Below the pieces are notes generated by a model. It did no database searches. It saw only the letters and a program-made list of their open reading frames with translations, and was not told where the DNA came from. From a virus (taxonomy: Duplodnaviria > Caudoviricetes), in the IMG/VR virus record IMGVR_UViG_3300037225_000975, positions 1 to 57,076 of that record: DNA of 57,076 bases; one strand, written 5' to 3'. Positions 1-57,076 of this stretch are shown one piece after another; the stretch's first letter is position 1, and the number at the start of each line of letters is the position of its first letter. The position numbers and the translations under genes are program-made.

Positions 1-98
1 TCACGGCTCCGAACGCGATCTGCGTTGACGTGATCGAGCCGCCGATGGTCCCGCCTCCGCCAGCCGCCGCCCAGGATAGATTTCCAGCGCCATCGTTG
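1..98. repeat. Exact copy of 55065-55162 (junction of the alternative, deleted fibre allele)
   Basis: tcacggctcc...gcgccatcgttg is identical at both places. Confidence 0.95.
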
Positions 99-538
99 AT
101 CAGTATGGTCGCCGCAGCGCCCTGCGAAGCCGGCCAGACATAGGGAATGGTGCCGATGGTGAGCGACGTCGACGGTAAGGCGGTGAGGCCGGCAGCGTTC
201 GCCACGACCAGCGTTGCGTTGCTGGCGAGCACCGGGATGGTGACGGAGAAGCTGCCGGTCTGAGCACCGGTCTTGATCGTGGTGGTGGTGCCGGTGCCGG
301 AGGTGGACGGGTCGAACGCGAGAATCTTGGTCGGGTCGACGGCATCCTTGATCGACACCCCGCCGGTGGCCGAGATGCCTTGCGCGACGTTGAGGCTGGT
401 GGTCGAGTTCAGCGCCGAGACGGCTGCGGCGCCGATCTGACCGGCAGCGACGTTGGCCGCGCCGGTGTCAGCGTACAGGACCATCCCGACCGCGAAAGCG
501 ACCGTGGAAAAGGCGGTCGGGAAGATCTTGTCAACCAT
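1..538 (-). CDS. 5' part of giant fibre protein (continues across the circular junction into 57076-53212; about 1426 aa in total)
   Basis: ATG at 538 with GGAGA SD. Open frame MVDKIFPTAF...WPASQGAAATILINDGAGNL. Nt 87-122 equal nt 57041-57076, and the join 538-123 + 57076-53212 is 4281 nt, in frame. Confidence 0.85.
   Translation of the reverse strand, partial: MVDKIFPTAFSTVAFAVGMVLYADTGAANVAAGQIGAAAVSALNSTTSLNVAQGISATGGVSIKDAVDPTKILAFDPSTSGTGTTTTIKTGAQTGSFSVTIPVLASNATLVVANAAGLTALPSTSLTIGTIPYVWPASQGAAATILINDGAGNLSWAAAGGGGTIGGSITSTQIAFGAV
87..122. repeat. 36-bp terminal overlap with 57041-57076 (circularisation point)
   Basis: gcgccatcgttgatcagtatggtcgccgcagcgccc is identical at both places. 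Confidence 0.95.
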
Positions 539-541
539 GGG

Positions 542-676
542 CTATCTCCAGGAGACGTTATCGCCGCCGCGGGTGAGCACGTTCTGCCCAGCTCGCGTGA
601 GGAGCTGGTTCGGGTAGTGGATGCTTCTCGACCCGTAGAAGATCGACGACCACAGGTTGAGGAATATGCCGATCAT
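542..676 (-). CDS. 44-aa peptide, candidate head-spike adaptor (not in ORF track)
   Basis: MIGIFLNLWSSIFYGSRSIHYPNQLLTRAGQNVLTRGGDNVSWR*; fills the gap between the spike-base and fibre genes exactly. Confidence 0.65.
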   Translation of the reverse strand: MIGIFLNLWSSIFYGSRSIHYPNQLLTRAGQNVLTRGGDNVSWR

Positions 677-677
677 G

Positions 678-917
678 TCAGTCGAGGAAGACTATGCCGC
701 TGGCGTTGGTTCCGGTTGCCATCACGCCGATGCAGACGGTCGGCAGGATGGAGCCAGCAGAGACGTTCTGGAACAGCACGGCGATGCCGTCGGGGCGCAC
801 CACGTTGACATCTCCGGAGATTCCGACATAGAGCGCCCGGCAGGCTGGGAACCTGCCGGAGTCGTTCGGAACGACCGCCCCGTAGCCAGAAGACGGCAGC
901 GTTGAGTTGTCGCCCAT
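678..917 (-). CDS. Head spike base protein (RcGTA Rcc01079-like)
   Basis: 79 aa with the pattern V.PND...RALYVG..GDV.V...G..LP....V.ATGT.A. Confidence 0.75.
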   Translation of the reverse strand: MGDNSTLPSSGYGAVVPNDSGRFPACRALYVGISGDVNVVRPDGIAVLFQNVSAGSILPTVCIGVMATGTNASGIVFLD

Positions 918-940
918 GATCTTTCCCTTTCAGGGATGGT

Positions 941-1393
941 TCAGCGCTTGGAGCGCCTGCCGCGATTGGCGGCGATGTCATCCTCGTCCTCCTGGGTCGA
1001 AACCGCGACCGGGGCTTCCTGCGCTGGAGGAGCGTCGGTGACCGGGATCTTGTTCTGGAGCTCGCGAATCTGCTTCGCCGACTCCTCCCTGGTCTTCTCC
1101 ACCGCCTCGGCGGTGGCCGCCTCGATCATCTGTCGCACTTGCGCGTGCGAGAGTTGCGACGGTCCAGCTCCGGTTCCGGCAGATCCCGGCGACTTGCGGA
1201 GCTCTTCCGGCGTGCACTCACCCTCGGGTTTCGCCGAGTAACAGCGACGGAGCAGATGGCCGATCTGGTCGTGAGCTTGCGGGCCGACGACCGAGCGTCC
1301 TTCGACGAAATTGATGCCGCCGAAGTTCTCGGTCTTGCCGGCGACTGGGCCGGTGAGAACCCACGTGACTGGATGCGTGCTCGTGTTCGACAT
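941..1393 (-). CDS. Hypothetical virion-associated protein
   Basis: AGGAGG SD; lies in the head operon. Confidence 0.6.
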   Translation of the reverse strand: MSNTSTHPVTWVLTGPVAGKTENFGGINFVEGRSVVGPQAHDQIGHLLRRCYSAKPEGECTPEELRKSPGSAGTGAGPSQLSHAQVRQMIEAATAEAVEKTREESAKQIRELQNKIPVTDAPPAQEAPVAVSTQEDEDDIAANRGRRSKR

Positions 1394-1480
1394 GGCTCTT
1401 CCTCCTGGGTTGAGCGGGTGATGTGAAAGAAGGACTCAGGGAGAGTGTCGTCCTCTCCCCGAGATCGCGACGTCGACCGA

Positions 1481-2497
1481 TCAGCCGGTGACGAAGCCCT
1501 GCGCGGCGACCGCCAGCTCCAGCACCGGGAGGCGCGGGATCGGCAGCACGGTGTCGGCCGGCAGCACGATGTTGCGGTCGATCGAGCTGGCGCCGGGCGC
1601 GGTCACGGTCGGCTGGAGCGCGGCCTGGGCCACGCCGCCGAAGGTGATCGAGCTGGTGATGACCTTGGCACCCTGCGCGTCGGTCGCACCGGGGATCAGG
1701 AGGGTGTTCGTCCCCGCCGTGTAGGTGCAGTTGTTCACGACCGTGTTCGCCAGCGCCTTGAGCAGCACCACCATGCGGGCACCGATCAGGTCCATCGTCT
1801 CGGTGTCGCCGAAGTACAGCGAGGTGTTGATCGGGTACGTCGCGTCGCTGATCTGGATGTTCCACTTGTAACCGGCCAGGACGCCGGCCACGAAGGTGAT
1901 CGTGCGGGCCGAACCGGCGGTGGTGACTGCCGAGACCACCGGAGCGTACTGCGAGTACGGGTAGACGGCAGGGGCGGGAAGAACCTGGGCGGCAGCGCCA
2001 GGGATCGCCACGCCGGTCTGCGTGAGGGTGGGGACCACCACGCCGAACGCAGCCTGGATGTCGTTGGGCGGGCTGACGAAGTAGCCGGCGGTGATGATCT
2101 TGGCGCCGAGGCTGTTGCCCGCGGCGATGGTGATCACGAGGCCGGACGAGGTGACGCCGGACGGGAAGGTCGCGGTGTCGGCGTTCATCACGGCGGTCAG
2201 GCCGACCACCAGATTCAGCAGCAGATCGCCGGCGACGCCGACATAGCTGTAGGTCTGGGCGACGCCGGCAGCGTTCTGCACGGTGGCGCGGGCCTCGATC
2301 CCGCTCATGTCGGAGCGGTCAGCGAGCTCGGTGACGGTGGCGCCGACCCACGGCAGGTTGTTCTGGCCGTAGTAGGTCTTGGCGATGGCGAGAGCGTCGG
2401 TGGGATTGTCGGCCCGGACGATCATCGTGTCCTTGCCGTTGATGAACCCGGCCGGGGCGGTGGTCGCCAGCGAGCGCTGGACTGAGTACGTGGGCAT
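1481..2497 (-). CDS. Structural protein (capsid decoration / minor head protein)
   Basis: 338 aa, Ala/Thr/Val/Gly-rich, strongly biased codons, directly after the capsid gene. Confidence 0.6.
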   Translation of the reverse strand: MPTYSVQRSLATTAPAGFINGKDTMIVRADNPTDALAIAKTYYGQNNLPWVGATVTELADRSDMSGIEARATVQNAAGVAQTYSYVGVAGDLLLNLVVGLTAVMNADTATFPSGVTSSGLVITIAAGNSLGAKIITAGYFVSPPNDIQAAFGVVVPTLTQTGVAIPGAAAQVLPAPAVYPYSQYAPVVSAVTTAGSARTITFVAGVLAGYKWNIQISDATYPINTSLYFGDTETMDLIGARMVVLLKALANTVVNNCTYTAGTNTLLIPGATDAQGAKVITSSITFGGVAQAALQPTVTAPGASSIDRNIVLPADTVLPIPRLPVLELAVAAQGFVTG

Positions 2498-2564
2498 GGG
2501 AGTGAGCTCCGAATGAGAGGTTGGGAAGAGCGGAAGGTCTCCTGGCGTCGACCGAGGAAGAGGT

Positions 2565-2617
2565 GGTCTCCGAGAATTATGCCGTCTGCCAGGAGTCAGG
2601 CGACGTTCTCGGAGACC
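2565..2617 (-). terminator. Long stem-loop after the capsid gene (processing, stabilising or attenuating element)
   Basis: Perfect 12-bp inverted repeat GGTCTCCGAGAA / TTCTCGGAGACC; no strong U-tract. Confidence 0.5.
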
Positions 2618-2628
2618 CCCTCAGCTCG

Positions 2629-3567
2629 TCAGTTCGTGACGCCGTTGCAGACCGCGAGGCCGTTCAGGTTGAAGAGCGCGAGACCCGCGTACCACTTGAC
2701 GCGGGTGATCATCTCGTCGCGGCTCTGGTGGACGCCGACTCGCTCGACCTGCATGCCCGCGGCGTTCAGCGCCGTGAGACCCGAGATGCCGTACTTCCGC
2801 GAGCCGTCGTCCAGCGTGCCGGCGATGACCGACGTGCACCCGGTGGCGGTGCCCTGGACCTGGTTGATTGGCAGGTAGTCATTGCGGAAGATCGGGATCT
2901 TGCGGTAGCTGGGGACTTCGATGCCGCTCGGGAGGGCGACCACCTCGTCGATGCGAGCGCCGCCGAGAGCGCGCAGCAAGGCGAAGTAGGCGTTGATGGT
3001 CCGCCCGTTCATGATGAAGTAGTCGACCTCGCCGTCCTTGTCGATCACGAGGTTGATGAGCTGGTCGAGGGTGGCGAGCGTCAGCGGGCCGCCGTTGGTC
3101 GGATCGCCGGTGCCGTTCGGCTGCACGAAGGTCTTGCTGACGTCGCAGAGACCGAGCAGGCCGGTGAACTGGTCGGCCGAGCCGGTGCCGTTCAGCAGCA
3201 TGTTGCGATAGAGGCGACCGGCCGACTTGGCCTTGCTCGCGATCTGGACCGCTTCCTGGTTGTTGCCTTGGCCGGAGCGGGTGGCCTGCACGAGACCGTT
3301 CACCTCGGCGTCGCCGATGATGCTGGTCAGCGAGCTGGTGACCTGGGTGAAGGTCGCCGGGTTCTTGTTGGTGATGGTGTCGCCGACCGCGTAGGTGCCG
3401 ACATCTCCGAGCACGAGCTCGCGGTTGTAGGCGAGGGCGTTGCCATCGATCCCGTCGAACGGCAGGATCTCGTAGAACCTGTCGACGGTGATGATGTTTT
3501 CGACCACGCCAGCGATCAGCTCGTTCTGGCAGAGCGCGGCCGACTGGGCCAAGGTGATGGATGACAT
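2629..3567 (-). CDS. Major capsid protein (YuA/M6-like family)
   Basis: MSSITLAQSA...ELIAGVVENIITV..F..LPFDGIDGNALAYNRE; C-terminal ITRVKWYAGLALF; follows the scaffold gene. Confidence 0.9.
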   Translation of the reverse strand: MSSITLAQSAALCQNELIAGVVENIITVDRFYEILPFDGIDGNALAYNRELVLGDVGTYAVGDTITNKNPATFTQVTSSLTSIIGDAEVNGLVQATRSGQGNNQEAVQIASKAKSAGRLYRNMLLNGTGSADQFTGLLGLCDVSKTFVQPNGTGDPTNGGPLTLATLDQLINLVIDKDGEVDYFIMNGRTINAYFALLRALGGARIDEVVALPSGIEVPSYRKIPIFRNDYLPINQVQGTATGCTSVIAGTLDDGSRKYGISGLTALNAAGMQVERVGVHQSRDEMITRVKWYAGLALFNLNGLAVCNGVTN

Positions 3568-3651
3568 GGTGCGGGACTCCCGATGGTTGGTGGTGCTCGT
3601 CAGAGCGACCTGCCGGCCAGAGCGGGAGTCCCTACCCCTGATGGGTGACGA

Positions 3652-4479
3652 CTACCGCGGCAGCTGAGACAGACCGCGCTCGATTTTCTGTTGCGGAGTC
3701 AGCTTGTCGGAGGGAATCGCTCCCTTGCCGGTGCCAGATCCTTGTGGCATCCCGCCACCGGACCGGCCGCTCGACTCGAAGGCTCTCGCATACTTGGGAT
3801 TGGCTCGCATCTCCGCGACCAGTCCCTCTATGCTGAGATACCCGCCTCGTCCGTCCGAGCGAGGATCACCCTCGTCGTCGACGACTCTGACGACATACTT
3901 GCCGTCTTCCTTCAGAAGTACACACTGGTCCGTGATGAGCCGCGACAGCAGCTCGACGGATCCTTTCGCTGAAGCGAGAGCCGAGATGGCTTCCTTCTCG
4001 ATCAGGTGAGTCGCCAGGGACTCCCCCATCTCGCGAACTCGCGCCTCGTGCTCGGTCTTGAGCTGCTGGATGGTCTGCTCCGTTTCCTTCTTGATCTTGT
4101 CCAGCGCTCCCTTTGTGCGGCCGTCCGTGTCGCCGTTCTTCTCCTCGATCTCGCGGATCTTCTCGAGCTTCGCCTTGATATCTTCCGGCTCCATGCCCAG
4201 CTCCGTCCATCGACGGATCTGCGCCTTCATCTCCTTCGCCGCTTTGCGCTCGCTGTCGAGCGCCTTGGTGAGGCCGGTGTTGTCGAGCCGCTTGGCGAGA
4301 ACGGGGTCGAGCTTGTACTTGCCATCCTCTCCCTTGGCGTAGAGGGACTGGTACTGCTTCGGCACGGTGGCGACGTCGTCGACCTCCGGCGCGATCACGA
4401 CGTCGTCGCCATCGCCCGCTGCGCGGGCGCTGGTAGCTGCGAGCGCCATGGCGCCGATGGCTAGTGCGAGAATGAACAT
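3652..4479 (-). CDS. Capsid scaffolding protein
   Basis: Charged coiled coil, GLTKALDSERK, C-terminal SGGG...QKIERGL; directly upstream of the capsid gene. Confidence 0.8.
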   Translation of the reverse strand: MFILALAIGAMALAATSARAAGDGDDVVIAPEVDDVATVPKQYQSLYAKGEDGKYKLDPVLAKRLDNTGLTKALDSERKAAKEMKAQIRRWTELGMEPEDIKAKLEKIREIEEKNGDTDGRTKGALDKIKKETEQTIQQLKTEHEARVREMGESLATHLIEKEAISALASAKGSVELLSRLITDQCVLLKEDGKYVVRVVDDEGDPRSDGRGGYLSIEGLVAEMRANPKYARAFESSGRSGGGMPQGSGTGKGAIPSDKLTPQQKIERGLSQLPR

Positions 4480-4498
4480 GTCCTGGTCTCCTGGGTGC

Positions 4499-4538
4499 CG
4501 GCGTCACGCCGGGCTCTGAGACGGACGGCGTCACGCCG
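4499..4538. promoter_or_regulatory. Tandem palindromic 13-mer CGGCGTCACGCCG (two copies) in the scaffold leader
   Basis: Copies at 4499-4511 and 4526-4538. Confidence 0.6.
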
Positions 4539-4584
4539 CCCATCGGTGGTTGTGCGAGAGCGTCTCGCTCTCGACTTCAGAGAT

Positions 4585-5142
4585 TCAAGGGCGCGAACTG
4601 CGCGAACTGCGCAATTGAGAACCGTAGTTCGTCAACTGCATCTGGCGCTTGCCGAGGTCCTTGCCCTTGGCGATGACTTCGCTGCCGTAGCGAGCATCAC
4701 CTTTGCCATGCATCTTCGCAGCTTTCTCGTGAGCTGCTGCAGCGGCTTCATGCAGATCTTTCGATTCAGTGGAGTCAGCTTTTCCAGCCGCCTCGCGGTG
4801 CAAAGCTGCAGTTTTCAGATGCTGCTCAGAAGTCGCCGATGAGGAAGCGCCCCATGCTGACCGATGCGAAGCCAGTTCAGCTGACTCCATGACTTTCAGA
4901 TTTGGTTCTCTCTTGTTGAATCTATTCTGCACCGGGGCAGCTTTCATCGTAGCCTTCTCTGCGAGTATCGAAGCAGCGTGTGCCTCTTTACCGGCAGGAG
5001 CTAGAGGTTCGCTAGGAACCAAGGCGCCTGTCTCGTCTCTTACGAGCTTGTCTTTCGACTTAGGGCCGCCGCCGATCTTTTCGGCACTGCCGCCTGATCC
5101 GCTAGAGAACTTGCCTTGCGAGTCATGGTTGTCGTTGGGCAT
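4585..5142 (-). CDS. Basic Ala/His-rich protein, paralogue A (candidate internal virion protein)
   Basis: Start reassigned to MPNDNHDSQGKF by homology with 5343-5795. Confidence 0.65.
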   Translation of the reverse strand: MPNDNHDSQGKFSSGSGGSAEKIGGGPKSKDKLVRDETGALVPSEPLAPAGKEAHAASILAEKATMKAAPVQNRFNKREPNLKVMESAELASHRSAWGASSSATSEQHLKTAALHREAAGKADSTESKDLHEAAAAAHEKAAKMHGKGDARYGSEVIAKGKDLGKRQMQLTNYGSQLRSSRSSRP

Positions 5143-5147
5143 GGGGT

Positions 5148-5339
5148 TCAGTCCTCGTAGTGGATGGAGCCTTGCAGCTCGGAGAGAGTGACGACTTCCT
5201 GGCAGTCGAGGCAGCGATGCTGAAACAGCGGAGGGTGGACGGGATGCGAGACGCCGATCGGCTCGAGCCTGGTGCCGTCGCACTTGGGGCAGCGGTAGAA
5301 GCGCCGCGTCACCCGCACTTCGCGATCGTCATGCTTCAC
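5148..5339 (-). CDS. Small zinc-ribbon protein
   Basis: CPKC...CLDC. Confidence 0.6.
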   Translation of the reverse strand: MKHDDREVRVTRRFYRCPKCDGTRLEPIGVSHPVHPPLFQHRCLDCQEVVTLSELQGSIHYED

Positions 5340-5342
5340 GAT

Positions 5343-5795
5343 TTAACCACGGAACTTGCTCTTCGGCATTCCGGCGTTGTATTTGAGCGGGTTGGATCTG
5401 TAACTTCTCTGAGCTGGACTGACATCTCCGCGCTTAGCTGCCTTCATGTGCTCTGCTTGATAGCCGCGATGCGACTCAGCCTTCGCCTCATGGTGAGACT
5501 TGTACTGCTGATCGTTCGATTCGGCGGCGAGATTGGCATGCATGCGAGCGGCTGTGCCGTGCGCCTCTGAAGCGGCGATGTGATCTGCTTTCTTGCCGCT
5601 GCTCACCGCCGCAGACGAAAGAGAGTGAGCTTTCTCGCTTTGGCCACTGGCGGCGATCCCTCTGTCTATTGATCTCGTCTCGTCAGCGGTCATCATGCGA
5701 GGAGTGCTCTTCTTACCGCCTCCAATCTTCTCCGCTCCGCCAGACCCGCCGCCAGAAGCGAATCGACCTTGCGCGTCGTGGGAGTCATTGGGCAT
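5343..5795 (-). CDS. Basic Ala/His-rich protein, paralogue B
   Basis: MPNDSHDAQGRFASGGGSGGAEKIGGG leader shared with paralogue A. Confidence 0.7.
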   Translation of the reverse strand: MPNDSHDAQGRFASGGGSGGAEKIGGGKKSTPRMMTADETRSIDRGIAASGQSEKAHSLSSAAVSSGKKADHIAASEAHGTAARMHANLAAESNDQQYKSHHEAKAESHRGYQAEHMKAAKRGDVSPAQRSYRSNPLKYNAGMPKSKFRG

Positions 5796-6282
5796 GGTGG
5801 AATCCTTCTTGGTGGCGGTAGGGGCCGAGGTAGAGGTCGGGAGGAGGGGCTTCGTCGCCGGACTTGGTCTTGGCGGCTTTCGCTTCCCTGGATGCGAGGG
5901 CGGTCTCGTACTCGGCGACCTCGGCGGGGTCGAGTCCCTGGTCGAGCATGAGGTGGAGGTGCTCTGCCAGAAGAGCCGCCTCGTGGGCGTCGTCGTAGGA
6001 GAGTTTCGCCTCGACCATGAGGTGGCGCTCGATCGCTTCGTGGTGCGCTATCGCTTTATAGACGTCGACCGTCCTGCCGCTCGCGAGCTTGATCGTCTCC
6101 GGGCAGGCATAGTCGAAGTAGATCGTCCTGCCGTCGTTCGAGGCGCCGGAGAGGAGCGGCACCCTCGCCACGACGAACTTCGGCGGTCCCTCCGCGTCCT
6201 CGGGTCCCGTCTCGTCGGCAGGCTCTCGCAACTTTGGAGCTGGAGGGCGCTTGCCTCTGCCGACGAGAAGGGACTCTACCAC
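5785..6282 (-). CDS. Hypothetical protein with HExxE...H metal-binding-like motif
   Basis: HHEAIE...YDDAHEAA. Confidence 0.5.
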   Translation of the reverse strand: MVESLLVGRGKRPPAPKLREPADETGPEDAEGPPKFVVARVPLLSGASNDGRTIYFDYACPETIKLASGRTVDVYKAIAHHEAIERHLMVEAKLSYDDAHEAALLAEHLHLMLDQGLDPAEVAEYETALASREAKAAKTKSGDEAPPPDLYLGPYRHQEGFHHAQ

Positions 6283-6285
6283 CTG

Positions 6286-6759
6286 TCACCAATGCCAGGT
6301 GCCGGCGGGCTTGGCGTCTTCGTCGTGCGTGACGCCCGAGACGTGCATCGGCAGGCCGTCGAGCTTTGGATTGCCGGTGAGGAACGCGACTGCGGCGACG
6401 ATCTCGGAGTCGGCCTTGACGTGGGTGACCACCGCCTCACGGTCGACGATCCCGTCCTTGGTGGTGGTCGAGAGCTTGATGCGAGCTCCTGGACGAAGAC
6501 GAGGCGGATTCGCGACCGGAGGAGGAGCGACCGGAGGCTGCGGGACCGGGCCTGCCATGGCTCAGTCCTCCAGCTTTCCGCTCGGCTCGGTCTGCTTCAG
6601 CGAGCGACGGCCGACCTGGGAGAGCGCGTCGGCAAGCTTCGACTTGCCTTCCGGGGTGTGGAGCTTGGTCGTCTGGCCGGTCGGGGTCGAACCCGCCGCG
6701 GCGACCGCGGCTGCCATGTCGGAGGCGTGGCACTTGTCGGCGGAGTGGATGGGCTGCAT
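6286..6759 (-). CDS. Two small hypothetical proteins (6286-6558, 6562-6759)
   Basis: Tightly packed, with codon bias like their neighbours. Confidence 0.55.
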
Positions 6760-6784
6760 GGTGTGAGTTCCTTCGATGTGAGTG

Positions 6785-6860
6785 TGGCTGCCAGGGCTGG
6801 AATCGAACCAGCGACCTTCGAGTTAACAGCTCGCTGCTGCTACCGCTGAGCTACCCGGCA
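6785..6860 (-). tRNA. tRNA-Asn (GTT) with encoded CCA
   Basis: TGCCGGG acceptor, GCTC D-arm, anticodon loop CT-GTT-AA, GGTTCGATTCC T-arm, G73, CCA; 76 nt. Confidence 0.95.
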
Positions 6861-6865
6861 ATTCG

Positions 6866-7286
6866 CTACGCGCCAGTGCGCTGCTCGAGCGGCGGCTGGT
6901 CGCGATTCTGCGGGTTGGCCTGGACGAACTGGAGAGGGCGGGGGCGAATCGAGGCGATGCAGTCGTGGATGTTGCCGTGCGCCGCTACCGGGTAGCTGTT
7001 GACCTGCTCCTCGACGATCGCGTCTCCGGTCGCCTTGACCATCTCCTTCTGGGAGGTGGAGCCGTGCGGGCTGGAGGTGAAAGGTTTCTCGTGCATGTCA
7101 GACTCCGGGCTCGGGTGCGGGTTGCTGGGCGTACTGATTCAGCGACTGATCGACGTCTGCTCTGAAGCCGGCCATCACGCTCTTGACAGAGTTGTGGTTG
7201 GCGATGACGATCGGCTTCTCCAGGGCTGGGAGCGCCGAGTACTGCTGCATGCAGAGGTCGATGTTGTCGCGCGCTCTGTTGTCCAT
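6866..7286 (-). CDS. Two small hypothetical proteins (6866-7096, 7098-7286)
   Basis: Abutting ORFs between the portal gene and the tRNA. Confidence 0.5.
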
Positions 7287-7481
7287 GAGCGACTTCTATT
7301 CTTTCTTCTTCAGAAGAACACAGCCATCAGCGCGCTGCGATATCCGCAACTTTCACCTCGTACTTGAGCGAGAGTCGCGCTGGAATCGGAACTCCTGGGT
7401 AGCGCCAGCACTTCAGCCACCATCGGTGCCCGGACTTGGCGTGACGAGTCGAGTAACAGTTGAATGCTGGCATGGTCTGTC

Positions 7482-9155
7482 CTATGCCGGCGTCGGGCGG
7501 TCTGGGGACGTCGGGATCGTGGAGCCTGGGCCGCCACTCTTGCCGGAGATCTGCTTGGTGCCGGAGCGCGGGTTGGGAGGCGGAAGACCTTCGCCGAGTT
7601 TGGGAGGCTTGCCCTTCTGGCCTGGGAGCATCAGCGCTCCGGAGAGCTTCTGCTCGGCTTCGCGCTCCGTGGCGTCGTCGTCGATGTCGAAGGTTTCTGG
7701 CAGATAACCGCGGCGCTTCGCGGCGTCGAGGAGAGCTCGACGAGATAGGTCGCCGCTGGACCGCATCGCCAGGAGGGTGGTCATGTTGTTGACGATGTTG
7801 AGGCTGATGATGTAGTCCTCGTCGCACTTGACCTTGCCGGTCTTCTGCGCCTCCTCGTCCGAGACGTCGCTCCACTTGTCGACCAGCCGAAGGATCTGGT
7901 TCAGGAAGATCTCGAAATTCATCACGATCGACTGCAGCTCGCTGATCGCCTCCATCCCGTCGAGCGCCTTCGCCGTGGCTGTCGGGTTTCCCGAGTTGGC
8001 CGGCATGAGAAGCTGCAGCCCCAGGATCGCCATCTCCGCCTTGAGATCCTCGAGGTCCTGGCGACCGGCGCTGATGGCGTTGCCCGAGTGCTCGACGAAC
8101 TTGAGGTTCGCCTTCTCGTTGCGCAGCGTCCAAAGACTGTTCGGTCCGATCTCGAGGTTGGACGCTCCCCTGGGGTTGGCGTCCGTGCTTGACTTCGGAT
8201 TGATGCCCGTGGCCACCAGGATCGGGAACCGCGTGACCGACAGAATGTTGCGCTGGTCGGACGCCGACTGGAAGTGGGCGACGTTGACGTGGGCGAGATC
8301 GAGGAGCGGAGGGCGGCTCCGCATGAAACCTTCCTTGTCAGCGTAAAAGGTGACGAGCGGGATCTCGCCGAGGGTGTTGGGACCGGAGCGAGCGATCTCC
8401 CACTTGTCTTTCCGCTTCGGCATCTTCGTCCAGATCTCCCAGCGATCGCGATAGATGACCCTGATGGAGGGCTTCAGGATCTCGCCGAACTCGCCGTCAG
8501 GGACGACCTCGATCTGCATGATTCGCACCTGGGTGAGCACCTCCTTGCCACCGATCGTTTCCGAGCGAGCGCCGATGAGCGCCTCCGGGGCGATGACGAC
8601 GGCGTACGGCTTGCGCGTCGCGTCCTCGAGGGCGGTGTCGTCCTGCTCGCCCGTCGGGAAATCCACCAGCACGTGGCAGATACCCTTGCTCACCCCGCCG
8701 GTGAAGGCGCTGAGGGCGAAAAGATCGAGCGGAGAGCCGGCCCCGTCACAATCTTGGGCGAAATCGCGCAAATGCTGGGGAAAGTCGTCCGGGATCTTGA
8801 GAGGAGATCCGAACGGCTTGCCGACATAGCCCATCACCGTCTTGCGAAAGAAGTTCAACAGAGTCGCCCGCTGCAGGCGGTGGAGCCAGCTCTGATGCGT
8901 CTCCTTCTCGTAGCGCGGCAGGTATCGCTCGCCCGCCATCCGCATCGCCTCGGTGCCGCCCAGCAGCGACTCGACCATCCACCATCTCGCTTTCTGATCG
9001 CGATGGAAAGCGCACTCGTACGCCGGCGAGTCGGAATCCTGCTCCTTGACTTGCTGGTACGGCGTCGACATCGGCTGCATCGGCGGCGGGCGCAGAGCGC
9101 TCGTGTCGTCGATGGCGCCGACGGTTTGCGAGACTGCACCTGAGGGACCGGGCAT
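7482..9155 (-). CDS. Portal protein (DUF4055 type)
   Basis: LLGGTEAMRMAGERYLP, RATLLN, PPLLDLAHVNVAHFQSASD, TAT motifs; follows the terminase. Confidence 0.9.
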   Translation of the reverse strand: MPGPSGAVSQTVGAIDDTSALRPPPMQPMSTPYQQVKEQDSDSPAYECAFHRDQKARWWMVESLLGGTEAMRMAGERYLPRYEKETHQSWLHRLQRATLLNFFRKTVMGYVGKPFGSPLKIPDDFPQHLRDFAQDCDGAGSPLDLFALSAFTGGVSKGICHVLVDFPTGEQDDTALEDATRKPYAVVIAPEALIGARSETIGGKEVLTQVRIMQIEVVPDGEFGEILKPSIRVIYRDRWEIWTKMPKRKDKWEIARSGPNTLGEIPLVTFYADKEGFMRSRPPLLDLAHVNVAHFQSASDQRNILSVTRFPILVATGINPKSSTDANPRGASNLEIGPNSLWTLRNEKANLKFVEHSGNAISAGRQDLEDLKAEMAILGLQLLMPANSGNPTATAKALDGMEAISELQSIVMNFEIFLNQILRLVDKWSDVSDEEAQKTGKVKCDEDYIISLNIVNNMTTLLAMRSSGDLSRRALLDAAKRRGYLPETFDIDDDATEREAEQKLSGALMLPGQKGKPPKLGEGLPPPNPRSGTKQISGKSGGPGSTIPTSPDRPTPA

Positions 9156-9157
9156 GG

Positions 9158-10519
9158 CTAGAATCCTTTCACGACGGCGTCGCCGTCATGCTCGCATAGT
9201 TCGTTGAACGCGCCGGATGACGCGTCCACCTGGTCGTCGTGGCATCCCTTCGTGGGGAAGGACTCCAGTTCTGAGAGATATTCCTCGTTCCAAGGCGCTC
9301 GCACCAGCTTCACGTTGCCAGCCAGGCATTGCGCCGCGTACGGTCTGGCGCGCGTCTCCTTGCTCGCCGTGACCGGCACAGCGTAGACGTCGCGTCCCGA
9401 GAGGCGGCTGATGAGGTAGTGCATCTCCGCCTTGCCCGCCTGGCCAGGATCTTGCTCGAGAGCGATCGGGCAGCGAGGTTCCTGGGCGCTGACGCGCTTG
9501 ATGTTCTCGAGCACCTTCCCGGGACCGTCGTGGAATCGACGCACGTCGACCACGTAATACGTGCCGTTCTTGACGACCATGCGCACGCCGACCGTCGCGT
9601 CAGGATCGAGATTCGAGTCCGATATCTCCGTGGCGGCGCGATCCCAGTAACGGATCTCGTTGTCGAACTCTTTCGGAACGGCGTCCACCACGTCGAACAT
9701 CTGCCTCTTGAAGTACGAGCCGGCTTGCTGCCTGGCGTTCCAATTACCGCCATACAGTCTCGAGCGCTCGTGCGCCGGCAGCGACTTGAGGTTGGCGACG
9801 TAGCCCGGATCTTTCGCCAGCAGCAGCGGATTGTCGTGGATGTTGGCGCTGATGAACGTCACCGATTTCGGCTCGAGGCCTCGATCGACCAGGGACTTCT
9901 TCGTGTCGCCCCAGACGATCTCGCCCTTCTCTCTGGCCATCCATCGCACCTTGGAATCTCGCTCGGGAATCGGGTAGCCCTTCTCCTCGTCGATCCACCA
10001 GCTGATGAACCGCCTCACCCAGCTGTCTGGATCCGGGTTGCAGGTGGCGCGCACGTACGGTCTCACGCCACACATCGAACGGTTTCGAGAGAGCATGTAG
10101 AAGAATTGCTGCTGCTCGAAATGGCACAGCTCGTCGAACGCGATGTAGCAGATCTGCGATCCCTGCCAGTCATACACGTTCTTGGCATGCTGCATGTGAG
10201 CGAACTTGATGCGGCTGCCCGAGACCGGATCAAACCATTCCAAGGCAGACTCTTTCGGAACCAGGCCAGCAGGTCCGTAAATCTCCCTAGACGTGTCCCA
10301 CAATCCGCCTGGTGCCGTGATCTGCGGATAGGTGCGACGAAAGATGACCGCCGAGAACCCCGGCACGTGCACGTTGCGAAGTCCCTCGAGCAGCTCGACG
10401 AACGTCTTGCCTCCCCCAGCTGCCCCGCCATAGATGATGATGTCCGCGTCGATGGAGCAGAACCGCGCCTGCGGTCCCTCCTGCGGAGCGATCATGATCT
10501 CTTCGGCGACTGCAGTCAT
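9158..10519 (-). CDS. terL: Terminase large subunit
   Basis: YGGAAGGGKT Walker A, IAFDE Walker B, ATCNP, WDRA and HDDQVDA nuclease motifs; start at ATGA overlap. Confidence 0.95.
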   Translation of the reverse strand: MTAVAEEIMIAPQEGPQARFCSIDADIIIYGGAAGGGKTFVELLEGLRNVHVPGFSAVIFRRTYPQITAPGGLWDTSREIYGPAGLVPKESALEWFDPVSGSRIKFAHMQHAKNVYDWQGSQICYIAFDELCHFEQQQFFYMLSRNRSMCGVRPYVRATCNPDPDSWVRRFISWWIDEEKGYPIPERDSKVRWMAREKGEIVWGDTKKSLVDRGLEPKSVTFISANIHDNPLLLAKDPGYVANLKSLPAHERSRLYGGNWNARQQAGSYFKRQMFDVVDAVPKEFDNEIRYWDRAATEISDSNLDPDATVGVRMVVKNGTYYVVDVRRFHDGPGKVLENIKRVSAQEPRCPIALEQDPGQAGKAEMHYLISRLSGRDVYAVPVTASKETRARPYAAQCLAGNVKLVRAPWNEEYLSELESFPTKGCHDDQVDASSGAFNELCEHDGDAVVKGF

Positions 10520-11009
10520 CGCGGCAGCTTCACCTGGGCTAGGTGGCGATTGGCGAGATCCTTGCGCATCCATTCTTGCGCTTCTGACTTGCTATGAGCG
10601 AGCTGGCAGTCTCCGGCGACGCGCCAAGCGCCGTCGTGACCTCTGATGAAGCCCACCCAACAGACCCGCAGTTTCGTCGTCGACTCTACCTGCCGCTGGT
10701 TGAAGCAGTCGAAGCAGTACTTCGCCATCGGCACCCGGCGCATCGGCTGCCCGCACTTCGCGCAGGTCTTGTCGACGAGAATCGCCGGAGCGTGCGAGTA
10801 CGTCACGATCCGATCTCCTGGATGGCGCGCTTACGGAGAAGCATAGCTGCGTCTCGCTCCACCATCGACATCTGGTCGTCGCGGCGTCTCGCTCGCTCCT
10901 GCCTCTCGCGAATGGCTCGCGCAGCGCTGAATCCTCTCGTCACGTCAGCCCAGAATCTCTCGCGCGACCGGCGGCAGCGCTCGTCGACGAAACCGACGAT
11001 GCTGCTCAT
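10516..11009 (-). CDS. Two small hypothetical proteins (10516-10806 with CxxC/CxxC; 10803-11009)
   Basis: 4-nt start/stop overlaps on both sides. Confidence 0.55.
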
Positions 11010-11341
11010 GACTTCTTCTCTCTGCCGTTTGGAGGCAGCATGATCGTGACTCGTGGTCCTGCTTGGAGAGGCTGGCCGTCAGGTCCCTGGAGCGTGGTGA
11101 TGGCCGCTCGTTTCGATTCGCGATAGGGACCGAGCTCCTTCTCGGCGGCGAACCGCATCGATGGCGGCAGGATCTCCATCGCGATCACGCGACCTGGTTC
11201 TCGAATCCAGCGAAAGCGTTTCGCGTCCCATTTTCCTTTGTCGTCGAGTTCTTTCTGAGTCATGAAGCCCAGGCCGACGACGTCGCCTTGAGCGTACATC
11301 TCGAGATTTCGAATCGGATCGTGTTTTTTTCTTGCCGCCAC
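11006..11341 (-). CDS. terS: Putative terminase small subunit
   Basis: First gene of the packaging operon; R..AA.EL..Y...K..A and GPDGQPL..VTI.LP.NGR tail. Confidence 0.6.
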   Translation of the reverse strand: MAARKKHDPIRNLEMYAQGDVVGLGFMTQKELDDKGKWDAKRFRWIREPGRVIAMEILPPSMRFAAEKELGPYRESKRAAITTLQGPDGQPLQAGPRVTIMLPPNGREKKS

Positions 11342-11431
11342 GATCGCGATCTTGCGTCGATGGCTCTGAAATACACGAAAGCCTCACTCTGAGGCCAGAG
11401 ATGAGGGCGGGTCCATTTATGCCGGAGGGGC

Positions 11432-11739
11432 TGAGAATAACTATTTGGAGTTGCAAGTGATTGCTACCGCAACGATTTGCAACTTCCGAATCGGGGTTAT
11501 TCTCACGAAAGGGGGGGTATATAGTATGCATCTCCTTCCTCTCATCCTTCCTCAGCTACTTCCGAAGCAGCTCATTTTCTCATTGACTTCTTAAGATATT
11601 AGCTCTCTAATAACCACACTACAATAGGTACGGATTAGAGATACATGTCATACCCCCCCTTTGGTGAGAATAACTAGCCGGCCGAAGTCGCAACTAGCAC
11701 GCCCGCCATCGCTTACGACTCGGTCTGGTTATTCTCACC
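11432..11739. promoter_or_regulatory. AT-rich noncoding control region with a 25-bp inverted repeat and four GTTATTCTCA boxes (candidate ori/pac)
   Basis: Inverted repeat 11496-11520 / 11650-11674 (1 mismatch); extra boxes at 11432 and 11728. Confidence 0.65.
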
Positions 11740-11812
11740 CCTTCGGACGAAACCCCTCCCCGACCCCTTCCGGCCGCTTTTCGCCCCTCGCGATTCCAAA
11801 TCATCAAGCTCG

Positions 11813-12421
11813 CTATCTCGGAATCGCTGGACCCCATCCGACCACCTCCGCCACCCTGCGAGCCACCGCCTCGATCGATTCCGAGGCGTCGCAGAAAACG
11901 ATCTCGTCCCCGCCCCGACCCACTTCCTGGTCTCGATACGCCTCCCTCACTTTCTTTCCGAGCGAGTCGAACCTATCCGGGACCTCCCCTCCCCTGGCCG
12001 CGATCCTGGCATCCAGCGTCGAGTCGTCAGCTTCCAGGAAGACGACCTGAGACCAGCTCGGCTGACGAGCCCATCCTTCCAGCACCTTGCAGATGTCCGC
12101 CCCCTCGGCCTGGCGCATCGCGATCCTGTAAGCCAGATTCGAGACCCCGCACCGGTCCATCACCACCCGCAGCCCGGTCAGACGCAGGTTCTCCGCTCGC
12201 CGCATGCAGTCCACGTCCACCGCCGCGAAGGCGAGAGCCATCGCCTCCTCTCCCAGCTCGAACGCCGGATCCTTCAGGGGACCCCGGAGCAGCTCGCCAA
12301 GCCGCGTCCCTCCAGGGCATCGCAGGTAGACGGCACCCCACCCGCGTTCCAGCTCCCTGGCCACGCTGGTCTTCCCGCACCCGTCCGGACCTTCCAAGCA
12401 GCAGATCAGCGGATCGGTCAT
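11813..12421 (-). CDS. tmk: Thymidylate-kinase-like dNMP kinase
   Basis: LEGPDGCGKTS P-loop, PGGT..GE..R, VVMDR. Confidence 0.85.
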   Translation of the reverse strand: MTDPLICCLEGPDGCGKTSVARELERGWGAVYLRCPGGTRLGELLRGPLKDPAFELGEEAMALAFAAVDVDCMRRAENLRLTGLRVVMDRCGVSNLAYRIAMRQAEGADICKVLEGWARQPSWSQVVFLEADDSTLDARIAARGGEVPDRFDSLGKKVREAYRDQEVGRGGDEIVFCDASESIEAVARRVAEVVGWGPAIPR

Positions 12422-13209
12422 GCCTTCCCTTTCGTGATCACCCAGCAGCAGTTGGACGCCGCTTCCGGGTATTTTGGAGCTAAGAAATTCGCCAGCACGT
12501 CCCAAGAATAGAACTCGTGCAGCTCGTCGACCAGCGCCCGCTCCGCCGCGCTCATGACTCGCTTCATCGCCTGCGAGGTCATGAAGGTGCCGTGCGCCGA
12601 CCTCACCGCCAGCCCGGCCGCCTCGATCATCTGCTTCAGCTCCACCCACCGATACTCGTGCACGTGGTTCTTCGCCATGTGCTTCTCGTTGTAGACCGGC
12701 GTGCTGAGAAGGAGCACTCCATCCTTCCTCAGCTTCTCGCGGAAAGCCTCGAGCAGCTTGCGACCGTCATCCTTCTTCATGTGCTCGATGACCTCGAAGT
12801 TGACGATCACGTCGAACTGCCCGTCGATCTCGTCGGCGCGGCTCGTGAAATCGAACTCCTGGAGCACCTCGACCCACTTGCACTTGAACGGCTTCACCCG
12901 GTTCATGTCCACGCCCACGTATCTCCCGGGAATGTGGCTCATGGACGGTGCCAGCACTCGCACCAGCGGCAGATCCTGGCCGCACCCGACGTCGAGGACG
13001 CTCATGCCCTTCTTGATGAACCTGGTGGCGAACCCCCATCGAAAGAAATGCGCCGCGTAATCTCGATGCACCTTGTCGCCGTACTGGGCGGCTCGAAGCT
13101 GCGTCTTGTCGAACTTGCGATCGATCACGTCCAGGCGGTGCCGCCTGGGAGGCGGCAGCTCGACCGGCTCGATCGGCGCTGGTTTCGGTTTCTTGATTTT
13201 GACGATCAT
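12418..13209 (-). CDS. Class I SAM-dependent methyltransferase
   Basis: VLDVGCG, YVGVD, FDVIVNFEVIEHM, GVLLLSTP, HVHEY. Confidence 0.85.
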   Translation of the reverse strand: MIVKIKKPKPAPIEPVELPPPRRHRLDVIDRKFDKTQLRAAQYGDKVHRDYAAHFFRWGFATRFIKKGMSVLDVGCGQDLPLVRVLAPSMSHIPGRYVGVDMNRVKPFKCKWVEVLQEFDFTSRADEIDGQFDVIVNFEVIEHMKKDDGRKLLEAFREKLRKDGVLLLSTPVYNEKHMAKNHVHEYRWVELKQMIEAAGLAVRSAHGTFMTSQAMKRVMSAAERALVDELHEFYSWDVLANFLAPKYPEAASNCCWVITKGKA

Positions 13210-13523
13210 GGCACTGCCTCGTAGGTTGCCGCGAAGATGTCTGGCTTGCACGGATATCGCTCGCCCTTGATGCCGGTGATGACCCAATCGCCCGGGCAGA
13301 CGATGTGTCCACCCTCAAGGGTGTCGATCCAGCCATGTTCCAAGAGGCGCCTGTTGCAGTTCACGCACAGCGCATGTCCCGAAGTGTTCGGGTCATTATA
13401 GCGCCTGACGACCTTGCCCTCTATGAGTACCCAATCTTTCCCCACCATGTCGTCAGGATGGTCTCCGTTCTTCCACCATCGCGTCGCTTCGACTATGACC
13501 GGTTTCTTGCGGAACTTGCTCAT
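13206..13523 (-). CDS. Conserved phage protein (KFRKKPV..EA / PGDWVI / YPCKPDIF..TY family)
   Basis: Recognisable family motifs. Confidence 0.75.
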   Translation of the reverse strand: MSKFRKKPVIVEATRWWKNGDHPDDMVGKDWVLIEGKVVRRYNDPNTSGHALCVNCNRRLLEHGWIDTLEGGHIVCPGDWVITGIKGERYPCKPDIFAATYEAVP

Positions 13524-14312
13524 TGCACGCCTTCCGTGATTACGCTGCGAACGATCGGCTTGGCCCCGACGAAGACTTCCCACCGCGTCATATGGACTCC
13601 CTGCCGTTCGTAGACGGCTACCTGGACGCCTGCCGCGTACCACTTGAATAGAATTGGGCCTCCGATGATGCCCACAACGGCGACAATGATGAGCGCGACG
13701 AACATCATGGTCAGAGATTTGTCTTTGAGGTCCATCGCGTTGTTCATTCGCAGGCTCGCATGATGAGGTAGATGATCCAGAATACGAAGAGGATGATGAC
13801 CAGGGCTACGATCGGGATCCATAGTGGCGAGAGCACCCACCACCATGACCAGTCGATGACGTGGCACAGCTTGAGAACGACGAAGGCGATCGTCAGAAGG
13901 CCGACGAGGCTGGAGCCGTTAGATGTCGCGTCGCTCACGTCCATCCCTTTCCGCCGCACGTGGTGCAACGAGGCGGATTTTTCTCCAATCTCAGCCATCT
14001 GCCTCCCTCACAGGTGGAACACTCCCGCTTTTCCTGCAATAAATCTAAATGCAGAGCAATTTTCTCAGGCTGATTTCCCGGATAACGCTTCGACGCTCGG
14101 TCTATCTCTATCGGCGGGTCGAGCTTGACGAGCTCTCCGCACGTCTTGCATCGCGACAGTGTCGTCGAGATGCACTCGCAGACAGGGTGGCGACATCGCA
14201 TCGCCTCTTCGAACTTCTTCTTCCTCCATTCCAGCCAGAGTTGAAGCGTCTCTCTCCCGCTCCAGCCCGCGACGAACGCCATGACGACCATGAAGATCTG
14301 GATGGGGCTCAT
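13520..14312 (-). CDS. Three small membrane proteins (13520-13747, 13744-13944, 13935-14312)
   Basis: Hydrophobic segments; the middle one has the LKL..VIDWSWWWVLSPLWIP pattern, the last also has CxxC pairs. Confidence 0.6.
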
Positions 14313-17238
14313 CGGAGAGCCTCCGCGGTGCTAAGGTCTAGCGGTTTCGCTTCCACTCCGTGCGCCGCTATCCAGACGATCTCTGGCAGGATGATCGGCA
14401 AAGAACTGAACAAGTGCGATCTGAACGCGTCCTGAACTTCCTGGAGCATCGGCATTCTCCCGATTCTCTCGACCAAAGGCGTTGGCAAACTCCGAAAGCT
14501 GATCTGCCAGTCTTTCCCTGCGACGGAGATAGGATAGTGGGTAGTCATGGGTTGATCCTCACGTAGAAGTAAAGCGGAATTGGATAGTCTCGATCCCAGA
14601 CCAGAGCCCACCAATACTTCTCCACCGTGACGGTCTCTCTCATGGCGCCTCCCATCGCACCAGCCAGTGCTTCGCATTTCCGCAAGGGCAGGGGACGTCG
14701 ACGGTCGGCACCTCCGTCCATCGCCGCCGAGCTGCGACCATCTTCCCGCACGGCATCTCAGCCGCGGAAGAAGGCGGGCATCCCCACCCGTCAAGACGGC
14801 GGAGAGCGTCGTGCCGCATCTCCCCGGCGAGAGGACGCACCCGCACCGCGCAGAATTCAGATCTGCTCACGGATCCTCCTGGCGATGGACTTCTTGGTGG
14901 CGATGACGGCGGATCGCAGCGCGACCTCAGCCTCTTCCTTGCTCCCCTTGACCCTATCCCAGATGTCGTCAGGCATAGGGCCGTCGAGCTCCTCTTCAGA
15001 CTCGACGATCTCGATCGCTTTCTCCTTGCTGAAGCTGGAGCAGGCGTGGTAGATGGCGATCTTGGCGAGCTCATCCACCGCCTCTCCAGCCGTCGCTCGC
15101 TTTCCTCTGACGCGATAGGTGCCATCTGTCAGCTTCTCGACGACCTTCACTTGCTGGCCGTATTCCTTGAATTGGTAGATCTGTCTCATCCGCCCATCTC
15201 CTTCGCCAGAAGGATCAGCATCTCGCCGACCCGCCTGGCAGAGCTAGGATCGCTGAAGACGAGAGTCTGCACTTTCTCTCCATTCATGGAGACGACGCAG
15301 ATGCGGTCTTCCTCGCTCGACTGATTCGAAGGGCCGAAGTGGCGCGACGGCGAAAAGCCCTCCTGCTTCTCCAGTCCGACTGAGACGATGCTCATGACTC
15401 CATCTCCTCCACGCTAGGATCGTCAGACTCTTCCTCGATCGCGGAGCGATCTCCCGCCTGCATCCTGGATCGAGCCTCCTCGATCGCCGCCTCCTCATCC
15501 GAGGCCTCGACCTCGTAGATCTTCTCGACCCGCAGCACCACTGAGTACTTCGGCATGGCAGACTCCTTAGAAAGGTGGTTCGTCGTCATGACTCGGTGGC
15601 AGACCGTTAGCGATCCTCGCTCTTCGCGCAGTGTCGAGTTGAGCGCGAAGGAGAGACACGTTCGACTCCAGCTGGGCGAGTCTCTCCTCGTAGCCTTTCT
15701 CGCACGTTAGTCGAGTAGCGATCGCCGCGTCGATCTTCCTCTGCCAGGGCGTCTTCTTGGCTAAACGCATCGGCTGCTCGCCGGGAGAGCGTACTCCTGC
15801 ATGACGTGATCGAACGTCGCTCCGCACTTCGAGCACTTGGAGACCGTGGAACTGTGCCTCTCCCAGCGATGCCCAGCTCTGACATCGCTGACGATCACGT
15901 CGCACAGATGCTTCATCGCCGAATGCAGAGTTTCCTCCACTCCCTTGGCGTAGTGCGCTTGCATCTGCAGAGTCTGCGTCTCTGGCGGCTCCACCCAGAT
16001 CCTGCAACCGCCGACACGAATCGAGGTTGGCATCAGCATCTGCGCAGCTCGATAGGATCCTGCGAGTCTCGCTCCAGAACCCAGATCCGCCTGTCCATGA
16101 TCACGCAATGCTTTCGGCGAACCGCGTACTTGCTAGCTTGGTCGTTGTGGGCGTGCGCCGAGGCTGCTCGATGGCCCTCGACCTGCGACGGGTAAGCCTC
16201 CATCTGCTCCTCAAGGTTGGTCTCCTTGGGGGTTCTATAGACCACCCAGAGCTCAGCCACGGCGATCATGGCGCGGCCTTGCGACAGCCGGCCATCACGA
16301 ACATCCTCGACCCAGTTGCCACCACCACCCCGTCTGGTTTCGACTTGACTGAGTCTGGAGAGGTGTAATTCCTGGCGTCATGGAATCTGACGAAGATGAA
16401 GCCATCAGCCGGCGCGAAGGTCATGCGAACGACGCCTGTCACCTCGCGCGAGCATCTAGCCGGGAAGGTCTCTCCCGGGCGGTCGGAAAACTGCCAGACG
16501 CCGCCACCGCTCGGGTCTACGTCGAAGAAGACCTGACTGGTCAGCTCCTGCCCGCTGCAGAAAGAAACCAGTGCTATCAGTAAGAGTAAGTATTTCATGG
16601 CTTGATCATATCCTCAAGAAGGTTCGTACATGTGTTTCCGAATCACGCTTCAACCGTCGAATCTGCGGTCAGGCGCCTGCTCCATCGTGGATCTCGCTCT
16701 ACAGCGAAGCGCTTCCTGGGCGTACACGACGAGGCCCATGGCCGTCCAGACCGCCAGCGAGGAGTGCACGCGAAGCCTCGTCTCTCCCGGCTTGCCATCG
16801 ACTTGGTGCTCGATCACGATCAGGTGACCAGCATGCCTCCGACTCAACTCGTCGATCAGTTCTTCAGAAGTCGACATGCCAAGGTTCGTTCTCTGACGCT
16901 CGGCCGCGTCCAGAGACCTCAGCGCAGCCTTGGCCTCCATCTCGGTCATGGCCCTGCCTTGCTCCATGCTGATCACCCACCCGCCAGTCGGCATCTGCGT
17001 CGCCACGTGCTTAGACTGCGACACGACCATCTCCAGTGATCGCCAGGTAACCAGCCTGCAAATTGGCGAGCGGGCTTGCATTATGCTCCATGAACTTCCC
17101 GGCAAAAGACCAGCCTTCCTCTTGCGCTCGCAGAATGCGAGAATCGATGTAATAATCCAGGATAGCCGTGCGATCATGAATGGACGCCGGCACTTTCTGG
17201 CTCGAGACGAGAATGATGGAATCGAAACGAAGGCTCAT
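14309..17238 (-). CDS. Array of about 12 small translationally coupled hypothetical ORFs (incl. 14857-15189, 15186-15395, 16033-16269, 16266-16598 with signal peptide)
   Basis: Chained ATGA/GTGA overlaps; individual starts are uncertain. Confidence 0.5.
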
Positions 17239-18542
17239 GCGATCTTCCCGCCCGCCGCGATGATGGCCTCACGCACGCTCGCCAAGCATACCATGGGCGG
17301 CCACGCACGACTCCCTTGCTGGACGGTGAAAGCTTCCGGCATCTTCACCACCACCTCCCGCCGCTCCGCCGTCACCGCTAGGAGTTTGTGGTTCTCCACC
17401 TCCGCCTTGAGCCGGTCGCGCTCTGCTTCGGCTTGCCGCTGGAACATCTTGGCGTTGAGGATGTCGTTTCGCAGGACCGTTATCTCAGCCTGCGCATCAG
17501 CAAAGTCAGTGCGCGAGGAGCCACGCAGCAGGTCCTCTAGGCGAGCGGCCTCTGCCTCGGCTTGCTCGGCGCGCTCTTCGGTGGCGGTCAGGAAGATGTC
17601 CAACTCATCAGCGTCCACCTTCGCCTTGGCAAGCTCGTGTCGCATGTGCGCAGCCTGCAACCCCTTCTCGTGGTTCCTGACCGCAAGCTCCGCCTTCTCC
17701 GCTCGCGCCACGGCGGCGTCGCGCTGTCGGTTCGCATAGCCTAACAGATTGATAGCCGTGGCGCGATCCTGGCAGTCACCATCGGCGGTTTGTTTCAACG
17801 CATCCCGCTCCCCCGTCAGACGCGCAACGTCGGCGCGGAGGGCGTCGCACTGGGATACTACCGCTTGCGCGTGAATCTTCGCGTTGGCATGCCCATCCAC
17901 GTACGTATCGGCGTCTGGCCCATCTTCTCGGACATCTAAGGCAACCATCACGTCAAAGAACCTGTCGCGCAACGCATCCCGCTCCCCCTCGACATGGCGA
18001 AGGTCGGCGCGTAGGGCGTCGTGCTCATCGGCAAGCCTGCCTAGATCCTCTATTGCGGCGATCATAGCCTCGGTGGTCGCATCCTCCCCACCCACCGTGC
18101 CGGTGTCTGCTGGCTGAAACTCGGCGTTAACTTTCCTCAAGGACTGCTGAAAGTCCCGGTTGGCCTGCTCTTGTAGCGCAGCCGTCAGCGCCTCTTGCTG
18201 GGGCATGGGAACGGTGCCATATTTACCCGGCTCCCCCGGCGCCGTGGACGCGGCGAGGAAGGCGTCGATGCGATCTAACTCTTCGCCGTTCACGACGCAT
18301 ATCTCAGTCCCTTCGCAGTGCTGAGACGCGGTGGAGAATCGGCGGATCTTGCTGACCCTGGCGAGCAACGCCGTCGCCTCGGCCAGTCTCGTTGCGTGGT
18401 TGGTCATGGGGGGTCTCCAAAGGGCGACGATTTCCCGAAGCGTTCCCCAGCAGTGGTCATGCACCTCCGGGCAATCATGGGACGAGGGTGTGGGATGGCC
18501 GCAGACGATGCAGCGACGGCCGGCTAATGGTGTGTCCTTCAT
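17235..18542 (-). CDS. Mosaic coiled-coil hypothetical protein
   Basis: DALRAD.....GERDAL repeated; 19-bp DNA repeat at 17796-17814 and 17970-17988. Confidence 0.55.
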   Translation of the reverse strand: MKDTPLAGRRCIVCGHPTPSSHDCPEVHDHCWGTLREIVALWRPPMTNHATRLAEATALLARVSKIRRFSTASQHCEGTEICVVNGEELDRIDAFLAASTAPGEPGKYGTVPMPQQEALTAALQEQANRDFQQSLRKVNAEFQPADTGTVGGEDATTEAMIAAIEDLGRLADEHDALRADLRHVEGERDALRDRFFDVMVALDVREDGPDADTYVDGHANAKIHAQAVVSQCDALRADVARLTGERDALKQTADGDCQDRATAINLLGYANRQRDAAVARAEKAELAVRNHEKGLQAAHMRHELAKAKVDADELDIFLTATEERAEQAEAEAARLEDLLRGSSRTDFADAQAEITVLRNDILNAKMFQRQAEAERDRLKAEVENHKLLAVTAERREVVVKMPEAFTVQQGSRAWPPMVCLASVREAIIAAGGKIA

Positions 18543-18787
18543 GCTATCTCCTTGAGCGCGCGGCGCAGTCGTGCGTTGGCCACATAGAACGCTGCGTATT
18601 TCGGCGTGGTGCGAACCGGCAGGTTGTCCAGCGCATCGGATTCCTTCGCCGCCAGCGCGATCTCGACCAGCGCGACGACGTGCGCCGGGCGCATCATCAC
18701 CTGATTTTCACCAGTGACGGTCAGCGCGTGCGCCTTCAACGCCCCGAGGTCGATTGCCAGGCCGGCGGATACGTGGGGTTCGTTCAT
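18539..18787 (-). CDS. Hypothetical protein
   Basis: ATGA overlaps. Confidence 0.5.
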   Translation of the reverse strand: MNEPHVSAGLAIDLGALKAHALTVTGENQVMMRPAHVVALVEIALAAKESDALDNLPVRTTPKYAAFYVANARLRRALKEIA

Positions 18788-19188
18788 GGCTTACTTCCTG
18801 CCGCTCTCACGGCGTTGAGATATTCCGGCGCGCGGTGATGCGGACCGGCGTGGAACCATTGAACGGCCAGCTCCCACGATCCGCTGCGCTCGTACATGAG
18901 CCGCAGATACCTAGCCGCGCACTCGGCCGCAAACTCACGGTCAACCTCGATGCGCCAGTATTGCTCGCCGTGCTGGCGGATGTCATTGAAGGCGATGCGG
19001 CGCATTTGCCACGGGCCTAATTCTCCGTGCGATCCGCGGCGTTGATCGACATAATGGAGAACACCATCATCTGACCACCAGGACTTGCTTTCCACGGAAG
19101 GGATGCCGATCAGCACCCAATCAGGGATCGTCTCTTCAGCAACGACGGCTCCGATGATGGCGAGAAATAGAACGAAGATGCGCATCAT
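18784..19188 (-). CDS. Secreted lysozyme-fold lytic transglycosylase
   Basis: Signal peptide; VES catalytic Glu, GELGPWQM, AARYL, FHAGP. Confidence 0.75.
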   Translation of the reverse strand: MMRIFVLFLAIIGAVVAEETIPDWVLIGIPSVESKSWWSDDGVLHYVDQRRGSHGELGPWQMRRIAFNDIRQHGEQYWRIEVDREFAAECAARYLRLMYERSGSWELAVQWFHAGPHHRAPEYLNAVRAAGSKP

Positions 19189-19478
19189 GCGATCTCCATC
19201 ACCACGTCCGTCGACTTCATTCCCTCCATGTCCTTGTCGCTAAGGACGTCGACGATGATCTGCATGCGCCTCTTTCCCGCCACCTTGACGAGCTCTTCTG
19301 ATGAGAAATGCTTCGCCAAGAACTGCGCCAGCGCCAGAGCGCACTTCATCACTCCTTCGCGCTTGGCTCTCTCCTCGCACTCGACCTGGGCTCTCACCGA
19401 CGGGTCGAGCAGATTCACCTTCACGTTCGTCTCGCATCGAGCTGCGAAGCGGATGAGTTTCGCCTTTGTCCTCTTCAT
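19185..19478 (-). CDS. Hypothetical protein
   Basis: ATGA overlaps, GGAG SD. Confidence 0.5.
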   Translation of the reverse strand: MKRTKAKLIRFAARCETNVKVNLLDPSVRAQVECEERAKREGVMKCALALAQFLAKHFSSEELVKVAGKRRMQIIVDVLSDKDMEGMKSTDVVMEIA

Positions 19479-20452
19479 GGCGCCACTCCTCTCGCCCATA
19501 GAGGAGCATCCACGACTGCCAGAGGAGCCCCCAGTTTCCTAGCACAGGCGAGGAGCTTCTCGCACCACCAGCCATCATCTGGGTCTTTGACACGCTCCAA
19601 AACTGAATAGACTTCGCTGAAGTCTCCGTTCCTGAATTCATTCTCTCGATCACGCACCCACTCAGGCACTCCTTCCTCAAAAAAGGATTTTGCGCACGCA
19701 ACGGACGGTTCTGGTACCGCGACTGCTAGCTTCAGCATCGCCGGCAGAGCGACGATCTGTGTCGCTTTCTCATAGTTCGAGTCGTAAAGGTGCATGGAAC
19801 CAACGACATGGAGATACTTGCCCAGTCGAAGATCGAGAGCCGCCGCCATCAACGCCTGGATCTGGCAGAAGCAGTGCACGTCATATGGAGTTCCCAACCA
19901 TGCATCGTTCGACCGCATCGACGTCTGGAGATGCAGACGACCATCCCTGGCCAGAAACTGCAGCGTGAGCGTGCATGGCAAATCCTTCCACTCTCCACGC
20001 TCCGCCTCGACCACGTCACCGGAATCGAACAGGGCCACCACCGCTCGACGATCCTCTCGCTTCTTCAGCAAGACGTCCAAAGCGACGCGAAGCGAGGAGC
20101 GGCCTCCTCCCTTCGCCGCGATACCTGGATTGGAACGCATCCGCTTGCCGTAAGCTCCCATGGCCTCGCCATCGTTGCAAAAACCAGCGTACTTACTTGA
20201 ATAGGCGGACATCATCTCGCTGTCTGATTTTCCCATCAGATACCAGAGCAACTCTGCCGACGCATAACCGGCGGACCATTTCCTCCGATCATCGGCGATG
20301 GCACAATACTGAGGGTTCGACAAACCACCGGCCCAACCGACGATCTCTCGACAACCACCGTTGCGGCTCGGCGTCTCTGACCCTTCTGCGAGATCTGCGA
20401 GCAGATCCGACCACATGCAGTCGAGGTTTGAGTGAGTTGCGATCTGGCTCAT
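19475..20452 (-). CDS. Thymidylate synthase homologue, dCMP-type (dCMP hydroxymethylase/methylase-like)
   Basis: AELLWYL, GAYG.R, RRAV, PC(160), MRSNDAWLGTPYD(191), GSMHLY. Confidence 0.85.
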   Translation of the reverse strand: MSQIATHSNLDCMWSDLLADLAEGSETPSRNGGCREIVGWAGGLSNPQYCAIADDRRKWSAGYASAELLWYLMGKSDSEMMSAYSSKYAGFCNDGEAMGAYGKRMRSNPGIAAKGGGRSSLRVALDVLLKKREDRRAVVALFDSGDVVEAERGEWKDLPCTLTLQFLARDGRLHLQTSMRSNDAWLGTPYDVHCFCQIQALMAAALDLRLGKYLHVVGSMHLYDSNYEKATQIVALPAMLKLAVAVPEPSVACAKSFFEEGVPEWVRDRENEFRNGDFSEVYSVLERVKDPDDGWWCEKLLACARKLGAPLAVVDAPLWARGVAP

Positions 20453-20474
20453 GCGCGGTTCTCCTGGAATGTGA

Positions 20475-20960
20475 TCATGAGATGGTGACTCTGACAAGCT
20501 CGACACCGCACATCTTGGCGAGAGATCTGACGATCCACTCACCCCTGACTGTTAATGACGGATATTTCTCGACATCATAAACGACCCGCTTGATGCCGCA
20601 CGCGCAGATTACGTCGCGCATGCAGGCAGGACATGGCAGGTGAGTGCAATACAAGGACGCGTCTGGCAATGACACGCCTGCCAGCATCGCCTTGCGAGTG
20701 GCGTTCTTCTCGGCATGAACCACCAGGTCATACTTGGTTAGAAGATCTTCCATCTCGATCTTTCGGGTCCACCATTCCTCTCGATCTTCCACGCCATGAG
20801 GGAAACCATTGTAACCCAGGAACAGACCGCCGGTCACCGGATCGTGAATGCAGGCTCCAACCTTGCTGGACGGATCTTTCGATCGAGACTGGGCCCAGGC
20901 CGTGGTCGTGAGCATGATGCTCTCGTCCATGCGGAATTTGGATGTGAGTGTCTTGGTCAT
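20475..20960 (-). CDS. dCMP deaminase
   Basis: SKDPSSKVGA, GYNGFP, HAEKNA, PCPAC. Confidence 0.9.
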   Translation of the reverse strand: MTKTLTSKFRMDESIMLTTTAWAQSRSKDPSSKVGACIHDPVTGGLFLGYNGFPHGVEDREEWWTRKIEMEDLLTKYDLVVHAEKNATRKAMLAGVSLPDASLYCTHLPCPACMRDVICACGIKRVVYDVEKYPSLTVRGEWIVRSLAKMCGVELVRVTIS

Positions 20961-22027
20961 GATAGGAAGTCGCAGATGGTGGATCCGATCGGGGAAGCAA
21001 GTTTCCGATTCGATCGTATCGCCGAGGCGGCCACGCCACCGATCCATCGTGCCGCTGGAGGGAGAACGGCCTTGGCGATCTGGGCGTACTTGTCATTGAC
21101 GCCACCAACGAACTCGTAGTCATGCGGATAACCGCACATCACCTGCTGCTCTTTCACCGTTAGCGGTCTATGGTGTGTCGGGTGGAAGAACTGAGGACCG
21201 CCGGTGATCGTGGGCGACAGCTCGTCCATCTGCAATCTGATGTTGAGAAAGCCAGGCCTGCCAGCCACCATGCCATGCGCGTTCCTCTCGTATTCCTTCC
21301 CAGCGTTCAACCGCTCGAAGGTCTCGTTGAGAGACGTTTCTCCAGGTTTCATGGCTTTGAGGATTCTCAGGTAGTTATCGCTCGGCACGGCGCCTTCCTG
21401 GGACGAACCTGCCGGGATCGAGGCCAAGGCTTCGCGCACCGTGACGATACCTCCTCCAGGAGGTCCCTCGACATCAACCTTCACCTTTGATGCCAGGAAG
21501 AAGAACCGCTTGCGACGCTGCGGCAACCCGCAATCTGCGCCGTTGAACGTGATCAACCAGGCATGATATCCGAGTTTGTTCACCTGCTCGACTCTCTGCT
21601 GGACGAACGCCGCGCCGTTCTTCATGGCGGCGGCGACCGACTCCCAAAGAAAGATTTTGGGGCGTAACTTCTCCAAAAGAGCGAAGAGGCGAACGGTGCA
21701 ATCGGTCCGACCGTCTTTCGACCACCTGGCTTCGTTCCGGTCTTCCTTGTCTCTCACCTTCACGCCGGCTTGAGACCATGACGCGCATGGCGGATTGCCG
21801 TAGAGCAGGTCGAACTGGTCTCTCGCGTAATCGGTAACCGGTCCCCAGTTGCTTTCCGGATAGAGGACGCCCAAGTCGGGCATGTTTTTCTTGGCAGTCT
21901 CCACGCCGAACGGTCCCTCCTCGAGATGGGCGAGCACCTTGAAGTGCTCCCTGATCCCGAGCGTGAACCCGCCAGCGTAGATGTGGCAACCGATGGCGGT
22001 CGGTTTTGGTTTTCTGGTGATGAGCAT
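20957..22027 (-). CDS. C5-cytosine DNA methyltransferase homologue with altered cofactor motifs (candidate carboxymethyltransferase)
   Basis: Motif IV GNPPC(81), VI E(129)SV, VIII PQRRKRFF, IX RPLTVKE...GYP, X YAQIAK(319)AV; motif I is HIYAGGF. Confidence 0.85.
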   Translation of the reverse strand: MLITRKPKPTAIGCHIYAGGFTLGIREHFKVLAHLEEGPFGVETAKKNMPDLGVLYPESNWGPVTDYARDQFDLLYGNPPCASWSQAGVKVRDKEDRNEARWSKDGRTDCTVRLFALLEKLRPKIFLWESVAAAMKNGAAFVQQRVEQVNKLGYHAWLITFNGADCGLPQRRKRFFFLASKVKVDVEGPPGGGIVTVREALASIPAGSSQEGAVPSDNYLRILKAMKPGETSLNETFERLNAGKEYERNAHGMVAGRPGFLNIRLQMDELSPTITGGPQFFHPTHHRPLTVKEQQVMCGYPHDYEFVGGVNDKYAQIAKAVLPPAARWIGGVAASAIRSNRKLASPIGSTICDFLS

Positions 22028-22028
22028 A

Positions 22029-22547
22029 TCAGTAGCCGAACCAGTCCTTGAGCAGGCCGGAGATGTCCGGTGGCGAGTAGTCAGCTCCCTTGCCCTTGTC
22101 TCCCTGATGAGAGGCGGCGGCCTTGTGCTTGGTCATGTTCGACCTGTGCACCTCCCAAAAAGCCGCGTCGAGAGGCACGTCAAGCTGGGTGGCCGTTCCC
22201 GCGGTCACGTAGAGCAGATCGGCCAGACCGTCGAGCAGCTCTACCTCGTCCAGCTCGTGCATCGCCATCACCACCTCGCCGAGCTCCTCGATCATGAGCT
22301 CTGCCCGGAGATATCTCTGATCCTTGGTGACCTTGAACACCTCCTTCAGATGAGAACTGATGTCCTTCAGATGAGATGCTGCTTTGCAGAGATCGAGTCG
22401 ATGGTTCTTGTCGAACGTCATCAACCTTGCTGGCGGCGGAGCACCAACTTTTTTCTGAAATTCAAGGACGGCCTGTTCGACCCTTCCTCGTTGGGGGATT
22501 CCATTTCTGTTGTTGGCTTGCTCTCTCGTTTCTTCTCCGTCTTCCAT
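22029..22547 (-). CDS. MazG-like all-alpha NTP pyrophosphohydrolase
   Basis: EELGE...DGLADLLYV...EVHRSNMTK; AGGAG SD at 22547. Confidence 0.85.
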   Translation of the reverse strand: MEDGEETREQANNRNGIPQRGRVEQAVLEFQKKVGAPPPARLMTFDKNHRLDLCKAASHLKDISSHLKEVFKVTKDQRYLRAELMIEELGEVVMAMHELDEVELLDGLADLLYVTAGTATQLDVPLDAAFWEVHRSNMTKHKAAASHQGDKGKGADYSPPDISGLLKDWFGY

Positions 22548-24622
22548 GACTGGTCTCCTGATTTTGCGCGCATCCAAAGATCTTGGATTCGCTGGTTGAT
22601 GATGTATTCCACGACCGGTCTGCCGACCTTGCTCGATTTCTTCCTGGGTGTCAAGATGCCGAACAGGGTGAGGTCGTCGAACTTGCGATAGATGGTTGCC
22701 GAGTTGACCTTCATCGCCTCCACTATGGCGCCTCGTTCTGCAGTTCCGCCAAGCTTCATCATCGCCTCGATGATGTCGATGTTGAACCCGTGAGCGGTGT
22801 CCATCGCCACTCTCTCGATGATCCCGTAGACCTCGGCATCCACTGACTTCTTGTCGAGAACGTGCGCGATGGAGAGACCGAGCTTCATGAGCTGCTTGGC
22901 CAGGCGAGTGCCATTCTCCGCGATAGGCCTGTAAACGACCACGTCGTCACGATACTTCTCTCGTTCCACCTGGGCTCTCATGGCTGCCACGAGTTGCACG
23001 AGAGCGGTGAGCCGTTGAGCATAGATTGGAGGCAGATCAGGCAACGTGTCAGGGTCGAGACGCCTGATTAGAAACCTGGAGACCATGAGCTTGGTCTCGG
23101 TCTCCATCTTCTTCTCGATGCCGACCATGCGAATAGCAGACTCGATGATGCTGTCAGCTTGCGCTCCCTCGAGCTTCGATATTTGCAACTTCAAGAACCG
23201 CTCGCCGAGCAGAGCTTGTCTGTTACCATGGATCGCCGATGTCACGCCGGCCAGGAGAGAGAAGTGGCAGTCCAGATACTCCCTGGTGATGCCGTTGCCG
23301 AACGTCTTCTGCACGTAGCCATCGTAGGCGCCGCGAAGAGTCGAGAACACCTCCTCCTGGGCGACGACCGGCATCGAGAGAATCTCGGTGAAATCCTTCG
23401 CCACCAGGGTCTTTCCCTTCAGACGAGGAATCAAGCTTGGATCCTTGGCGGATCCTGCGTCGCCTCTCCATCCAGAGATCAGGCAGTGAGGAGTCACCGA
23501 CGACCTGAACACGGCTCTTTTCGTTTCTGATAGCGCGCTCAGCAGCATCGTCTTGCCTGCTCCGGGAGGTCCGACCAGGTACATCCACACCGGATCACCA
23601 GGAATCTCGTTGGAGCTGATCACCGCCAGCGAGCACATGAGAGCGAGTTCGAGATCGTCGGTCATCACCACGTGCTTCTTGAACGTCTCGACGACTTCCT
23701 GAAACGTGGCCGGTTCGAGCGGCTCTCCGTTGGCATCTATCTCGCGCGGATCCTCCTCGTCGGTTGTTCTCTTGTCCTCGTCATGGTGTCTCGGTTTGTC
23801 GGAGAGCAATCCCATGATCGACTTGAACGTCATCGACGGACCGGCGCTCTTCATGCCGTCGACGATGTGATCTCTGATGTCCCAACCGGTCGGGCGCCCG
23901 ACAGGCCATGAGACATGCTTGACAGCTCTCGCCACTCCTGCGAGATTTCTGATGGCTCGGTCAGTGCCCATGTCGCCGGCGTTGTCGGCATCATAGCACG
24001 TGATGACTTGCTTGTTGCGGAACAGGTCGGCCCAGTGGCTCTTGAACACGGCGGCTCCAGGCACCGCCACCACCACGTCATCATCGACCTCCATCTCCTT
24101 CAGCAACCACATCATCGCGATAGCATCCCATTCGCCCTCGCACAGCCACACCCTGGTTCCCTCAGGAGCCTCCGCGAGCTTGTCTCCCATCCACAGCTGC
24201 ACCTTGCAACCGGCCGTGCTCATCATCATCTTGGTCTCTGGATCGTAACGTCTCACGTCATGGATCACTCCCCTGGGACTGGCGCACGGCACGAGCCAGT
24301 GGAAACCGTCATATCCCAGACCGGCTTCCTTCAAGACGCTGATCGGTAGGTGGCGGTGCTGAGAGAGCTCTGTCCACTGCTTCTTCGTCGCTCGGTCGGA
24401 ATTCATCTTGCAGATGGCGGTTAGGAACGAGATATGGTTCCCGCTTGCTCCGCACACCTTGCAATCCCAGACCGTCTTGTCGACATCGCAAAAGAAGTGC
24501 CTCTCCTTCCCGCACAGAGGACAGTCACCAACCCAGTTTCCAGAGCCGTTGGGAGCTCTCATGGCCGCTCCCCAGAAGTTGAGGGTGCGGATGATGTCCG
24601 GAGATTTCTCGGCTTCGCTCAC
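22421..24622 (-). CDS. Primase (Zn finger + TOPRIM) fused to AAA+ (MCM-like) ATPase and winged helix
   Basis: CPLC/CKVC; EGEWD and DAD; GPPGAGKT, KDF, ERF; C-terminal HTH; GTGA overlap with the polymerase gene. Confidence 0.8.
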   Translation of the reverse strand: MSEAEKSPDIIRTLNFWGAAMRAPNGSGNWVGDCPLCGKERHFFCDVDKTVWDCKVCGASGNHISFLTAICKMNSDRATKKQWTELSQHRHLPISVLKEAGLGYDGFHWLVPCASPRGVIHDVRRYDPETKMMMSTAGCKVQLWMGDKLAEAPEGTRVWLCEGEWDAIAMMWLLKEMEVDDDVVVAVPGAAVFKSHWADLFRNKQVITCYDADNAGDMGTDRAIRNLAGVARAVKHVSWPVGRPTGWDIRDHIVDGMKSAGPSMTFKSIMGLLSDKPRHHDEDKRTTDEEDPREIDANGEPLEPATFQEVVETFKKHVVMTDDLELALMCSLAVISSNEIPGDPVWMYLVGPPGAGKTMLLSALSETKRAVFRSSVTPHCLISGWRGDAGSAKDPSLIPRLKGKTLVAKDFTEILSMPVVAQEEVFSTLRGAYDGYVQKTFGNGITREYLDCHFSLLAGVTSAIHGNRQALLGERFLKLQISKLEGAQADSIIESAIRMVGIEKKMETETKLMVSRFLIRRLDPDTLPDLPPIYAQRLTALVQLVAAMRAQVEREKYRDDVVVYRPIAENGTRLAKQLMKLGLSIAHVLDKKSVDAEVYGIIERVAMDTAHGFNIDIIEAMMKLGGTAERGAIVEAMKVNSATIYRKFDDLTLFGILTPRKKSSKVGRPVVEYIINQRIQDLWMRAKSGDQSWKTEKKRESKPTTEMESPNEEGSNRPSLNFRKKLVLRRQQG

Positions 24623-26724
24623 GCCGTCACCGTCACGTCGGTCGTTTGCGACCATCTCTCAGTCGCTATCTTGAAACCAACCGGGAACGGGATCGGCGAA
24701 CCGAGCTTCATCGCGTCATCTCCCATGATCCTCACCGTATCCTGCTTGAGTTCTTTGCAGTCGATTTCCTTGTCGACCTCGATGATCAGCTCATCGTGGA
24801 TCTGGAGCAAGATCCTAGCCTGATCACGCCACTTGGTTATATAGCACTCGTCGAGACCGATCATCGCGTTCTTCATGACCTCTGCTGCTGTTCCCTGGAC
24901 GAGGTAATTGGTGGCGCGATATTCATAGCCCGGATCGATGCTGTAAACTCTGCCGAATGGATTGACAACGACTCCTTGATGTTTTGCGAGACCGACACTC
25001 TCGCCCATGAACTTGCGCACGCCGGGTAGTCTTTCATCATAATCGGAGATGAATTGTTTGGCTTCTTCCAAAGAAGTGCCAGTCATCTGGGCGATCTTTC
25101 CCGGCCCGCCACCATAGATCTTGCAAAACTGAAGATTTTTCGCGCGCTTGCGACCGATCTTGTATCGTTTCAGATTAGAGAGTTCTTCTTTAGAAAGAGA
25201 CGACTGGTCTTTCTTTGCAGAGATTTTCGCCAGTTTCTTGTCGTACGTGTGTCCCCAGATCAGGTCAGCGACGTTCTGATGGGCGTCTCCTCCAGCTACC
25301 AACGCGTTGATGAGCTCTTTGTCCTTCGCGAGCAAGGCCAGAATCCACACCTCGATTTGCGAGTAATCAGGCACGTAAAATAACGTGCCAGGTCGAGGAA
25401 CGAACACCTCTCTGGGACGATAGGGAACGTCGACTTTCTTCTTGCCTGATTCGTCGCTCGCCACGTTCTGAAGGTTAGGTCTCTCGGCGCTCATGCGCGC
25501 GGTCCTGGTGCCGGCTTGCTTGTAGTTTGGGTGAATGATCTTGCAACCGGTATCTAGTTCGAGCACGGACAGTGCCGCGTATTGCTCCGTGAAGTGCAGC
25601 ATCGTCGAGGCGGCTGAGTGGTGCAGAATGTGCCAGGCCAAAGGGTCGCCCATCACGAGCTTTTCAGAGCCATCAGCCTGATGCTCTCGCTTGACGCCAA
25701 TGTGCTCCAGGAACTCACCATCGCATTTCGGGTTCTGGCCAGTGTCCTGGCACACCAGGCAACCTGACCCCTTGCAATGCTGGCAGGCCACCGGCGCGTT
25801 GCCCTTCTTCTTGTTCTTGGAGTACCTGATCGGCGCGTGCTCTCGCACGCCGAAAAACTCCATCGTCATCTGCTTCGGCGAGGCGACGTTCAGGTCCTTG
25901 CCGCCAGCGAGATCGATGCCTTTCTTCGCTCTGTTGGCGATGGATCGATAGAATCCGGTCAGCTCGTCGTTTCTCTTCGAGTCGATGGCGACGCCGAGGC
26001 ACTCCATGCGCTCCAAGGTGGCCATGAGAGCCATCTCTCGGTCGTAAACTTCCTGGGCATCAGGATGGTTCTTGAAATGCTCGATGTGAGCTGCTCTAAG
26101 AGTCGCCACTCTCACGGCATCCGTGACTCCATACTTCTTCAGTACCTCGTGATCGGCGAGCCAGTAGTCAGCCTTGAGCTCCTCGGCTATGGCCCAACCT
26201 CTCTTCTTAGCCAATCTCCTGGCCGAGATGGTGGACTTCTGCAGATCGGTCTCGTCATCGATCGGAATGTCGAGGTACTTCTTGCACAGCGGCTTGAGAG
26301 CGTACGTTATCTCGTCCGAGGAGATGACCGAGGTACCGATGATGGTGCACAGCCACTCGCCGACCAGCGGCAACCCGACGGCCCTGGTCATGTGGCGATC
26401 GAATGGCGCATTGTGAGCGACTTTCGCGATCTTCTCGTTGACAAGGATCGGCTCCAAGGCCTTTCTCACGTCATCGGTCATGCTCACTTGCCTGGTCTGA
26501 GCACAAACCGGCAATCTAGCCCAAGCTGTTCTCCCATCGGGGTCGCAGAAAGTGAAGAAGAACGGTCGAGCTGGCCAGGTCTGTCTGTCGACGCCACGCT
26601 TTCCCCAGGGATCGAGCCCCGTGGTTTCCGTGTCGTACCCGAGCCAGTCACCTCGCAGAAGATCCAGGCCTTCATGACCTGGCACTCCAACCCACTCCCG
26701 TCTCCTCAGAATGGTTAGGGGCAT
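24619..26724 (-). CDS. polA: Family A DNA polymerase with 3'-5' exonuclease
   Basis: DTETTG, HNAPFD, Y...DA; PNLQN, DYSQIE, R..AK...F...YG, IHDEL. Confidence 0.95.
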   Translation of the reverse strand: MPLTILRRREWVGVPGHEGLDLLRGDWLGYDTETTGLDPWGKRGVDRQTWPARPFFFTFCDPDGRTAWARLPVCAQTRQVSMTDDVRKALEPILVNEKIAKVAHNAPFDRHMTRAVGLPLVGEWLCTIIGTSVISSDEITYALKPLCKKYLDIPIDDETDLQKSTISARRLAKKRGWAIAEELKADYWLADHEVLKKYGVTDAVRVATLRAAHIEHFKNHPDAQEVYDREMALMATLERMECLGVAIDSKRNDELTGFYRSIANRAKKGIDLAGGKDLNVASPKQMTMEFFGVREHAPIRYSKNKKKGNAPVACQHCKGSGCLVCQDTGQNPKCDGEFLEHIGVKREHQADGSEKLVMGDPLAWHILHHSAASTMLHFTEQYAALSVLELDTGCKIIHPNYKQAGTRTARMSAERPNLQNVASDESGKKKVDVPYRPREVFVPRPGTLFYVPDYSQIEVWILALLAKDKELINALVAGGDAHQNVADLIWGHTYDKKLAKISAKKDQSSLSKEELSNLKRYKIGRKRAKNLQFCKIYGGGPGKIAQMTGTSLEEAKQFISDYDERLPGVRKFMGESVGLAKHQGVVVNPFGRVYSIDPGYEYRATNYLVQGTAAEVMKNAMIGLDECYITKWRDQARILLQIHDELIIEVDKEIDCKELKQDTVRIMGDDAMKLGSPIPFPVGFKIATERWSQTTDVTVTA

Positions 26725-26739
26725 TCTAGGATCCTGTAG

Positions 26740-26951
26740 ACCGAGCCTTCGTTAGGGGCGGCTCGGTGGTGCCTTGTAGAGATGGCTAGCCGATGCCCGA
26801 TGGGCGTCGCGGCGCGTCACTAGGACTGGCCGCCTTGGTGGCTAGGCGGCGTTGCATCCGCACCACTCGTTGACCCATGAGCTTGCGCTGGGGGCTTTTC
26901 GCGCTGCCAGGCGCCTCGGGGACTCAGCCCGTGGATTCCTCCCACCAACCC
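26740..26951 (-). ncRNA. Candidate structured RNA / leader upstream of the polymerase
   Basis: Nested stems GTGGTGC/GCACCAC, GCCGCCT/AGGCGGC, CCGAGCC/GGCTCGG; no credible ORF. Confidence 0.4.
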
Positions 26952-27206
26952 CTACTTGGTGGACGACTTCTTGAAAGCGAGCTTGATCTTCTCGGTCTTG
27001 ACGGGCTTCTTCGCGCCTGCCTTCTTCTCAACAGGCTTGCTGGAGGTCTGGATCGTCGTGGCTGAAGCCAGCTTGGCCTGGAGCCTGGCGATGATGACAC
27101 GGCGCTTCTCCACGCGAGCCTGGGTGAGCGCCAGATACCGCTCGCCGCTGACGAGCTTCTCCTGGTGGCGCTTGAGGTCGGACTTGATGTCATTCGTGTC
27201 GAGCAT
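26952..27206 (-). CDS. Small Lys-rich basic protein
   Basis: AGGAG SD; coiled coil followed by a Lys-rich tail. Confidence 0.65.
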   Translation of the reverse strand: MLDTNDIKSDLKRHQEKLVSGERYLALTQARVEKRRVIIARLQAKLASATTIQTSSKPVEKKAGAKKPVKTEKIKLAFKKSSTK

Positions 27207-27247
27207 GCTTGCTCTCCTGGGTTAGGGCGCTGGGCCCGGGTTGAAAG

Positions 27248-27332
27248 TGGAGAGAGGCCGGGTTCTCACCGGCCGCCGGTTTCGATCATCCGCGCGATGA
27301 TCACCGGCTCTTCTTAACACGAAGCTCTCGCC
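27248..27332 (-). ncRNA. tRNA-like cloverleaf element ending in CCA
   Basis: GAGAG/CTCTC, CTTC/GAAG, GCCGGT-GATCATC/GATGATC-ACCGGC, GCCGG-TGAGAAC-CCGGC, TCCA. Confidence 0.5.
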
Positions 27333-27377
27333 ATGGAAATGCCGCAGAGACTGCTGCGACGCCAGCTGGCAGACCAG

Positions 27378-28394
27378 TTACTCGAGCTCGAGATCGTCCG
27401 GGGTGACCTTGTGGATGGCACCATCCTTGGTCTTGACCTTCAGCTCTCCCTTCTTTTCGTCGATGGAGACGACCTTGGCGTCGACCTTCTTGCCCTTGAT
27501 GATGGCCTTGACCGACATGCCGATCTCGATCTCGACCGACTGCTCCGAGGCCTTGGGATCGGGTTCGGTTCCACCTGCCTTCGATTCGCGATGCTCGCGG
27601 ATGGCGGCCCGCATCTCGTCCTCGGTGGTCGCCTTCTTCACCGCCAGCTCGATCTCCTCCTCCTCGATGATGTCCTTGAGCTCGCCGCGATCCTTCTCGT
27701 CGAGATCGTCCTTGGCCTTCTCCTCCTTCTCTTCCTTGCCAGGTTTCTCCGAGCGCTTTGTGCGGATGGCTTCGCGGATCGCATCATCGCTGACGGATTT
27801 CTTGATCGCGATCTCGACCTCCTCCTCCTCCACGACCGCCTTCAGGGCATCGCGATCCATGTCCTCGAGGTCGTCGGCCTTGGCATGGGCGCCTTTCTTG
27901 ATGCCGGCCTTGCCACCACCAGCGTCGGCGTCCGCGGCGGAACTGCCGCCGGAGTCGGAAGCTTCGACGTCGTCGAGCTTTTTGTCAATATAGACATTGA
28001 CATACTCACCCTTCTGCTTGGCGGTCAGGCGCACGACAGGCGTGTTCTCCTTGAGGTCGGCCATGATCTCGACGAGCATCTTCTCGTCGAGATCTCCAAC
28101 GTCATAACCGAGCATGGTGAGGGTGCGGAACAGGTGGACGATTCGTTCCTCGTCCAGACTGTACCAGACGCTGACGCGCCCGCCGGCCTGCTCGCTCTCA
28201 CCAGCGATCTTGCAATCGATGACGATCGAGTTGCCCTTATCGGTGGTGACGCCGCGAGCGCCCGTCACGATAGCCACGTGGCGACCTGGTGTGAGCTCCA
28301 CGTCGTCGGCGAATCCGCCATTGGGATTCGTCTTATAGGCCTCGCGGCCCTTCTCGAAAACGGATTTGGGTACTTTCAGACCGAGTCCTGACAT
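27378..28394 (-). CDS. SSB-like protein with two acidic helical repeats and a C-terminal SH3/KOW-like domain
   Basis: Follows the Sak4-like gene; N-terminal L.PGRH.A.V...Y.NVYI beta domain; DDL.E.DR..LK...EEEE.E....K......R.AIR twice. Confidence 0.6.
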   Translation of the reverse strand: MSGLGLKVPKSVFEKGREAYKTNPNGGFADDVELTPGRHVAIVTGARGVTTDKGNSIVIDCKIAGESEQAGGRVSVWYSLDEERIVHLFRTLTMLGYDVGDLDEKMLVEIMADLKENTPVVRLTAKQKGEYVNVYIDKKLDDVEASDSGGSSAADADAGGGKAGIKKGAHAKADDLEDMDRDALKAVVEEEEVEIAIKKSVSDDAIREAIRTKRSEKPGKEEKEEKAKDDLDEKDRGELKDIIEEEEIELAVKKATTEDEMRAAIREHRESKAGGTEPDPKASEQSVEIEIGMSVKAIIKGKKVDAKVVSIDEKKGELKVKTKDGAIHKVTPDDLELE

Positions 28395-28437
28395 GGTGTT
28401 CTCCTGGGAATGACGCTGACGCGTCGGGGTTGAGTTG

Positions 28438-29301
28438 TTACTTCTTCTTGGCGAGGATGAGACGCTTCGCCGCTGGAGTCTCTTTCGGCTTGACGCCGAT
28501 CATGGTTTGGCGATTGTCGAAAGCGAGCTGGAGGTTCTTGGCAGACTGCTTCTCATCGTCGCCCATCGGGATCTCCTCGACCCGCTCACCATCAGGAGTG
28601 CGGAAGTTCTCCACGCACCTGCACCCGGCGACCAGGGTGTCGCTGCCTTTGATACGGAGATAGCGAAGTCCATCAGCATAATCGTAGAACCCGATGACGT
28701 CCACGATACCTTCGATCTCGTTCAGGGCGCGAGCCGCCATGGTCGGCATGCGACGCTCGATCTTCTCGCCATCTGGAAGCTCGACTTCCTTCTCCGTATC
28801 ATGGCTGAGAAACACCACGCCGCAACCGAGCCGTAGAGCCCTGGTCACGACCGAGCGGAAGAGGTCTCGAATCTCCTTCCAGGTCGCGCCGAAGTCTTTC
28901 TCTTCGCTCGGGTGGTTGATCATCTTGTCCTTGCAGACCTTGTTCCAGGCCAGGTCGTACACCAGGTCGACCGTGTCGATGACCAGGGTGTCGCAGTACT
29001 TCTCGCCACCGGCAAACTTGGCCTCGAGTTGATCCATCAGCGCGCTGATGTCCTGATAGCTGGTCACGTTGCTTGACCGAACCCGCAAAGCTTTCGTGCC
29101 CGGTTCGGTGGAGATGAAATAGGGATTCGGAAGTTGGGCGCACAGCGTCGTCTTGCCGATCTTCTTGCGACCATAGATCAGCATCGAGTAATCGCTGAAT
29201 CGTGTCGGAGGCACGCTCGCTTTCGTTGGAAGCTGCATGGTCGGTCGTTTCGGGGAGGACGCGATGGCGCTCTTTCCCCCGATCTTCTTGATGAGCGCCA
29301 T
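28438..29301 (-). CDS. Sak4-like AAA (AAA_24) ATPase
   Basis: LIYGRKKIGKTT, TLVIDT, FLSH. Confidence 0.85.
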   Translation of the reverse strand: MALIKKIGGKSAIASSPKRPTMQLPTKASVPPTRFSDYSMLIYGRKKIGKTTLCAQLPNPYFISTEPGTKALRVRSSNVTSYQDISALMDQLEAKFAGGEKYCDTLVIDTVDLVYDLAWNKVCKDKMINHPSEEKDFGATWKEIRDLFRSVVTRALRLGCGVVFLSHDTEKEVELPDGEKIERRMPTMAARALNEIEGIVDVIGFYDYADGLRYLRIKGSDTLVAGCRCVENFRTPDGERVEEIPMGDDEKQSAKNLQLAFDNRQTMIGVKPKETPAAKRLILAKKK

Positions 29302-29430
29302 TGTCGATCTCCTGGCTGGTGACGCCAAGACCCGAGTCGCTCCTGGGCGCTCGGGTCTGGATGATTGGCAACCGGTTTCGATCCTATCCGGTCGCGAGCT
29401 CGTGTTCTACCAATTTCACGCGTTTCAGAA

Positions 29431-30396
29431 TCACAGTTCTGGATGATGTCTTTTCTTAAGCCGGAAGCTAGCTTCATCGCCCCTGCTGCAGACGGGAAGG
29501 AAGTGGCAGCCGCCGTATTGGTCGCACCTCGACCCGTTCCAGCCAAGATCTCGATCTTTCTGAGTGGTCGTCTTCCACCAGGCATAGAACTCCTCGACCA
29601 GCTTCTGAAGCCTGAACTTGTGGGTCTCCTTCTCATGCCGATCCAGGTGAATCTCGAGTCTTGTGAAGTAGTGATCCTCGTCCTTCATCGCCTCGTCGCC
29701 ACAGCGCTTCGCGTACTCGACCAGGCTCTCGTCCTGGCCCTGCTTCAATCCTGGACGGCGACAGATGTCGTAGATGATCTCGCCAGGCTCCTCGCCCATC
29801 ATCTCGGTGAGAGCCGTCGAGTAGGCGCCGATCTGCGTGTCAAGAGGCAGCGTGTCGCTGATGTTCTTTGACACCTGAGCCTTGAACTTCGTCTCGACCA
29901 GGTGAGGCGTCTTCTTGCCTTGGAACACCCGGTCCATCTTGCCGACATAGGGAACCGAGGCACCGTCGGGCATGGTCAGGTCCAGCTTGAACTTCTCCTC
30001 GATCTTGAGCCAGTCACGTTTCAGATCGCCAACCCCCCATTTCGACCAGTAGGCTGGCAGGATCTTGCCCAGCACCGCGACACTCTCGATCTTGATGTCC
30101 GTCGCCGTCGACGTCAACTCTCGATCTTCTGCCGAGAACTCTTTCTGGGCGTGCGCTAGGTCATCCTGGACGCCGCGAATGAGGCCGTTCACCGTTTTCC
30201 GGTTCGACACCAACGCGTGAGCGATGGCAGAGTGACCTAGCGCCCCAAAGATCAGCGGTTTCGAAGCGTGCGTGCTGTCCAAGCCTCGCACGATGCCAAG
30301 CCTGGCCATCTCCCGGCATTCGAGCCAGATGGACAGCATTGACTGGGATGTTCCGTCCACTCTGGGATCGTAGGTGGAGGATTTTGGAGCTTTCAT
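29431..30396 (-). CDS. PD-(D/E)XK nuclease (RecB/Cas4-like)
   Basis: SQS......C, G...H, E..F, GKMD, ETK, Q...Y, C.....C....C. Confidence 0.85.
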   Translation of the reverse strand: MKAPKSSTYDPRVDGTSQSMLSIWLECREMARLGIVRGLDSTHASKPLIFGALGHSAIAHALVSNRKTVNGLIRGVQDDLAHAQKEFSAEDRELTSTATDIKIESVAVLGKILPAYWSKWGVGDLKRDWLKIEEKFKLDLTMPDGASVPYVGKMDRVFQGKKTPHLVETKFKAQVSKNISDTLPLDTQIGAYSTALTEMMGEEPGEIIYDICRRPGLKQGQDESLVEYAKRCGDEAMKDEDHYFTRLEIHLDRHEKETHKFRLQKLVEEFYAWWKTTTQKDRDLGWNGSRCDQYGGCHFLPVCSRGDEASFRLKKRHHPEL

Positions 30397-31022
30397 AGAT
30401 GTCCTTTCACGAACAGGCCGATCCCGACCGCGTCCATCTCGTGCGACTTGTCGGTCTTGGGTCGCCATTTGGGAAGCTTCGCGCGGATGCGTGGTTCCAA
30501 GATGTCTTTCGGCATATTACCCTTCCACTCCATGATCGGCACTGGACAGAAGATGCTGGATTGGTTGTTGCAGAGCTTGCCCATGACGGCGCCGAACACG
30601 GTCGTGAGCTTCACCAGGTCACCATCCCTGGCTGCCGCGAGTCCCTTGCCCGCCTCCATGAACTGGGGCAGCTCGGCGTACACGACCATGACGGTCGACC
30701 TCCTGGCGATATCACCGAGTCGATCCGCGATCTCGGCGGCGTGCCACCACCATGGTCGATTCTTCGTCGGTGACGAGATCGAACCGGAATCGATGGGTGG
30801 CACGAGCTCGTCATGCTGCATCCTGCTCCAGAGAGCCCAGCCAGTTCCGCCGAGCCCCGGGTCGACGGTGAGGAAGTTGCCGAGGTTCCCGAAAAGCTTG
30901 TACGTGTTGCCTTTCTCGTTCTCGCCGAGCGCGCCGACGCCGACAAGTTCTTTTCGAGATCCTACGAGAGCGAACCCCAAGGTCGACGTCATCTTGACCA
31001 GTTTCTTCTTGAGCAACCTCAT
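30393..31022 (-). CDS. RuvC-like Holliday junction resolvase
   Basis: VDPGLGGTGWA, AELP, WKG...K, HEMDAVGIG. Confidence 0.8.
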   Translation of the reverse strand: MRLLKKKLVKMTSTLGFALVGSRKELVGVGALGENEKGNTYKLFGNLGNFLTVDPGLGGTGWALWSRMQHDELVPPIDSGSISSPTKNRPWWWHAAEIADRLGDIARRSTVMVVYAELPQFMEAGKGLAAARDGDLVKLTTVFGAVMGKLCNNQSSIFCPVPIMEWKGNMPKDILEPRIRAKLPKWRPKTDKSHEMDAVGIGLFVKGHL

Positions 31023-32365
31023 CCGAGCCTCCTGTTGGTTTGAATCTTGGTCATGAGCCACTGGGCTGACTCATTCTTCGCAGCAAGAGACTCGAGGACA
31101 TCCTCGTCGACAGTGCGCTCCGTCACCAGGTCGACCACGAGGATCGGAGCTTTCTTCAAAGGATGCTCGAGTCGGTCTTCCGACTGGCGTCTTCCTTCAA
31201 ATGAGTACGGGCTGCTGAAATAGATCTCAGTGTCAGCAGCAGAAAGATCGAGACCGTACTTGCCGCACGCCACCTGGCAGAGGAAGACGCGTCGCTTGCC
31301 TTCATGGAATAGGCTCCTCCGCCGCCTTCGTTCTGGCACCTCAACCTCGCCGGAAACCCACGTGGCGCTAATGTTTGCCGCCTTCAGCTCCCGCCACACC
31401 CGAGCTAGCTCGAGGTTGAAGGAGAACCAGACCACGACCTGCTCGTTCTTGAGTTGAGTCAAAAGCAAGTCGACCAGGGCCGCGTACTTCCAGCACGGTA
31501 GCTCTCTCCCCGGCACGTGGCCTCCGGCTATCCTGCGGATCCAGGTACCGACCACGAGCGAGTTCTTCGCCTCGAGACCTGGAATCTCCCACCTCTCGAC
31601 TGACTGCCGGTAGATCCGCAAGGCGTCACCTTCCAGGGATCCGGTCAGCTTCTCTCGGATCTTGATCGAGCCGAGACCTGCTTCCTGGCGAGTGAGGATG
31701 TGACCATCGACATGGAACTGCTCCTTGATCTTCTTGGCCGATCCGGGCCTGGCCATGATGTCAAACCCGGCCTTGAAAAAGTGACGCTGCTGCCATGTCC
31801 AGTAATTGCTGCAGCCCATCCACTCGCCACCAGAGGCGAAAGCCATCTGGGTCCACACTTCGAGCAGTGATTCAGGATTAGTGAGACCGGTGAGGATGGC
31901 GCGAATCGGCGCGGTGCTCAGCTCCCTGACGGCGACCTTCGTGATCTGAGCTCTCGGATTTTTGACGGCCGTGCTCTCATCCAGCAAGATGGCGTGCCAG
32001 TTTCCTAACCAGGCAGATGACGTGTGAAGCAGCGTCTCGTACTGGATCAGATACCAGCCGGCCTCGCCACCACCATGCTTCTCCATGATCTTTTCGCGCT
32101 TCTTCTTCTCGCCTTTGATCATGGTCCAGCGGAGTGATTCCTTCTCCAACTCCTCCTGCCAGGAGACGAGCGGCGTCGACGGCGCCACCACCAGAACTTG
32201 CTCGCATCCTGGCTCGATTCCGGCAACCTTGAGACGATGCTGACACCATCGGATCGACGTGATCGTCTTGCCGAGCCGCATCTCCATGATGAACGCTGCC
32301 CAGTCCTGGTCAGCGAACCGATCGAAGGCGACCTGCTGGTGCGGCATCAGCTCGCGACGCTTCAC
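31019..32365 (-). CDS. SNF2-like SF2 helicase
   Basis: MEMRLGKT, LDEST, LTG, GLDL, QSEDR. Confidence 0.9.
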   Translation of the reverse strand: MKRRELMPHQQVAFDRFADQDWAAFIMEMRLGKTITSIRWCQHRLKVAGIEPGCEQVLVVAPSTPLVSWQEELEKESLRWTMIKGEKKKREKIMEKHGGGEAGWYLIQYETLLHTSSAWLGNWHAILLDESTAVKNPRAQITKVAVRELSTAPIRAILTGLTNPESLLEVWTQMAFASGGEWMGCSNYWTWQQRHFFKAGFDIMARPGSAKKIKEQFHVDGHILTRQEAGLGSIKIREKLTGSLEGDALRIYRQSVERWEIPGLEAKNSLVVGTWIRRIAGGHVPGRELPCWKYAALVDLLLTQLKNEQVVVWFSFNLELARVWRELKAANISATWVSGEVEVPERRRRRSLFHEGKRRVFLCQVACGKYGLDLSAADTEIYFSSPYSFEGRRQSEDRLEHPLKKAPILVVDLVTERTVDEDVLESLAAKNESAQWLMTKIQTNRRLG

Positions 32366-32882
32366 TTGCGCTTCCTCGCCAAGCTGACGGTTTTCTTGAC
32401 GACCCGCGAGCAGATGATGTCCGCCGCGAAACTGTTCACAAAGAGATGCGTCGGGTAGACCTCGCCGAATCCGAAAGTGATGTTTTCGATATTCGGCTTT
32501 TCGTTAATCGTGAGCTCGTGGCACCAGAAGCGAAAGACTCGGCCTTTCTGATCGCCAGCGCGGACATCCACTGTGACGAGATGCGGGCGAGGCTTCTTGA
32601 TGCTGGTTCTGCGAACTGCAGTCATGACGTTCTCCTTCGCCCTTCGGCGTCGTATGCGTGTGAGCGGATTCTGGCTCGGCCGCGGCTCCTGTAGAAGCCG
32701 GTGCCAGCATTGTACTGGTGCCTCATCCACGAGACGCGCTGGATCGATGCGGCTCGCTTATTGGACGGGAATGCCGCCTGAGCAACCAACCTGAGTTCCT
32801 GGTCGGTGAGCGGCGTTGAGGATTTCTTGCGAAGTAGCTCGTTCATTTCGAACAGCTGCTTCCAGAGATCGACGATTTTCAT
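32362..32882 (-). CDS. Two small hypothetical proteins (32362-32625, 32622-32882)
   Basis: Start/stop overlaps; SD motifs. Confidence 0.55.
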
Positions 32883-32901
32883 CGAGTCCTTTCTTTCCGA
32901 A

Positions 32902-33010
32902 TAGTTATTCTCACCGACTACCCCCCTTGATATGTATCTCTTAACTTACTCTCTTAAGAGAGAAGAGAAATTAGTTCAAGAATAGTATAAGGGGGCTACT
33001 TGGTGAGAGA
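32902..33010. promoter_or_regulatory. Second AT-rich control region related to 11432-11739
   Basis: TAGTTATTCTCACC, TACCCCCCT, ATGTATCTC and TTGGTGAGA are shared with the first region. Confidence 0.6.
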
Positions 33011-33213
33011 AAGTCTTCAGAGGACAAATCACGAACCAGCGCTGTGCTTGTTTCCATGAAAATGTCGCTCGACGACCATCGTCAAAAGCCACGACGATCA
33101 TGACCCCGTGGACCCGACGATGCCTCTGGACCACGACTCCGCTGCCGTGGTACAGATGCTCGACGAGGTCTTTGGGGTGAGGACATCTCATATCATCGGG
33201 ATCCTAGGCTGGC

Positions 33214-33657
33214 TCACCAGACTTCGAAACCTTCGCCGCATCCGCGAAGGAACGCGACGAACTCCTCGAGATGCTCGATGCTGGCTGAGTATGGCGATTC
33301 TTCGATCTTCGTAGGGGAACCGCTCTTGAGTTGACCTGCGCGATCGACGTGGACATCATCACGCTTCCAGTTCTTGACGTGGATGACGTCTAAACCAGCG
33401 GCCTTGATGGCCATCACCTTCCTGGCCATCGCATCGGAGAGTATCTTGACTTGATCAGCAGTGCGAGGACCATCTCCATCGTTGAATGACATGCCCTTCA
33501 AGATCTCGTCAGAGAGACTAGTTTTGCCAGTCTCGGCGCGATGCTCATTCTCGCACTCGATGATGAGATAGAGAATTGGTCTCCAGGACCAGATGTTGGC
33601 CCTGAAATATTTGCCTGCTTCGGTGACGGGCTTGATGCCCGAGACGTCCATGCCCAT
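33214..33657 (-). CDS. Conserved phage hypothetical protein
   Basis: MGMDV...YFRANIWSWRP...EFVAFLRGC..GFEVW. Confidence 0.7.
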   Translation of the reverse strand: MGMDVSGIKPVTEAGKYFRANIWSWRPILYLIIECENEHRAETGKTSLSDEILKGMSFNDGDGPRTADQVKILSDAMARKVMAIKAAGLDVIHVKNWKRDDVHVDRAGQLKSGSPTKIEESPYSASIEHLEEFVAFLRGCGEGFEVW

Positions 33658-33659
33658 GA

Positions 33660-33887
33660 TCATCTCCAGGAGTGGGTGAAACCACGAATGATGTAGCTGA
33701 TATTGGACTGGGTGGTGCGGTACATGACGCCCAGATCTTCCTGACTCATCAGCGATTTCCTGGCAAGCCACCTGATAGCGCGCACTTGGAAATCGTGGAG
33801 GCGATGAGTTCTGTGACGACGATCGATGCCGTGAGCCATGAGGTTTCCCTGGGGTTGGACGGGCTCATCATGGCGCCATTTCGACAT
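33660..33887 (-). CDS. Small HTH DNA-binding protein
   Basis: L....VRAIR......SQEDLG.MY.TTQSNIS.I. Confidence 0.65.
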   Translation of the reverse strand: MSKWRHDEPVQPQGNLMAHGIDRRHRTHRLHDFQVRAIRWLARKSLMSQEDLGVMYRTTQSNISYIIRGFTHSWR

Positions 33888-33951
33888 GTAAACTAGAGAC
33901 CTTTGGTTCTTTCAGAAGCATGCTTTAGGCCCGATTCATCAGTTTTCGCAG

Positions 33952-34028
33952 TTAAGTAAGTTACCTAAGTCATTATTATCACAGTATCTATGATTTCCTG
34001 TTTACATATCTGAAGCAAGTGCTAATCT
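33952..34028 (+). promoter_or_regulatory. Sigma70-like early promoter with upstream palindrome
   Basis: TTTACA (34001) - 16 nt - TAATCT (34023) with extended TG; palindrome TTAAGTAA-G-TTACCTAA at 33952-33968; divergent AT-rich gap. Confidence 0.55.
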
Positions 34029-34059
34029 ACTCTCTGCAATGCGAACCCAGGAGAAAGCC

Positions 34060-34700
34060 ATGATCGTTTACCTCTCACAAAAGATCTGGGCCAGCGAACC
34101 CATCTACCAGCAGGTGATGGAAATCGCGGCTCGTCACGGCGGCTGCAGAACGGCCACCATCTCCGAAGCTGCTGGCTTGGAACTACAGGCTCTTCTCAAG
34201 TTCCTAGGTCATGACCACACCAGGCAGGAGTGCCAGCTTGCCTTCCACTTCGCTGGCCGCAGCCAGCAGCAGCGAGACCTCGTCGCGAAGTCCAATGGCT
34301 GGAAGAAGTCCCGTGCTGCCGACGATGATTCAGACGAGCCGAGAACGTACGAAGGCCTCCCAGACAGCATCGAGGTCTAGCCATGAGCCGCCCCAACTAC
34401 TTCCAGGTCATGTCGGCCGAGGTTTCAGGTCTCGCTCGCTGGCTCAACTGGCGCCACGCCGTCAACGACATCATCGCCAACGGCGCCTTCCATTCGATGG
34501 TCGACGGCAGGATCATCCGCACCAGAGAGCCTACCCGCGTGTACGAGCAGCTCCTCTACGCGACCCAAGGCCTCGCTTCGAAGCGCCAGATCCGCGGCTG
34601 CAACCGCAGCCAGAGAATCGCTCTCCGCCTCATGGGCCGAGCCAAGCTGCTCACCCCCAGCCTCGCCAAGATATACGTCGCCATCCTACTCAAGCGCTGA
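34060..34700 (+). CDS. Two early hypothetical proteins (34060-34380, 34383-34700)
   Basis: AGGAG/GAGG SD; first genes after the promoter. Confidence 0.6.
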
Positions 34701-34734
34701 ACCTCTCAACCGACCCCACTCCAAGGAGAACCCC

Positions 34735-35937
34735 GTGACCACCGCGCTAACCAAGGCCTCGAAGAAGGCCGCCCCCTCCACCAAGCCCAAGAACCTCTAC
34801 GAGGCTCACAATCAGTGGCGCGACCGCCCTGACGACGAGCGCTTCTGGACCATCGATGAGATGCGGGATCGCTGCCACAAGGCCGACCAGGCTCGCAGAG
34901 TCCTGGATGACGTCAAGATCAAGAGCATCGGCGTCGATGCCAGCATGCGTCTCCGCATCGGGGACGTGACCGCGCCGATGACGAACTGGGCCTTTCGCCA
35001 GGTGTGCAATCGCGCCGAGGTGCCGGCTCACTTCCTGGCGACCATCCCGACCGACAAGGCGGCTGACCTCCTTGACTGGTCGATCAAGAACCGCATCGCC
35101 GACACCAGCCTGAGCCGCATCTCAGTTGCTGGTGGCAGCGTGGAGGCCTTCACGAGCAGCCGCTACGCCTACATTCCGAACTACAAGATCTGCGATGGCC
35201 TGCGCGTCCTGGAAGGTCTCGGTTGGCGCGTGCCGCCGGCTCGTCCAGTCTCGGAGAACTCGGCCGGAGCCAAGAAAGCGACTCAAAAAGATGTTCTGAA
35301 GAAGAATGGAAAGAGCGGGCTCACGGTCAAGATTGGTGATTGGATCGCGCCCGCAGGACTCTACGCCAGCGCTAAAGACATGTTTGCCTTTCTGGTCAAC
35401 GAGAACGCCTTGGTCGATGATGGCGCCAACAACGGTCTCAAGCGCGGCATCTTCGTGTCCAACTCCGAGGTCGGGGCAGCCGCTTTCAAGATCACCTGTT
35501 TCCTGTATGACACCGTCTGTGGCAATCACATCGTCTGGGGAGCGACCAAGGCCGTCTCTGCCTCGATCCGTCATCTAGGTGACGAGGCTGGCAACCGTGC
35601 CTTCGGCGCCTTGGAAGGCGATCTGTCTGCCTGGGCCGAAGCTGATGGTGGCGAGTTGACGAAATCGATCCGCGCCGCTCGCAGGACCATCATCGGCGAC
35701 ACTGCGGAAGAGATCGCCGACTCGCTAGTGCTTCACAAGCGGCTGTACATCGGCAAGGCCGACGCCATCAAGGCCTACGAGCTGTGCGAGAAGCTGGATG
35801 GAGACCGCGTCAACCCCAGGTCGGTCTGGGGCATGGTCACCGGCTACACCCGCCTCAGTCAGGCCGAGCCCTGCGCCGATCGGCGAGTCTACCTCGAGGA
35901 AGGAGCCGGTCGCCTGATGCAGCTGGCGTCGAACTGA
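34735..35937 (+). CDS. DUF932-like protein
   Basis: S.RY....N, RGIFVSNSEVG, VCGNH.VWG, IRH.G, SVWGMV.G.T. Confidence 0.75.
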   Translation: MTTALTKASKKAAPSTKPKNLYEAHNQWRDRPDDERFWTIDEMRDRCHKADQARRVLDDVKIKSIGVDASMRLRIGDVTAPMTNWAFRQVCNRAEVPAHFLATIPTDKAADLLDWSIKNRIADTSLSRISVAGGSVEAFTSSRYAYIPNYKICDGLRVLEGLGWRVPPARPVSENSAGAKKATQKDVLKKNGKSGLTVKIGDWIAPAGLYASAKDMFAFLVNENALVDDGANNGLKRGIFVSNSEVGAAAFKITCFLYDTVCGNHIVWGATKAVSASIRHLGDEAGNRAFGALEGDLSAWAEADGGELTKSIRAARRTIIGDTAEEIADSLVLHKRLYIGKADAIKAYELCEKLDGDRVNPRSVWGMVTGYTRLSQAEPCADRRVYLEEGAGRLMQLASN

Positions 35938-35942
35938 CATCA

Positions 35943-35997
35943 CCGCCTGACGAGGCCGATCGGTATCGGCCGAAACCAGCCATCTGGCTGGTCGCGG
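35943..35997 (+). ncRNA. Type I hammerhead ribozyme
   Basis: CCGC-CTGACGA-GGCCGAT(CGGT)ATCGGCC-GAAA-CCAGCC(ATCT)GGCTGG-TC-GCGG; complete core; predicted cleavage after C35993. Confidence 0.9.
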
Positions 35998-36030
35998 AAA
36001 CCAACCAACCACCGCATCCAGGAGAATCCC

Positions 36031-36926
36031 ATGCGTCTCGCCATCGAGCTCAAGCTCGCCAACCCGACCACCTGTCAGGCCCATGTCGGCATCCTCGAAG
36101 ACACGATGGTCTTTCCGGTGATCGTCGCCTTCACGAAGGACAAGACCTCCAAGTGGCACTTCGAGTCCATCGGCATCGACATCGGCAAGGGGAATCCCCA
36201 CCCCGACGTGCTGCTGGAGATCGCTGCCCAAGTCTTCAAGGAGCTCGCCAAGCACGATCCCCTCACCTTGACTCCTCGAGAACTGCTGTTCCGATCCGGC
36301 AAGTCGCTCAGCCGCCAAGTGTGCTTTGACCCGATCCAGAAGAAGCATGTCATGACCCGTACCCTGGAGGGTCGCGAGGCAGTGTGGTGGGCCGTGACCG
36401 GCAAGGGCAAGCACCTTCATGCCGATGCGAGCGTCGACAATGCCGACGGCGAGAAGCAGGCCAAGATCTTCCTCAAGGCCCAGGTGGCCGAGCTGATGGA
36501 GGCCCACCCGAACGAGATCAAGAATCTCGGCGAATGGTTTGCTGGCGGTTGCAAGGTCGAGCGCGAGGATGCCGGCGCCTCGGACTACGTCAAGCTGGAC
36601 GACATCGAGCCGCTGCCGATCACCGCGACCAAGGCCGAGAAGGCGTGAAGCTAGTCATTCGGAAGAAGGGGGAGGCGGCGAGAGCCGTCTCCCTCGAATC
36701 CTTGGCAACGACCGAGCTCGAGTCGTCAGGTCAGGCCGGGATCAGTCCCAGGGAGTTTCATCGACGTCATCCCGGTCAAGATCTGATCCATCACGTGAAA
36801 GCTTTGGCTGCCGCCGCGAAGAAGCTCAGAGCCAAAGCATCCTGGTCGCCCATCAGAGGCGATCAGGGTGCCGCCCAGGAAGCTCGATACCACATGCACG
36901 GCATCGAGCCGGCGAAGGAGGACTGA
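36031..36926 (+). CDS. Two early hypothetical proteins (36031-36648, 36645-36926)
   Basis: AGGAG SD; GTGA overlap. Confidence 0.6.
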
Positions 36927-37447
36927 TGCGAGACTTCAAGTTCGACGGATCGCGGTTCGCCGGGGTCACGACCGCTGACTTCAATCATGGAATAGGACCC
37001 AGGCGCCCGATGATCATCGGCCAGGCACCGGCTCGATCTGGAGGACCTCCCATCACCGGTCGATGCGGCGAGAAGCTCGCCGACCTGCTCGGTATCTCGA
37101 TGGAGAAGTTCCTGGAGACGTTCGTTCGAGGCAACCTGATCCAGGAGTGGCCTGGCAAGTCAGGTCGAGGCGATGAGTTCCCTCGATCGTTGGGAATCAT
37201 GGCGGCGTTTCAGATCATGAGCAGTGGCGCCTTGAAAGATCGCCGGATCGTTCTCCTGGGTCGCGAGGTGGCGAGATGTTTTCGCATCACGCCGGACAAA
37301 GCTGACTACCTGGACAAGGTGGATCTGGTTGGCGGTCGAGCTCTTCTGCTTCCTCACCCATCAGGCGTCTCGAGATGGTGGAATTGTTCTCGACGATCCA
37401 CCGCTGCAAAGAGAGCTCTCCGGGCATTCCTGGCTGAGTACTTGTGA
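36926..37447 (+). CDS. Uracil-DNA glycosylase superfamily protein
   Basis: IIGQAP, NL, IVLLG..VA, LPHPSG..RWWN; AGGAGG SD. Confidence 0.8.
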   Translation: MRDFKFDGSRFAGVTTADFNHGIGPRRPMIIGQAPARSGGPPITGRCGEKLADLLGISMEKFLETFVRGNLIQEWPGKSGRGDEFPRSLGIMAAFQIMSSGALKDRRIVLLGREVARCFRITPDKADYLDKVDLVGGRALLLPHPSGVSRWWNCSRRSTAAKRALRAFLAEYL

Positions 37448-37610
37448 GTTCTGATAGCCATTTCTGGTCAATCCTAGGCCATCTTTGTTTGAGACCCCTA
37501 TCTGGCATCAGACCGGGGGCAGAAAGTGGGCTAGAAATGAGCTTGGTGAGAACCGGCTCAGCCGGTGCGGTCCTCCATCCTAGTCAACCCCGTGAAATCA
37601 TAGGTCCAAA

Positions 37611-37793
37611 ATGACCAACCCCCGCTTCTTCATCTGGCTCTTCAGAATCACGCTCATCGTCGTCACTCTCTGCTTCGCCATTCTGGCTGGAGTTGGCGCT
37701 GGTCGGGGTAATTGCTTTCAATTTGTCTGCCTGACGCCGATGGCCATGGTCTTCATGGTGGCGTCTGTTCTGTCATTCGTCGATCGACGCTAA
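37611..37793 (+). CDS. Small two-TM membrane protein
   Basis: Two hydrophobic helices; converges on the fibre gene. Confidence 0.4.
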   Translation: MTNPRFFIWLFRITLIVVTLCFAILAGVGAGRGNCFQFVCLTPMAMVFMVASVLSFVDRR

Positions 37794-40342
37794 TACTCGA
37801 TCATGCAGAAGCCGTCTTGGCCATCTTGACCGTTGCCGGCTGATCCTGGAACGGTGGCATCTCCACCGCGGCCATAGGTGTTTCCGCTGTAAGAGTCGTG
37901 ATAGCCGCCTCCGCCGATCCCACTCTTGCCTCGCACGGCGCTGCCAGCGGTGTGAACCTGTATTCCGCCAGGCGTTCCACTTTCAGATGTTGCCATGATC
38001 GGCATGCATGATATGGCTGTTCCTATGCAAGTAGTTCCACCTTTGCCAGCCTGGCCAGCGTCTCTTGGATTTCCTGACGCGACTGATTCTCCAGCGAATC
38101 CGCCACCGGCCGTCATGGTACCGGTCGGACATGCTAGAGTCGAGGCGCCGCCAGCACCAGGGGCTCCGCTTGGATTGACTCCGCCGGTTCCGTGAAGACC
38201 GATGTTGATCGTGATGGTGTTCCCAGGAACCACCGTGATCTCGAACACGAACCGCATCCCGCCACCACCGCCGCCAGGAAAGCCGTCAAACGAGATCTGA
38301 CTAGCGGTGAATCCTGGAGTAGTGCTCGACACGTAGTAGCTATTGAGACTCGCAGCCGCGGTAGTGCCTCCACCAGCACCAGCACCTACTAGCACGCACC
38401 TGAGTTTCGTTACTCCAGCAGGAACCGTGAAGGTCTGAGCACTACCAGTATAGGTGAAAGAAACTTGCGACGTGTAACCAGAAGACGATGCTGCTGCTTG
38501 TGGCTCGATGTTCACGATCGCCGTCGTCGTGTCGATGGCTTCCCACACTGCGACCACATTCGATCCTGGAGCGGTGGTTACCACGCCACCAGCGGTCGTC
38601 GCGCTGAGATACGAGACTTGAGCGGCAGTCAAACCACTGAGACCCCCGACAACTCCGGCCATCGTCATCACGAAATTGTCTGCGTCGATGATCTCGGAGA
38701 TGACGCCGACAACCTTGGCATTCGTCGCCGTGTCAGCTTGCGCCAGATCATAGGTGTCATCGCTGACGCACTTCACAACCTGACCGACGGCAGTAAACGG
38801 ATGTGCGATCTGATGAATCTGGATCTGGATGCTTGACGGGATCGGCGTCGGAATGATGTTGACAATGATGTCGTCATCGTCAGGAGTCTCGGCGATCCTG
38901 ACCACGTTTGCTGGTGGAGGAGTAGACGTCAGTTCACCAGCAACGGTCGCACTCAGGTAGAGGATGGTCCCAGACGGCTGAGCCAACGTGGCGTCAATGA
39001 TGCGACCGCTGGTGACCAGGAAGAAATCATCTACGCCGATGACCTTACCGACAACGCCGATCGCCTTCGCGTTGGCAGCCGTGTCCGCCTTCGCCAGAGC
39101 GTAGGTGTCAGCGCCACTGACGCGGAGCACCTGACCCAGCGTGAAGCTGTGGCCGGGCTGATGGACGATGTAACCGACAGCATCGGGCGAACTTGCCAGG
39201 CGTTGGATGTTGACGTAGTAGCTATTCCCGCCATCAACGATGGTGAAAAGCTGGACGGGGAAAGCGTCTGGCTTGGTGGTGGTGAACCCGCCAGTTGGAT
39301 CGAGGAAGTAGACGTCACCAGGGGTAGGGAGAGGACCGCCGATCGCTCGAGGCATGATTCCCTCAGAGATCAGCACGAATTGGTCAGCGTCGATCTCGTA
39401 GGCAACGATGCCAACCACGTCGGAATTGGTCAGGCTATCAGCCGTGGCAAGCTGGTAGACGCCGAGGTTGTCGATGCGCAGGATGTCGCCACGGATGAAC
39501 CCGTGCGCTACCTGCAACACCTCGATGCCGGTCTTGTTGGCGTAGCCCTGCGAGTGGAAGACATGAAAGTCGACGTCAGTCGCATTCAGTGCTGTGAACA
39601 CCTGCACAGCATTCGCGTATGGCTGCGTTGCGGTTGCCGTTCCAGCAGAAATGTGATCCAGCCAGTACCGAGAACCGGCAGTCAGACCACTCAGAACGCC
39701 GACAGCGATGCCTTCGAAAGTGGCAATGAAGTCATTCGCATCCAGAACCGATGACACGATCGCCATCGCGTTGAAATCGTCTGTGTTGTCTGCTAACACT
39801 CGCCTATACATGCCAGACGGCGTGGAACCGACGATGTCTCCCACCGAGAAACCATGACTATTTTGATTGATCGTCGACGTCAGGGCACTCGTAGACCCGA
39901 CTGTCGCTGAGACGCCCACGCCATTGACGACGTAGACGCTGTGAGAGTCCATCGCCGAGGCTTGGAATGGGCCGGCAGCTACTGAAGCAATCGGAGCGCC
40001 AAAGTTGAACGCGTAAAGAGCGCCGATGGAGAGACCTCCAGCTGGAATGACAGCGCGACCGTTCGTGGTGACCGAGAACGCGGTGGCGCTCGCCTTCGTG
40101 ACGATGCCCCAGAGCTGGCAGCCGGTCGGTGGAGTGGCGGTAGTCAGCAACGCCCAGACACCACCAGCTCCCATGGCCACTGCTTGGCCGCGAGCGAATG
40201 CGTTAGCCTGCGAGACGAAGATCGAGTACTGCTGCTTCGCGACTGGGGGATTGCCGGAGAGCTGGTTGCGCCCGGTGAGGCCGTTCACCATCTCCTCGAG
40301 AAGAGTGATACGGCGGTTGTCAGCTTCGCTAAGGCCTATCAT
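37790..40342 (-). CDS. Tail tip/fibre protein with five tandem domains of about 115 aa and a Gly-rich C-terminal domain
   Basis: Repeat Q..H.F..G..V....Y.LA.AD...NA...G.V......D.F.....G; C-terminal FTVPAGV..L....VGAG.GGG...G.DG...IEY. Confidence 0.75.
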   Translation of the reverse strand: MIGLSEADNRRITLLEEMVNGLTGRNQLSGNPPVAKQQYSIFVSQANAFARGQAVAMGAGGVWALLTTATPPTGCQLWGIVTKASATAFSVTTNGRAVIPAGGLSIGALYAFNFGAPIASVAAGPFQASAMDSHSVYVVNGVGVSATVGSTSALTSTINQNSHGFSVGDIVGSTPSGMYRRVLADNTDDFNAMAIVSSVLDANDFIATFEGIAVGVLSGLTAGSRYWLDHISAGTATATQPYANAVQVFTALNATDVDFHVFHSQGYANKTGIEVLQVAHGFIRGDILRIDNLGVYQLATADSLTNSDVVGIVAYEIDADQFVLISEGIMPRAIGGPLPTPGDVYFLDPTGGFTTTKPDAFPVQLFTIVDGGNSYYVNIQRLASSPDAVGYIVHQPGHSFTLGQVLRVSGADTYALAKADTAANAKAIGVVGKVIGVDDFFLVTSGRIIDATLAQPSGTILYLSATVAGELTSTPPPANVVRIAETPDDDDIIVNIIPTPIPSSIQIQIHQIAHPFTAVGQVVKCVSDDTYDLAQADTATNAKVVGVISEIIDADNFVMTMAGVVGGLSGLTAAQVSYLSATTAGGVVTTAPGSNVVAVWEAIDTTTAIVNIEPQAAASSSGYTSQVSFTYTGSAQTFTVPAGVTKLRCVLVGAGAGGGTTAAASLNSYYVSSTTPGFTASQISFDGFPGGGGGGMRFVFEITVVPGNTITINIGLHGTGGVNPSGAPGAGGASTLACPTGTMTAGGGFAGESVASGNPRDAGQAGKGGTTCIGTAISCMPIMATSESGTPGGIQVHTAGSAVRGKSGIGGGGYHDSYSGNTYGRGGDATVPGSAGNGQDGQDGFCMIEY

Positions 40343-42390
40343 CCGATCTGCTCCACGTCGACGGGGATGTGTTTCGTGGTGACCATCGTCTCGCCAGGTT
40401 CGGCGAAGTTGAACTCCACCGAGGTGACGATGCCAAGCACCGCCGAGATGGAACCCTCGAAGTTGGGAATGTCGATCAACATTTGACCAGGTTTGGCGTA
40501 GTTCTTGTCGATCTCTCCGATCCTGCTGAAAGAAACCGCCCATGCCGGGTTGATGCACCAGGGCGTGCTAGTCGCCATGATGCTGCGCGCCTGACCGAGA
40601 TCATCCTGGATCACCACGTCAGAGGATGGTGACTGCAGAACGCCAGTTTGAGAGACGCCGACGATGGTTCCTGAAGGAATGACTCGACGCTGAAGATGAG
40701 GGCGCTGCTTACAGAATGTGCGCATCTGATCGCGAGCCCAGTCAGGCGTGTCCTTGCGGAAAGAGACAGTTTCTTGGAGCTGGCCGCGCATGCCGACCGT
40801 GACGTATATCTTCCTGCCAGCCTCGAAAGCATCTCTGATCCAGTTGTCGCCACTGTTCTCGTCTTTCGGTATGTCGCCGAAGGTGAGAGCGCAGTTATCG
40901 GAGTCGACGGCGATCTCGATGCTCTTCTTGTCCAGGAACTCGGCAAGAGTGTACCATTTGCCGTCGTCTTCTTGAGCGAATGCTTGGATCGGAGCGTTGC
41001 GACGAGTCTTGTCAGCTGCGGCAGGATCTTGAGTAGCCCAGTCATAACCGTCGATGCATGGGAGCTCACCAGTCATTTCCAGCACATTGGGGCTCACCAC
41101 CGTGACCGCGTCATCAGATGAGGTGCCGTCCAAGCCGCTCGACCCGTAGAGAGCGCTACTAGCGAAGTTATGCGTGTTAGGCAGAACGAATCCGCCGGTG
41201 AAGATGCCATTCCATGCTGGGTTTATCTTCCAGCGACGCCAGACTCTGGCGATGCCGGTGTTCGTGTTGAGTGATCCGAACGTGTTGTCACCATCGGATT
41301 GCGCTTCGTACGCGGTCTGATCTGCTGGCGTCCAGTCCTGGATGAAGTCGTCGAAGAGCGAGAAGGTGACGGCGTACCATGTCGGCGAGATTTGCACGAA
41401 CATCTGATCTACCGTGGCCGCGCTGTCCTCGGTGATGTTGAATTTCTGGATGTGGTCTGGATCGGTGAGATCGATGGTGATCTGCTCGTAATTCGCCGGC
41501 AGCGTGTACGCCGCGGTGAACGGCGGTACTGCCGGGACGGTGACTGGTGTCGGGCTGAACGACTCCACGATGATGCGCGGTTGGAAACCGTTCATCTCCC
41601 AGCGGTAACCAACACCTTGCTTTTGCGACATCACTCGGCTCAACGCTTCTCCGCAAGAGTGACCGGAAAGATCCCATTGTTCCGAGAATCCGAGAGCACC
41701 GGTGAGCGCCAGACCTCCGAGATCGAAACGAGGACCGCCTCCGCCGAAGAGAATGTAAAGTCCCAGATAGTACTTCACCACGTCGAGAGCGGTCCACATC
41801 ACCGCGTCGCCGGAAAAATCGAAAACTGGGGCCATCCAGCCGCCGCCGAAGTCATAGAGGTTGGGCGACATGTTGCCGGAGATTTTCGTGCCGAGCTTGT
41901 TGAAGATCGGCGCGGCGCCACAATCAGACGCGGTGGTGCTAGGTGCCTGCGTGGTGGTGAAATGCCATGGCGGCACGACCGAGTCAAGCACCGACATGAT
42001 ACCGGAGCACTTGTACGAATTGAAGAACGCCACTTGGTTCGCGTCTGGAGCGACGATGCGCTTGCTGATGACGCCCCACCAGAGCGGACTGTATTTCGTG
42101 CCATCTTCTGAGTCGGTGACAGATCCGGCAGGATCGAATTGTGACACCTGAACGTACTGGCCACCGATGTTGAGAGACGAGATCGCTTGCGACACCGACT
42201 TGCCTGGCTTGAAGATGGTACCGGCAGGAGTGTAGAGTTGTGCCGACCCGACGTCATTGCAGAGACCGAGCACCGCGCTCTGACACCACGCGTCAATCTG
42301 AGTCCAACCTCCCGGGTCGATCGGCCAAGTCTTGGCGATCTGCACCAGGGTTCGAGTGCGGTTGGGGAGGATGAGCGGAGTGGTCGGCAT
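40339..42390 (-). CDS. Tail tip/baseplate hub protein
   Basis: 683 aa; second gene after the tape measure gene. Confidence 0.55.
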   Translation of the reverse strand: MPTTPLILPNRTRTLVQIAKTWPIDPGGWTQIDAWCQSAVLGLCNDVGSAQLYTPAGTIFKPGKSVSQAISSLNIGGQYVQVSQFDPAGSVTDSEDGTKYSPLWWGVISKRIVAPDANQVAFFNSYKCSGIMSVLDSVVPPWHFTTTQAPSTTASDCGAAPIFNKLGTKISGNMSPNLYDFGGGWMAPVFDFSGDAVMWTALDVVKYYLGLYILFGGGGPRFDLGGLALTGALGFSEQWDLSGHSCGEALSRVMSQKQGVGYRWEMNGFQPRIIVESFSPTPVTVPAVPPFTAAYTLPANYEQITIDLTDPDHIQKFNITEDSAATVDQMFVQISPTWYAVTFSLFDDFIQDWTPADQTAYEAQSDGDNTFGSLNTNTGIARVWRRWKINPAWNGIFTGGFVLPNTHNFASSALYGSSGLDGTSSDDAVTVVSPNVLEMTGELPCIDGYDWATQDPAAADKTRRNAPIQAFAQEDDGKWYTLAEFLDKKSIEIAVDSDNCALTFGDIPKDENSGDNWIRDAFEAGRKIYVTVGMRGQLQETVSFRKDTPDWARDQMRTFCKQRPHLQRRVIPSGTIVGVSQTGVLQSPSSDVVIQDDLGQARSIMATSTPWCINPAWAVSFSRIGEIDKNYAKPGQMLIDIPNFEGSISAVLGIVTSVEFNFAEPGETMVTTKHIPVDVEQIG

Positions 42391-42391
42391 C

Positions 42392-42772
42392 TCAGCTTCC
42401 CAAAGGCATGTAGACCGTGAACTCCAAGATGCAGTGGAAGTTGCCGAGAGCGCTGAACACTGCTCCGCACTTCACGACCTTGTAGGATTCCACGAAAACG
42501 TCTGGCGTGCTCACTGGTCCTCCACCGGCGACGTCTTCCACGACATCCTGCACCGCTCCGCAAACCGCGGCGGCAGCATCCAGTAAAGCTGCTTCGTCAG
42601 TCATGCTAGCGATGAAATGCTCGCTCCTGAGGATAGTCGGATCTGCGTACTGCGGACCGAGAATGTGGCCGTTGCCGTCGCGACCTGACTGACGATATGC
42701 CGTCGAGTGGACATACGGTGGTCCTTGCGGCCAGTTTATCGTGTCGCAGAATAGTGAGCCGATGGCTGACAT
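42392..42772 (-). CDS. Distal-tail-like protein
   Basis: 126 aa directly after the tape measure gene; GAGG SD. Confidence 0.5.
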   Translation of the reverse strand: MSAIGSLFCDTINWPQGPPYVHSTAYRQSGRDGNGHILGPQYADPTILRSEHFIASMTDEAALLDAAAAVCGAVQDVVEDVAGGGPVSTPDVFVESYKVVKCGAVFSALGNFHCILEFTVYMPLGS

Positions 42773-42774
42773 GT

Positions 42775-44073
42775 CTATCGCCTCTTCGCCGAAAGGACGT
42801 CGAGTTCTTTGCTCGCTCTGCTGGCATCCGTGTCGGAGATCTTGTGGTATGGATCCCAGGTGTTCTTGAAGTTGTCCCACCACGACCGATGCTCTTTATC
42901 AGCGTTGATCCGAGTCTCTAGAATCTGCGCTTCGAGAACGAGCTTGATATTGTATTCCTTCTCCTTGTCCGCCATCGGATTACGCTCTTGCTCGAGAAGA
43001 TGCGCCGAACCAGACCGCATCAGAGGACCGAACATGTCGGTCATCTCGTCTCGCATCCTCAGCATGCGGTCGCCTTTTGCGGTGGCAATGTTGGCGCCGA
43101 ATTCTGAGGAAGCGGCGTTGTCTCCCCACGTGTTGAGCTGATCGCCAGAGAAGGCGCGACCGTTGATCCTCTTCACGAGTCGATCGCGATTGTACCTGCC
43201 ACCACCCTCTCCCATCTTTCCCATGGCCTCCGTAACAGACAGACCGGTTCTCGACGCGATGGTTTGCGCTTCTTCCAGGAGGTCGAGTTGCGTCATCGCG
43301 CTGGCGCCAGTTCCGAAACGCGTGCCGCGATGCTGCATGAGATTGGCTAGGCCCTTGATGGCCTCAGGCCCGAGACCCTCACCCTGGATCTGTTTGAGCG
43401 CCAATTCGCCAGTCTTCATGCCGCCATGGTTGAGAATGTACTCCATCGGGTCGACGATCTGTGCGAACCCGCTCGCAGCTTTGTCTTGCTTGGATGAGAG
43501 AGTGGTGCGCACCGATTCATTGTATTCCTGGTTGGCCTTGACACCTGCCAGGATCACCTCGTTGAGATGAGCGACGTACTCGGCGTTGAGTTCGAATGCC
43601 TTGGTGACCGCGAAAGCGGCTGCGGCTAGGCCTACCAGAACAGGTCCGCCAGCCATGGCGGCGTGAAGAAGATGACCACCTTCGCCAGGAACGAATCGCG
43701 CCGCCATGTGCTCGGCGCGACCTTTGAGACCGAAGACCCCGCCTCCGCCGTGACCTCCCTGCTCCTGATTCAGCAACTTAGCCTCGGTCCTGGCCACCTG
43801 CATGTCCGCGGCAACTTTCCGATAAGACATGCCTTGCTGGGCCATCGACGTGTTCAGCTTTGCTGCGACTTTCTGCAGTTCCATCATCTCCAGATGCGTG
43901 AGACGAACGCCCTTCGACATCGCCGTGTGAGCTGACCCGGCACCTTGAGCCGCCGTGGTGACGATCTTTTCTTGAGAGGCGAGTCTGGCAGCTGAGTCCG
44001 CGGCCTGATCCAGCTCTTTCGACGCTTGGGTGGCGCCTGGAACGCTGACTGGAACGATGATGGGTTCGGTCAT
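42775..44073 (-). CDS. Short tape measure protein
   Basis: Ala/Gly-rich helical protein with a central hydrophobic stretch; follows the frameshifting chaperone. Confidence 0.7.
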   Translation of the reverse strand: MTEPIIVPVSVPGATQASKELDQAADSAARLASQEKIVTTAAQGAGSAHTAMSKGVRLTHLEMMELQKVAAKLNTSMAQQGMSYRKVAADMQVARTEAKLLNQEQGGHGGGGVFGLKGRAEHMAARFVPGEGGHLLHAAMAGGPVLVGLAAAAFAVTKAFELNAEYVAHLNEVILAGVKANQEYNESVRTTLSSKQDKAASGFAQIVDPMEYILNHGGMKTGELALKQIQGEGLGPEAIKGLANLMQHRGTRFGTGASAMTQLDLLEEAQTIASRTGLSVTEAMGKMGEGGGRYNRDRLVKRINGRAFSGDQLNTWGDNAASSEFGANIATAKGDRMLRMRDEMTDMFGPLMRSGSAHLLEQERNPMADKEKEYNIKLVLEAQILETRINADKEHRSWWDNFKNTWDPYHKISDTDASRASKELDVLSAKRR

Positions 44074-44803
44074 GGTGCTTCGCCTTTGGAGAGCATCCAG
44101 TCAGCAAACTGGACTATCTCCGCGGGAGTGAGTAGGACGCCTTCTAGACCGCCGCAGGCGCACTGAGCGCGGAGGGCGCGCTGCCTGGCTCGGGCGCAGC
44201 TTTTGGGACGTGAGTGATGGCCCTCCAGATCGGGAGAGCAGAGTTCTCCGTGATCCAGCCGCAGTCGGCGATGAGCTCCTTCGTGCACCGCGTCGTGTGC
44301 ATGATCGCTTCTCTGCAGATGTCGAACACTTGAGCGGAGAAGTCCTCGATGGGACTGTCTTCTCCAGTCTTCTTGTCGCTCATTTGACCGAGCAGATTGA
44401 GCGTCTTCCTGGCAAATGCCGTGGCGAAATCCCCGAGAGAGTTATCCTCAAGGATCTTTCTCGGGCTGGCGTAAGCCGGCACGATGAGCAAGACGGCCAT
44501 GCCGCCTTCTCCGGTCTCTACCTGAACCCGATGAGCGTCAGTTCTCTGAGCGAATCCCTCGCGAAGAAGGCTCATCGGGTTGGGAAGCACCTTTGGCGGG
44601 AAGTACAGCATCCCGTCATCGGTCTTTCTACTCGGGCCGAACTCGGTGAGAGGTCGAGGTCCAGCTCCGGCCCACGTCATGAGACAACCAGCCTGATGCG
44701 GTTGTACTTGCCACGGTCCGGCGCGAAGCAGTCGCTTGGCGCGCGGATCATTCTCCACCGTTTCCGGGGCGGTAGGAGCTCCTGGTAGCACGTACCCGAT
44801 CAT
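44070..44803 (-). CDS. Tail assembly chaperone (44144-44803) with -1 frameshift extension to 44070
   Basis: C-CCA-AAA slippery heptamer at 44207-44201 in the correct phase; the -1 frame stays open to the tape measure start. Confidence 0.8.
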
Positions 44804-45228
44804 CAGGTCACCGAGAAGATGCTGCTGGGGACGCCGTTCGGGTCGACGCAAGTGAAGTTCAGGTTGTTTGTCGGGTTGCCGTCGAGCGGGAGTCCGCGCG
44901 TGGTGCTGTTCAGCGTGGCGTTGGGGAACGTCCACGTGTGACCTCCGCCACCCAGAGCTCCAGCGCCGGCAGCTTGCGTGAAGCCGACGATCACCAGAGC
45001 GCCAGCTCCAGGGAGGATGAGGGTGGTGTTCGTGATCGCGCTCTGGAGAGCGTTCACCGTGACCTTGCCCTTGATGTCTTCGACGTAGGCGATCTGCGCC
45101 GCGATGGCGCCGTCGCCGCGAGCGGTTTGTTCCGATCCGCCGAGCTCGACCGAAGCATTGGTGGCTCCGACGATGGGCACGCCGGCGAACGTCGCCGACT
45201 GGACCTTGATGAGGAGAGGGGCGGACAT
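44803..45228 (-). CDS. Major tail tube protein
   Basis: 141 aa, beta-rich, strong codon bias, AAGGAG SD, upstream of the chaperone. Confidence 0.7.
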   Translation of the reverse strand: MSAPLLIKVQSATFAGVPIVGATNASVELGGSEQTARGDGAIAAQIAYVEDIKGKVTVNALQSAITNTTLILPGAGALVIVGFTQAAGAGALGGGGHTWTFPNATLNSTTRGLPLDGNPTNNLNFTCVDPNGVPSSIFSVT

Positions 45229-45240
45229 GGGTGAGGCTCC

Positions 45241-45819
45241 TTAGATGACTCTGGCTTGACCTTGACCGAACGCCGTGGAGGCAGATCCTCTGCCAACTTG
45301 AGCGCTCAGCCATCGTTCTGCGAATTCTCTGATCCTGATGACGTCTTGGGTATCAGGATCGACTGGCGATCGCTTGGGAAGATGCACCTTCGGTGCTCCG
45401 GTGTGATGATAGATGGCATATTCGGGAAGGCCGATGAAGGCGATCTGCGCCGTGTCTCCACTCGACGTGACACGATGGTTTCGCGAGTAGCCGACTGCGT
45501 TGCGAAGCGCGCCGCTCGCCACCAGGATTGGAAGACTTTTTCCTCCTCCGCCAGGTCTAGGAAGCAGTCGGCTGCCGTGACCGTACTTCTGCTTCTGGCC
45601 GGCATTGAGAGACTTCGCGCGACCAGCCTTGATAGCTTCGTAGTTCTCTGAGAGAGGAGCGAATCGAGCGTTGCCTTCACCCTGGAAACGATCGGCAACG
45701 ATCGGCTGGCTGACGCCAGGACCTCCGTTCGCGTAGAACTCGCCGATCTTCTGAGGCAGGGCGCGCATGGCGGCGGCGGCTGACTTGAGGCTTCTGAAAG
45801 CTGCAAGATTGTCACTCAT
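45241..45819 (-). CDS. Neck / virion morphogenesis protein (Mu gpG-like)
   Basis: APLS..Y...K, ILV.SG.LR, YAIYHHTG....LP.R. Confidence 0.75.
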   Translation of the reverse strand: MSDNLAAFRSLKSAAAAMRALPQKIGEFYANGGPGVSQPIVADRFQGEGNARFAPLSENYEAIKAGRAKSLNAGQKQKYGHGSRLLPRPGGGGKSLPILVASGALRNAVGYSRNHRVTSSGDTAQIAFIGLPEYAIYHHTGAPKVHLPKRSPVDPDTQDVIRIREFAERWLSAQVGRGSASTAFGQGQARVI

Positions 45820-46321
45820 CTTCGGCGCCTCTCATCACGTCAGTGATCATCTCCACGATCATTCTGGCATTGTCGATCTCTTTCGCTTTGGCGACCTTGA
45901 TGCCGACGGCCATCGCATCCTTGACTCCGGCGGTTTTCATCGCTCGCTTGACCGTTTTCCAGCCATCGACGTTGTCATCCAGCCACTGCTCGGTGGCCTC
46001 CACCGTGGTGGTCGGTTCTTCCTCGGTGACCTCCTCCACGACCTTTTCCGCCTCGGATCCTTTCACCGAGACGTAGCGGATGGCGCAACGACAGCCGTAG
46101 TCGAGCGGAGGAACTGGAGCTTCGCCGAGAGCGAAGATCTGACCGTGAAACGCGGCGTGCGATGGTCGGACGCGGTCGTCCGGCTCCTCGTCAGGATCGT
46201 GCTCGCCACCTTCGCCAGTGTTGCAAAGAAATTGCACCATCACGTCATCGTCGAGAGCGCCATCCTTGACAGAGTCCTTGACATCCTGGGATAGCAAACC
46301 AAGGTTGATCTCAATGGGCAT
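45812..46321 (-). CDS. MuF/SPP1 gp7-like C-terminal domain protein
   Basis: DDRVRPSHAAFHGQIF....PPLDYGCRC. Confidence 0.7.
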   Translation of the reverse strand: MPIEINLGLLSQDVKDSVKDGALDDDVMVQFLCNTGEGGEHDPDEEPDDRVRPSHAAFHGQIFALGEAPVPPLDYGCRCAIRYVSVKGSEAEKVVEEVTEEEPTTTVEATEQWLDDNVDGWKTVKRAMKTAGVKDAMAVGIKVAKAKEIDNARMIVEMITDVMRGAEDE

Positions 46322-46943
46322 GTCTCGCCTCTCTGATCGCCTTCGCCACCATGCGGATCGCGAGTTGCGTGCCGGCGTAGTATGCCTCTTCTGCCGCGTT
46401 CGCGCAACTGTCGGCAAACCGCTGCACCACGCCACCCAGGAGTTGTGGCATCGATGCCGCTTCTGAGTCACCGATGAGCGGCGACGCCATCGTGCCATTG
46501 ACCTCATAGCGCAACTTGGCATGCATCGATGCGGACATCTCCGACGGAGTATGACCTTGGATGGGATAACCGGCCATCATCTCTTCTTCCGCCGGCGTGA
46601 TCTGATAAACAAGACCGCGCACTCGGGTCTTCTGGTGTGATAGCTCGCTCTCCAACCCGGCCTGCAAAGCTTCTATAAGAAGCTCTCCCACCGCGTCTTC
46701 CGAGGCGGCGAGATCCGTATCGATCGCCTGGTTGAAGGTAGGATCTCCACGAACATCGCGAAGATCCTGCACCGATTCCTTCAATGACAGCTCGCTGGTG
46801 CTGGTGAGCGCGATCTCGACAGCTTTCTGGGCGAGTTTGAGGGTCGTCGACCCAAGACAGCGCAGGCCGACAGCGCGAGCCTCCACCGACAGAGAGTTGG
46901 CATCTCTGGCTTGCGTCTCCTTGTGTGGGAGCGCGTTAGGCAC
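46311..46943 (-). CDS. Helical protein, possible MuF N-terminal half
   Basis: Coupled to the MuF-like ORF; helical, with YPIQG.T..E. Confidence 0.45.
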   Translation of the reverse strand: MPNALPHKETQARDANSLSVEARAVGLRCLGSTTLKLAQKAVEIALTSTSELSLKESVQDLRDVRGDPTFNQAIDTDLAASEDAVGELLIEALQAGLESELSHQKTRVRGLVYQITPAEEEMMAGYPIQGHTPSEMSASMHAKLRYEVNGTMASPLIGDSEAASMPQLLGGVVQRFADSCANAAEEAYYAGTQLAIRMVAKAIREARHAH

Positions 46944-47724
46944 GGATCAGCCGCCCCACCTGCATGATGGCTTCTTTGTCCTCCTCCGGCATCCGCTCTT
47001 CCCAGAAACGCATGATTCGAATTTCTGGCGGGATCCAGCTACCCTTGCGCAATGCTTGGATCTTGTTCGCATAGTCTTCGCGAGTGTCGTCGATGAACTG
47101 CCACGTGGTGCTGGCGCGAGCGAAGAACTTCGGTCCCATTTTCGCCACCGTGCCGGTGCAAACGAGCTGCAGAAGCGACGGGATGCTGAGTGTCGTCGGA
47201 TCCGCGCTATAGGTGCAATAGATCTTGTCATTCTGCGTCATGCCGCCTGGATAGAGCGTCGGATTGAGCGACCCCTGGCCGGTGGCAACGTCGAAGCTGT
47301 ACTGGTTTGACGGATCTGCCGGATTGGCGGTGTTGTAGTTCAACTCAGCGAGAGGGATGAGCTCAGGGTCGGTGAACGTCATGTCGGTCAGCAGCTCGGT
47401 CAGCAGACGCGGGCGCGTCTTGAACATGACCGGCTGGCCCTTCCAGACGTGGAACTGATTGGCCACCACCGGAAACAGACCAACCTGGAAGGTGAACTGA
47501 CCTTTGGTGGCGCGCAAGACGACGAGCTCCAGATCGACGTCGAACATCGATTGGAACATGTCTTCCGGCATCACCTGGATGATCTCGTCGGTGGCCAGAT
47601 CCATGAAGGCGGCTACCGATGGTTCTCCGCCGAAATCACCGACCACCGGATTGTACGACCCGGTGGCCAGGAACGTCATCACGTTCGCGGAAGTGCATCC
47701 AAAGCGATTGAGTCTGCCGGCCAT
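46936..47724 (-). CDS. Putative head-tail adaptor with inserted beta domain
   Basis: N-terminal A.DEI helix, C-terminal Y....QALRKG; position in the module. Confidence 0.5.
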   Translation of the reverse strand: MAGRLNRFGCTSANVMTFLATGSYNPVVGDFGGEPSVAAFMDLATDEIIQVMPEDMFQSMFDVDLELVVLRATKGQFTFQVGLFPVVANQFHVWKGQPVMFKTRPRLLTELLTDMTFTDPELIPLAELNYNTANPADPSNQYSFDVATGQGSLNPTLYPGGMTQNDKIYCTYSADPTTLSIPSLLQLVCTGTVAKMGPKFFARASTTWQFIDDTREDYANKIQALRKGSWIPPEIRIMRFWEERMPEEDKEAIMQVGRLIRA

Positions 47725-47727
47725 GGT

Positions 47728-47862
47728 TCACTTCCCTCGGTGTTTGAAGTACTCGATCTGGCCGAGACGCTTTTTAGCCGCCTCTTTTGACATCGGTTTG
47801 CTGAGACGCTTGCCGCTCTCCGACTTGACGACGTAGAGATGAGGAGATACTTTGACGATCAT
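47728..47862 (-). CDS. 44-aa basic protein (not in ORF track)
   Basis: MIVKVSPHLYVVKSESGKRLSKPMSKEAAKKRLGQIEYFKHRGK*; ATGA overlap. Confidence 0.7.
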   Translation of the reverse strand: MIVKVSPHLYVVKSESGKRLSKPMSKEAAKKRLGQIEYFKHRGK

Positions 47863-48530
47863 GGCTTCACAGGTAGTTTGATGCCAGCGAGTTTGAGAGT
47901 GCCAGAGAGCACGGGATCAGCTGCAGCCTCGTCTTGCGTCTTGTCCCACAACTTCCGCAGGGCATCGTGCTTGGCAGCGATCAGCCAGAGAAGACCACCG
48001 ATCACCAGCGCCGCGAATCCGCCGACCGCCCACTTCATCACCCATGGTAGGACTATGCCGATGGTTAGCGCGACGGTAGCCAGCGCAGCACCGGCGGCAG
48101 CGAAGGCCAGACCAGCCTGCCATCCCAGCGGGATGAAGCGGGTGATGACTGCGATCGCCGGGACGAAGCGTCCGACCACGCCGATCATGACTGCCCAGGC
48201 CACGCCGGCCAGAGCCAGCGCAGTACCGACCCAAGACGCCCACTTGCAGAGCGCGAGCAGCGGAGCCAGCGTGATGGCGGTCTGAGCGGTGGTGAGCTTC
48301 GACTCCACGGACGCGAGCTTCCCCTTGAGGTCGTCGCGCTCGATCTGGAGAGCCGCCAGCGGATCGACCGCAGGAGCGGTGGCCGTGGCAGCCGGCGGCT
48401 TGGGTGCCGCTGGTACGCCAGGTGCCGTGGGAGCCGCAGGAGGATGCGGAATATCCACGCGGACAGCAGAACACTGCGTGCATGAAGACATGCCGATGAA
48501 CATGAAGACGATGATGGCGACTCGGATCAT
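47859..48530 (-). CDS. Lipoprotein-signal, coiled-coil, multi-TM protein (spanin/holin candidate)
   Basis: MIRVAIIVFMFIGMSS-C; Pro/Ala linker; coiled coil; 3-4 hydrophobic helices. Confidence 0.5.
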   Translation of the reverse strand: MIRVAIIVFMFIGMSSCTQCSAVRVDIPHPPAAPTAPGVPAAPKPPAATATAPAVDPLAALQIERDDLKGKLASVESKLTTAQTAITLAPLLALCKWASWVGTALALAGVAWAVMIGVVGRFVPAIAVITRFIPLGWQAGLAFAAAGAALATVALTIGIVLPWVMKWAVGGFAALVIGGLLWLIAAKHDALRKLWDKTQDEAAADPVLSGTLKLAGIKLPVKP

Positions 48531-49066
48531 GGCTGCTTGTCCTTTGCAACAGGAGCCGGATCCTGTTGCGGGTAATAGTGCTTGGCGATCTGCTGATGAG
48601 CGAGGACTGTGCCGATCAGGACGGTGATCGCGCCGATCAGCTTGACGACGCCAGCGAGCGACACTCTGTCACCACGTTTCTTCTCCACGGCGTGACTTTC
48701 TGTGGTATCAGACTGCTTGTGCTTGCCAGATGGCTTGCCGTTCTCTATCTGGTCGATCCGTTCCTTGGTCACGCTGATATGGGCGTCCAGCTTGTCCTCG
48801 ATGCGCTGCATGCGCCCGTCTCCACGCTCCAACCTGAGCAGCACCGCGACTCCGTTCTTGGTGAGCCCGCGCATGTCGTCGCTGAGTCGGTCATTTGACT
48901 CCTGCAATCGACCGTAGGCGGTGGACAGATGCGACAGGATGCGCTCGCCCTCAGTGACGCGGATCTCAGCGTTCGAGCGTGTCTTTTCTTGCTGCATGGC
49001 TTCCTGAGCAGCGTGCGCCGCTTCGCGGCGGACCATCGACCGCGTGTCGTCATCGTGGGCTGGCAT
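48527..49066 (-). CDS. Coiled-coil protein with C-terminal TM (lysis candidate)
   Basis: RIEDKLD coiled coil; one TM helix. Confidence 0.5.
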   Translation of the reverse strand: MPAHDDDTRSMVRREAAHAAQEAMQQEKTRSNAEIRVTEGERILSHLSTAYGRLQESNDRLSDDMRGLTKNGVAVLLRLERGDGRMQRIEDKLDAHISVTKERIDQIENGKPSGKHKQSDTTESHAVEKKRGDRVSLAGVVKLIGAITVLIGTVLAHQQIAKHYYPQQDPAPVAKDKQP

Positions 49067-49114
49067 GGTGCCTCCAGGATACTCGCTTTTCTGCAGAAGT
49101 GAACCGACGTCGGA

Positions 49115-51079
49115 TCATGCGCCAACCTGACCGTAGATCTTGAGGTCGAGAATGAGCTGCGCGACGGCAGCTGCCAGATTGGGAAGGGAGATCGTGCTCG
49201 CATCAAACGACGCCTGGTGGCTGCCGTTGGTCGGCGTGCCGTAACCTGTGATCTGAGCAACCGGAGTCGCGCCCCACCATGCCTGCTTCTGGGTGGTAGC
49301 CGTGCCGAACTTGGTGCCTGCGGCGCTGCCTAGCACCACGTTGCGGTCGGTGATCGTGAGATCGGCCGTGGTGATCGAAACGCCGCCGGAGAAGGTCTGC
49401 GTGGCGGAGAAGGTCTGCGCGACGCTGATGCCGGCGAACGTGCTCGATGCGTTCGGCACCACCCACGTCCTGGTGGTCAGTGTGGTGAATCCAGATAGAT
49501 TGAACGCCAATTTCTTCGTCACGTCGGTGGAGTCCACCACCCTGATGGACGCCGAGCTGAAGTCGGCGGTGACGAGGCTGTTGATCCTGACCATCACCTG
49601 AGTTGCCGAGATCGTCGGGTTCGGATAGGTGCCGCTCAGATCGCCGCCAGCGGAGCCGGACGGGGTGCGAGAATCGCTGAGGCGAGCGTCGTTTCCCTGG
49701 CAGATGGTGCTCACTGCCGTTCCGTATGTCGGAGAGAAGGTGATCGTCGACCCGGCGCCGCCATCGGTGAGCGTCAGACCGGAGCCGGCTGCTAGCTGCC
49801 TGGCGAACGCGAGACCGATGCCGCTGGTGGTGCCGACCACCACGTAGTTGTCGCCGACCGGAGCGTATGTGGTGGATCCAGGAAGAGCGAACCAGCCTCG
49901 CGCACCGCTACCGTCCGTGCCGTAGTATCGCGAGATTCCTGGAGTGGCCGTGTCGCCGACGAGGTTGAGCGTGCGAGACGTCGATAACGCACCTCCGCCT
50001 GTCAGCGAGTGCTGCGTGTTGACCGCGATGGTGTTCGCCACTGCGTCGGTGATGCCGTAACCGGCGAGAGTGGAGGGGGTGCTCGTGATCGAGCTCCACG
50101 CCCAGATGGCGCTCGCTGATGCCGCGCCGATGTCGCTGGGAACCGCTCCTGCCTTCGAGATCTTGCCCCACGAGATCGCGGCAGATGCGGAAACCATCGC
50201 GTCGACGATGACGCCGGTGTTGATGGTCGGATTCGGGTAGGTGCCGGTTAGTGATCCGCCTGCAGCGCCAGTTGGAATCCTGGAATCAGAGAGACGCGAG
50301 TCGTTGCCGACGCAAGGAGTGGTGCTGGTCGTGCCGAAGGTGAGCGAGAGATTGAGAGTCGATCCGAGCGTCGCGGTGGCATCACCGCTCACGCCGTTCG
50401 CGTAGGCCATCGAGAAGCTCGGAGTCGCCATCTTCGCATTCGTGACAGCGCCGTTGGCGATGGTCGGATTCGGCAGCGTTCCCGTCAGATCTCCGCCCAC
50501 CGCGCCAGAGGGAACCGCGACCACGGTGGCTGTCGTGACGGAGGTGACTCTACCCTTGGCATCCACCGTGATGATCGGGACCGTGCTTGCTGCCCCGTAG
50601 GTTCCAGCCGAGACCCCCGAGGTCGTTAGGGTTGGGTTAGGATATGCCCCCGTGAGGTCTCCACCAGCGGAACCCGTGGGGATCCTGGAATTGGTAACGC
50701 TGGGATCGCTGATGTTAACCGCGTCCGTGATCCCGTAGCCGGCGAGAGTGTTCGGGACGCCGGTGATGGTCGACCATGCCTGGGTGTGGGTCGATGTCGC
50801 CGCGCCGATACCTGCCGGGGTGATCGAGAGTGCTGATGCTGCGGTGATTCTACCGTACGCGTCGACCGTGATCTGAGGCACCGTCGCGGCGTCGCCATAG
50901 ATGGCTGGAGTGATGCCACTAGCGGCGAGATCGAGAGTGACGTCAGCGCTGAGAGGACCGCCACCGACTATCCTGCCAGCCGTCCCGACGACCTGGCGGT
51001 CATCTCTGACGGCGAGACGAGGACCTATTTTGAGGGTGGTTTGCTTGGTGCCGGCGAGATCGACGATGATGCGACCCAT
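49115..51079 (-). CDS. Repeat-rich fibre protein
   Basis: GGDLTG.YPNPT x4, TLAGYGITDAV x2, GND.RLSDSR x2, TVP.ITVDA.GR x2. Confidence 0.8.
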   Translation of the reverse strand: MGRIIVDLAGTKQTTLKIGPRLAVRDDRQVVGTAGRIVGGGPLSADVTLDLAASGITPAIYGDAATVPQITVDAYGRITAASALSITPAGIGAATSTHTQAWSTITGVPNTLAGYGITDAVNISDPSVTNSRIPTGSAGGDLTGAYPNPTLTTSGVSAGTYGAASTVPIITVDAKGRVTSVTTATVVAVPSGAVGGDLTGTLPNPTIANGAVTNAKMATPSFSMAYANGVSGDATATLGSTLNLSLTFGTTSTTPCVGNDSRLSDSRIPTGAAGGSLTGTYPNPTINTGVIVDAMVSASAAISWGKISKAGAVPSDIGAASASAIWAWSSITSTPSTLAGYGITDAVANTIAVNTQHSLTGGGALSTSRTLNLVGDTATPGISRYYGTDGSGARGWFALPGSTTYAPVGDNYVVVGTTSGIGLAFARQLAAGSGLTLTDGGAGSTITFSPTYGTAVSTICQGNDARLSDSRTPSGSAGGDLSGTYPNPTISATQVMVRINSLVTADFSSASIRVVDSTDVTKKLAFNLSGFTTLTTRTWVVPNASSTFAGISVAQTFSATQTFSGGVSITTADLTITDRNVVLGSAAGTKFGTATTQKQAWWGATPVAQITGYGTPTNGSHQASFDASTISLPNLAAAVAQLILDLKIYGQVGA

Positions 51080-51080
51080 G

Positions 51081-51899
51081 TCAGGTTGCTCCAGTGGTGA
51101 CGATCTGGACCACGAACTTTCCCGCCGTCGACGTCCCTGGATTGCAGTAAACGAAAACCGTCAGAGGCCCGACGGCAGAGGCTTCCCGCTCGAAAGAGTC
51201 AGTGCTGGTGACGTCGACGTCACCAGCGGTCATGTAGGCGCCGTGACTCGACGGTATGCCGACCTCGATGGTGGCTGTCGGATCGTTGAACGGAATCTCC
51301 ATGATCACTTCGACTTCGTCGAGCGCCTGGCCGGCGGGAAGTGCCAGCACTGCGAACGGGTAGGCGGCATTGTACTGAAGCTCTGTGCGGATTCCGCCCA
51401 CGCTACCTCCCGACGGTGGTGTTCCTCCTCCTGGCGTGGAGAAGTCAGTTTCGTAGGTCTTGCGATCCATCGCGCTTTGGAGATTGAACTGCACCTCGAT
51501 GGTGTAGCCCAACGGCGAGTCGCCGAAGTTGGTGATCGTCTCGTCGCCAATGAAGAAGTAATTCTGATTCCTGGCGATGATCAGGCCGGCATAGACGATG
51601 TTCCTGGCCAGCTCCTCGCCAGCGGTTTGCGTCATCGTCGCGACGTGAACCCTGATGCCCCAACGTGACGTGACGACACCGAGCTGGATGTCTCCCAGCG
51701 CTTTCCAGTGATCGTCGACTTGGAAGATCTCGACGGCTGGAAGACGACCGCGGTGCAGCTCGGCCAGAAGGCCGGCGCGATCGCCTTTGAGAACGCGAGT
51801 CGCCCAGGTGACAGAATCTATGCCCGCCACCGCGGCGACTGAGGGGTCGCTCCACGCGGACACGAGGCCGTCTCTCGCGACCGTGTGGAGCGATGACAT
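51081..51899 (-). CDS. Tail-terminator-like domain fused to a beta-sandwich domain
   Basis: LPAVEI...WGIRVHV N-domain; Gly/Pro linker; V......FN...ATIEVG C-domain. Confidence 0.45.
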   Translation of the reverse strand: MSSLHTVARDGLVSAWSDPSVAAVAGIDSVTWATRVLKGDRAGLLAELHRGRLPAVEIFQVDDHWKALGDIQLGVVTSRWGIRVHVATMTQTAGEELARNIVYAGLIIARNQNYFFIGDETITNFGDSPLGYTIEVQFNLQSAMDRKTYETDFSTPGGGTPPSGGSVGGIRTELQYNAAYPFAVLALPAGQALDEVEVIMEIPFNDPTATIEVGIPSSHGAYMTAGDVDVTSTDSFEREASAVGPLTVFVYCNPGTSTAGKFVVQIVTTGAT

Positions 51900-51905
51900 G
51901 GAGGG

Positions 51906-52364
51906 TTACTCCGGCTTCGCTGCCGAATCGTCGATGATGAGCCAGTCCAGGGTGGCAAGCGCCGAGGCGGACAACTCCACGCCGACGCGTTCCTTGCCAT
52001 CCGGGCCCTTGAGCTTCATCTTTTCGAGATCCGACAACTTGAATGGCGTGACCTTGAAATCTTCCAGCTCGAGATCATAGAGCTCCTGGATGCGTTCGCT
52101 GGTGAGCACCGGGTTGGCCTGTTCCATCTTGTTGGGGTCGACGTTGCCATCCGCGTCGGTGGGGTGGACGGGCTTGCCGTCAGCGTCCTTCTTCGACAGG
52201 TCCGTGACCAGCTTCTTCTGGGCTTCGTTGAGCTCTTCGAGACGGTCACGCAGCGTCTTGATGGTGCGACTGATCGCGAAGCTCGTGCGCACGGGACCGG
52301 TCTTGGTCGCGTCGCTGAACTCCTGCAGCGCTTGGAGTGATGGAATGATCTGACTGTTCTTCAT
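51906..52364 (-). CDS. Hypothetical protein, possible fibre assembly chaperone
   Basis: AGGAG SD; helical; ends L..LDWLI.D. Confidence 0.5.
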   Translation of the reverse strand: MKNSQIIPSLQALQEFSDATKTGPVRTSFAISRTIKTLRDRLEELNEAQKKLVTDLSKKDADGKPVHPTDADGNVDPNKMEQANPVLTSERIQELYDLELEDFKVTPFKLSDLEKMKLKGPDGKERVGVELSASALATLDWLIIDDSAAKPE

Positions 52365-52415
52365 GTGCTTCTCCTGGAAGCGGGTGGATGCGGTCTGAAG
52401 AGACAAGATATCCAG

Positions 52416-52874
52416 CTAGCTCTGCTTTGCCATCGATGGAGGAGCGAACGCAGCTAAGAGGTCGTGCAATTTTCCGGGCGACACCGTGCACGGGACTACG
52501 TCGCGCAGAAGCTCGGCTCGTTGGAGCGCCGCGACGCAGAACTCGGAGCAGAACCACTTGCGCGGATGGCTGCGCGGGATGCGGAGAACTTGCGAGTAGA
52601 AGAGCCCCAGCCAGTCATACTTGCACCCTATCTCGGTGATGCACCAGACGTGGATGGCCAGCATTCTGTCTATGCTGAGATCGAAGCGCACCACGTCCCA
52701 TTCGTTCAGATCGAGAGACGCGACCTGGATGATCGTCACGCCGGTGCTATCCCTGGCGGCGATCATCTGCCCATCGTCGAACAGCAGTTCTACGTGAGAA
52801 TATGGCGATTTCGTCCACCATCTGATCAGACGGTCGAAGAGTCCAGCCTTGCCCTTGTAGAACGCCAGCTTCAT
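52416..52874 (-). CDS. Permuted papain-like (NlpC/P60, YiiX/YaeF-type) amidase
   Basis: SPYSHVEL...G.KYD...WFCSEF. Confidence 0.8.
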   Translation of the reverse strand: MKLAFYKGKAGLFDRLIRWWTKSPYSHVELLFDDGQMIAARDSTGVTIIQVASLDLNEWDVVRFDLSIDRMLAIHVWCITEIGCKYDWLGLFYSQVLRIPRSHPRKWFCSEFCVAALQRAELLRDVVPCTVSPGKLHDLLAAFAPPSMAKQS

Positions 52875-52878
52875 GGTA

Positions 52879-53202
52879 TCAGGCGATGCCGGCGCCCTTG
52901 TGGGCGTCGATGACGGCGTTCACCGCCTCGAGGATCTGGCCCACGGTCAGCTTGATGCCATCCTGCAGCACGTGGGTCTCGCCGATGATGTCGAACACGT
53001 CAAGATTCACGTCGGGCAGCGGGATGCGCTCGCCGACCTGGACACCCATGGCGTCCTGTGGTTCCTTCACCCGCTGGATCTGCATGCCGTACTTGCCAGG
53101 AAGCACGTTGATGCCGAGGTTGTTGCTCGAGACCATGGCCGTGCAGCGAACCTCGAACCGCGTCGGGACTGGTGCAGTGTTGGGAATGATGACGTCGGTC
53201 AT
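52879..53202 (-). CDS. Hypothetical protein downstream of the giant fibre
   Basis: AAGGA SD; packed between neighbouring genes. Confidence 0.55.
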   Translation of the reverse strand: MTDVIIPNTAPVPTRFEVRCTAMVSSNNLGINVLPGKYGMQIQRVKEPQDAMGVQVGERIPLPDVNLDVFDIIGETHVLQDGIKLTVGQILEAVNAVIDAHKGAGIA

Positions 53203-53211
53203 GGGGGATCC

Positions 53212-56200
53212 TTAGTAGAGACGATACCAGACAGTGTTGTAGTAGATGAACGATACGCTGGTATCGGCGAGAAGCGCGGGCGGCGCGTTGTTGATCGACT
53301 GCCCGGCGTTTGGGCTCAACGTGAGGCTGGTCACTGCGCCGGCGGTGACGATGGTGTAGACCTTTCCGTTGATCGGGCCGCTCGGCATCGTCAGGGTGAA
53401 GGTTGCGATCGTGCTGGTGTTGGTGTTGAGCGTGGTCCAGGCGTTGTCGTTGATGACCAGCGACCCGGCAGCGGCCCAGGACGAGACGTTGCCTCCGATG
53501 GCTCCGTCAGCCAGGCCACCGACAATCGCCGTCCCCAAGTTGTCCACCTTGAAGTACGAGGTGCCGTTGACCTGGCAGTCGATGAGGTTGCCGACGAATC
53601 CAGAGGTCGCGTTGATGCCCAGCCCGGTTCCAGCGGTGTTCCAGCCGGTCGAGGTCGTGCTGTTCGGCTCAATGAGCAGTTGCGGCTTGGTTGTCGTCGC
53701 GCTGCCGCCGGTGTACCACGAGCCAGTAAACAGGAGCGCGGACTGCGAGGCATTCGGGCTGTTGCTGAAGGTGTTTCGCGCCTCGTAGCTGTTGATCCCG
53801 ACATTGCCGGACTGGTAGAAACCGAACCGGGTTCCTGAGCCAGACGAAGGAATGGCGAGGTAGATGCCGTAGAACGTACCCGAAGTTCCGAGAAGGTTCG
53901 CATCTACCCTGAGTCCGTACATCTGCGTGATGTTGTTGACTCTCGTGACGCTGATGGCGAGCCCGGCCATCCAGTTGGTCGTCGAACCACCGCCAGCGTT
54001 GGTGACCGCGATGTTGGCGCCGTAGATGTTGCCGGTCGAAGAACCGGATGCGTCCAGCGAGACGTTCAGGCAGTTCACCTGACCAGCGCCAGAGTTGATG
54101 CCAGTGAGCGTCAGCATGCTCGCCGCGCTGGCATAGGTGCCAGTGAGCGCGACGACCGAGCCGTCATAGGTAAAGTTGGCGCTGCCGTGGACTGTGTTGG
54201 CGCCTGAGTCGCCGTAGGCGATCTGCGTGTTGGAGAGCGTGCCGGTGATGCCGCCACCAGCGGCGCCGAGCTGCACGGTCGCACCATTGATGCGGACATA
54301 CATCGCCGTGGTCGTCGTCCAGATGTCGCCATCCACCGGCGTTGTCGGAGCGGCACCGTGGGGAACGTTCAGGGAAGACTTGGCTGTGGTTCCCACGCCG
54401 AGAGTCAAGAATGAGGTGGTGGTGGCGGTGTTGCCGATGCCGGTGTCGCCGTTGAGATAGTTCAACGTGGAGGCGCCGGACTGGTAGAAGCCGTAGACGG
54501 TCCCGCCGCTCAAGCTGGCGAGATAGACGCCGTAGGTGGTGCCTCCACCGGTGGCGTTCAGGCTCGTGATGCTGATGCCGTAGGTCGTCGCGCCGCCGGA
54601 GCTCGTCACCGACGACATCTGGAGGCCGTAAGCTCCGATGTTCTTGCTGCTGACGTTGTTGATCGTGATGCCGCTGGCAGAACCAGAGGTCGCTGCCGTC
54701 ATGTTGACGTGCGAGATATAGATGCCAGTACCGCCGGCGGAAGTTGCTCCGGCCCCATACACGATGTCGATGTGCAGGCCGTTGACCGTCGGGCCGATGC
54801 TGGTCGTCGAGCTGACGATGGGGGCGATGAGGATTCCGTCGACGGTCACCGTCGCGCTCGAAGCAGCAGAGATGATCGGCGCAAGCCAGATCGACCGATA
54901 CGTCAGACTCGTCGACCCGCCACTGGCTGAGAGCGTGGACCCGTCGGTGATCGTGCTGATGCTGGGCGACCCGCTGACGTAGGTGGCAGGAGCGCGGCCG
55001 AATGTGAGACCTGAGCCAGTTGCCAGGTAGGTCAGCTCGGCCAACCCCTGGATGGAGTTTGCCGTCACGGCTCCGAACGCGATCTGCGTTGACGTGATCG
55101 AGCCGCCGATGGTCCCGCCTCCGCCAGCCGCCGCCCAGGATAGATTTCCAGCGCCATCGTTGGTCAGCACCGTGCTCGCGCCGCCCTGGCTGCTCGGCCA
55201 TGAGTAGGACACGGCCTTGAGGAGCGACAGATCGCCGTTGCTATTGACGGTGAACTTATCGACGCCGCCGTACTCCATGTGCAGCAGATTGACCGTCAGA
55301 CCAGTGACGCTCGTGTTCACCGTGTCGACCGCGAGGACGTTGAAGGTCGTGTTGGTGTTCGAGGCGCCGGTATTGAACGTCGGCTTGTGGTACGAGCAGT
55401 AGAACGTGCGCGTGTTCGTGTCGTTCTTGGTGATCGTGGACGAGGTGTAGAAGCTGCTGACAGCCTGATCGGCAGCAGTGTTCAGTGTGGCACCTCCAAC
55501 CGTTAGCGAGGCGGTCTGATCAAGCGTGGCAGTGCCCATGCCGACCTGCCCGAATGTGCCGGCACCAGCCGCTCCGGTGATCCACATGGTCGGCGTGGTG
55601 CAGTTGAGGCCGAAGTTGATCGTGCTGCCCTGCACGGGCGTGAAGCGGTTGGCCCCAGATCCGGCTCCGATGCCGAACATATACACGTTCGCCATGTTGG
55701 AGACCACGATGTTGGAACCCATCGTGTAGAAGTTCGAGTAGTAGGGTCCAGACGTCGTGACCGACGTCAGCCCGCCGATCAGATGGGCGTTGTTGATCGC
55801 GTTGTTGGTGACGATTCCGCCACCAGTCGACATGATGATCGTTTGGGTGTCGCCAGCAGTGTCGCTATTCCCACCGATATTGAGAACGAACGTGTTGCTC
55901 TGATTGCTGGTGATCTGATTAAGGTACTGTCCCAAGGTGATCTTGCTGCCTGCCCACGTGCGGATATTCCGCGCAGTGAGCGAACCATCAGACAGGACGC
56001 TGGCCTGGGAGACGCCACCAGAGAGCAGGTTGAGCAGGTTGACCGTCAGGCCCGTCACCGACGTGTTGGTCGTGTCGACTGCGAGGACGTTGAAGGTCGT
56101 ATTGAGATTGCTTCCGCCGGTGTTCAGCGTCGGCTTCAACAGATTTCCATAGAAGACCCGCGTGTTCGAGTCGTTCTTGCTGATCGTCGAGGTTTCGCTG

Positions 56201-57076
56201 ATCGTCGCAACCGACTGGTCGGCCGCGGTCGACAGGTTCGCGCCGACGAGGTTCAGCGTGGCGGTGGCGGCCAGCGATGCCGTGCCGATGGCTGCCTGGG
56301 TGGTGGTCAGCGAGTTGACCGACTGCAGATAGCCTGCGCCTGGGCTGGCGGTGAAGGTGCCGCCGACTTGCATGCCGCCGTCGCCCCAGATCCGCACCTT
56401 CTCGGAGGTGACCACGGTCCCTGGCGCGGTGGTGAAGAATCCGATGCGCGCACCCTGGGCGGTGTCCGTCCAGTTCTCGGCGGCGAACATGGACAGGTAG
56501 GCGCGGGCAGAGGCAGAGTACCCGGTCGCTCCGTAACCGCGTGCCGAGATGTGGACCATCTCGTCGCCGAGCTGCAGCGCGGTCGGGCCAGAAGCGTTGC
56601 CGCGGGCGGCGCGTCCGGAGAACGAGACGTACTGACCGATGCCGTAGACGTCGATGTTGATGCGTCCGACGGCCGCGTCAGCCTGCTGGATCTCGAGCAG
56701 CGTTCCGGCGGGAGGGGCGGTAGGAGCGGAGGCGTTTTGAGACAGGGTGAGCAGGTTGGAGACGTAGGTGAAGGTCGAGCTGCCGGCGATCTGGTTGGAC
56801 GTCGCCGCGCCGTAGGCCACCTGCCCGGCGGTGATCGAGCCACCGATGGCGCTGATCGAGGCGGCGGTGATCGTCGCCGTGCTGACGGTCGTCAACCTGC
56901 CCTTGGCGTCGTAGGTGATGACCGGGACGACGGTGGCCGAGCCGGTCGGACCGCCGGCGACGATCACCGAGGCCAGCGTCACTGCACCGGACGCGCTCAT
57001 GGTCGCGTCGCTCGACAGCAAGTTCCATGTCAGATTGCCTGCGCCATCGTTGATCAGTATGGTCGCCGCAGCGCCC
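53212..57076 (-). CDS. 3' part of giant fibre protein (joined to 538-123)
   Basis: Frame is open to the window end; Thr/Gly/Ser/Asn-rich modules; repeat of about 66 aa duplicated 750 bp apart. Confidence 0.85.
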   Translation of the reverse strand, partial: GAAATILINDGAGNLTWNLLSSDATMSASGAVTLASVIVAGGPTGSATVVPVITYDAKGRLTTVSTATITAASISAIGGSITAGQVAYGAATSNQIAGSSTFTYVSNLLTLSQNASAPTAPPAGTLLEIQQADAAVGRINIDVYGIGQYVSFSGRAARGNASGPTALQLGDEMVHISARGYGATGYSASARAYLSMFAAENWTDTAQGARIGFFTTAPGTVVTSEKVRIWGDGGMQVGGTFTASPGAGYLQSVNSLTTTQAAIGTASLAATATLNLVGANLSTAADQSVATISETSTISKNDSNTRVFYGNLLKPTLNTGGSNLNTTFNVLAVDTTNTSVTGLTVNLLNLLSGGVSQASVLSDGSLTARNIRTWAGSKITLGQYLNQITSNQSNTFVLNIGGNSDTAGDTQTIIMSTGGGIVTNNAINNAHLIGGLTSVTTSGPYYSNFYTMGSNIVVSNMANVYMFGIGAGSGANRFTPVQGSTINFGLNCTTPTMWITGAAGAGTFGQVGMGTATLDQTASLTVGGATLNTAADQAVSSFYTSSTITKNDTNTRTFYCSYHKPTFNTGASNTNTTFNVLAVDTVNTSVTGLTVNLLHMEYGGVDKFTVNSNGDLSLLKAVSYSWPSSQGGASTVLTNDGAGNLSWAAAGGGGTIGGSITSTQIAFGAVTANSIQGLAELTYLATGSGLTFGRAPATYVSGSPSISTITDGSTLSASGGSTSLTYRSIWLAPIISAASSATVTVDGILIAPIVSSTTSIGPTVNGLHIDIVYGAGATSAGGTGIYISHVNMTAATSGSASGITINNVSSKNIGAYGLQMSSVTSSGGATTYGISITSLNATGGGTTYGVYLASLSGGTVYGFYQSGASTLNYLNGDTGIGNTATTTSFLTLGVGTTAKSSLNVPHGAAPTTPVDGDIWTTTTAMYVRINGATVQLGAAGGGITGTLSNTQIAYGDSGANTVHGSANFTYDGSVVALTGTYASAASMLTLTGINSGAGQVNCLNVSLDASGSSTGNIYGANIAVTNAGGGSTTNWMAGLAISVTRVNNITQMYGLRVDANLLGTSGTFYGIYLAIPSSGSGTRFGFYQSGNVGINSYEARNTFSNSPNASQSALLFTGSWYTGGSATTTKPQLLIEPNSTTSTGWNTAGTGLGINATSGFVGNLIDCQVNGTSYFKVDNLGTAIVGGLADGAIGGNVSSWAAAGSLVINDNAWTTLNTNTSTIATFTLTMPSGPINGKVYTIVTAGAVTSLTLSPNAGQSINNAPPALLADTSVSFIYYNTVWYRLY

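Follow-up and report, generated by a model that had tools for sequence, protein, structure and literature searches.

The analysis was carried out on a window of 57,076 nucleotides, which is the whole of the IMG/VR phage record IMGVR_UViG_3300037225_000975 (57 kb; rated 68% complete; genome G+C about 60%). Fifty-six ORFs of the window were scanned against Pfam or PHROGs; 29 of these had no match and could hide unknown modification enzymes. The genes and features considered here are as follows.

19475..20452, minus strand: thymidylate synthase (TS)-fold enzyme P0001, a predicted dCMP hydroxymethylase, 325 aa
20461..20465, minus strand: AGGAG ribosome-binding site of P0001, read off the sequence
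20475..20960, minus strand: P0002, a short single-domain protein of the dCMP/dCTP-deaminase family, 161 aa, motifs HAE and PCPAC
20957..22027, minus strand: C5 cytosine DNA methyltransferase, with YAGGFTLG, NPPC, ESV and QRRKR, which we take to be motifs I, IV, VI and VIII, intact
22029..22577, minus strand: MazG / PRA-PH-type all-alpha NTP pyrophosphohydrolase by profile match, with dCTP or dUTP as its presumed substrate
22421..24655, minus strand: primase-helicase (zinc ribbon, Toprim, P-loop), which heads a tightly packed gene run
24619..26724, minus strand: family A DNA polymerase (PolA) with 3'-5' exonuclease, the would-be incorporator of modified dCTP
11813..12421, minus strand: thymidylate-kinase-like dNMP kinase, a putative 5hm-dCMP kinase, 202 aa, P-loop GPDGCGKTS

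The ATG of P0001 is at 20452, and AGGAG is located 8 nt upstream of it, inside the 22-nt gap that separates the stop codon of the upstream deaminase gene from the start of the TS gene. An alternative GTG start at 20542 (355 aa) was rejected; the longer gene would run 68 nt into that of the deaminase, and this GTG has no AGGAG. The ATG of P0002 overlaps the stop codon of the upstream C5 methyltransferase (ATGA). The likely start of the MazG-like gene, the ATG at 22421, overlaps the primase-helicase stop (TGATG), and the ATG of the kinase overlaps the stop of an upstream SAM methyltransferase (ATGA). The latter methyltransferase (12418-13287) was considered as a pathway member and set aside, as its homologue occurs in just one of 80 related loci; it has no solved relative at E<=0.001. 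When the 8 kb around the locus was compared with GenBank phages at the DNA level, a single 125-base piece (2% of the query, 73% identity) was matched in each of two records. There is no close sequenced relative at the DNA level among GenBank phages.

P0001 belongs to the thymidylate synthase superfamily by both profile and fold. It matches Pfam Thymidylat_synt (PF00303) with E 1.9e-21 and 76.8 bits (cut-off 24.3) and the PHROG 'thymidylate synthase' families with E as low as 1e-38, and its relatives are labelled 'thymidylate synthase' in database annotations and PHROG. The catalytic set of the superfamily is present as C160, E67, Y101, R180, H221 and Y223, equivalent to C146, Glu58, Tyr94, Arg166, His207 and Tyr209 of E. 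coli, and none of these residues is changed in more than one of the 72 family members (P0001 and 71 database relatives). P0001 is not a canonical ThyA, since Asn177 is replaced and the best NCBIfam ThyA equivalog score is 73.2 bits against a cut-off of 327, below all ThyA equivalog cut-offs. In a sequence search of solved structures the best relative was the CMP hydroxymethylase MilA (E 1.4e-24), compared with 1.3e-16 at best for true thymidylate synthases. The AlphaFold model of P0001 (pLDDT 92.3, pTM 0.93) gave 396 PDB matches at E<=0.001, with TS-fold proteins throughout among the matches listed. The match to MilA spans the entire protein (TMq 0.82, 329 columns), whereas TS structures cover the core alone (TMq about 0.6). 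The part left outside is a MilA-type helical C-terminal domain, which begins at about residue 235 and replaces the TS-like closing tail.

P0001 is the sole PF00303 match in the record, and no ThyX was found in it at its 68% completeness. The same holds for each of five related records, with exactly one PF00303 match and no ThyX; two of these are 100% complete with terminal repeats, one is 91% and one 87% complete, and one is an unrated circular GenBank genome. The first-pass annotation had described a TS homologue adjoining a deaminase, with no canonical ThyA. Both statements are borne out, the former by the 22-nt gap and by the PF00383 match of P0002 (E 8.6e-16, 58.1 bits, cut-off 25). A phage without its own ThyA is ordinary.

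The motif RSNDAWLGTPYD is present in P0001, and its last Asp is residue 191, counted from the ATG at 20452. In a MAFFT alignment Asp191 shares a column with N177 of E. coli ThyA and D179 of T4 gp42, the position to which it had been assigned earlier. The T4 residues recovered from this alignment (E60, C148, S169, D179, H216, Y218) agree with the numbering given in the MilA paper. All 72 family members have Asp at the N177 position, so it is not a chance substitution. Further key residues of P0001 are the nucleophile Cys160, Thr161, Met179, Arg180, Ser181, Asn182, Asp183, His221 and Tyr223. Asp157, three residues before Cys160, occupies the E. coli L143 position, where Asp is found in 71 of the 72 members and also in T4 gp42, SPO1 gp29 and MilA. 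In comparison with E. coli ThyA, His147, Gln165 and Leu143 are all substituted. Asp183, at the E. coli D169 position, is retained in all 72 members, whereas RB69 gp48 has Asn in the same column. The deoxyribose-preference residues are Ser181 (S167 equivalent) and Arg135 (R126 equivalent).

Fourteen active-site positions were compared across characterised enzymes (-3 from Cys, 58, 94, 146, 147, 165-169, 173, 177, 207 and 209). P0001 is identical to T4 gp42 at 14 of 14. Departures from this signature are seen in Xp12, which makes 5m-dCMP (at -3, 147, 165 and 168), in RB69 gp48, which makes 5-hydroxy-dCMP (at -3, 168, 169, 173 and 209), and in SPO1 gp29, which makes hm-dUMP (at 147, 165, 173 and 177). 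According to published work, N177D goes with dCMP, L143D/E with a hydroxymethyl product and D169N with 5-hydroxylation, and an acidic residue at the L143 position lets water reach the exocyclic methylene (PMC13326640). S167 and R126 are reported to go with deoxyribose, MilA having Ala and Lys there (PMC5175136). P0001 has the residues expected of a dCMP hydroxymethylase, namely Asp at N177, Asp at L143 and the Ser167/Arg126 equivalents, and it does not have the Asn for Asp169 of a 5-hydroxy-dCMP synthase of the RB69 gp48 / DLP3 gp80 type. With an Xp12-type dCMP methylase it shares Asp177 but neither the four pocket residues (Asn, Pro, Leu, Ser at 143, 147, 165, 168) nor the TS-like C-terminus, a set of features drawn from our own comparison with one characterised lineage and not an established definition. 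The L143 rule is imperfect, because Xp12 has Asn at that position and no bulky hydrophobic residue. The prediction of a hydroxymethyl rather than a methyl product is drawn from residues that correlate with activity in a small number of characterised enzymes. The Asp at 177 together with the T4 gp42 signature supports the earlier proposal that the TS homologue is of the dCMP type and not of the dUMP type.

A maximum-likelihood tree was built by a quick search from 32 TS-fold sequences, comprising 23 of the 72 family members, spread over the E-value range, and nine references. In this tree E. coli ThyA and the Xp12 TS form a pair (SH-aLRT 98) apart from the P0001 clade. It is resolved for this pair and for the inner P0001 clade only, and its deeper branching is subject to long-branch attraction. 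The tree would thus lend weak support to a separation of the P0001 clade from the methylase pair.

To describe the neighbourhood, 80 IMG/VR loci were surveyed over +/-8 kb with jackhmmer. The kinase was present in 66 loci, the deaminase in 51, MazG in 31 and the C5 methyltransferase in 14, and the recurring order is primase-helicase/MazG/C5MT/TS/kinase/deaminase/PolA. At least 585 matching stretches are present in IMG/VR. Among cultured phages, the relatives in Bacillus phage G (gp319) and Enterococcus phage VPE25 share the signature and adjoin DNA glucosyltransferases, and VPE25 DNA is reported to resist bisulfite conversion (PMC4999554). The closest GenBank phage protein, the 'pyrimidine hmase' of Caudoviricetes sp. 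ctIqW946 (MW202657.1), is known from sequence alone; it is 41% identical over 231 residues and has the same 14-position signature. Its genome also encodes a HaeIII-like methylase, a DNA polymerase, a deoxycytidylate deaminase and an NTP-PPase with 49% identity to the MazG-like protein of this window. The genes are arranged in another order, and apart from this the two genomes show no relationship in their DNA (2% of 8 kb aligned).

The fold, the active-site signature, the order and coupling of the genes and the conservation of the gene set in relatives are established. They are best explained if P0001 is a folate-dependent dCMP hydroxymethylase (5hm-dCMP synthase), the core of a T4-like pre-replicative cytosine-replacement pathway encoded by the compact run of replication genes, and we consider this probable. 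As part of the same reading, P0001 probably resembles T4 gp42 in its chemistry and MilA in its architecture. All the substrates and the product are inferred, as is 5hmC in the virion DNA. The MazG-like pyrophosphatase would return dCTP (and/or dUTP) to the monophosphate. Asp191 would hold dCMP while Cys160 attacks its C6. The methylene of CH2-THF would be transferred to C5, and hydration instead of reduction would then yield 5hm-dCMP and THF. Regeneration of THF by hydroxymethylation has been described (PMC5175136), and no DHFR was found in the record by family search. The thymidylate-kinase-like enzyme and a host NDP kinase would convert 5hm-dCMP to 5hm-dCTP, which would be incorporated by the phage PolA. 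Of the two options put forward in the first-pass annotation, the better fit is the one in which modified dC is incorporated by way of the kinase (11813-12421); in 66 of 80 loci a homologous thymidylate-kinase-like ORF lies less than 8 kb from the TS gene. The deaminase would act as T4 Cd does, converting dCMP (perhaps dCTP too) to dUMP, so that the dC pool is lowered and host ThyA is fed for dTMP. Production of dUMP for host ThyA appears the most likely role of the adjacent deaminase. A dTMP-supply role is less compelling at about 60% G+C.

T4 gp42, a proven 5hm-dCMP synthase, has the TS fold along with the identical signature, and the T4 accessory set of NTP pyrophosphatase, dNMP kinase and dCMP deaminase has its analogue here. 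The two systems differ in several respects. T4 gp42 has 246 aa and is without the roughly 90-residue helical C-terminal domain of P0001; T4 has glucosyltransferases, td and frd, for which no counterpart was found in this record; and T4 has Dam, where this phage has a C5 methyltransferase instead. P0001 and T4 gp42 show very little overall similarity (28% over 78 residues, E 7e-7), which counts against the hydroxymethylase reading. Glucosyltransferase, TET/JBP and carbamoyltransferase genes were found neither among the 56 ORFs scanned with Pfam or PHROGs nor by family search. Family searches of the record for TET/JBP and the T4 beta-glucosyltransferase (PF12851, PF09198) gave no match, but the controls matched no genome either, which makes these two negatives weak. 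MilA, the CMP 5-hydroxymethylase of Streptomyces rimofaciens (PDB 5B6D/5JNH), matches the full-length fold of P0001 including the C-terminal domain, and has Asp at the N177 and L143 positions as P0001 does. It is reported to prefer ribo-CMP via Ala176 and Lys133', where P0001 has Ser181 and Arg135 (PMC5175136). MilA serves antibiotic biosynthesis, whereas the P0001 gene lies in a phage replication operon.

The neighbourhoods described by MetaGPA (Yang et al. 2021 eLife, Yang et al. 2024 bioRxiv) contain a deaminase, a TS with Asp177, PRA-PH and PolA, and all four Pfam domains are adjacent here too. As described there, the authors mined IMG/VR, the source of the present record also, for deaminases beside Asp177-type TS homologues. 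The characterised members are reported as 5m-dCMP synthases and 5mC-selective deaminases, whereas P0001 has the hydroxymethylase signature.

P0002 has the zinc motifs of its family, VVHAEKNA and LPCPAC in the translation, and is matched by human DCTD at E 2.6e-17. Its identity is 41.6% to the deaminase of PaMx11, 38% to those of N4-like roseophages and 35% to that of Xp12. Typing of its substrate by similarity was tried and given up, P0002 being about equidistant from the hmU (PaMx11), 5mC (Xp12) and N4-like roseophage deaminases. According to the Yang et al. 2024 preprint, preference for modified C among the mSCD deaminases is polyphyletic and without a sequence signature, and tested deaminases in such neighbourhoods often preferred C5-modified cytosine. 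The closest solved relative of the MazG-like protein is DR2231. A pairwise comparison with the T4 dCTPase gp56 gave no similarity (E 56), so gp56 homology cannot be used to label it a dCTPase; that role is a guess.

Other activities of P0001 have to be weighed against dCMP hydroxymethylation. It might be a dCMP methylase that makes 5m-dCMP, as in Xanthomonas phage Xp12, the deaminase turning part of the 5m-dC pool into dTTP and ThyA being dispensable. Xp12 also has Asp at N177 and a TS and a dCMP deaminase side by side, and its TS is 28% identical to P0001 over 202 residues. Neither ThyA nor ThyX was found in this record or in the five related ones, and P0002 is of the same short single-domain type as mSCD-B5, with 7FH4, 4P9C and 1VQ2 as common PDB neighbours. 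Yang et al. (2024) reported that, of 149 deaminase genes located on modified contigs, 104 were less than 3 kb from a TS gene, with PRA-PH and PolA domains as here, that 5 of 7 tested linked TS homologues gave 5mdC and that 34 of 194 soluble deaminases preferred 5mC. We nevertheless regard this activity as unlikely. P0001 and Xp12 have, respectively, Asp and Asn at L143, Thr and Pro at 147, Met and Leu at 165 and Asn and Ser at 168, and P0001 equals T4 gp42 at all four. Xp12 keeps the TS-like C-terminal segment in place of the MilA-type helical domain, the quick tree separates ThyA and Xp12 from the clade of P0001, and the DHFR that stands beside TS and deaminase in Xp12 was not found in this record to recycle DHF. 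The suggestion of a cytosine-first route to dTMP is left unsupported: it needs a dCMP methylase, and the hydroxymethylase signature of P0001 argues against it, as do the MilA-like C-terminus and the failure to find DHFR in the record. Such a route to thymidine has already been described for 5mC phages, where it is the triphosphate that is deaminated (Yang et al. 2024 preprint). Ordinary thymidylate synthesis is hardly credible, with Asp instead of Asn at 177 in 72 of 72 members, His147, Gln165 and Leu143 all substituted, a score far below every NCBIfam ThyA equivalog cut-off and a MilA-like domain in place of the C-terminal closing tail; this is so even though P0001 matches PF00303, its relatives are named 'thymidylate synthase' in PHROG and databases, and methylation of deaminase-derived dUMP is the classical dTMP route.

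A different chemistry or sugar is very improbable, that is, a flavin-dependent 5-hydroxy-dCMP synthase of the RB69 gp48 type or a CMP (ribo) hydroxymethylase of the MilA type. The closest solved structure is indeed MilA, and RB69-type enzymes share Asp177 and are likewise acidic at the L143 position. The diagnostic D169N is missing, however, with Asp183 kept in 72 of 72 members; Ser181 and Arg135 stand in place of the ribose residues Ala176 and Lys133' of MilA, as in deoxy-specific enzymes; and the gene is located in a DNA-replication operon. P0001 might also make 5hm-dCMP while a modification-selective P0002 converts it to 5hm-dU nucleotides, so that one TS-fold enzyme feeds hmC and hmU. The deaminase gene is translationally linked to the TS gene and directly upstream of it, 51 of the 80 related loci have a deaminase no more than 8 kb away, and mSCD-B5 is reported to accept 5hmdCTP and 5mdCTP (Yang et al. 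2024). In the same report 5hmdU arose in vivo from just 7 of 90 TS-linked deaminases, all seven beside predicted methylases. No dTTPase, 5-hmdU DNA kinase or other hmU-pathway marker was seen in the ORFs scanned, and the nearly equal similarity of P0002 to deaminases from phages with differing DNA types gives no hint of specialisation. We hold such a dual supply to be improbable. The version of the cytosine-first idea in which the deaminase makes hm-dUMP or hm-dUTP is conceivable but unsupported.

If P0001 is a dCMP hydroxymethylase, one more siphophage lineage would build 5hmC DNA pre-replicatively. Its long MilA-like enzyme, unlike the short T4 form, would be useful for predicting restriction/CRISPR evasion and as an enzyme source. 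No new pathway is opened, since the Asn/Asp rule, the neighbourhood and the deaminase-based thymidine route are all in print.

The C5 methyltransferase scores 97.7 bits against PF00145 (cut-off 22) and has the motifs listed above. Such an enzyme needs unsubstituted cytosine, and its intact state in the operon argues against complete replacement. The first-pass annotation had seen a paradox here, to be resolved by the deaminase; the paradox is real, but it can be stated without recourse to the deaminase hypothesis. Two products from one TS-fold enzyme (hmU, by the deaminase, beside hmC), or two cytosine layers (partial 5hmC replacement with the remaining C methylated, giving 5hmC and 5mC), would be improbable, and neither arrangement was met in the literature searched. 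The one question that could repay work is why the operon retains an intact C5 DNA methyltransferase beside the predicted dCMP hydroxymethylase, as in 14 of the 80 related loci.

On the minus strand of the window, one compact series of genes leads from PolA to the thymidylate synthase (TS) homologue.

Genes of the packed run and other genes of the window
24619-26724, minus strand: PolA, part of the packed run
22421-24655, minus strand: primase-helicase, part of the packed run
ORF from 22577, likely start 22421, minus strand: MazG/PRA-PH-type NTP pyrophosphatase, start overlaps the primase-helicase stop (TGATG)
20957-22027, minus strand: C5 cytosine DNA methyltransferase, begins 1 nt past the MazG stop
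20475-20960, minus strand: deaminase P0002, 161 aa, PF00383, ATGA overlap with the methyltransferase stop
ORF 19475-20542, likely ATG 20452, minus strand: TS homologue P0001, 325 aa, Pfam Thymidylat_synt (E 1.9e-21)
12418-13287, minus strand: class I SAM methyltransferase, Methyltransf_23 (E 1.2e-18)
11813-12421, minus strand: thymidylate-kinase-like kinase, ATGA overlap with the SAM methyltransferase
7482-10573: terminase and portal genes

The ATG at 20452 lies 8 nt 3′ of an AGGAG and 22 nt beyond the deaminase stop codon. With this start P0001 has 325 aa, and the last residue of the motif RSNDAWLGTPYD is Asp191, the number given in the first-pass annotation. Alignments with sequences from annotated records place Asp191 in the column of E. 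coli ThyA N177 and T4 gp42 D179, in agreement with that annotation. Asn or Asp at this position is the textbook rule for dUMP or dCMP specificity, and Yang et al. 2021 (PMC8670742) applied it on the scale of metaviromes. Identity of P0001 as a canonical ThyA was rejected, its best NCBIfam ThyA equivalog score, 73 bits, falling far short of the 327-bit cut-off. The window is a whole IMG/VR virus record (57,076 bp, linear), with one PF00303 match only and no ThyX match. It is rated 68% complete by CheckV; related records rated 100%, with terminal repeats, measure 56.4 and 60.7 kb and a circular GenBank relative 56.3 kb, so the window may be nearer complete than its rating implies. Since the record is possibly incomplete, five relatives were also searched for PF00303 and ThyX: a circular GenBank genome and four rated records, of which two are 100% complete and have terminal repeats and the other two reach 91% and 87%. 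All five had exactly one PF00303 match and none had ThyX, and the earlier statement that canonical ThyA is lacking thus holds.

The solved protein nearest to P0001 by sequence is the CMP 5-hydroxymethylase MilA (E 1.4e-24), true thymidylate synthases scoring 1.3e-16 or weaker. A structure predicted by AlphaFold from 21 sequences of the family (pLDDT 92.3, pTM 0.93) matched MilA from end to end, helical C-terminal domain included (TMq 0.82, 329 columns), whereas TS structures covered the core alone (TMq about 0.6). In E. coli ThyA numbering, N177D is reported to select dCMP, an acidic residue at L143 to accompany hydroxymethyl rather than methyl products, and D169N to mark flavin-dependent 5-hydroxy-dCMP synthases (PMC13326640). 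Deoxyribose-specific enzymes are described as marked by Ser167 and Arg126, where MilA has Ala and Lys (PMC5175136). At these positions P0001 carries Asp191 (177), Asp157 (L143), Asp183 (169), Ser181 (167) and Arg135 (126). Over a signature of 14 positions (−3 from the catalytic Cys, 58, 94, 146, 147, 165-169, 173, 177, 207 and 209) P0001 is identical to T4 gp42 at all 14; four differ from Xp12 TS (5m-dCMP), five from RB69 gp48 (5-hydroxy-dCMP) and four from SPO1 gp29 (hm-dUMP). In a quick ML tree E. coli ThyA and Xp12 TS were paired (SH-aLRT 98) apart from the P0001 clade, the remaining forks being without support.

A search of 5.8 billion proteins gave 71 relatives of P0001 (30-61% identity). 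All come from metagenomes, and contigs of 40-67 kb carry several of them. Asp177 is present in 72/72 sequences (query included) and Asp at −3 from Cys in 71/72; the dCMP-type assignment first proposed is supported. The exception, the database relative P0062, has Asn there as in the Xp12 methylase, and judged by this residue might make a different product. Relatives are encoded in at least 585 IMG/VR stretches. Iterative profile searches seeded with proteins of the window covered ±8 kb around the best 80 of these. A thymidylate-kinase-like ORF was found at 66 of these 80 loci (within 3 kb in 59), a count open to inflation by profile drift, though these ORFs have a median length of 191 aa, which suits a kinase; a deaminase was found at 51, a MazG-like ORF at 31 and a C5 methyltransferase at 14, all on the strand of the TS gene. 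The order primase-helicase/MazG/C5 methyltransferase/TS/kinase/deaminase/PolA recurs (e.g. L020, L024, L025, L033), and the window shows a rearranged version of this gene set. Cultured-phage relatives with the P0001 signature adjoin DNA glucosyltransferases: Bacillus phage G gp319, with a thymidylate kinase and a deaminase also near, and Enterococcus phage VPE25, whose neighbouring gene is annotated beta-glucosyltransferase and whose DNA is reported to resist bisulfite conversion (PMC4999554). In Brevibacterium phage LuckyBarnes, gp41 (L089 4064-5617), a 517-aa TS homologue directly upstream of two annotated glucosyltransferases, has Asn at 177 and Asp at the L143 position, a dUMP-hydroxymethylase type signature, which suggests glycosylated hmU and not hmC in that phage.

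What is observed is the fold, the residues for catalysis and specificity, the operon structure and the conservation of the gene set. By inference from sequence, model and context, P0001 is most likely a dCMP hydroxymethylase acting in a pathway like that of T4. The MazG-like enzyme would convert dCTP (or dUTP) to the monophosphate, P0001 would convert dCMP and CH2-THF to 5hm-dCMP and THF, the kinase with host NDK would phosphorylate the product, and PolA would incorporate it into DNA. P0002 would turn dCMP or dCTP into dUMP for host ThyA. A dCTPase role for the MazG-like enzyme is the weakest step, because a search for similarity to T4 gp56 gave none and its closest structure is DR2231, a dUTPase-like MazG.

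The first-pass annotation had favoured a cytosine-first route to thymidine or hmU through the adjacent deaminase. P0002 is indeed a dCMP/cytidine deaminase of PF00383 in which HAE and PCxxC motifs are present, and it lies directly upstream of P0001. Yang et al. 2024 (bioRxiv 10.1101/2024.12.05.627091) describe a neighbourhood of dCMP deaminase, TS with Asp177, PRA-PH, and PolA with exonuclease, the deaminase/TS/PRA-PH/PolA arrangement being that of the window; in the same source 104 of 149 deaminase genes on modified contigs have a TS gene within 3 kb. As IMG/VR was mined there, the window's contig may be among the candidates. Citing older Xp12 labelling data, those authors propose that 5mC-selective deaminases turn 5m-dCTP into dTTP, bypassing ThyA, and the idea is thus already in print for methylase-bearing phages. 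For the P0001 enzyme this route is unlikely. In the in vivo screen of that work 5hmdU was made by 7 of 90 TS-linked deaminases, each of the 7 being linked to a predicted methylase; this suggests indirectly that a deaminase next to an enzyme of hydroxymethylase type is in most cases not an hmC deaminase, although negatives could also reflect failed expression. Xp12 TS keeps a C-terminal segment alignable with the E. coli tail, whereas P0001 is without it, and DHFR adjoins the Xp12 TS and deaminase, whereas a search of the window's record gave no DHFR. The solved neighbours of P0002 are human DCTD (E 2.6e-17), 7FH4, 4P9C and T4 Cd. A figure legend in Yang et al. 2024 identifies 7FH4 as the bifunctional dCMP/dCTP deaminase of PBCV-1; the selectivity trait is described there as polyphyletic, and no signature is given for it. 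Similarity links P0002 to deaminases of no single DNA type, so its preference for C or C5-modified C cannot be read from sequence.

No catalytic motif is missing from the C5 methyltransferase, which is retained as a conserved module member in 14 of the best 80 of at least 585 loci and requires unsubstituted cytosine in DNA. Its presence beside a predicted hydroxymethylase fits partial replacement, a DNA target other than mature phage DNA, or another role. A search of the record for TET/JBP found none, with a weak control. No discussion of this pairing turned up in the papers retrieved, which is not proof that it is unpublished.

The SAM methyltransferase coupled to the kinase has a homologue in 1 of the best 80 loci, and no solved relative was found at E≤0.001. 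An ORF at 36539-37447 (plus strand, 302 aa) has a below-cut-off uracil-DNA glycosylase superfamily match (E 1.6e-4, 22.2 against 24.3 bits), matches PHROG 12275 of unknown function (E 6.9e-16) and has a homologue in one of these 80 loci, L038. In 11 of the 14 loci with a C5 methyltransferase (L008, L018, L019, L020, L023, L024, L025, L032, L033, L036, L046) motif IV reads GNPRC (SNPRC in L046) rather than the usual P-C dipeptide; NPPC is kept in the window, L038, L076 and L079. Ten of these ORFs lie directly 5′ of the TS gene, at about 6400-8150 in locus coordinates, and that of L036 lies 3′ of it (11189-12673). Since they retain the Cys as well as motifs I, VI and VIII while motif IV differs, the GNPRC enzymes look like a distinct subfamily linked to the hydroxymethylase module.

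Follow-up and report, generated by a model that had tools for sequence, protein, structure and literature searches.

What does a phage transfer, and to which base, when it encodes a C5-cytosine DNA methyltransferase homologue in which the asparagine of motif X has become lysine? The gene in question lies on a stretch of 57,076 nucleotides (hereafter the window) from a tailed phage (IMG/VR record IMGVR_UViG_3300037225_000975; Caudoviricetes). A preliminary description of this DNA had proposed that the enzyme writes a carboxymethyl or other non-methyl group on C5 of cytosine, and we examined that proposal against the homologues of the protein, the known enzymes of this kind and the neighbouring genes.

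A C5-cytosine transferase homologue with an altered active site

The 356 amino acid product matched PF00145 over residues 17–330 (E 1.2e-27; 97.7 bits against a cut-off of 22), while the NCBIfam dcm superfamily model TIGR00675 scored 66.7 bits, under its cut-off of 100.65. A count along the translation bore out the intact PPC81 and E129 of the preliminary description, and its readings of motif I (HIYAGGF) and motif VI (ESV for ENV) were likewise found in the translated sequence; motif VIII is also present as Q170-R-R172-K-R174. The profile score, the motif IV Cys, the motif VI Glu and the motif VIII Q-x-R-x-R place the protein among the C5 methyltransferases, from which it departs in the motif-X Asn (GNAV) and in the F-x-G-x-G of motif I. 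Judged from its sequence, the product is a C5-cytosine transferase homologue with a predicted complete set of catalytic residues. Canonical enzymes (M.HaeIII, 1DCT; M.HhaI; DNMT1) share its PF00145 fold family and its catalytic Cys, Glu and Arg, and their motifs I, IV, VI, VIII, IX and X follow one another as they do here; by comparison with these, the protein and the clade to which it belongs lack the first Phe and Gly of motif I and carry NPPCA for GPPCQ and ESV for ENV, with Lys for the GNAV Asn in the window protein itself.

The substitution in motif X falls at residue 319. In pairwise phmmer alignments with plant DNMT1 chains, K319 pairs with the Asn of the GNAV box, and the family-profile column that holds it contains the motif-X Asn in HaeIII and an Arg in motif X of the phage enzyme SpCmoX (PDB 8YF3), a residue named R350 and equated with HhaI N304 in the account of that enzyme (PMC12783734). 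The replacement of Asn by an AAG-encoded Lys within YAQIAKAV, and the position that the preliminary description assigned to it, were both confirmed in this way; the sequence and profile alignments would place K319 facing the sulfonium substituent of the cofactor.

Table 1. Features of the window discussed in the text; all coordinates refer to the 57,076-nucleotide stretch.
Feature	Coordinates	Strand	Remarks
Thymidylate-kinase-like dNMP kinase	11813..12421	(-)	PF02223, E 1.2e-13
Class-I SAM methyltransferase (Methyltransf_23)	12418..13287	(-)	PF13489, E 1.2e-18; stand-alone homologue of the domain fused to clade members
Thymidylate-synthase homologue with dCMP-hydroxymethylase signature	19475..20542	(-)	PF00303, E 1.9e-21
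dCMP deaminase	20475..21047	(-)	PF00383, E 8.6e-16; 91-base overlap with the 3' end of the C5-methyltransferase gene
C5-cytosine DNA methyltransferase homologue of the phage-only NPPC/ESV/K-R-Q clade	20957..22027	(-)	356 amino acids; ATG start; PF00145
K319 codon (AAG), motif-X Asn position, in YAQIAKAV	21071..21073	(-)	from sequence and alignment
Motif VI, E129-S130-V131	21635..21643	(-)	ESV for ENV; read from sequence
Motif IV, N78-P79-P80-C81 (catalytic Cys)	21785..21796	(-)	Asn for the usual Gly; after Cys, Ala for the usual Gln
Motif I variant HIYAGGF, residues 15–21	21965..21985	(-)	glycine loop retained; first Phe and first Gly substituted
MazG-like/PRA-PH nucleotide pyrophosphohydrolase	22029..22577	(-)	PF01503, E 1.2e-13; start uncertain

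A phage-only clade with Lys, Arg or Gln in motif X

A set of 247 homologues (248 rows with the query) comprised 213 rows with NPPC in motif IV and 35 others. Among the 213, the motif-X column holds Arg in 88, Lys in 81, Gln in 38, Cys in two, and Ala and Phe in one each, with two gaps and not a single Asn; Asn occupies the column in 26 of the 35 remaining rows. In a phylogeny built from 207 clade members and eight canonical outgroup rows, Lys, Arg and Gln replaced one another about 30 times and Asn was never regained. The residue following PPC is Ala in 197 of the 213 members, the commonest form of motif VI is E-S-V (E-N-V in canonical rows), and motif I most often reads YIFAGGF (68 of 213) or HIYAGGF (39). 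The clade signature combines motifs I, IV and VI of the forms (H/Y)I(Y/F)AGGF, NPPCA and ESV with Lys, Arg or Gln for the motif-X Asn. Conservation of the Lys had been put forward as a check on the initial proposal, and the answer is divided: the loss of Asn holds throughout the clade, whereas Lys itself shares the position with Arg and Gln. Lys at 319 is thus a trait of the clade, neither a chance substitution nor a change private to this phage.

The catalytic apparatus has been retained alongside these changes. N78, P79, P80, C81, E129, R172 and R174 are invariant across 87 aligned clade members, in which the glycine loop and the motif II Glu36 are also kept, which favours an active, Cys-dependent transferase of the AdoMet type. 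The clade is large (312 clusters at 50% identity; E <= 1e-30) and belongs to phages: a search of cellular genomes (185,579 species, each represented by a single genome) returned two relatives, both on short MAG contigs. No cultured relative with known DNA chemistry was found among 50,697 phage records with K-type and R-type queries, the matches listed reaching at most 27.6% identity; the C-terminal extensions of the longer K-type members gave no informative Pfam domain.

Comparison with SpCmoX and engineered carboxymethyltransferases

Carboxymethylcytosine has been known as a natural base only since 2025, through one Arg-type enzyme family accompanied by a cofactor synthase of its own. The clade described here is a second, large and phage-only group altered at the same active-site position, with dCMP-hydroxymethylase-like, glucosyltransferase-like and class-I methyltransferase partners instead. 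A natural phage enzyme with Arg at this position had been mentioned in the preliminary description; it exists as SpCmoX, the DNA cytosine C5-carboxymethyltransferase of Synechococcus phage S-B43 (PDB 8YF3; PMC12783734). Like the K319 protein, SpCmoX is a phage-encoded PF00145 protein with the PPC Cys and a long polar or cationic residue for the motif-X Asn, and in both the canonical Gly ahead of PPC and the canonical Gln behind it are gone (SPPCS in 8YF3, NPPCA in the clade, GPPCQ in canonical enzymes). SpCmoX differs in combining Arg, SPPC and ENV, by comparison with the Lys, NPPC and ESV of the window protein; NPPC is found in the query and in 213 of the 248 rows, and the Arg equivalent to R350, absent from the query, in the 88 Arg-bearing clade members. 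Pairwise, the K319 protein matched 8YF3 with an E-value of 2.7e-7, and the clade profile is no closer to 8YF3 (108 bits) than to HaeIII (121 bits).

The Lys position is also shared by the engineered enzymes M.MpeI N374K, M.MedI N377K and M.CviPI Y205K/R, aligned through the motif-X Asn, and the earlier statement that Asn-to-Lys changes at this position create carboxymethyltransferases agrees with the published work on them (PMC12015181; PMC13288465). For a second example named in the preliminary description, E. coli Dcm N436K, the literature returned 'N436K' for other proteins and none for Dcm. Saturation mutagenesis of M.MpeI N374 found cationic side chains best for the use of carboxy-SAM (Cx-SAM), and the K/R mutants of M.CviPI gained Cx-SAM activity (PMC13288465). 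These are single changes in canonical backgrounds and the enzymes still methylate with SAM: M.MedI-N377K gave > 99% protection and M.MpeI-N374K 28% (PMC12015181), and, with SAM at the concentration chosen, the M.CviPI mutants methylated as well as the wild type (PMC13288465). Unlike the engineered enzymes, the clade treats Lys as one of three interchangeable residues and has three further active-site changes.

Given these similarities, the protein could be a dedicated cytosine-C5 carboxymethyltransferase in which Lys319 forms a salt bridge with the carboxylate of carboxy-SAM supplied by host CmoA, giving 5-carboxymethylcytosine. The shared position with R350 and N304, the preference for cationic residues in M.MpeI and M.CviPI, the presence of Lys or Arg in 169 of the 213 clade members and the common departures around PPC are all in its favour, as is the report that E. 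coli CmoA can supply SpCmoX in vivo (PMC12783734). We nevertheless consider this reading quite improbable. The uncharged Gln in 38 of 213 members and the roughly 30 switches between Lys, Arg and Gln indicate that a salt bridge is not required. In E. coli, SAM is reported to exceed Cx-SAM 400-fold, and Asn-to-Lys enzymes keep their SAM-dependent methylation (PMC12015181; PMC13288465), so that a host-fed Lys enzyme would mostly make 5-methylcytosine (5mC).

The helper genes of the SpCmoX system were also sought. In agreement with the preliminary description, which had recognized no CmoA-like synthase, a TIGR00740 search of the 57-kb window (from a record 68% complete by CheckV) gave no match; CmoA was likewise absent from 49 related phage records (0/49; 0/18 for near-complete records), and the same search recovered the CmoA of S-B43 with an E-value of 2.5e-34. 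By comparison, 4257 CmoA sequences were reported on the contigs of 5615 CmoX (PMC12783734). In S-B43, CmoA and CmoY adjoin CmoX, whereas the window lacks both, with no match to the CmoY-like Asn-synthase-type ligase family (PF00733) in a search for which the S-B43 control was positive.

A class-I methyltransferase encoded elsewhere in the window was considered as a non-orthologous Cx-SAM synthase and rejected as unsupported. It had no match to TIGR00740 at E <= 0.1, and its predicted model (pLDDT 89) resembled generic class-I methyltransferases, with CmoM at rank 2 and no CmoA among the best 50 listed, in a ranking that is little informative as the E-values were flat. Its family follows the thymidylate-synthase module rather than the C5 enzyme: a thymidylate-synthase homologue is alongside in 40 of 46 records and the C5 clade in 11 of 46 (E <= 1e-20), and in the reverse count 9 of 50 records of the clade had the class-I methyltransferase.

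A dCMP-hydroxymethylase-like operon and the candidate substrates

The genes around the C5 homologue point to cytosine replacement. The MazG-like ORF stops one base ahead of the methyltransferase ATG (its own true start is uncertain because it overlaps a primase-helicase ORF), and the MazG-like, methyltransferase, dCMP deaminase and thymidylate-synthase-homologue genes are contiguous or overlapping; the methyltransferase gene is part of one operon with MazG-like, dCMP deaminase and dCMP-hydroxymethylase-like genes. The best solved relative of the thymidylate-synthase homologue is the CMP 5-hydroxymethylase MilA (1.4e-24, against 1.3e-16 for the best thymidylate synthase). Aligned to MilA, it has Asp at both MilA Asp positions, which correspond to N177 and L143 of E. 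coli ThyA (PMC13326640), and it retains the Asp (D169 position) that 5-hydroxy-dCMP synthases change to Asn. Assignment to the dCMP-hydroxymethylase branch is described as requiring Asp at N177, an acidic residue at L143 and Asp at D169 (PMC13326640; PMC8670742), and all three are present in this protein, with ThyA numbering carried over through the MilA alignment. Among the homologues linked to clade members, the first specificity Asp is found in 61 of 62, the remaining row being a gap, and the second position is Asp or Glu in all 55 listed.

This linkage is close to obligatory. A thymidylate-synthase homologue was found in all 18 near-complete clade records, in 48 of the 50 overall, and in none of 50 records with canonical C5-methyltransferases, a control set made up mostly of proviruses. 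The trio of domains flanking the methyltransferase gene resembles the T4-type pre-replicative pathway to 5-hydroxymethylcytosine (5hmC) and the metavirome modules of PMC8670742, in which thymidylate synthase (Asp177), PRA-PH and dCMP deaminase occur on contigs with modified cytosine; in the descriptions of these modules that we drew upon, no C5-methyltransferase homologue is named as a component. The operon context predicts 5hmC in place of cytosine in the phage DNA. S-B43 has no dCMP-hydroxymethylase-like gene, and this difference bears on the dedicated carboxymethyltransferase considered above, since a dCMP-hydroxymethylase-like neighbour should take away much of the C5-unsubstituted cytosine on which carboxymethylation depends. 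The first proposal for this locus is partly supported: it keeps the position of K319 and the SpCmoX-like departures in motif IV, and loses ground to the missing CmoA and CmoY, the frequent Gln and the predicted 5hmC operon.

We tentatively prefer, at somewhat less than even confidence, to regard the protein as a C5 alkyltransferase that is accessory to a pre-replicative 5hmC-replacement pathway and makes 5mC by default. Catalysis would follow the ordinary covalent C5 route, with Cys81 attacking C6, Glu129 protonating N3 and Arg172 and Arg174 holding the base; the substrate would be a flipped cytosine with a free C5, either in the host genome or at the remaining unreplaced sites of the phage DNA. 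What is transferred would be the substituent on the sulfonium of an AdoMet-type cofactor, so that with SAM alone at hand the product would be 5mC. Lys319, Asn78 and Ser130 would make the pocket round this group more polar, and carboxy-SAM provided by the host could then also serve as cofactor, in a secondary or alternative activity and not a dedicated one.

Several observations sit uneasily with this preferred reading. Efficient replacement by 5-hydroxymethyl-dC would leave little free C5; a mop-up methylase would be of little benefit and fits poorly with linkage in 48 of 50 records. The linkage could itself reflect common descent in a single large lineage of lytic phages, the control records being mostly proviruses. 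Four near-invariant positions have changed together (Gly to Asn, Gln to Ala, ENV to ESV and Asn to K/R/Q), which by sequence looks like an altered cofactor or substrate and not plain methylation. By analogy, the Arg-type SpCmoX would also argue against it: that enzyme is reported to accept Cx-SAM only and to be inactive as the R350N mutant (PMC12783734).

The alternative substrate suggested by the operon is 5hmC itself. The clade enzymes would flip 5hmC in phage DNA and add Cys81 to C6, while a polar pocket (Asn78, Ser130 and Lys/Arg/Gln319) holds the CH2OH group, which would then be derivatized, by substitution through an exocyclic methylene intermediate or by alkylation of the hydroxyl, to an undescribed hypermodified cytosine. 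We think this unlikely as a whole, whichever route is taken. It would account for the near-obligate dCMP-hydroxymethylase-like linkage and the adjacency in the window, and the concerted changes all sit round C5 and the transferred group. Elsewhere the clade has members fused to, or encoded next to, a protein for which the T4 beta-glucosyltransferase, a 5hmC-DNA enzyme, is the best match of the predicted model, and others are fused to a class-I methyltransferase domain of the family tied to the thymidylate-synthase module; such fusions may only mean that DNA-modifying enzymes acting independently are expressed together. In vitro, C5-methyltransferases are able to replace the hydroxyl of 5hmC by thiols. 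A cofactor-free exchange would have no need of the AdoMet-binding motifs that the clade conserves, and alkylation of the hydroxyl would have none of the invariant Cys. We know of no natural enzyme that derivatizes 5hmC on a C5-methyltransferase scaffold, and 5hmC in this phage DNA is a prediction from the genes.

The same linkage would suit a protein directed at the host. Here the enzyme would mark or trap unmodified, host-type cytosine DNA as a shut-off or discrimination factor to which the 5hmC DNA of the phage is immune, and in 48 of 50 records it would travel with the enzyme that makes phage DNA a non-substrate. The clade occurs in phages and almost never in cellular genomes or proviruses, whereas the canonical C5-methyltransferases of viral records are mostly in proviruses. 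This reading is purely inferential, and conserved cofactor and catalytic motifs suit a turnover enzyme equally well; we regard it as very unlikely.

Taken more broadly, the clade may form a new functional class on the C5-methyltransferase scaffold, confined to uncultivated lytic phages with 5-hydroxymethyl-dC and writing a non-methyl group. This could be a polar group from a SAM analogue or a 5-hydroxymethyl derivative, passed in some phages to fused glycosyl- or methyl-transferases, and the result would be an undescribed hypermodified cytosine; this proposal is possible but in our view doubtful. If non-methyl transfer or activity on 5hmC proved true, the clade would be a new branch of phage DNA hypermodification and a source of new chemistry tools for epigenetic sequencing, where Asn-to-Lys enzymes are already used. 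If the product were 5mC only, Lys, Arg or Gln at the motif-X position would not by itself predict carboxymethylation, which matters for sequence mining.

A methyltransferase–TET–glycosyltransferase pathway was also considered and set aside, as Tet_JBP had no match in the 50 records or the window, in a search run without a positive control. The window adds a dNMP-kinase-like gene to the 5hmC trio, as related loci add the T4-beta-glucosyltransferase-like protein; the ATG of the kinase-like gene overlaps the TGA of the class-I methyltransferase gene (ATGA).

The C5-methyltransferase homologue and its phage clade

The product of the methyltransferase ORF matches the Pfam C-5 cytosine DNA methylase profile (PF00145) over residues 17–330 with an E value of 1.2e-27. 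Pairwise phmmer comparison with solved structures sets K319 opposite the Asn of the motif-X 'GNAV' of plant DNMT1; in a profile built from 87 relatives the K319 column falls on the Asn of HaeIII and on the Arg of SpCmoX (PDB 8YF3), the DNA cytosine C5-carboxymethyltransferase of Synechococcus phage S-B43. As the translation count and both kinds of alignment agree, the sequence statements of the preliminary description (Cys81, E129, K319 and its AAG codon, HIYAGGF and ESV) are all correct. The conserved Cys, Glu and Arg residues and the AdoMet-binding motifs point to a functional, cofactor-dependent C5 transferase in which, judging from the alignments and the published SpCmoX structure, K319 would face the transferred group.

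Features of the window and of related proteins (P-numbers, proteins of the clade) and viral loci (L-numbers, loci encoding clade members)
Feature	Coordinates or members	Strand	Remarks
C5-cytosine DNA methyltransferase homologue	20957..22027	-	ATG start, 356 aa
Motif I, HIYAGGF	residues 15-21	-	counted from translation
Motif IV, N-P-P-C (catalytic Cys, C81)	21796-21785	-	counted from translation
Motif VI, E-S-V (Glu, E129)	21643-21635	-	counted from translation
Motif VIII, QRRKR		-	counted from translation
Motif X, YAQIAKAV (K319, AAG)	21073-21071	-	counted from translation
MazG-like PRA-PH protein	22029-22577	-	gene 1 of four; stop one base ahead of methyltransferase ATG
dCMP deaminase	20475-21047	-	gene 3 of four
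Thymidylate-synthase homologue	19475-20542	-	gene 4 of four
Stand-alone class-I SAM methyltransferase (Methyltransf_23)	12418-13287	-	Pfam
Thymidylate-kinase-like gene	11813-12421	-	ATG overlaps class-I methyltransferase TGA (ATGA)
Recognisable backbone genes	7482-10573, 22421-26724, 28438-32365	-	Pfam
Class-I Methyltransf_23 fusion	P0130, P0161; P0155, P0211, P0221 (with inteins)		Pfam
UDG-superfamily domain fusion	P0234		clear Pfam match
~350-aa family	L016:11411-12469 and 39 other loci		fused in L012, L021, L065, L071

Relatives were collected by a word-indexed search (157 at E ≤ 0.001, the best 120 of which were listed) and an exhaustive search of cluster representatives (312 at E ≤ 1e-30, the best 150 listed), and 248 rows were aligned to the family profile. 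N-P-P-C is present in 213 of the 248, and in these the motif-X column holds Arg in 88, Lys in 81, Gln in 38, Cys in two, Ala and Phe in one each and a gap in two, with Asn in none. Ala follows the Cys in 197 of the 213, where canonical enzymes have Gln, and the commonest motif VI is E-S-V, where the canonical form is E-N-V; among the 35 rows lacking N-P-P-C, motif X retains Asn in 26. By parsimony on a FastTree phylogeny of 207 clade members and eight canonical outgroup rows, Lys, Arg and Gln have changed places about 30 times, which argues that the position would need a long hydrogen-bonding side chain and not strictly a positive charge. On the conservation of the Lys across homologues, proposed earlier as a check, the residue is a trait of the clade and not private to this enzyme, but it shares its column and switches repeatedly with Arg and Gln. 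No match above 27.6% identity was present among those listed from 50,697 cultured phage records, and a scan of one genome from each of 185,579 prokaryote species gave two relatives, each on a short MAG contig.

The nucleotide operon and its linkage to the clade

Four minus-strand genes follow one another directly or overlap, with the methyltransferase gene in second place. Among solved structures, the thymidylate-synthase homologue that closes this group is matched best by the CMP 5-hydroxymethylase MilA (E 1.4e-24, versus 1.3e-16 for the best true thymidylate synthase), and the alignment gives Asp at both of the MilA Asp positions. One study equates these with N177 and L143 in E. coli ThyA: the former confers dCMP specificity when it is Asp, and an acidic residue at the latter accompanies hydroxymethyl rather than methyl products (PMC13326640). 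The homologue also retains the Asp that 5-hydroxy-dCMP synthases change to Asn. Co-occurrence of thymidylate synthase Asp177, PRA-PH and dCMP deaminase is described in another report as specific to modified-cytosine contigs (PMC8670742). The thymidylate-synthase homologue, which bears the residue signature of a dCMP hydroxymethylase, and the MazG-like, deaminase and kinase-like genes predict that the phage replaces dC by 5-hydroxymethyl-dC.

As listed from a TTG start at 22577, the MazG-like ORF shares 157 bases (22421-22577) with the end of the primase-helicase ORF; given this overlap and a Pfam match that begins only at residue 86, its true start is probably further downstream. The backbone genes encode a portal-like DUF4055 protein, large terminase, Toprim/AAA primase-helicase and family-A DNA polymerase with exonuclease, along with an AAA_24 protein, a PD-(D/E)XK nuclease and an SNF2 helicase; there was no integrase among the 31 window ORFs scanned against Pfam.

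Linkage was assessed in 80 sources (79 viral loci and the window), 62 of which have a thymidylate-synthase homologue within 10 kb. The first Asp is present in 61 of these 62, the remaining row being a gap, and the second position is Asp or Glu in all 55 homologues among those listed. Over whole records, PF00303 matched 48 of 50 clade records (18/18 near-complete) and none of 50 viral records with canonical GPPCQ/ENV/GNAV methyltransferases (0/28 near-complete; 50 of 80 loci, longer ones preferred, all but one at least 28 kb), a contrast that may be inflated by shared ancestry in a lytic lineage because proviruses make up most of the control set. The true CmoX phage, S-B43, differs from the window and those 48 records in having no match to PF00303. 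Literature searches on Cx-SAM (carboxy-SAM) and cytosine carboxymethylation, CmoX and phage cytosine hypermodification listed no paper whose entry or abstract reports a natural Lys- or Gln-type enzyme or links a clade of C5-methyltransferases to dCMP hydroxymethylase.

Cofactor supply and the transferred group

The natural phage enzyme with Arg at motif X that the preliminary description mentioned does exist. SpCmoX uses Cx-SAM to form 5-carboxymethylcytosine at GC sites, and its R350, which replaces HhaI N304, touches the carboxymethyl group; Cx-SAM is the sole cofactor taken by the wild type, and the R350N mutant is inactive (PMC12783734). The same source states that S-B43 carries its own, faster CmoA (the Cx-SAM synthase) and the amide ligase CmoY, and that in vivo the CmoA of E. 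coli can provide Cx-SAM. Its survey retained 5,615 sequences with SPPC and R350, with 4,257 CmoA genes on their contigs, a filter that would exclude the present clade. For engineered enzymes, the accessible reports state that cationic side chains at M.MpeI N374 were best for Cx-SAM use in saturation mutagenesis, with methyltransferase activity maintained (PMC13288465), and that protection with SAM was >99% for M.MedI-N377K and 28% for M.MpeI-N374K (PMC12015181). A literature search for 'N436K', the Dcm change named earlier, found the string for proteins other than Dcm only. SpCmoX shares with the clade the loss of the Gly preceding PPC and of the Gln following it (SPPCS), though its ENV is retained. 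The clade profile gives 8YF3 a score of 108 bits and HaeIII one of 121 bits, which argues that the clade is no close relative of CmoX.

The CmoA profile TIGR00740, which picks up S-B43 CmoA (E 2.5e-34), has no match in the 57-kb window, bearing out the earlier remark that no CmoA-like synthase is recognisable there, although absence from the whole phage is not proven since the record is estimated to be only 68% complete. None of 49 viral records encoding clade members has a match, and the near-complete relatives (18 at least 90% complete) speak against CmoA accompanying the clade. PF00733, for the CmoY-type ligase, picks up the S-B43 gene located between CmoA and CmoX and likewise has no match in the window.

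Our tentative reading is that the enzyme would act on cytosines still free at C5 by covalent catalysis of the standard type and by default would transfer the methyl group of SAM, because Lys variants keep methylation and no Cx-SAM source is encoded; that it serves as a marker or trap for host DNA seems very improbable. The dedicated carboxymethyltransferase first proposed draws real support from the position of K319 and the parallel changes in SpCmoX, yet with CmoA and CmoY missing, Gln frequent at motif X, host Cx-SAM scarce and a 5hmC context, the residue assignment stands and the activity itself is unlikely.

Fusions and partner proteins

A protein of about 350 aa without a Pfam match adjoins or is fused to the C5 enzyme in 40 of the 80 sources, all of Arg type. 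The best match to its AlphaFold model (pLDDT 84) is T4 beta-glucosyltransferase (1BGT; E 5.9e-6, TM 0.58/0.61), and the family is predicted to fold like that enzyme. Genes for NAD-dependent epimerase/dehydratase and UDP-glucose dehydrogenase-like proteins lie nearby in some loci. Action of the C5 enzyme on 5hmC-DNA, though rather unlikely, is kept as a reading because the clade's near-obligate link with a dCMP-hydroxymethylase-like enzyme, the clade fusions to a putative 5hmC-type glucosyltransferase and four concerted active-site changes poorly fit a plain mop-up methylase.

A class-I methyltransferase domain is fused to the C5 ORF at three loci, and such a gene is nearby in 20 of the 80 sources. 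LAGLIDADG inteins split the C5-methyltransferase domain of P0155, P0211 and P0221, the profile match restarting right past the intein at about position 71–97 of the Pfam model, near motif IV, and the class-I domain lies at their C-termini. Long clade members also carry long stretches without a Pfam match.

The ATGA overlap indicates that the class-I methyltransferase of the window is translationally coupled to the thymidylate-kinase-like gene. As a Cx-SAM synthase for the C5 enzyme it was rejected as unsupported: it has no CmoA match, and its model (pLDDT 89) matches generic class-I enzymes, with CmoM second at flat E-values and no CmoA among the best 50 structure matches listed. Of 46 records with its family, 40 also have a thymidylate-synthase homologue (22/22 near-complete), but no more than 11 have a member of the C5 clade; the class-I enzyme therefore belongs to the same nucleotide module as a further accessory rather than being a dedicated partner of the C5 enzyme, and might methylate the modified nucleotide or base. 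A 302-aa window ORF (36539-37447, plus strand) gives a weak, below-cut-off match to the UDG superfamily (E 1.6e-4).
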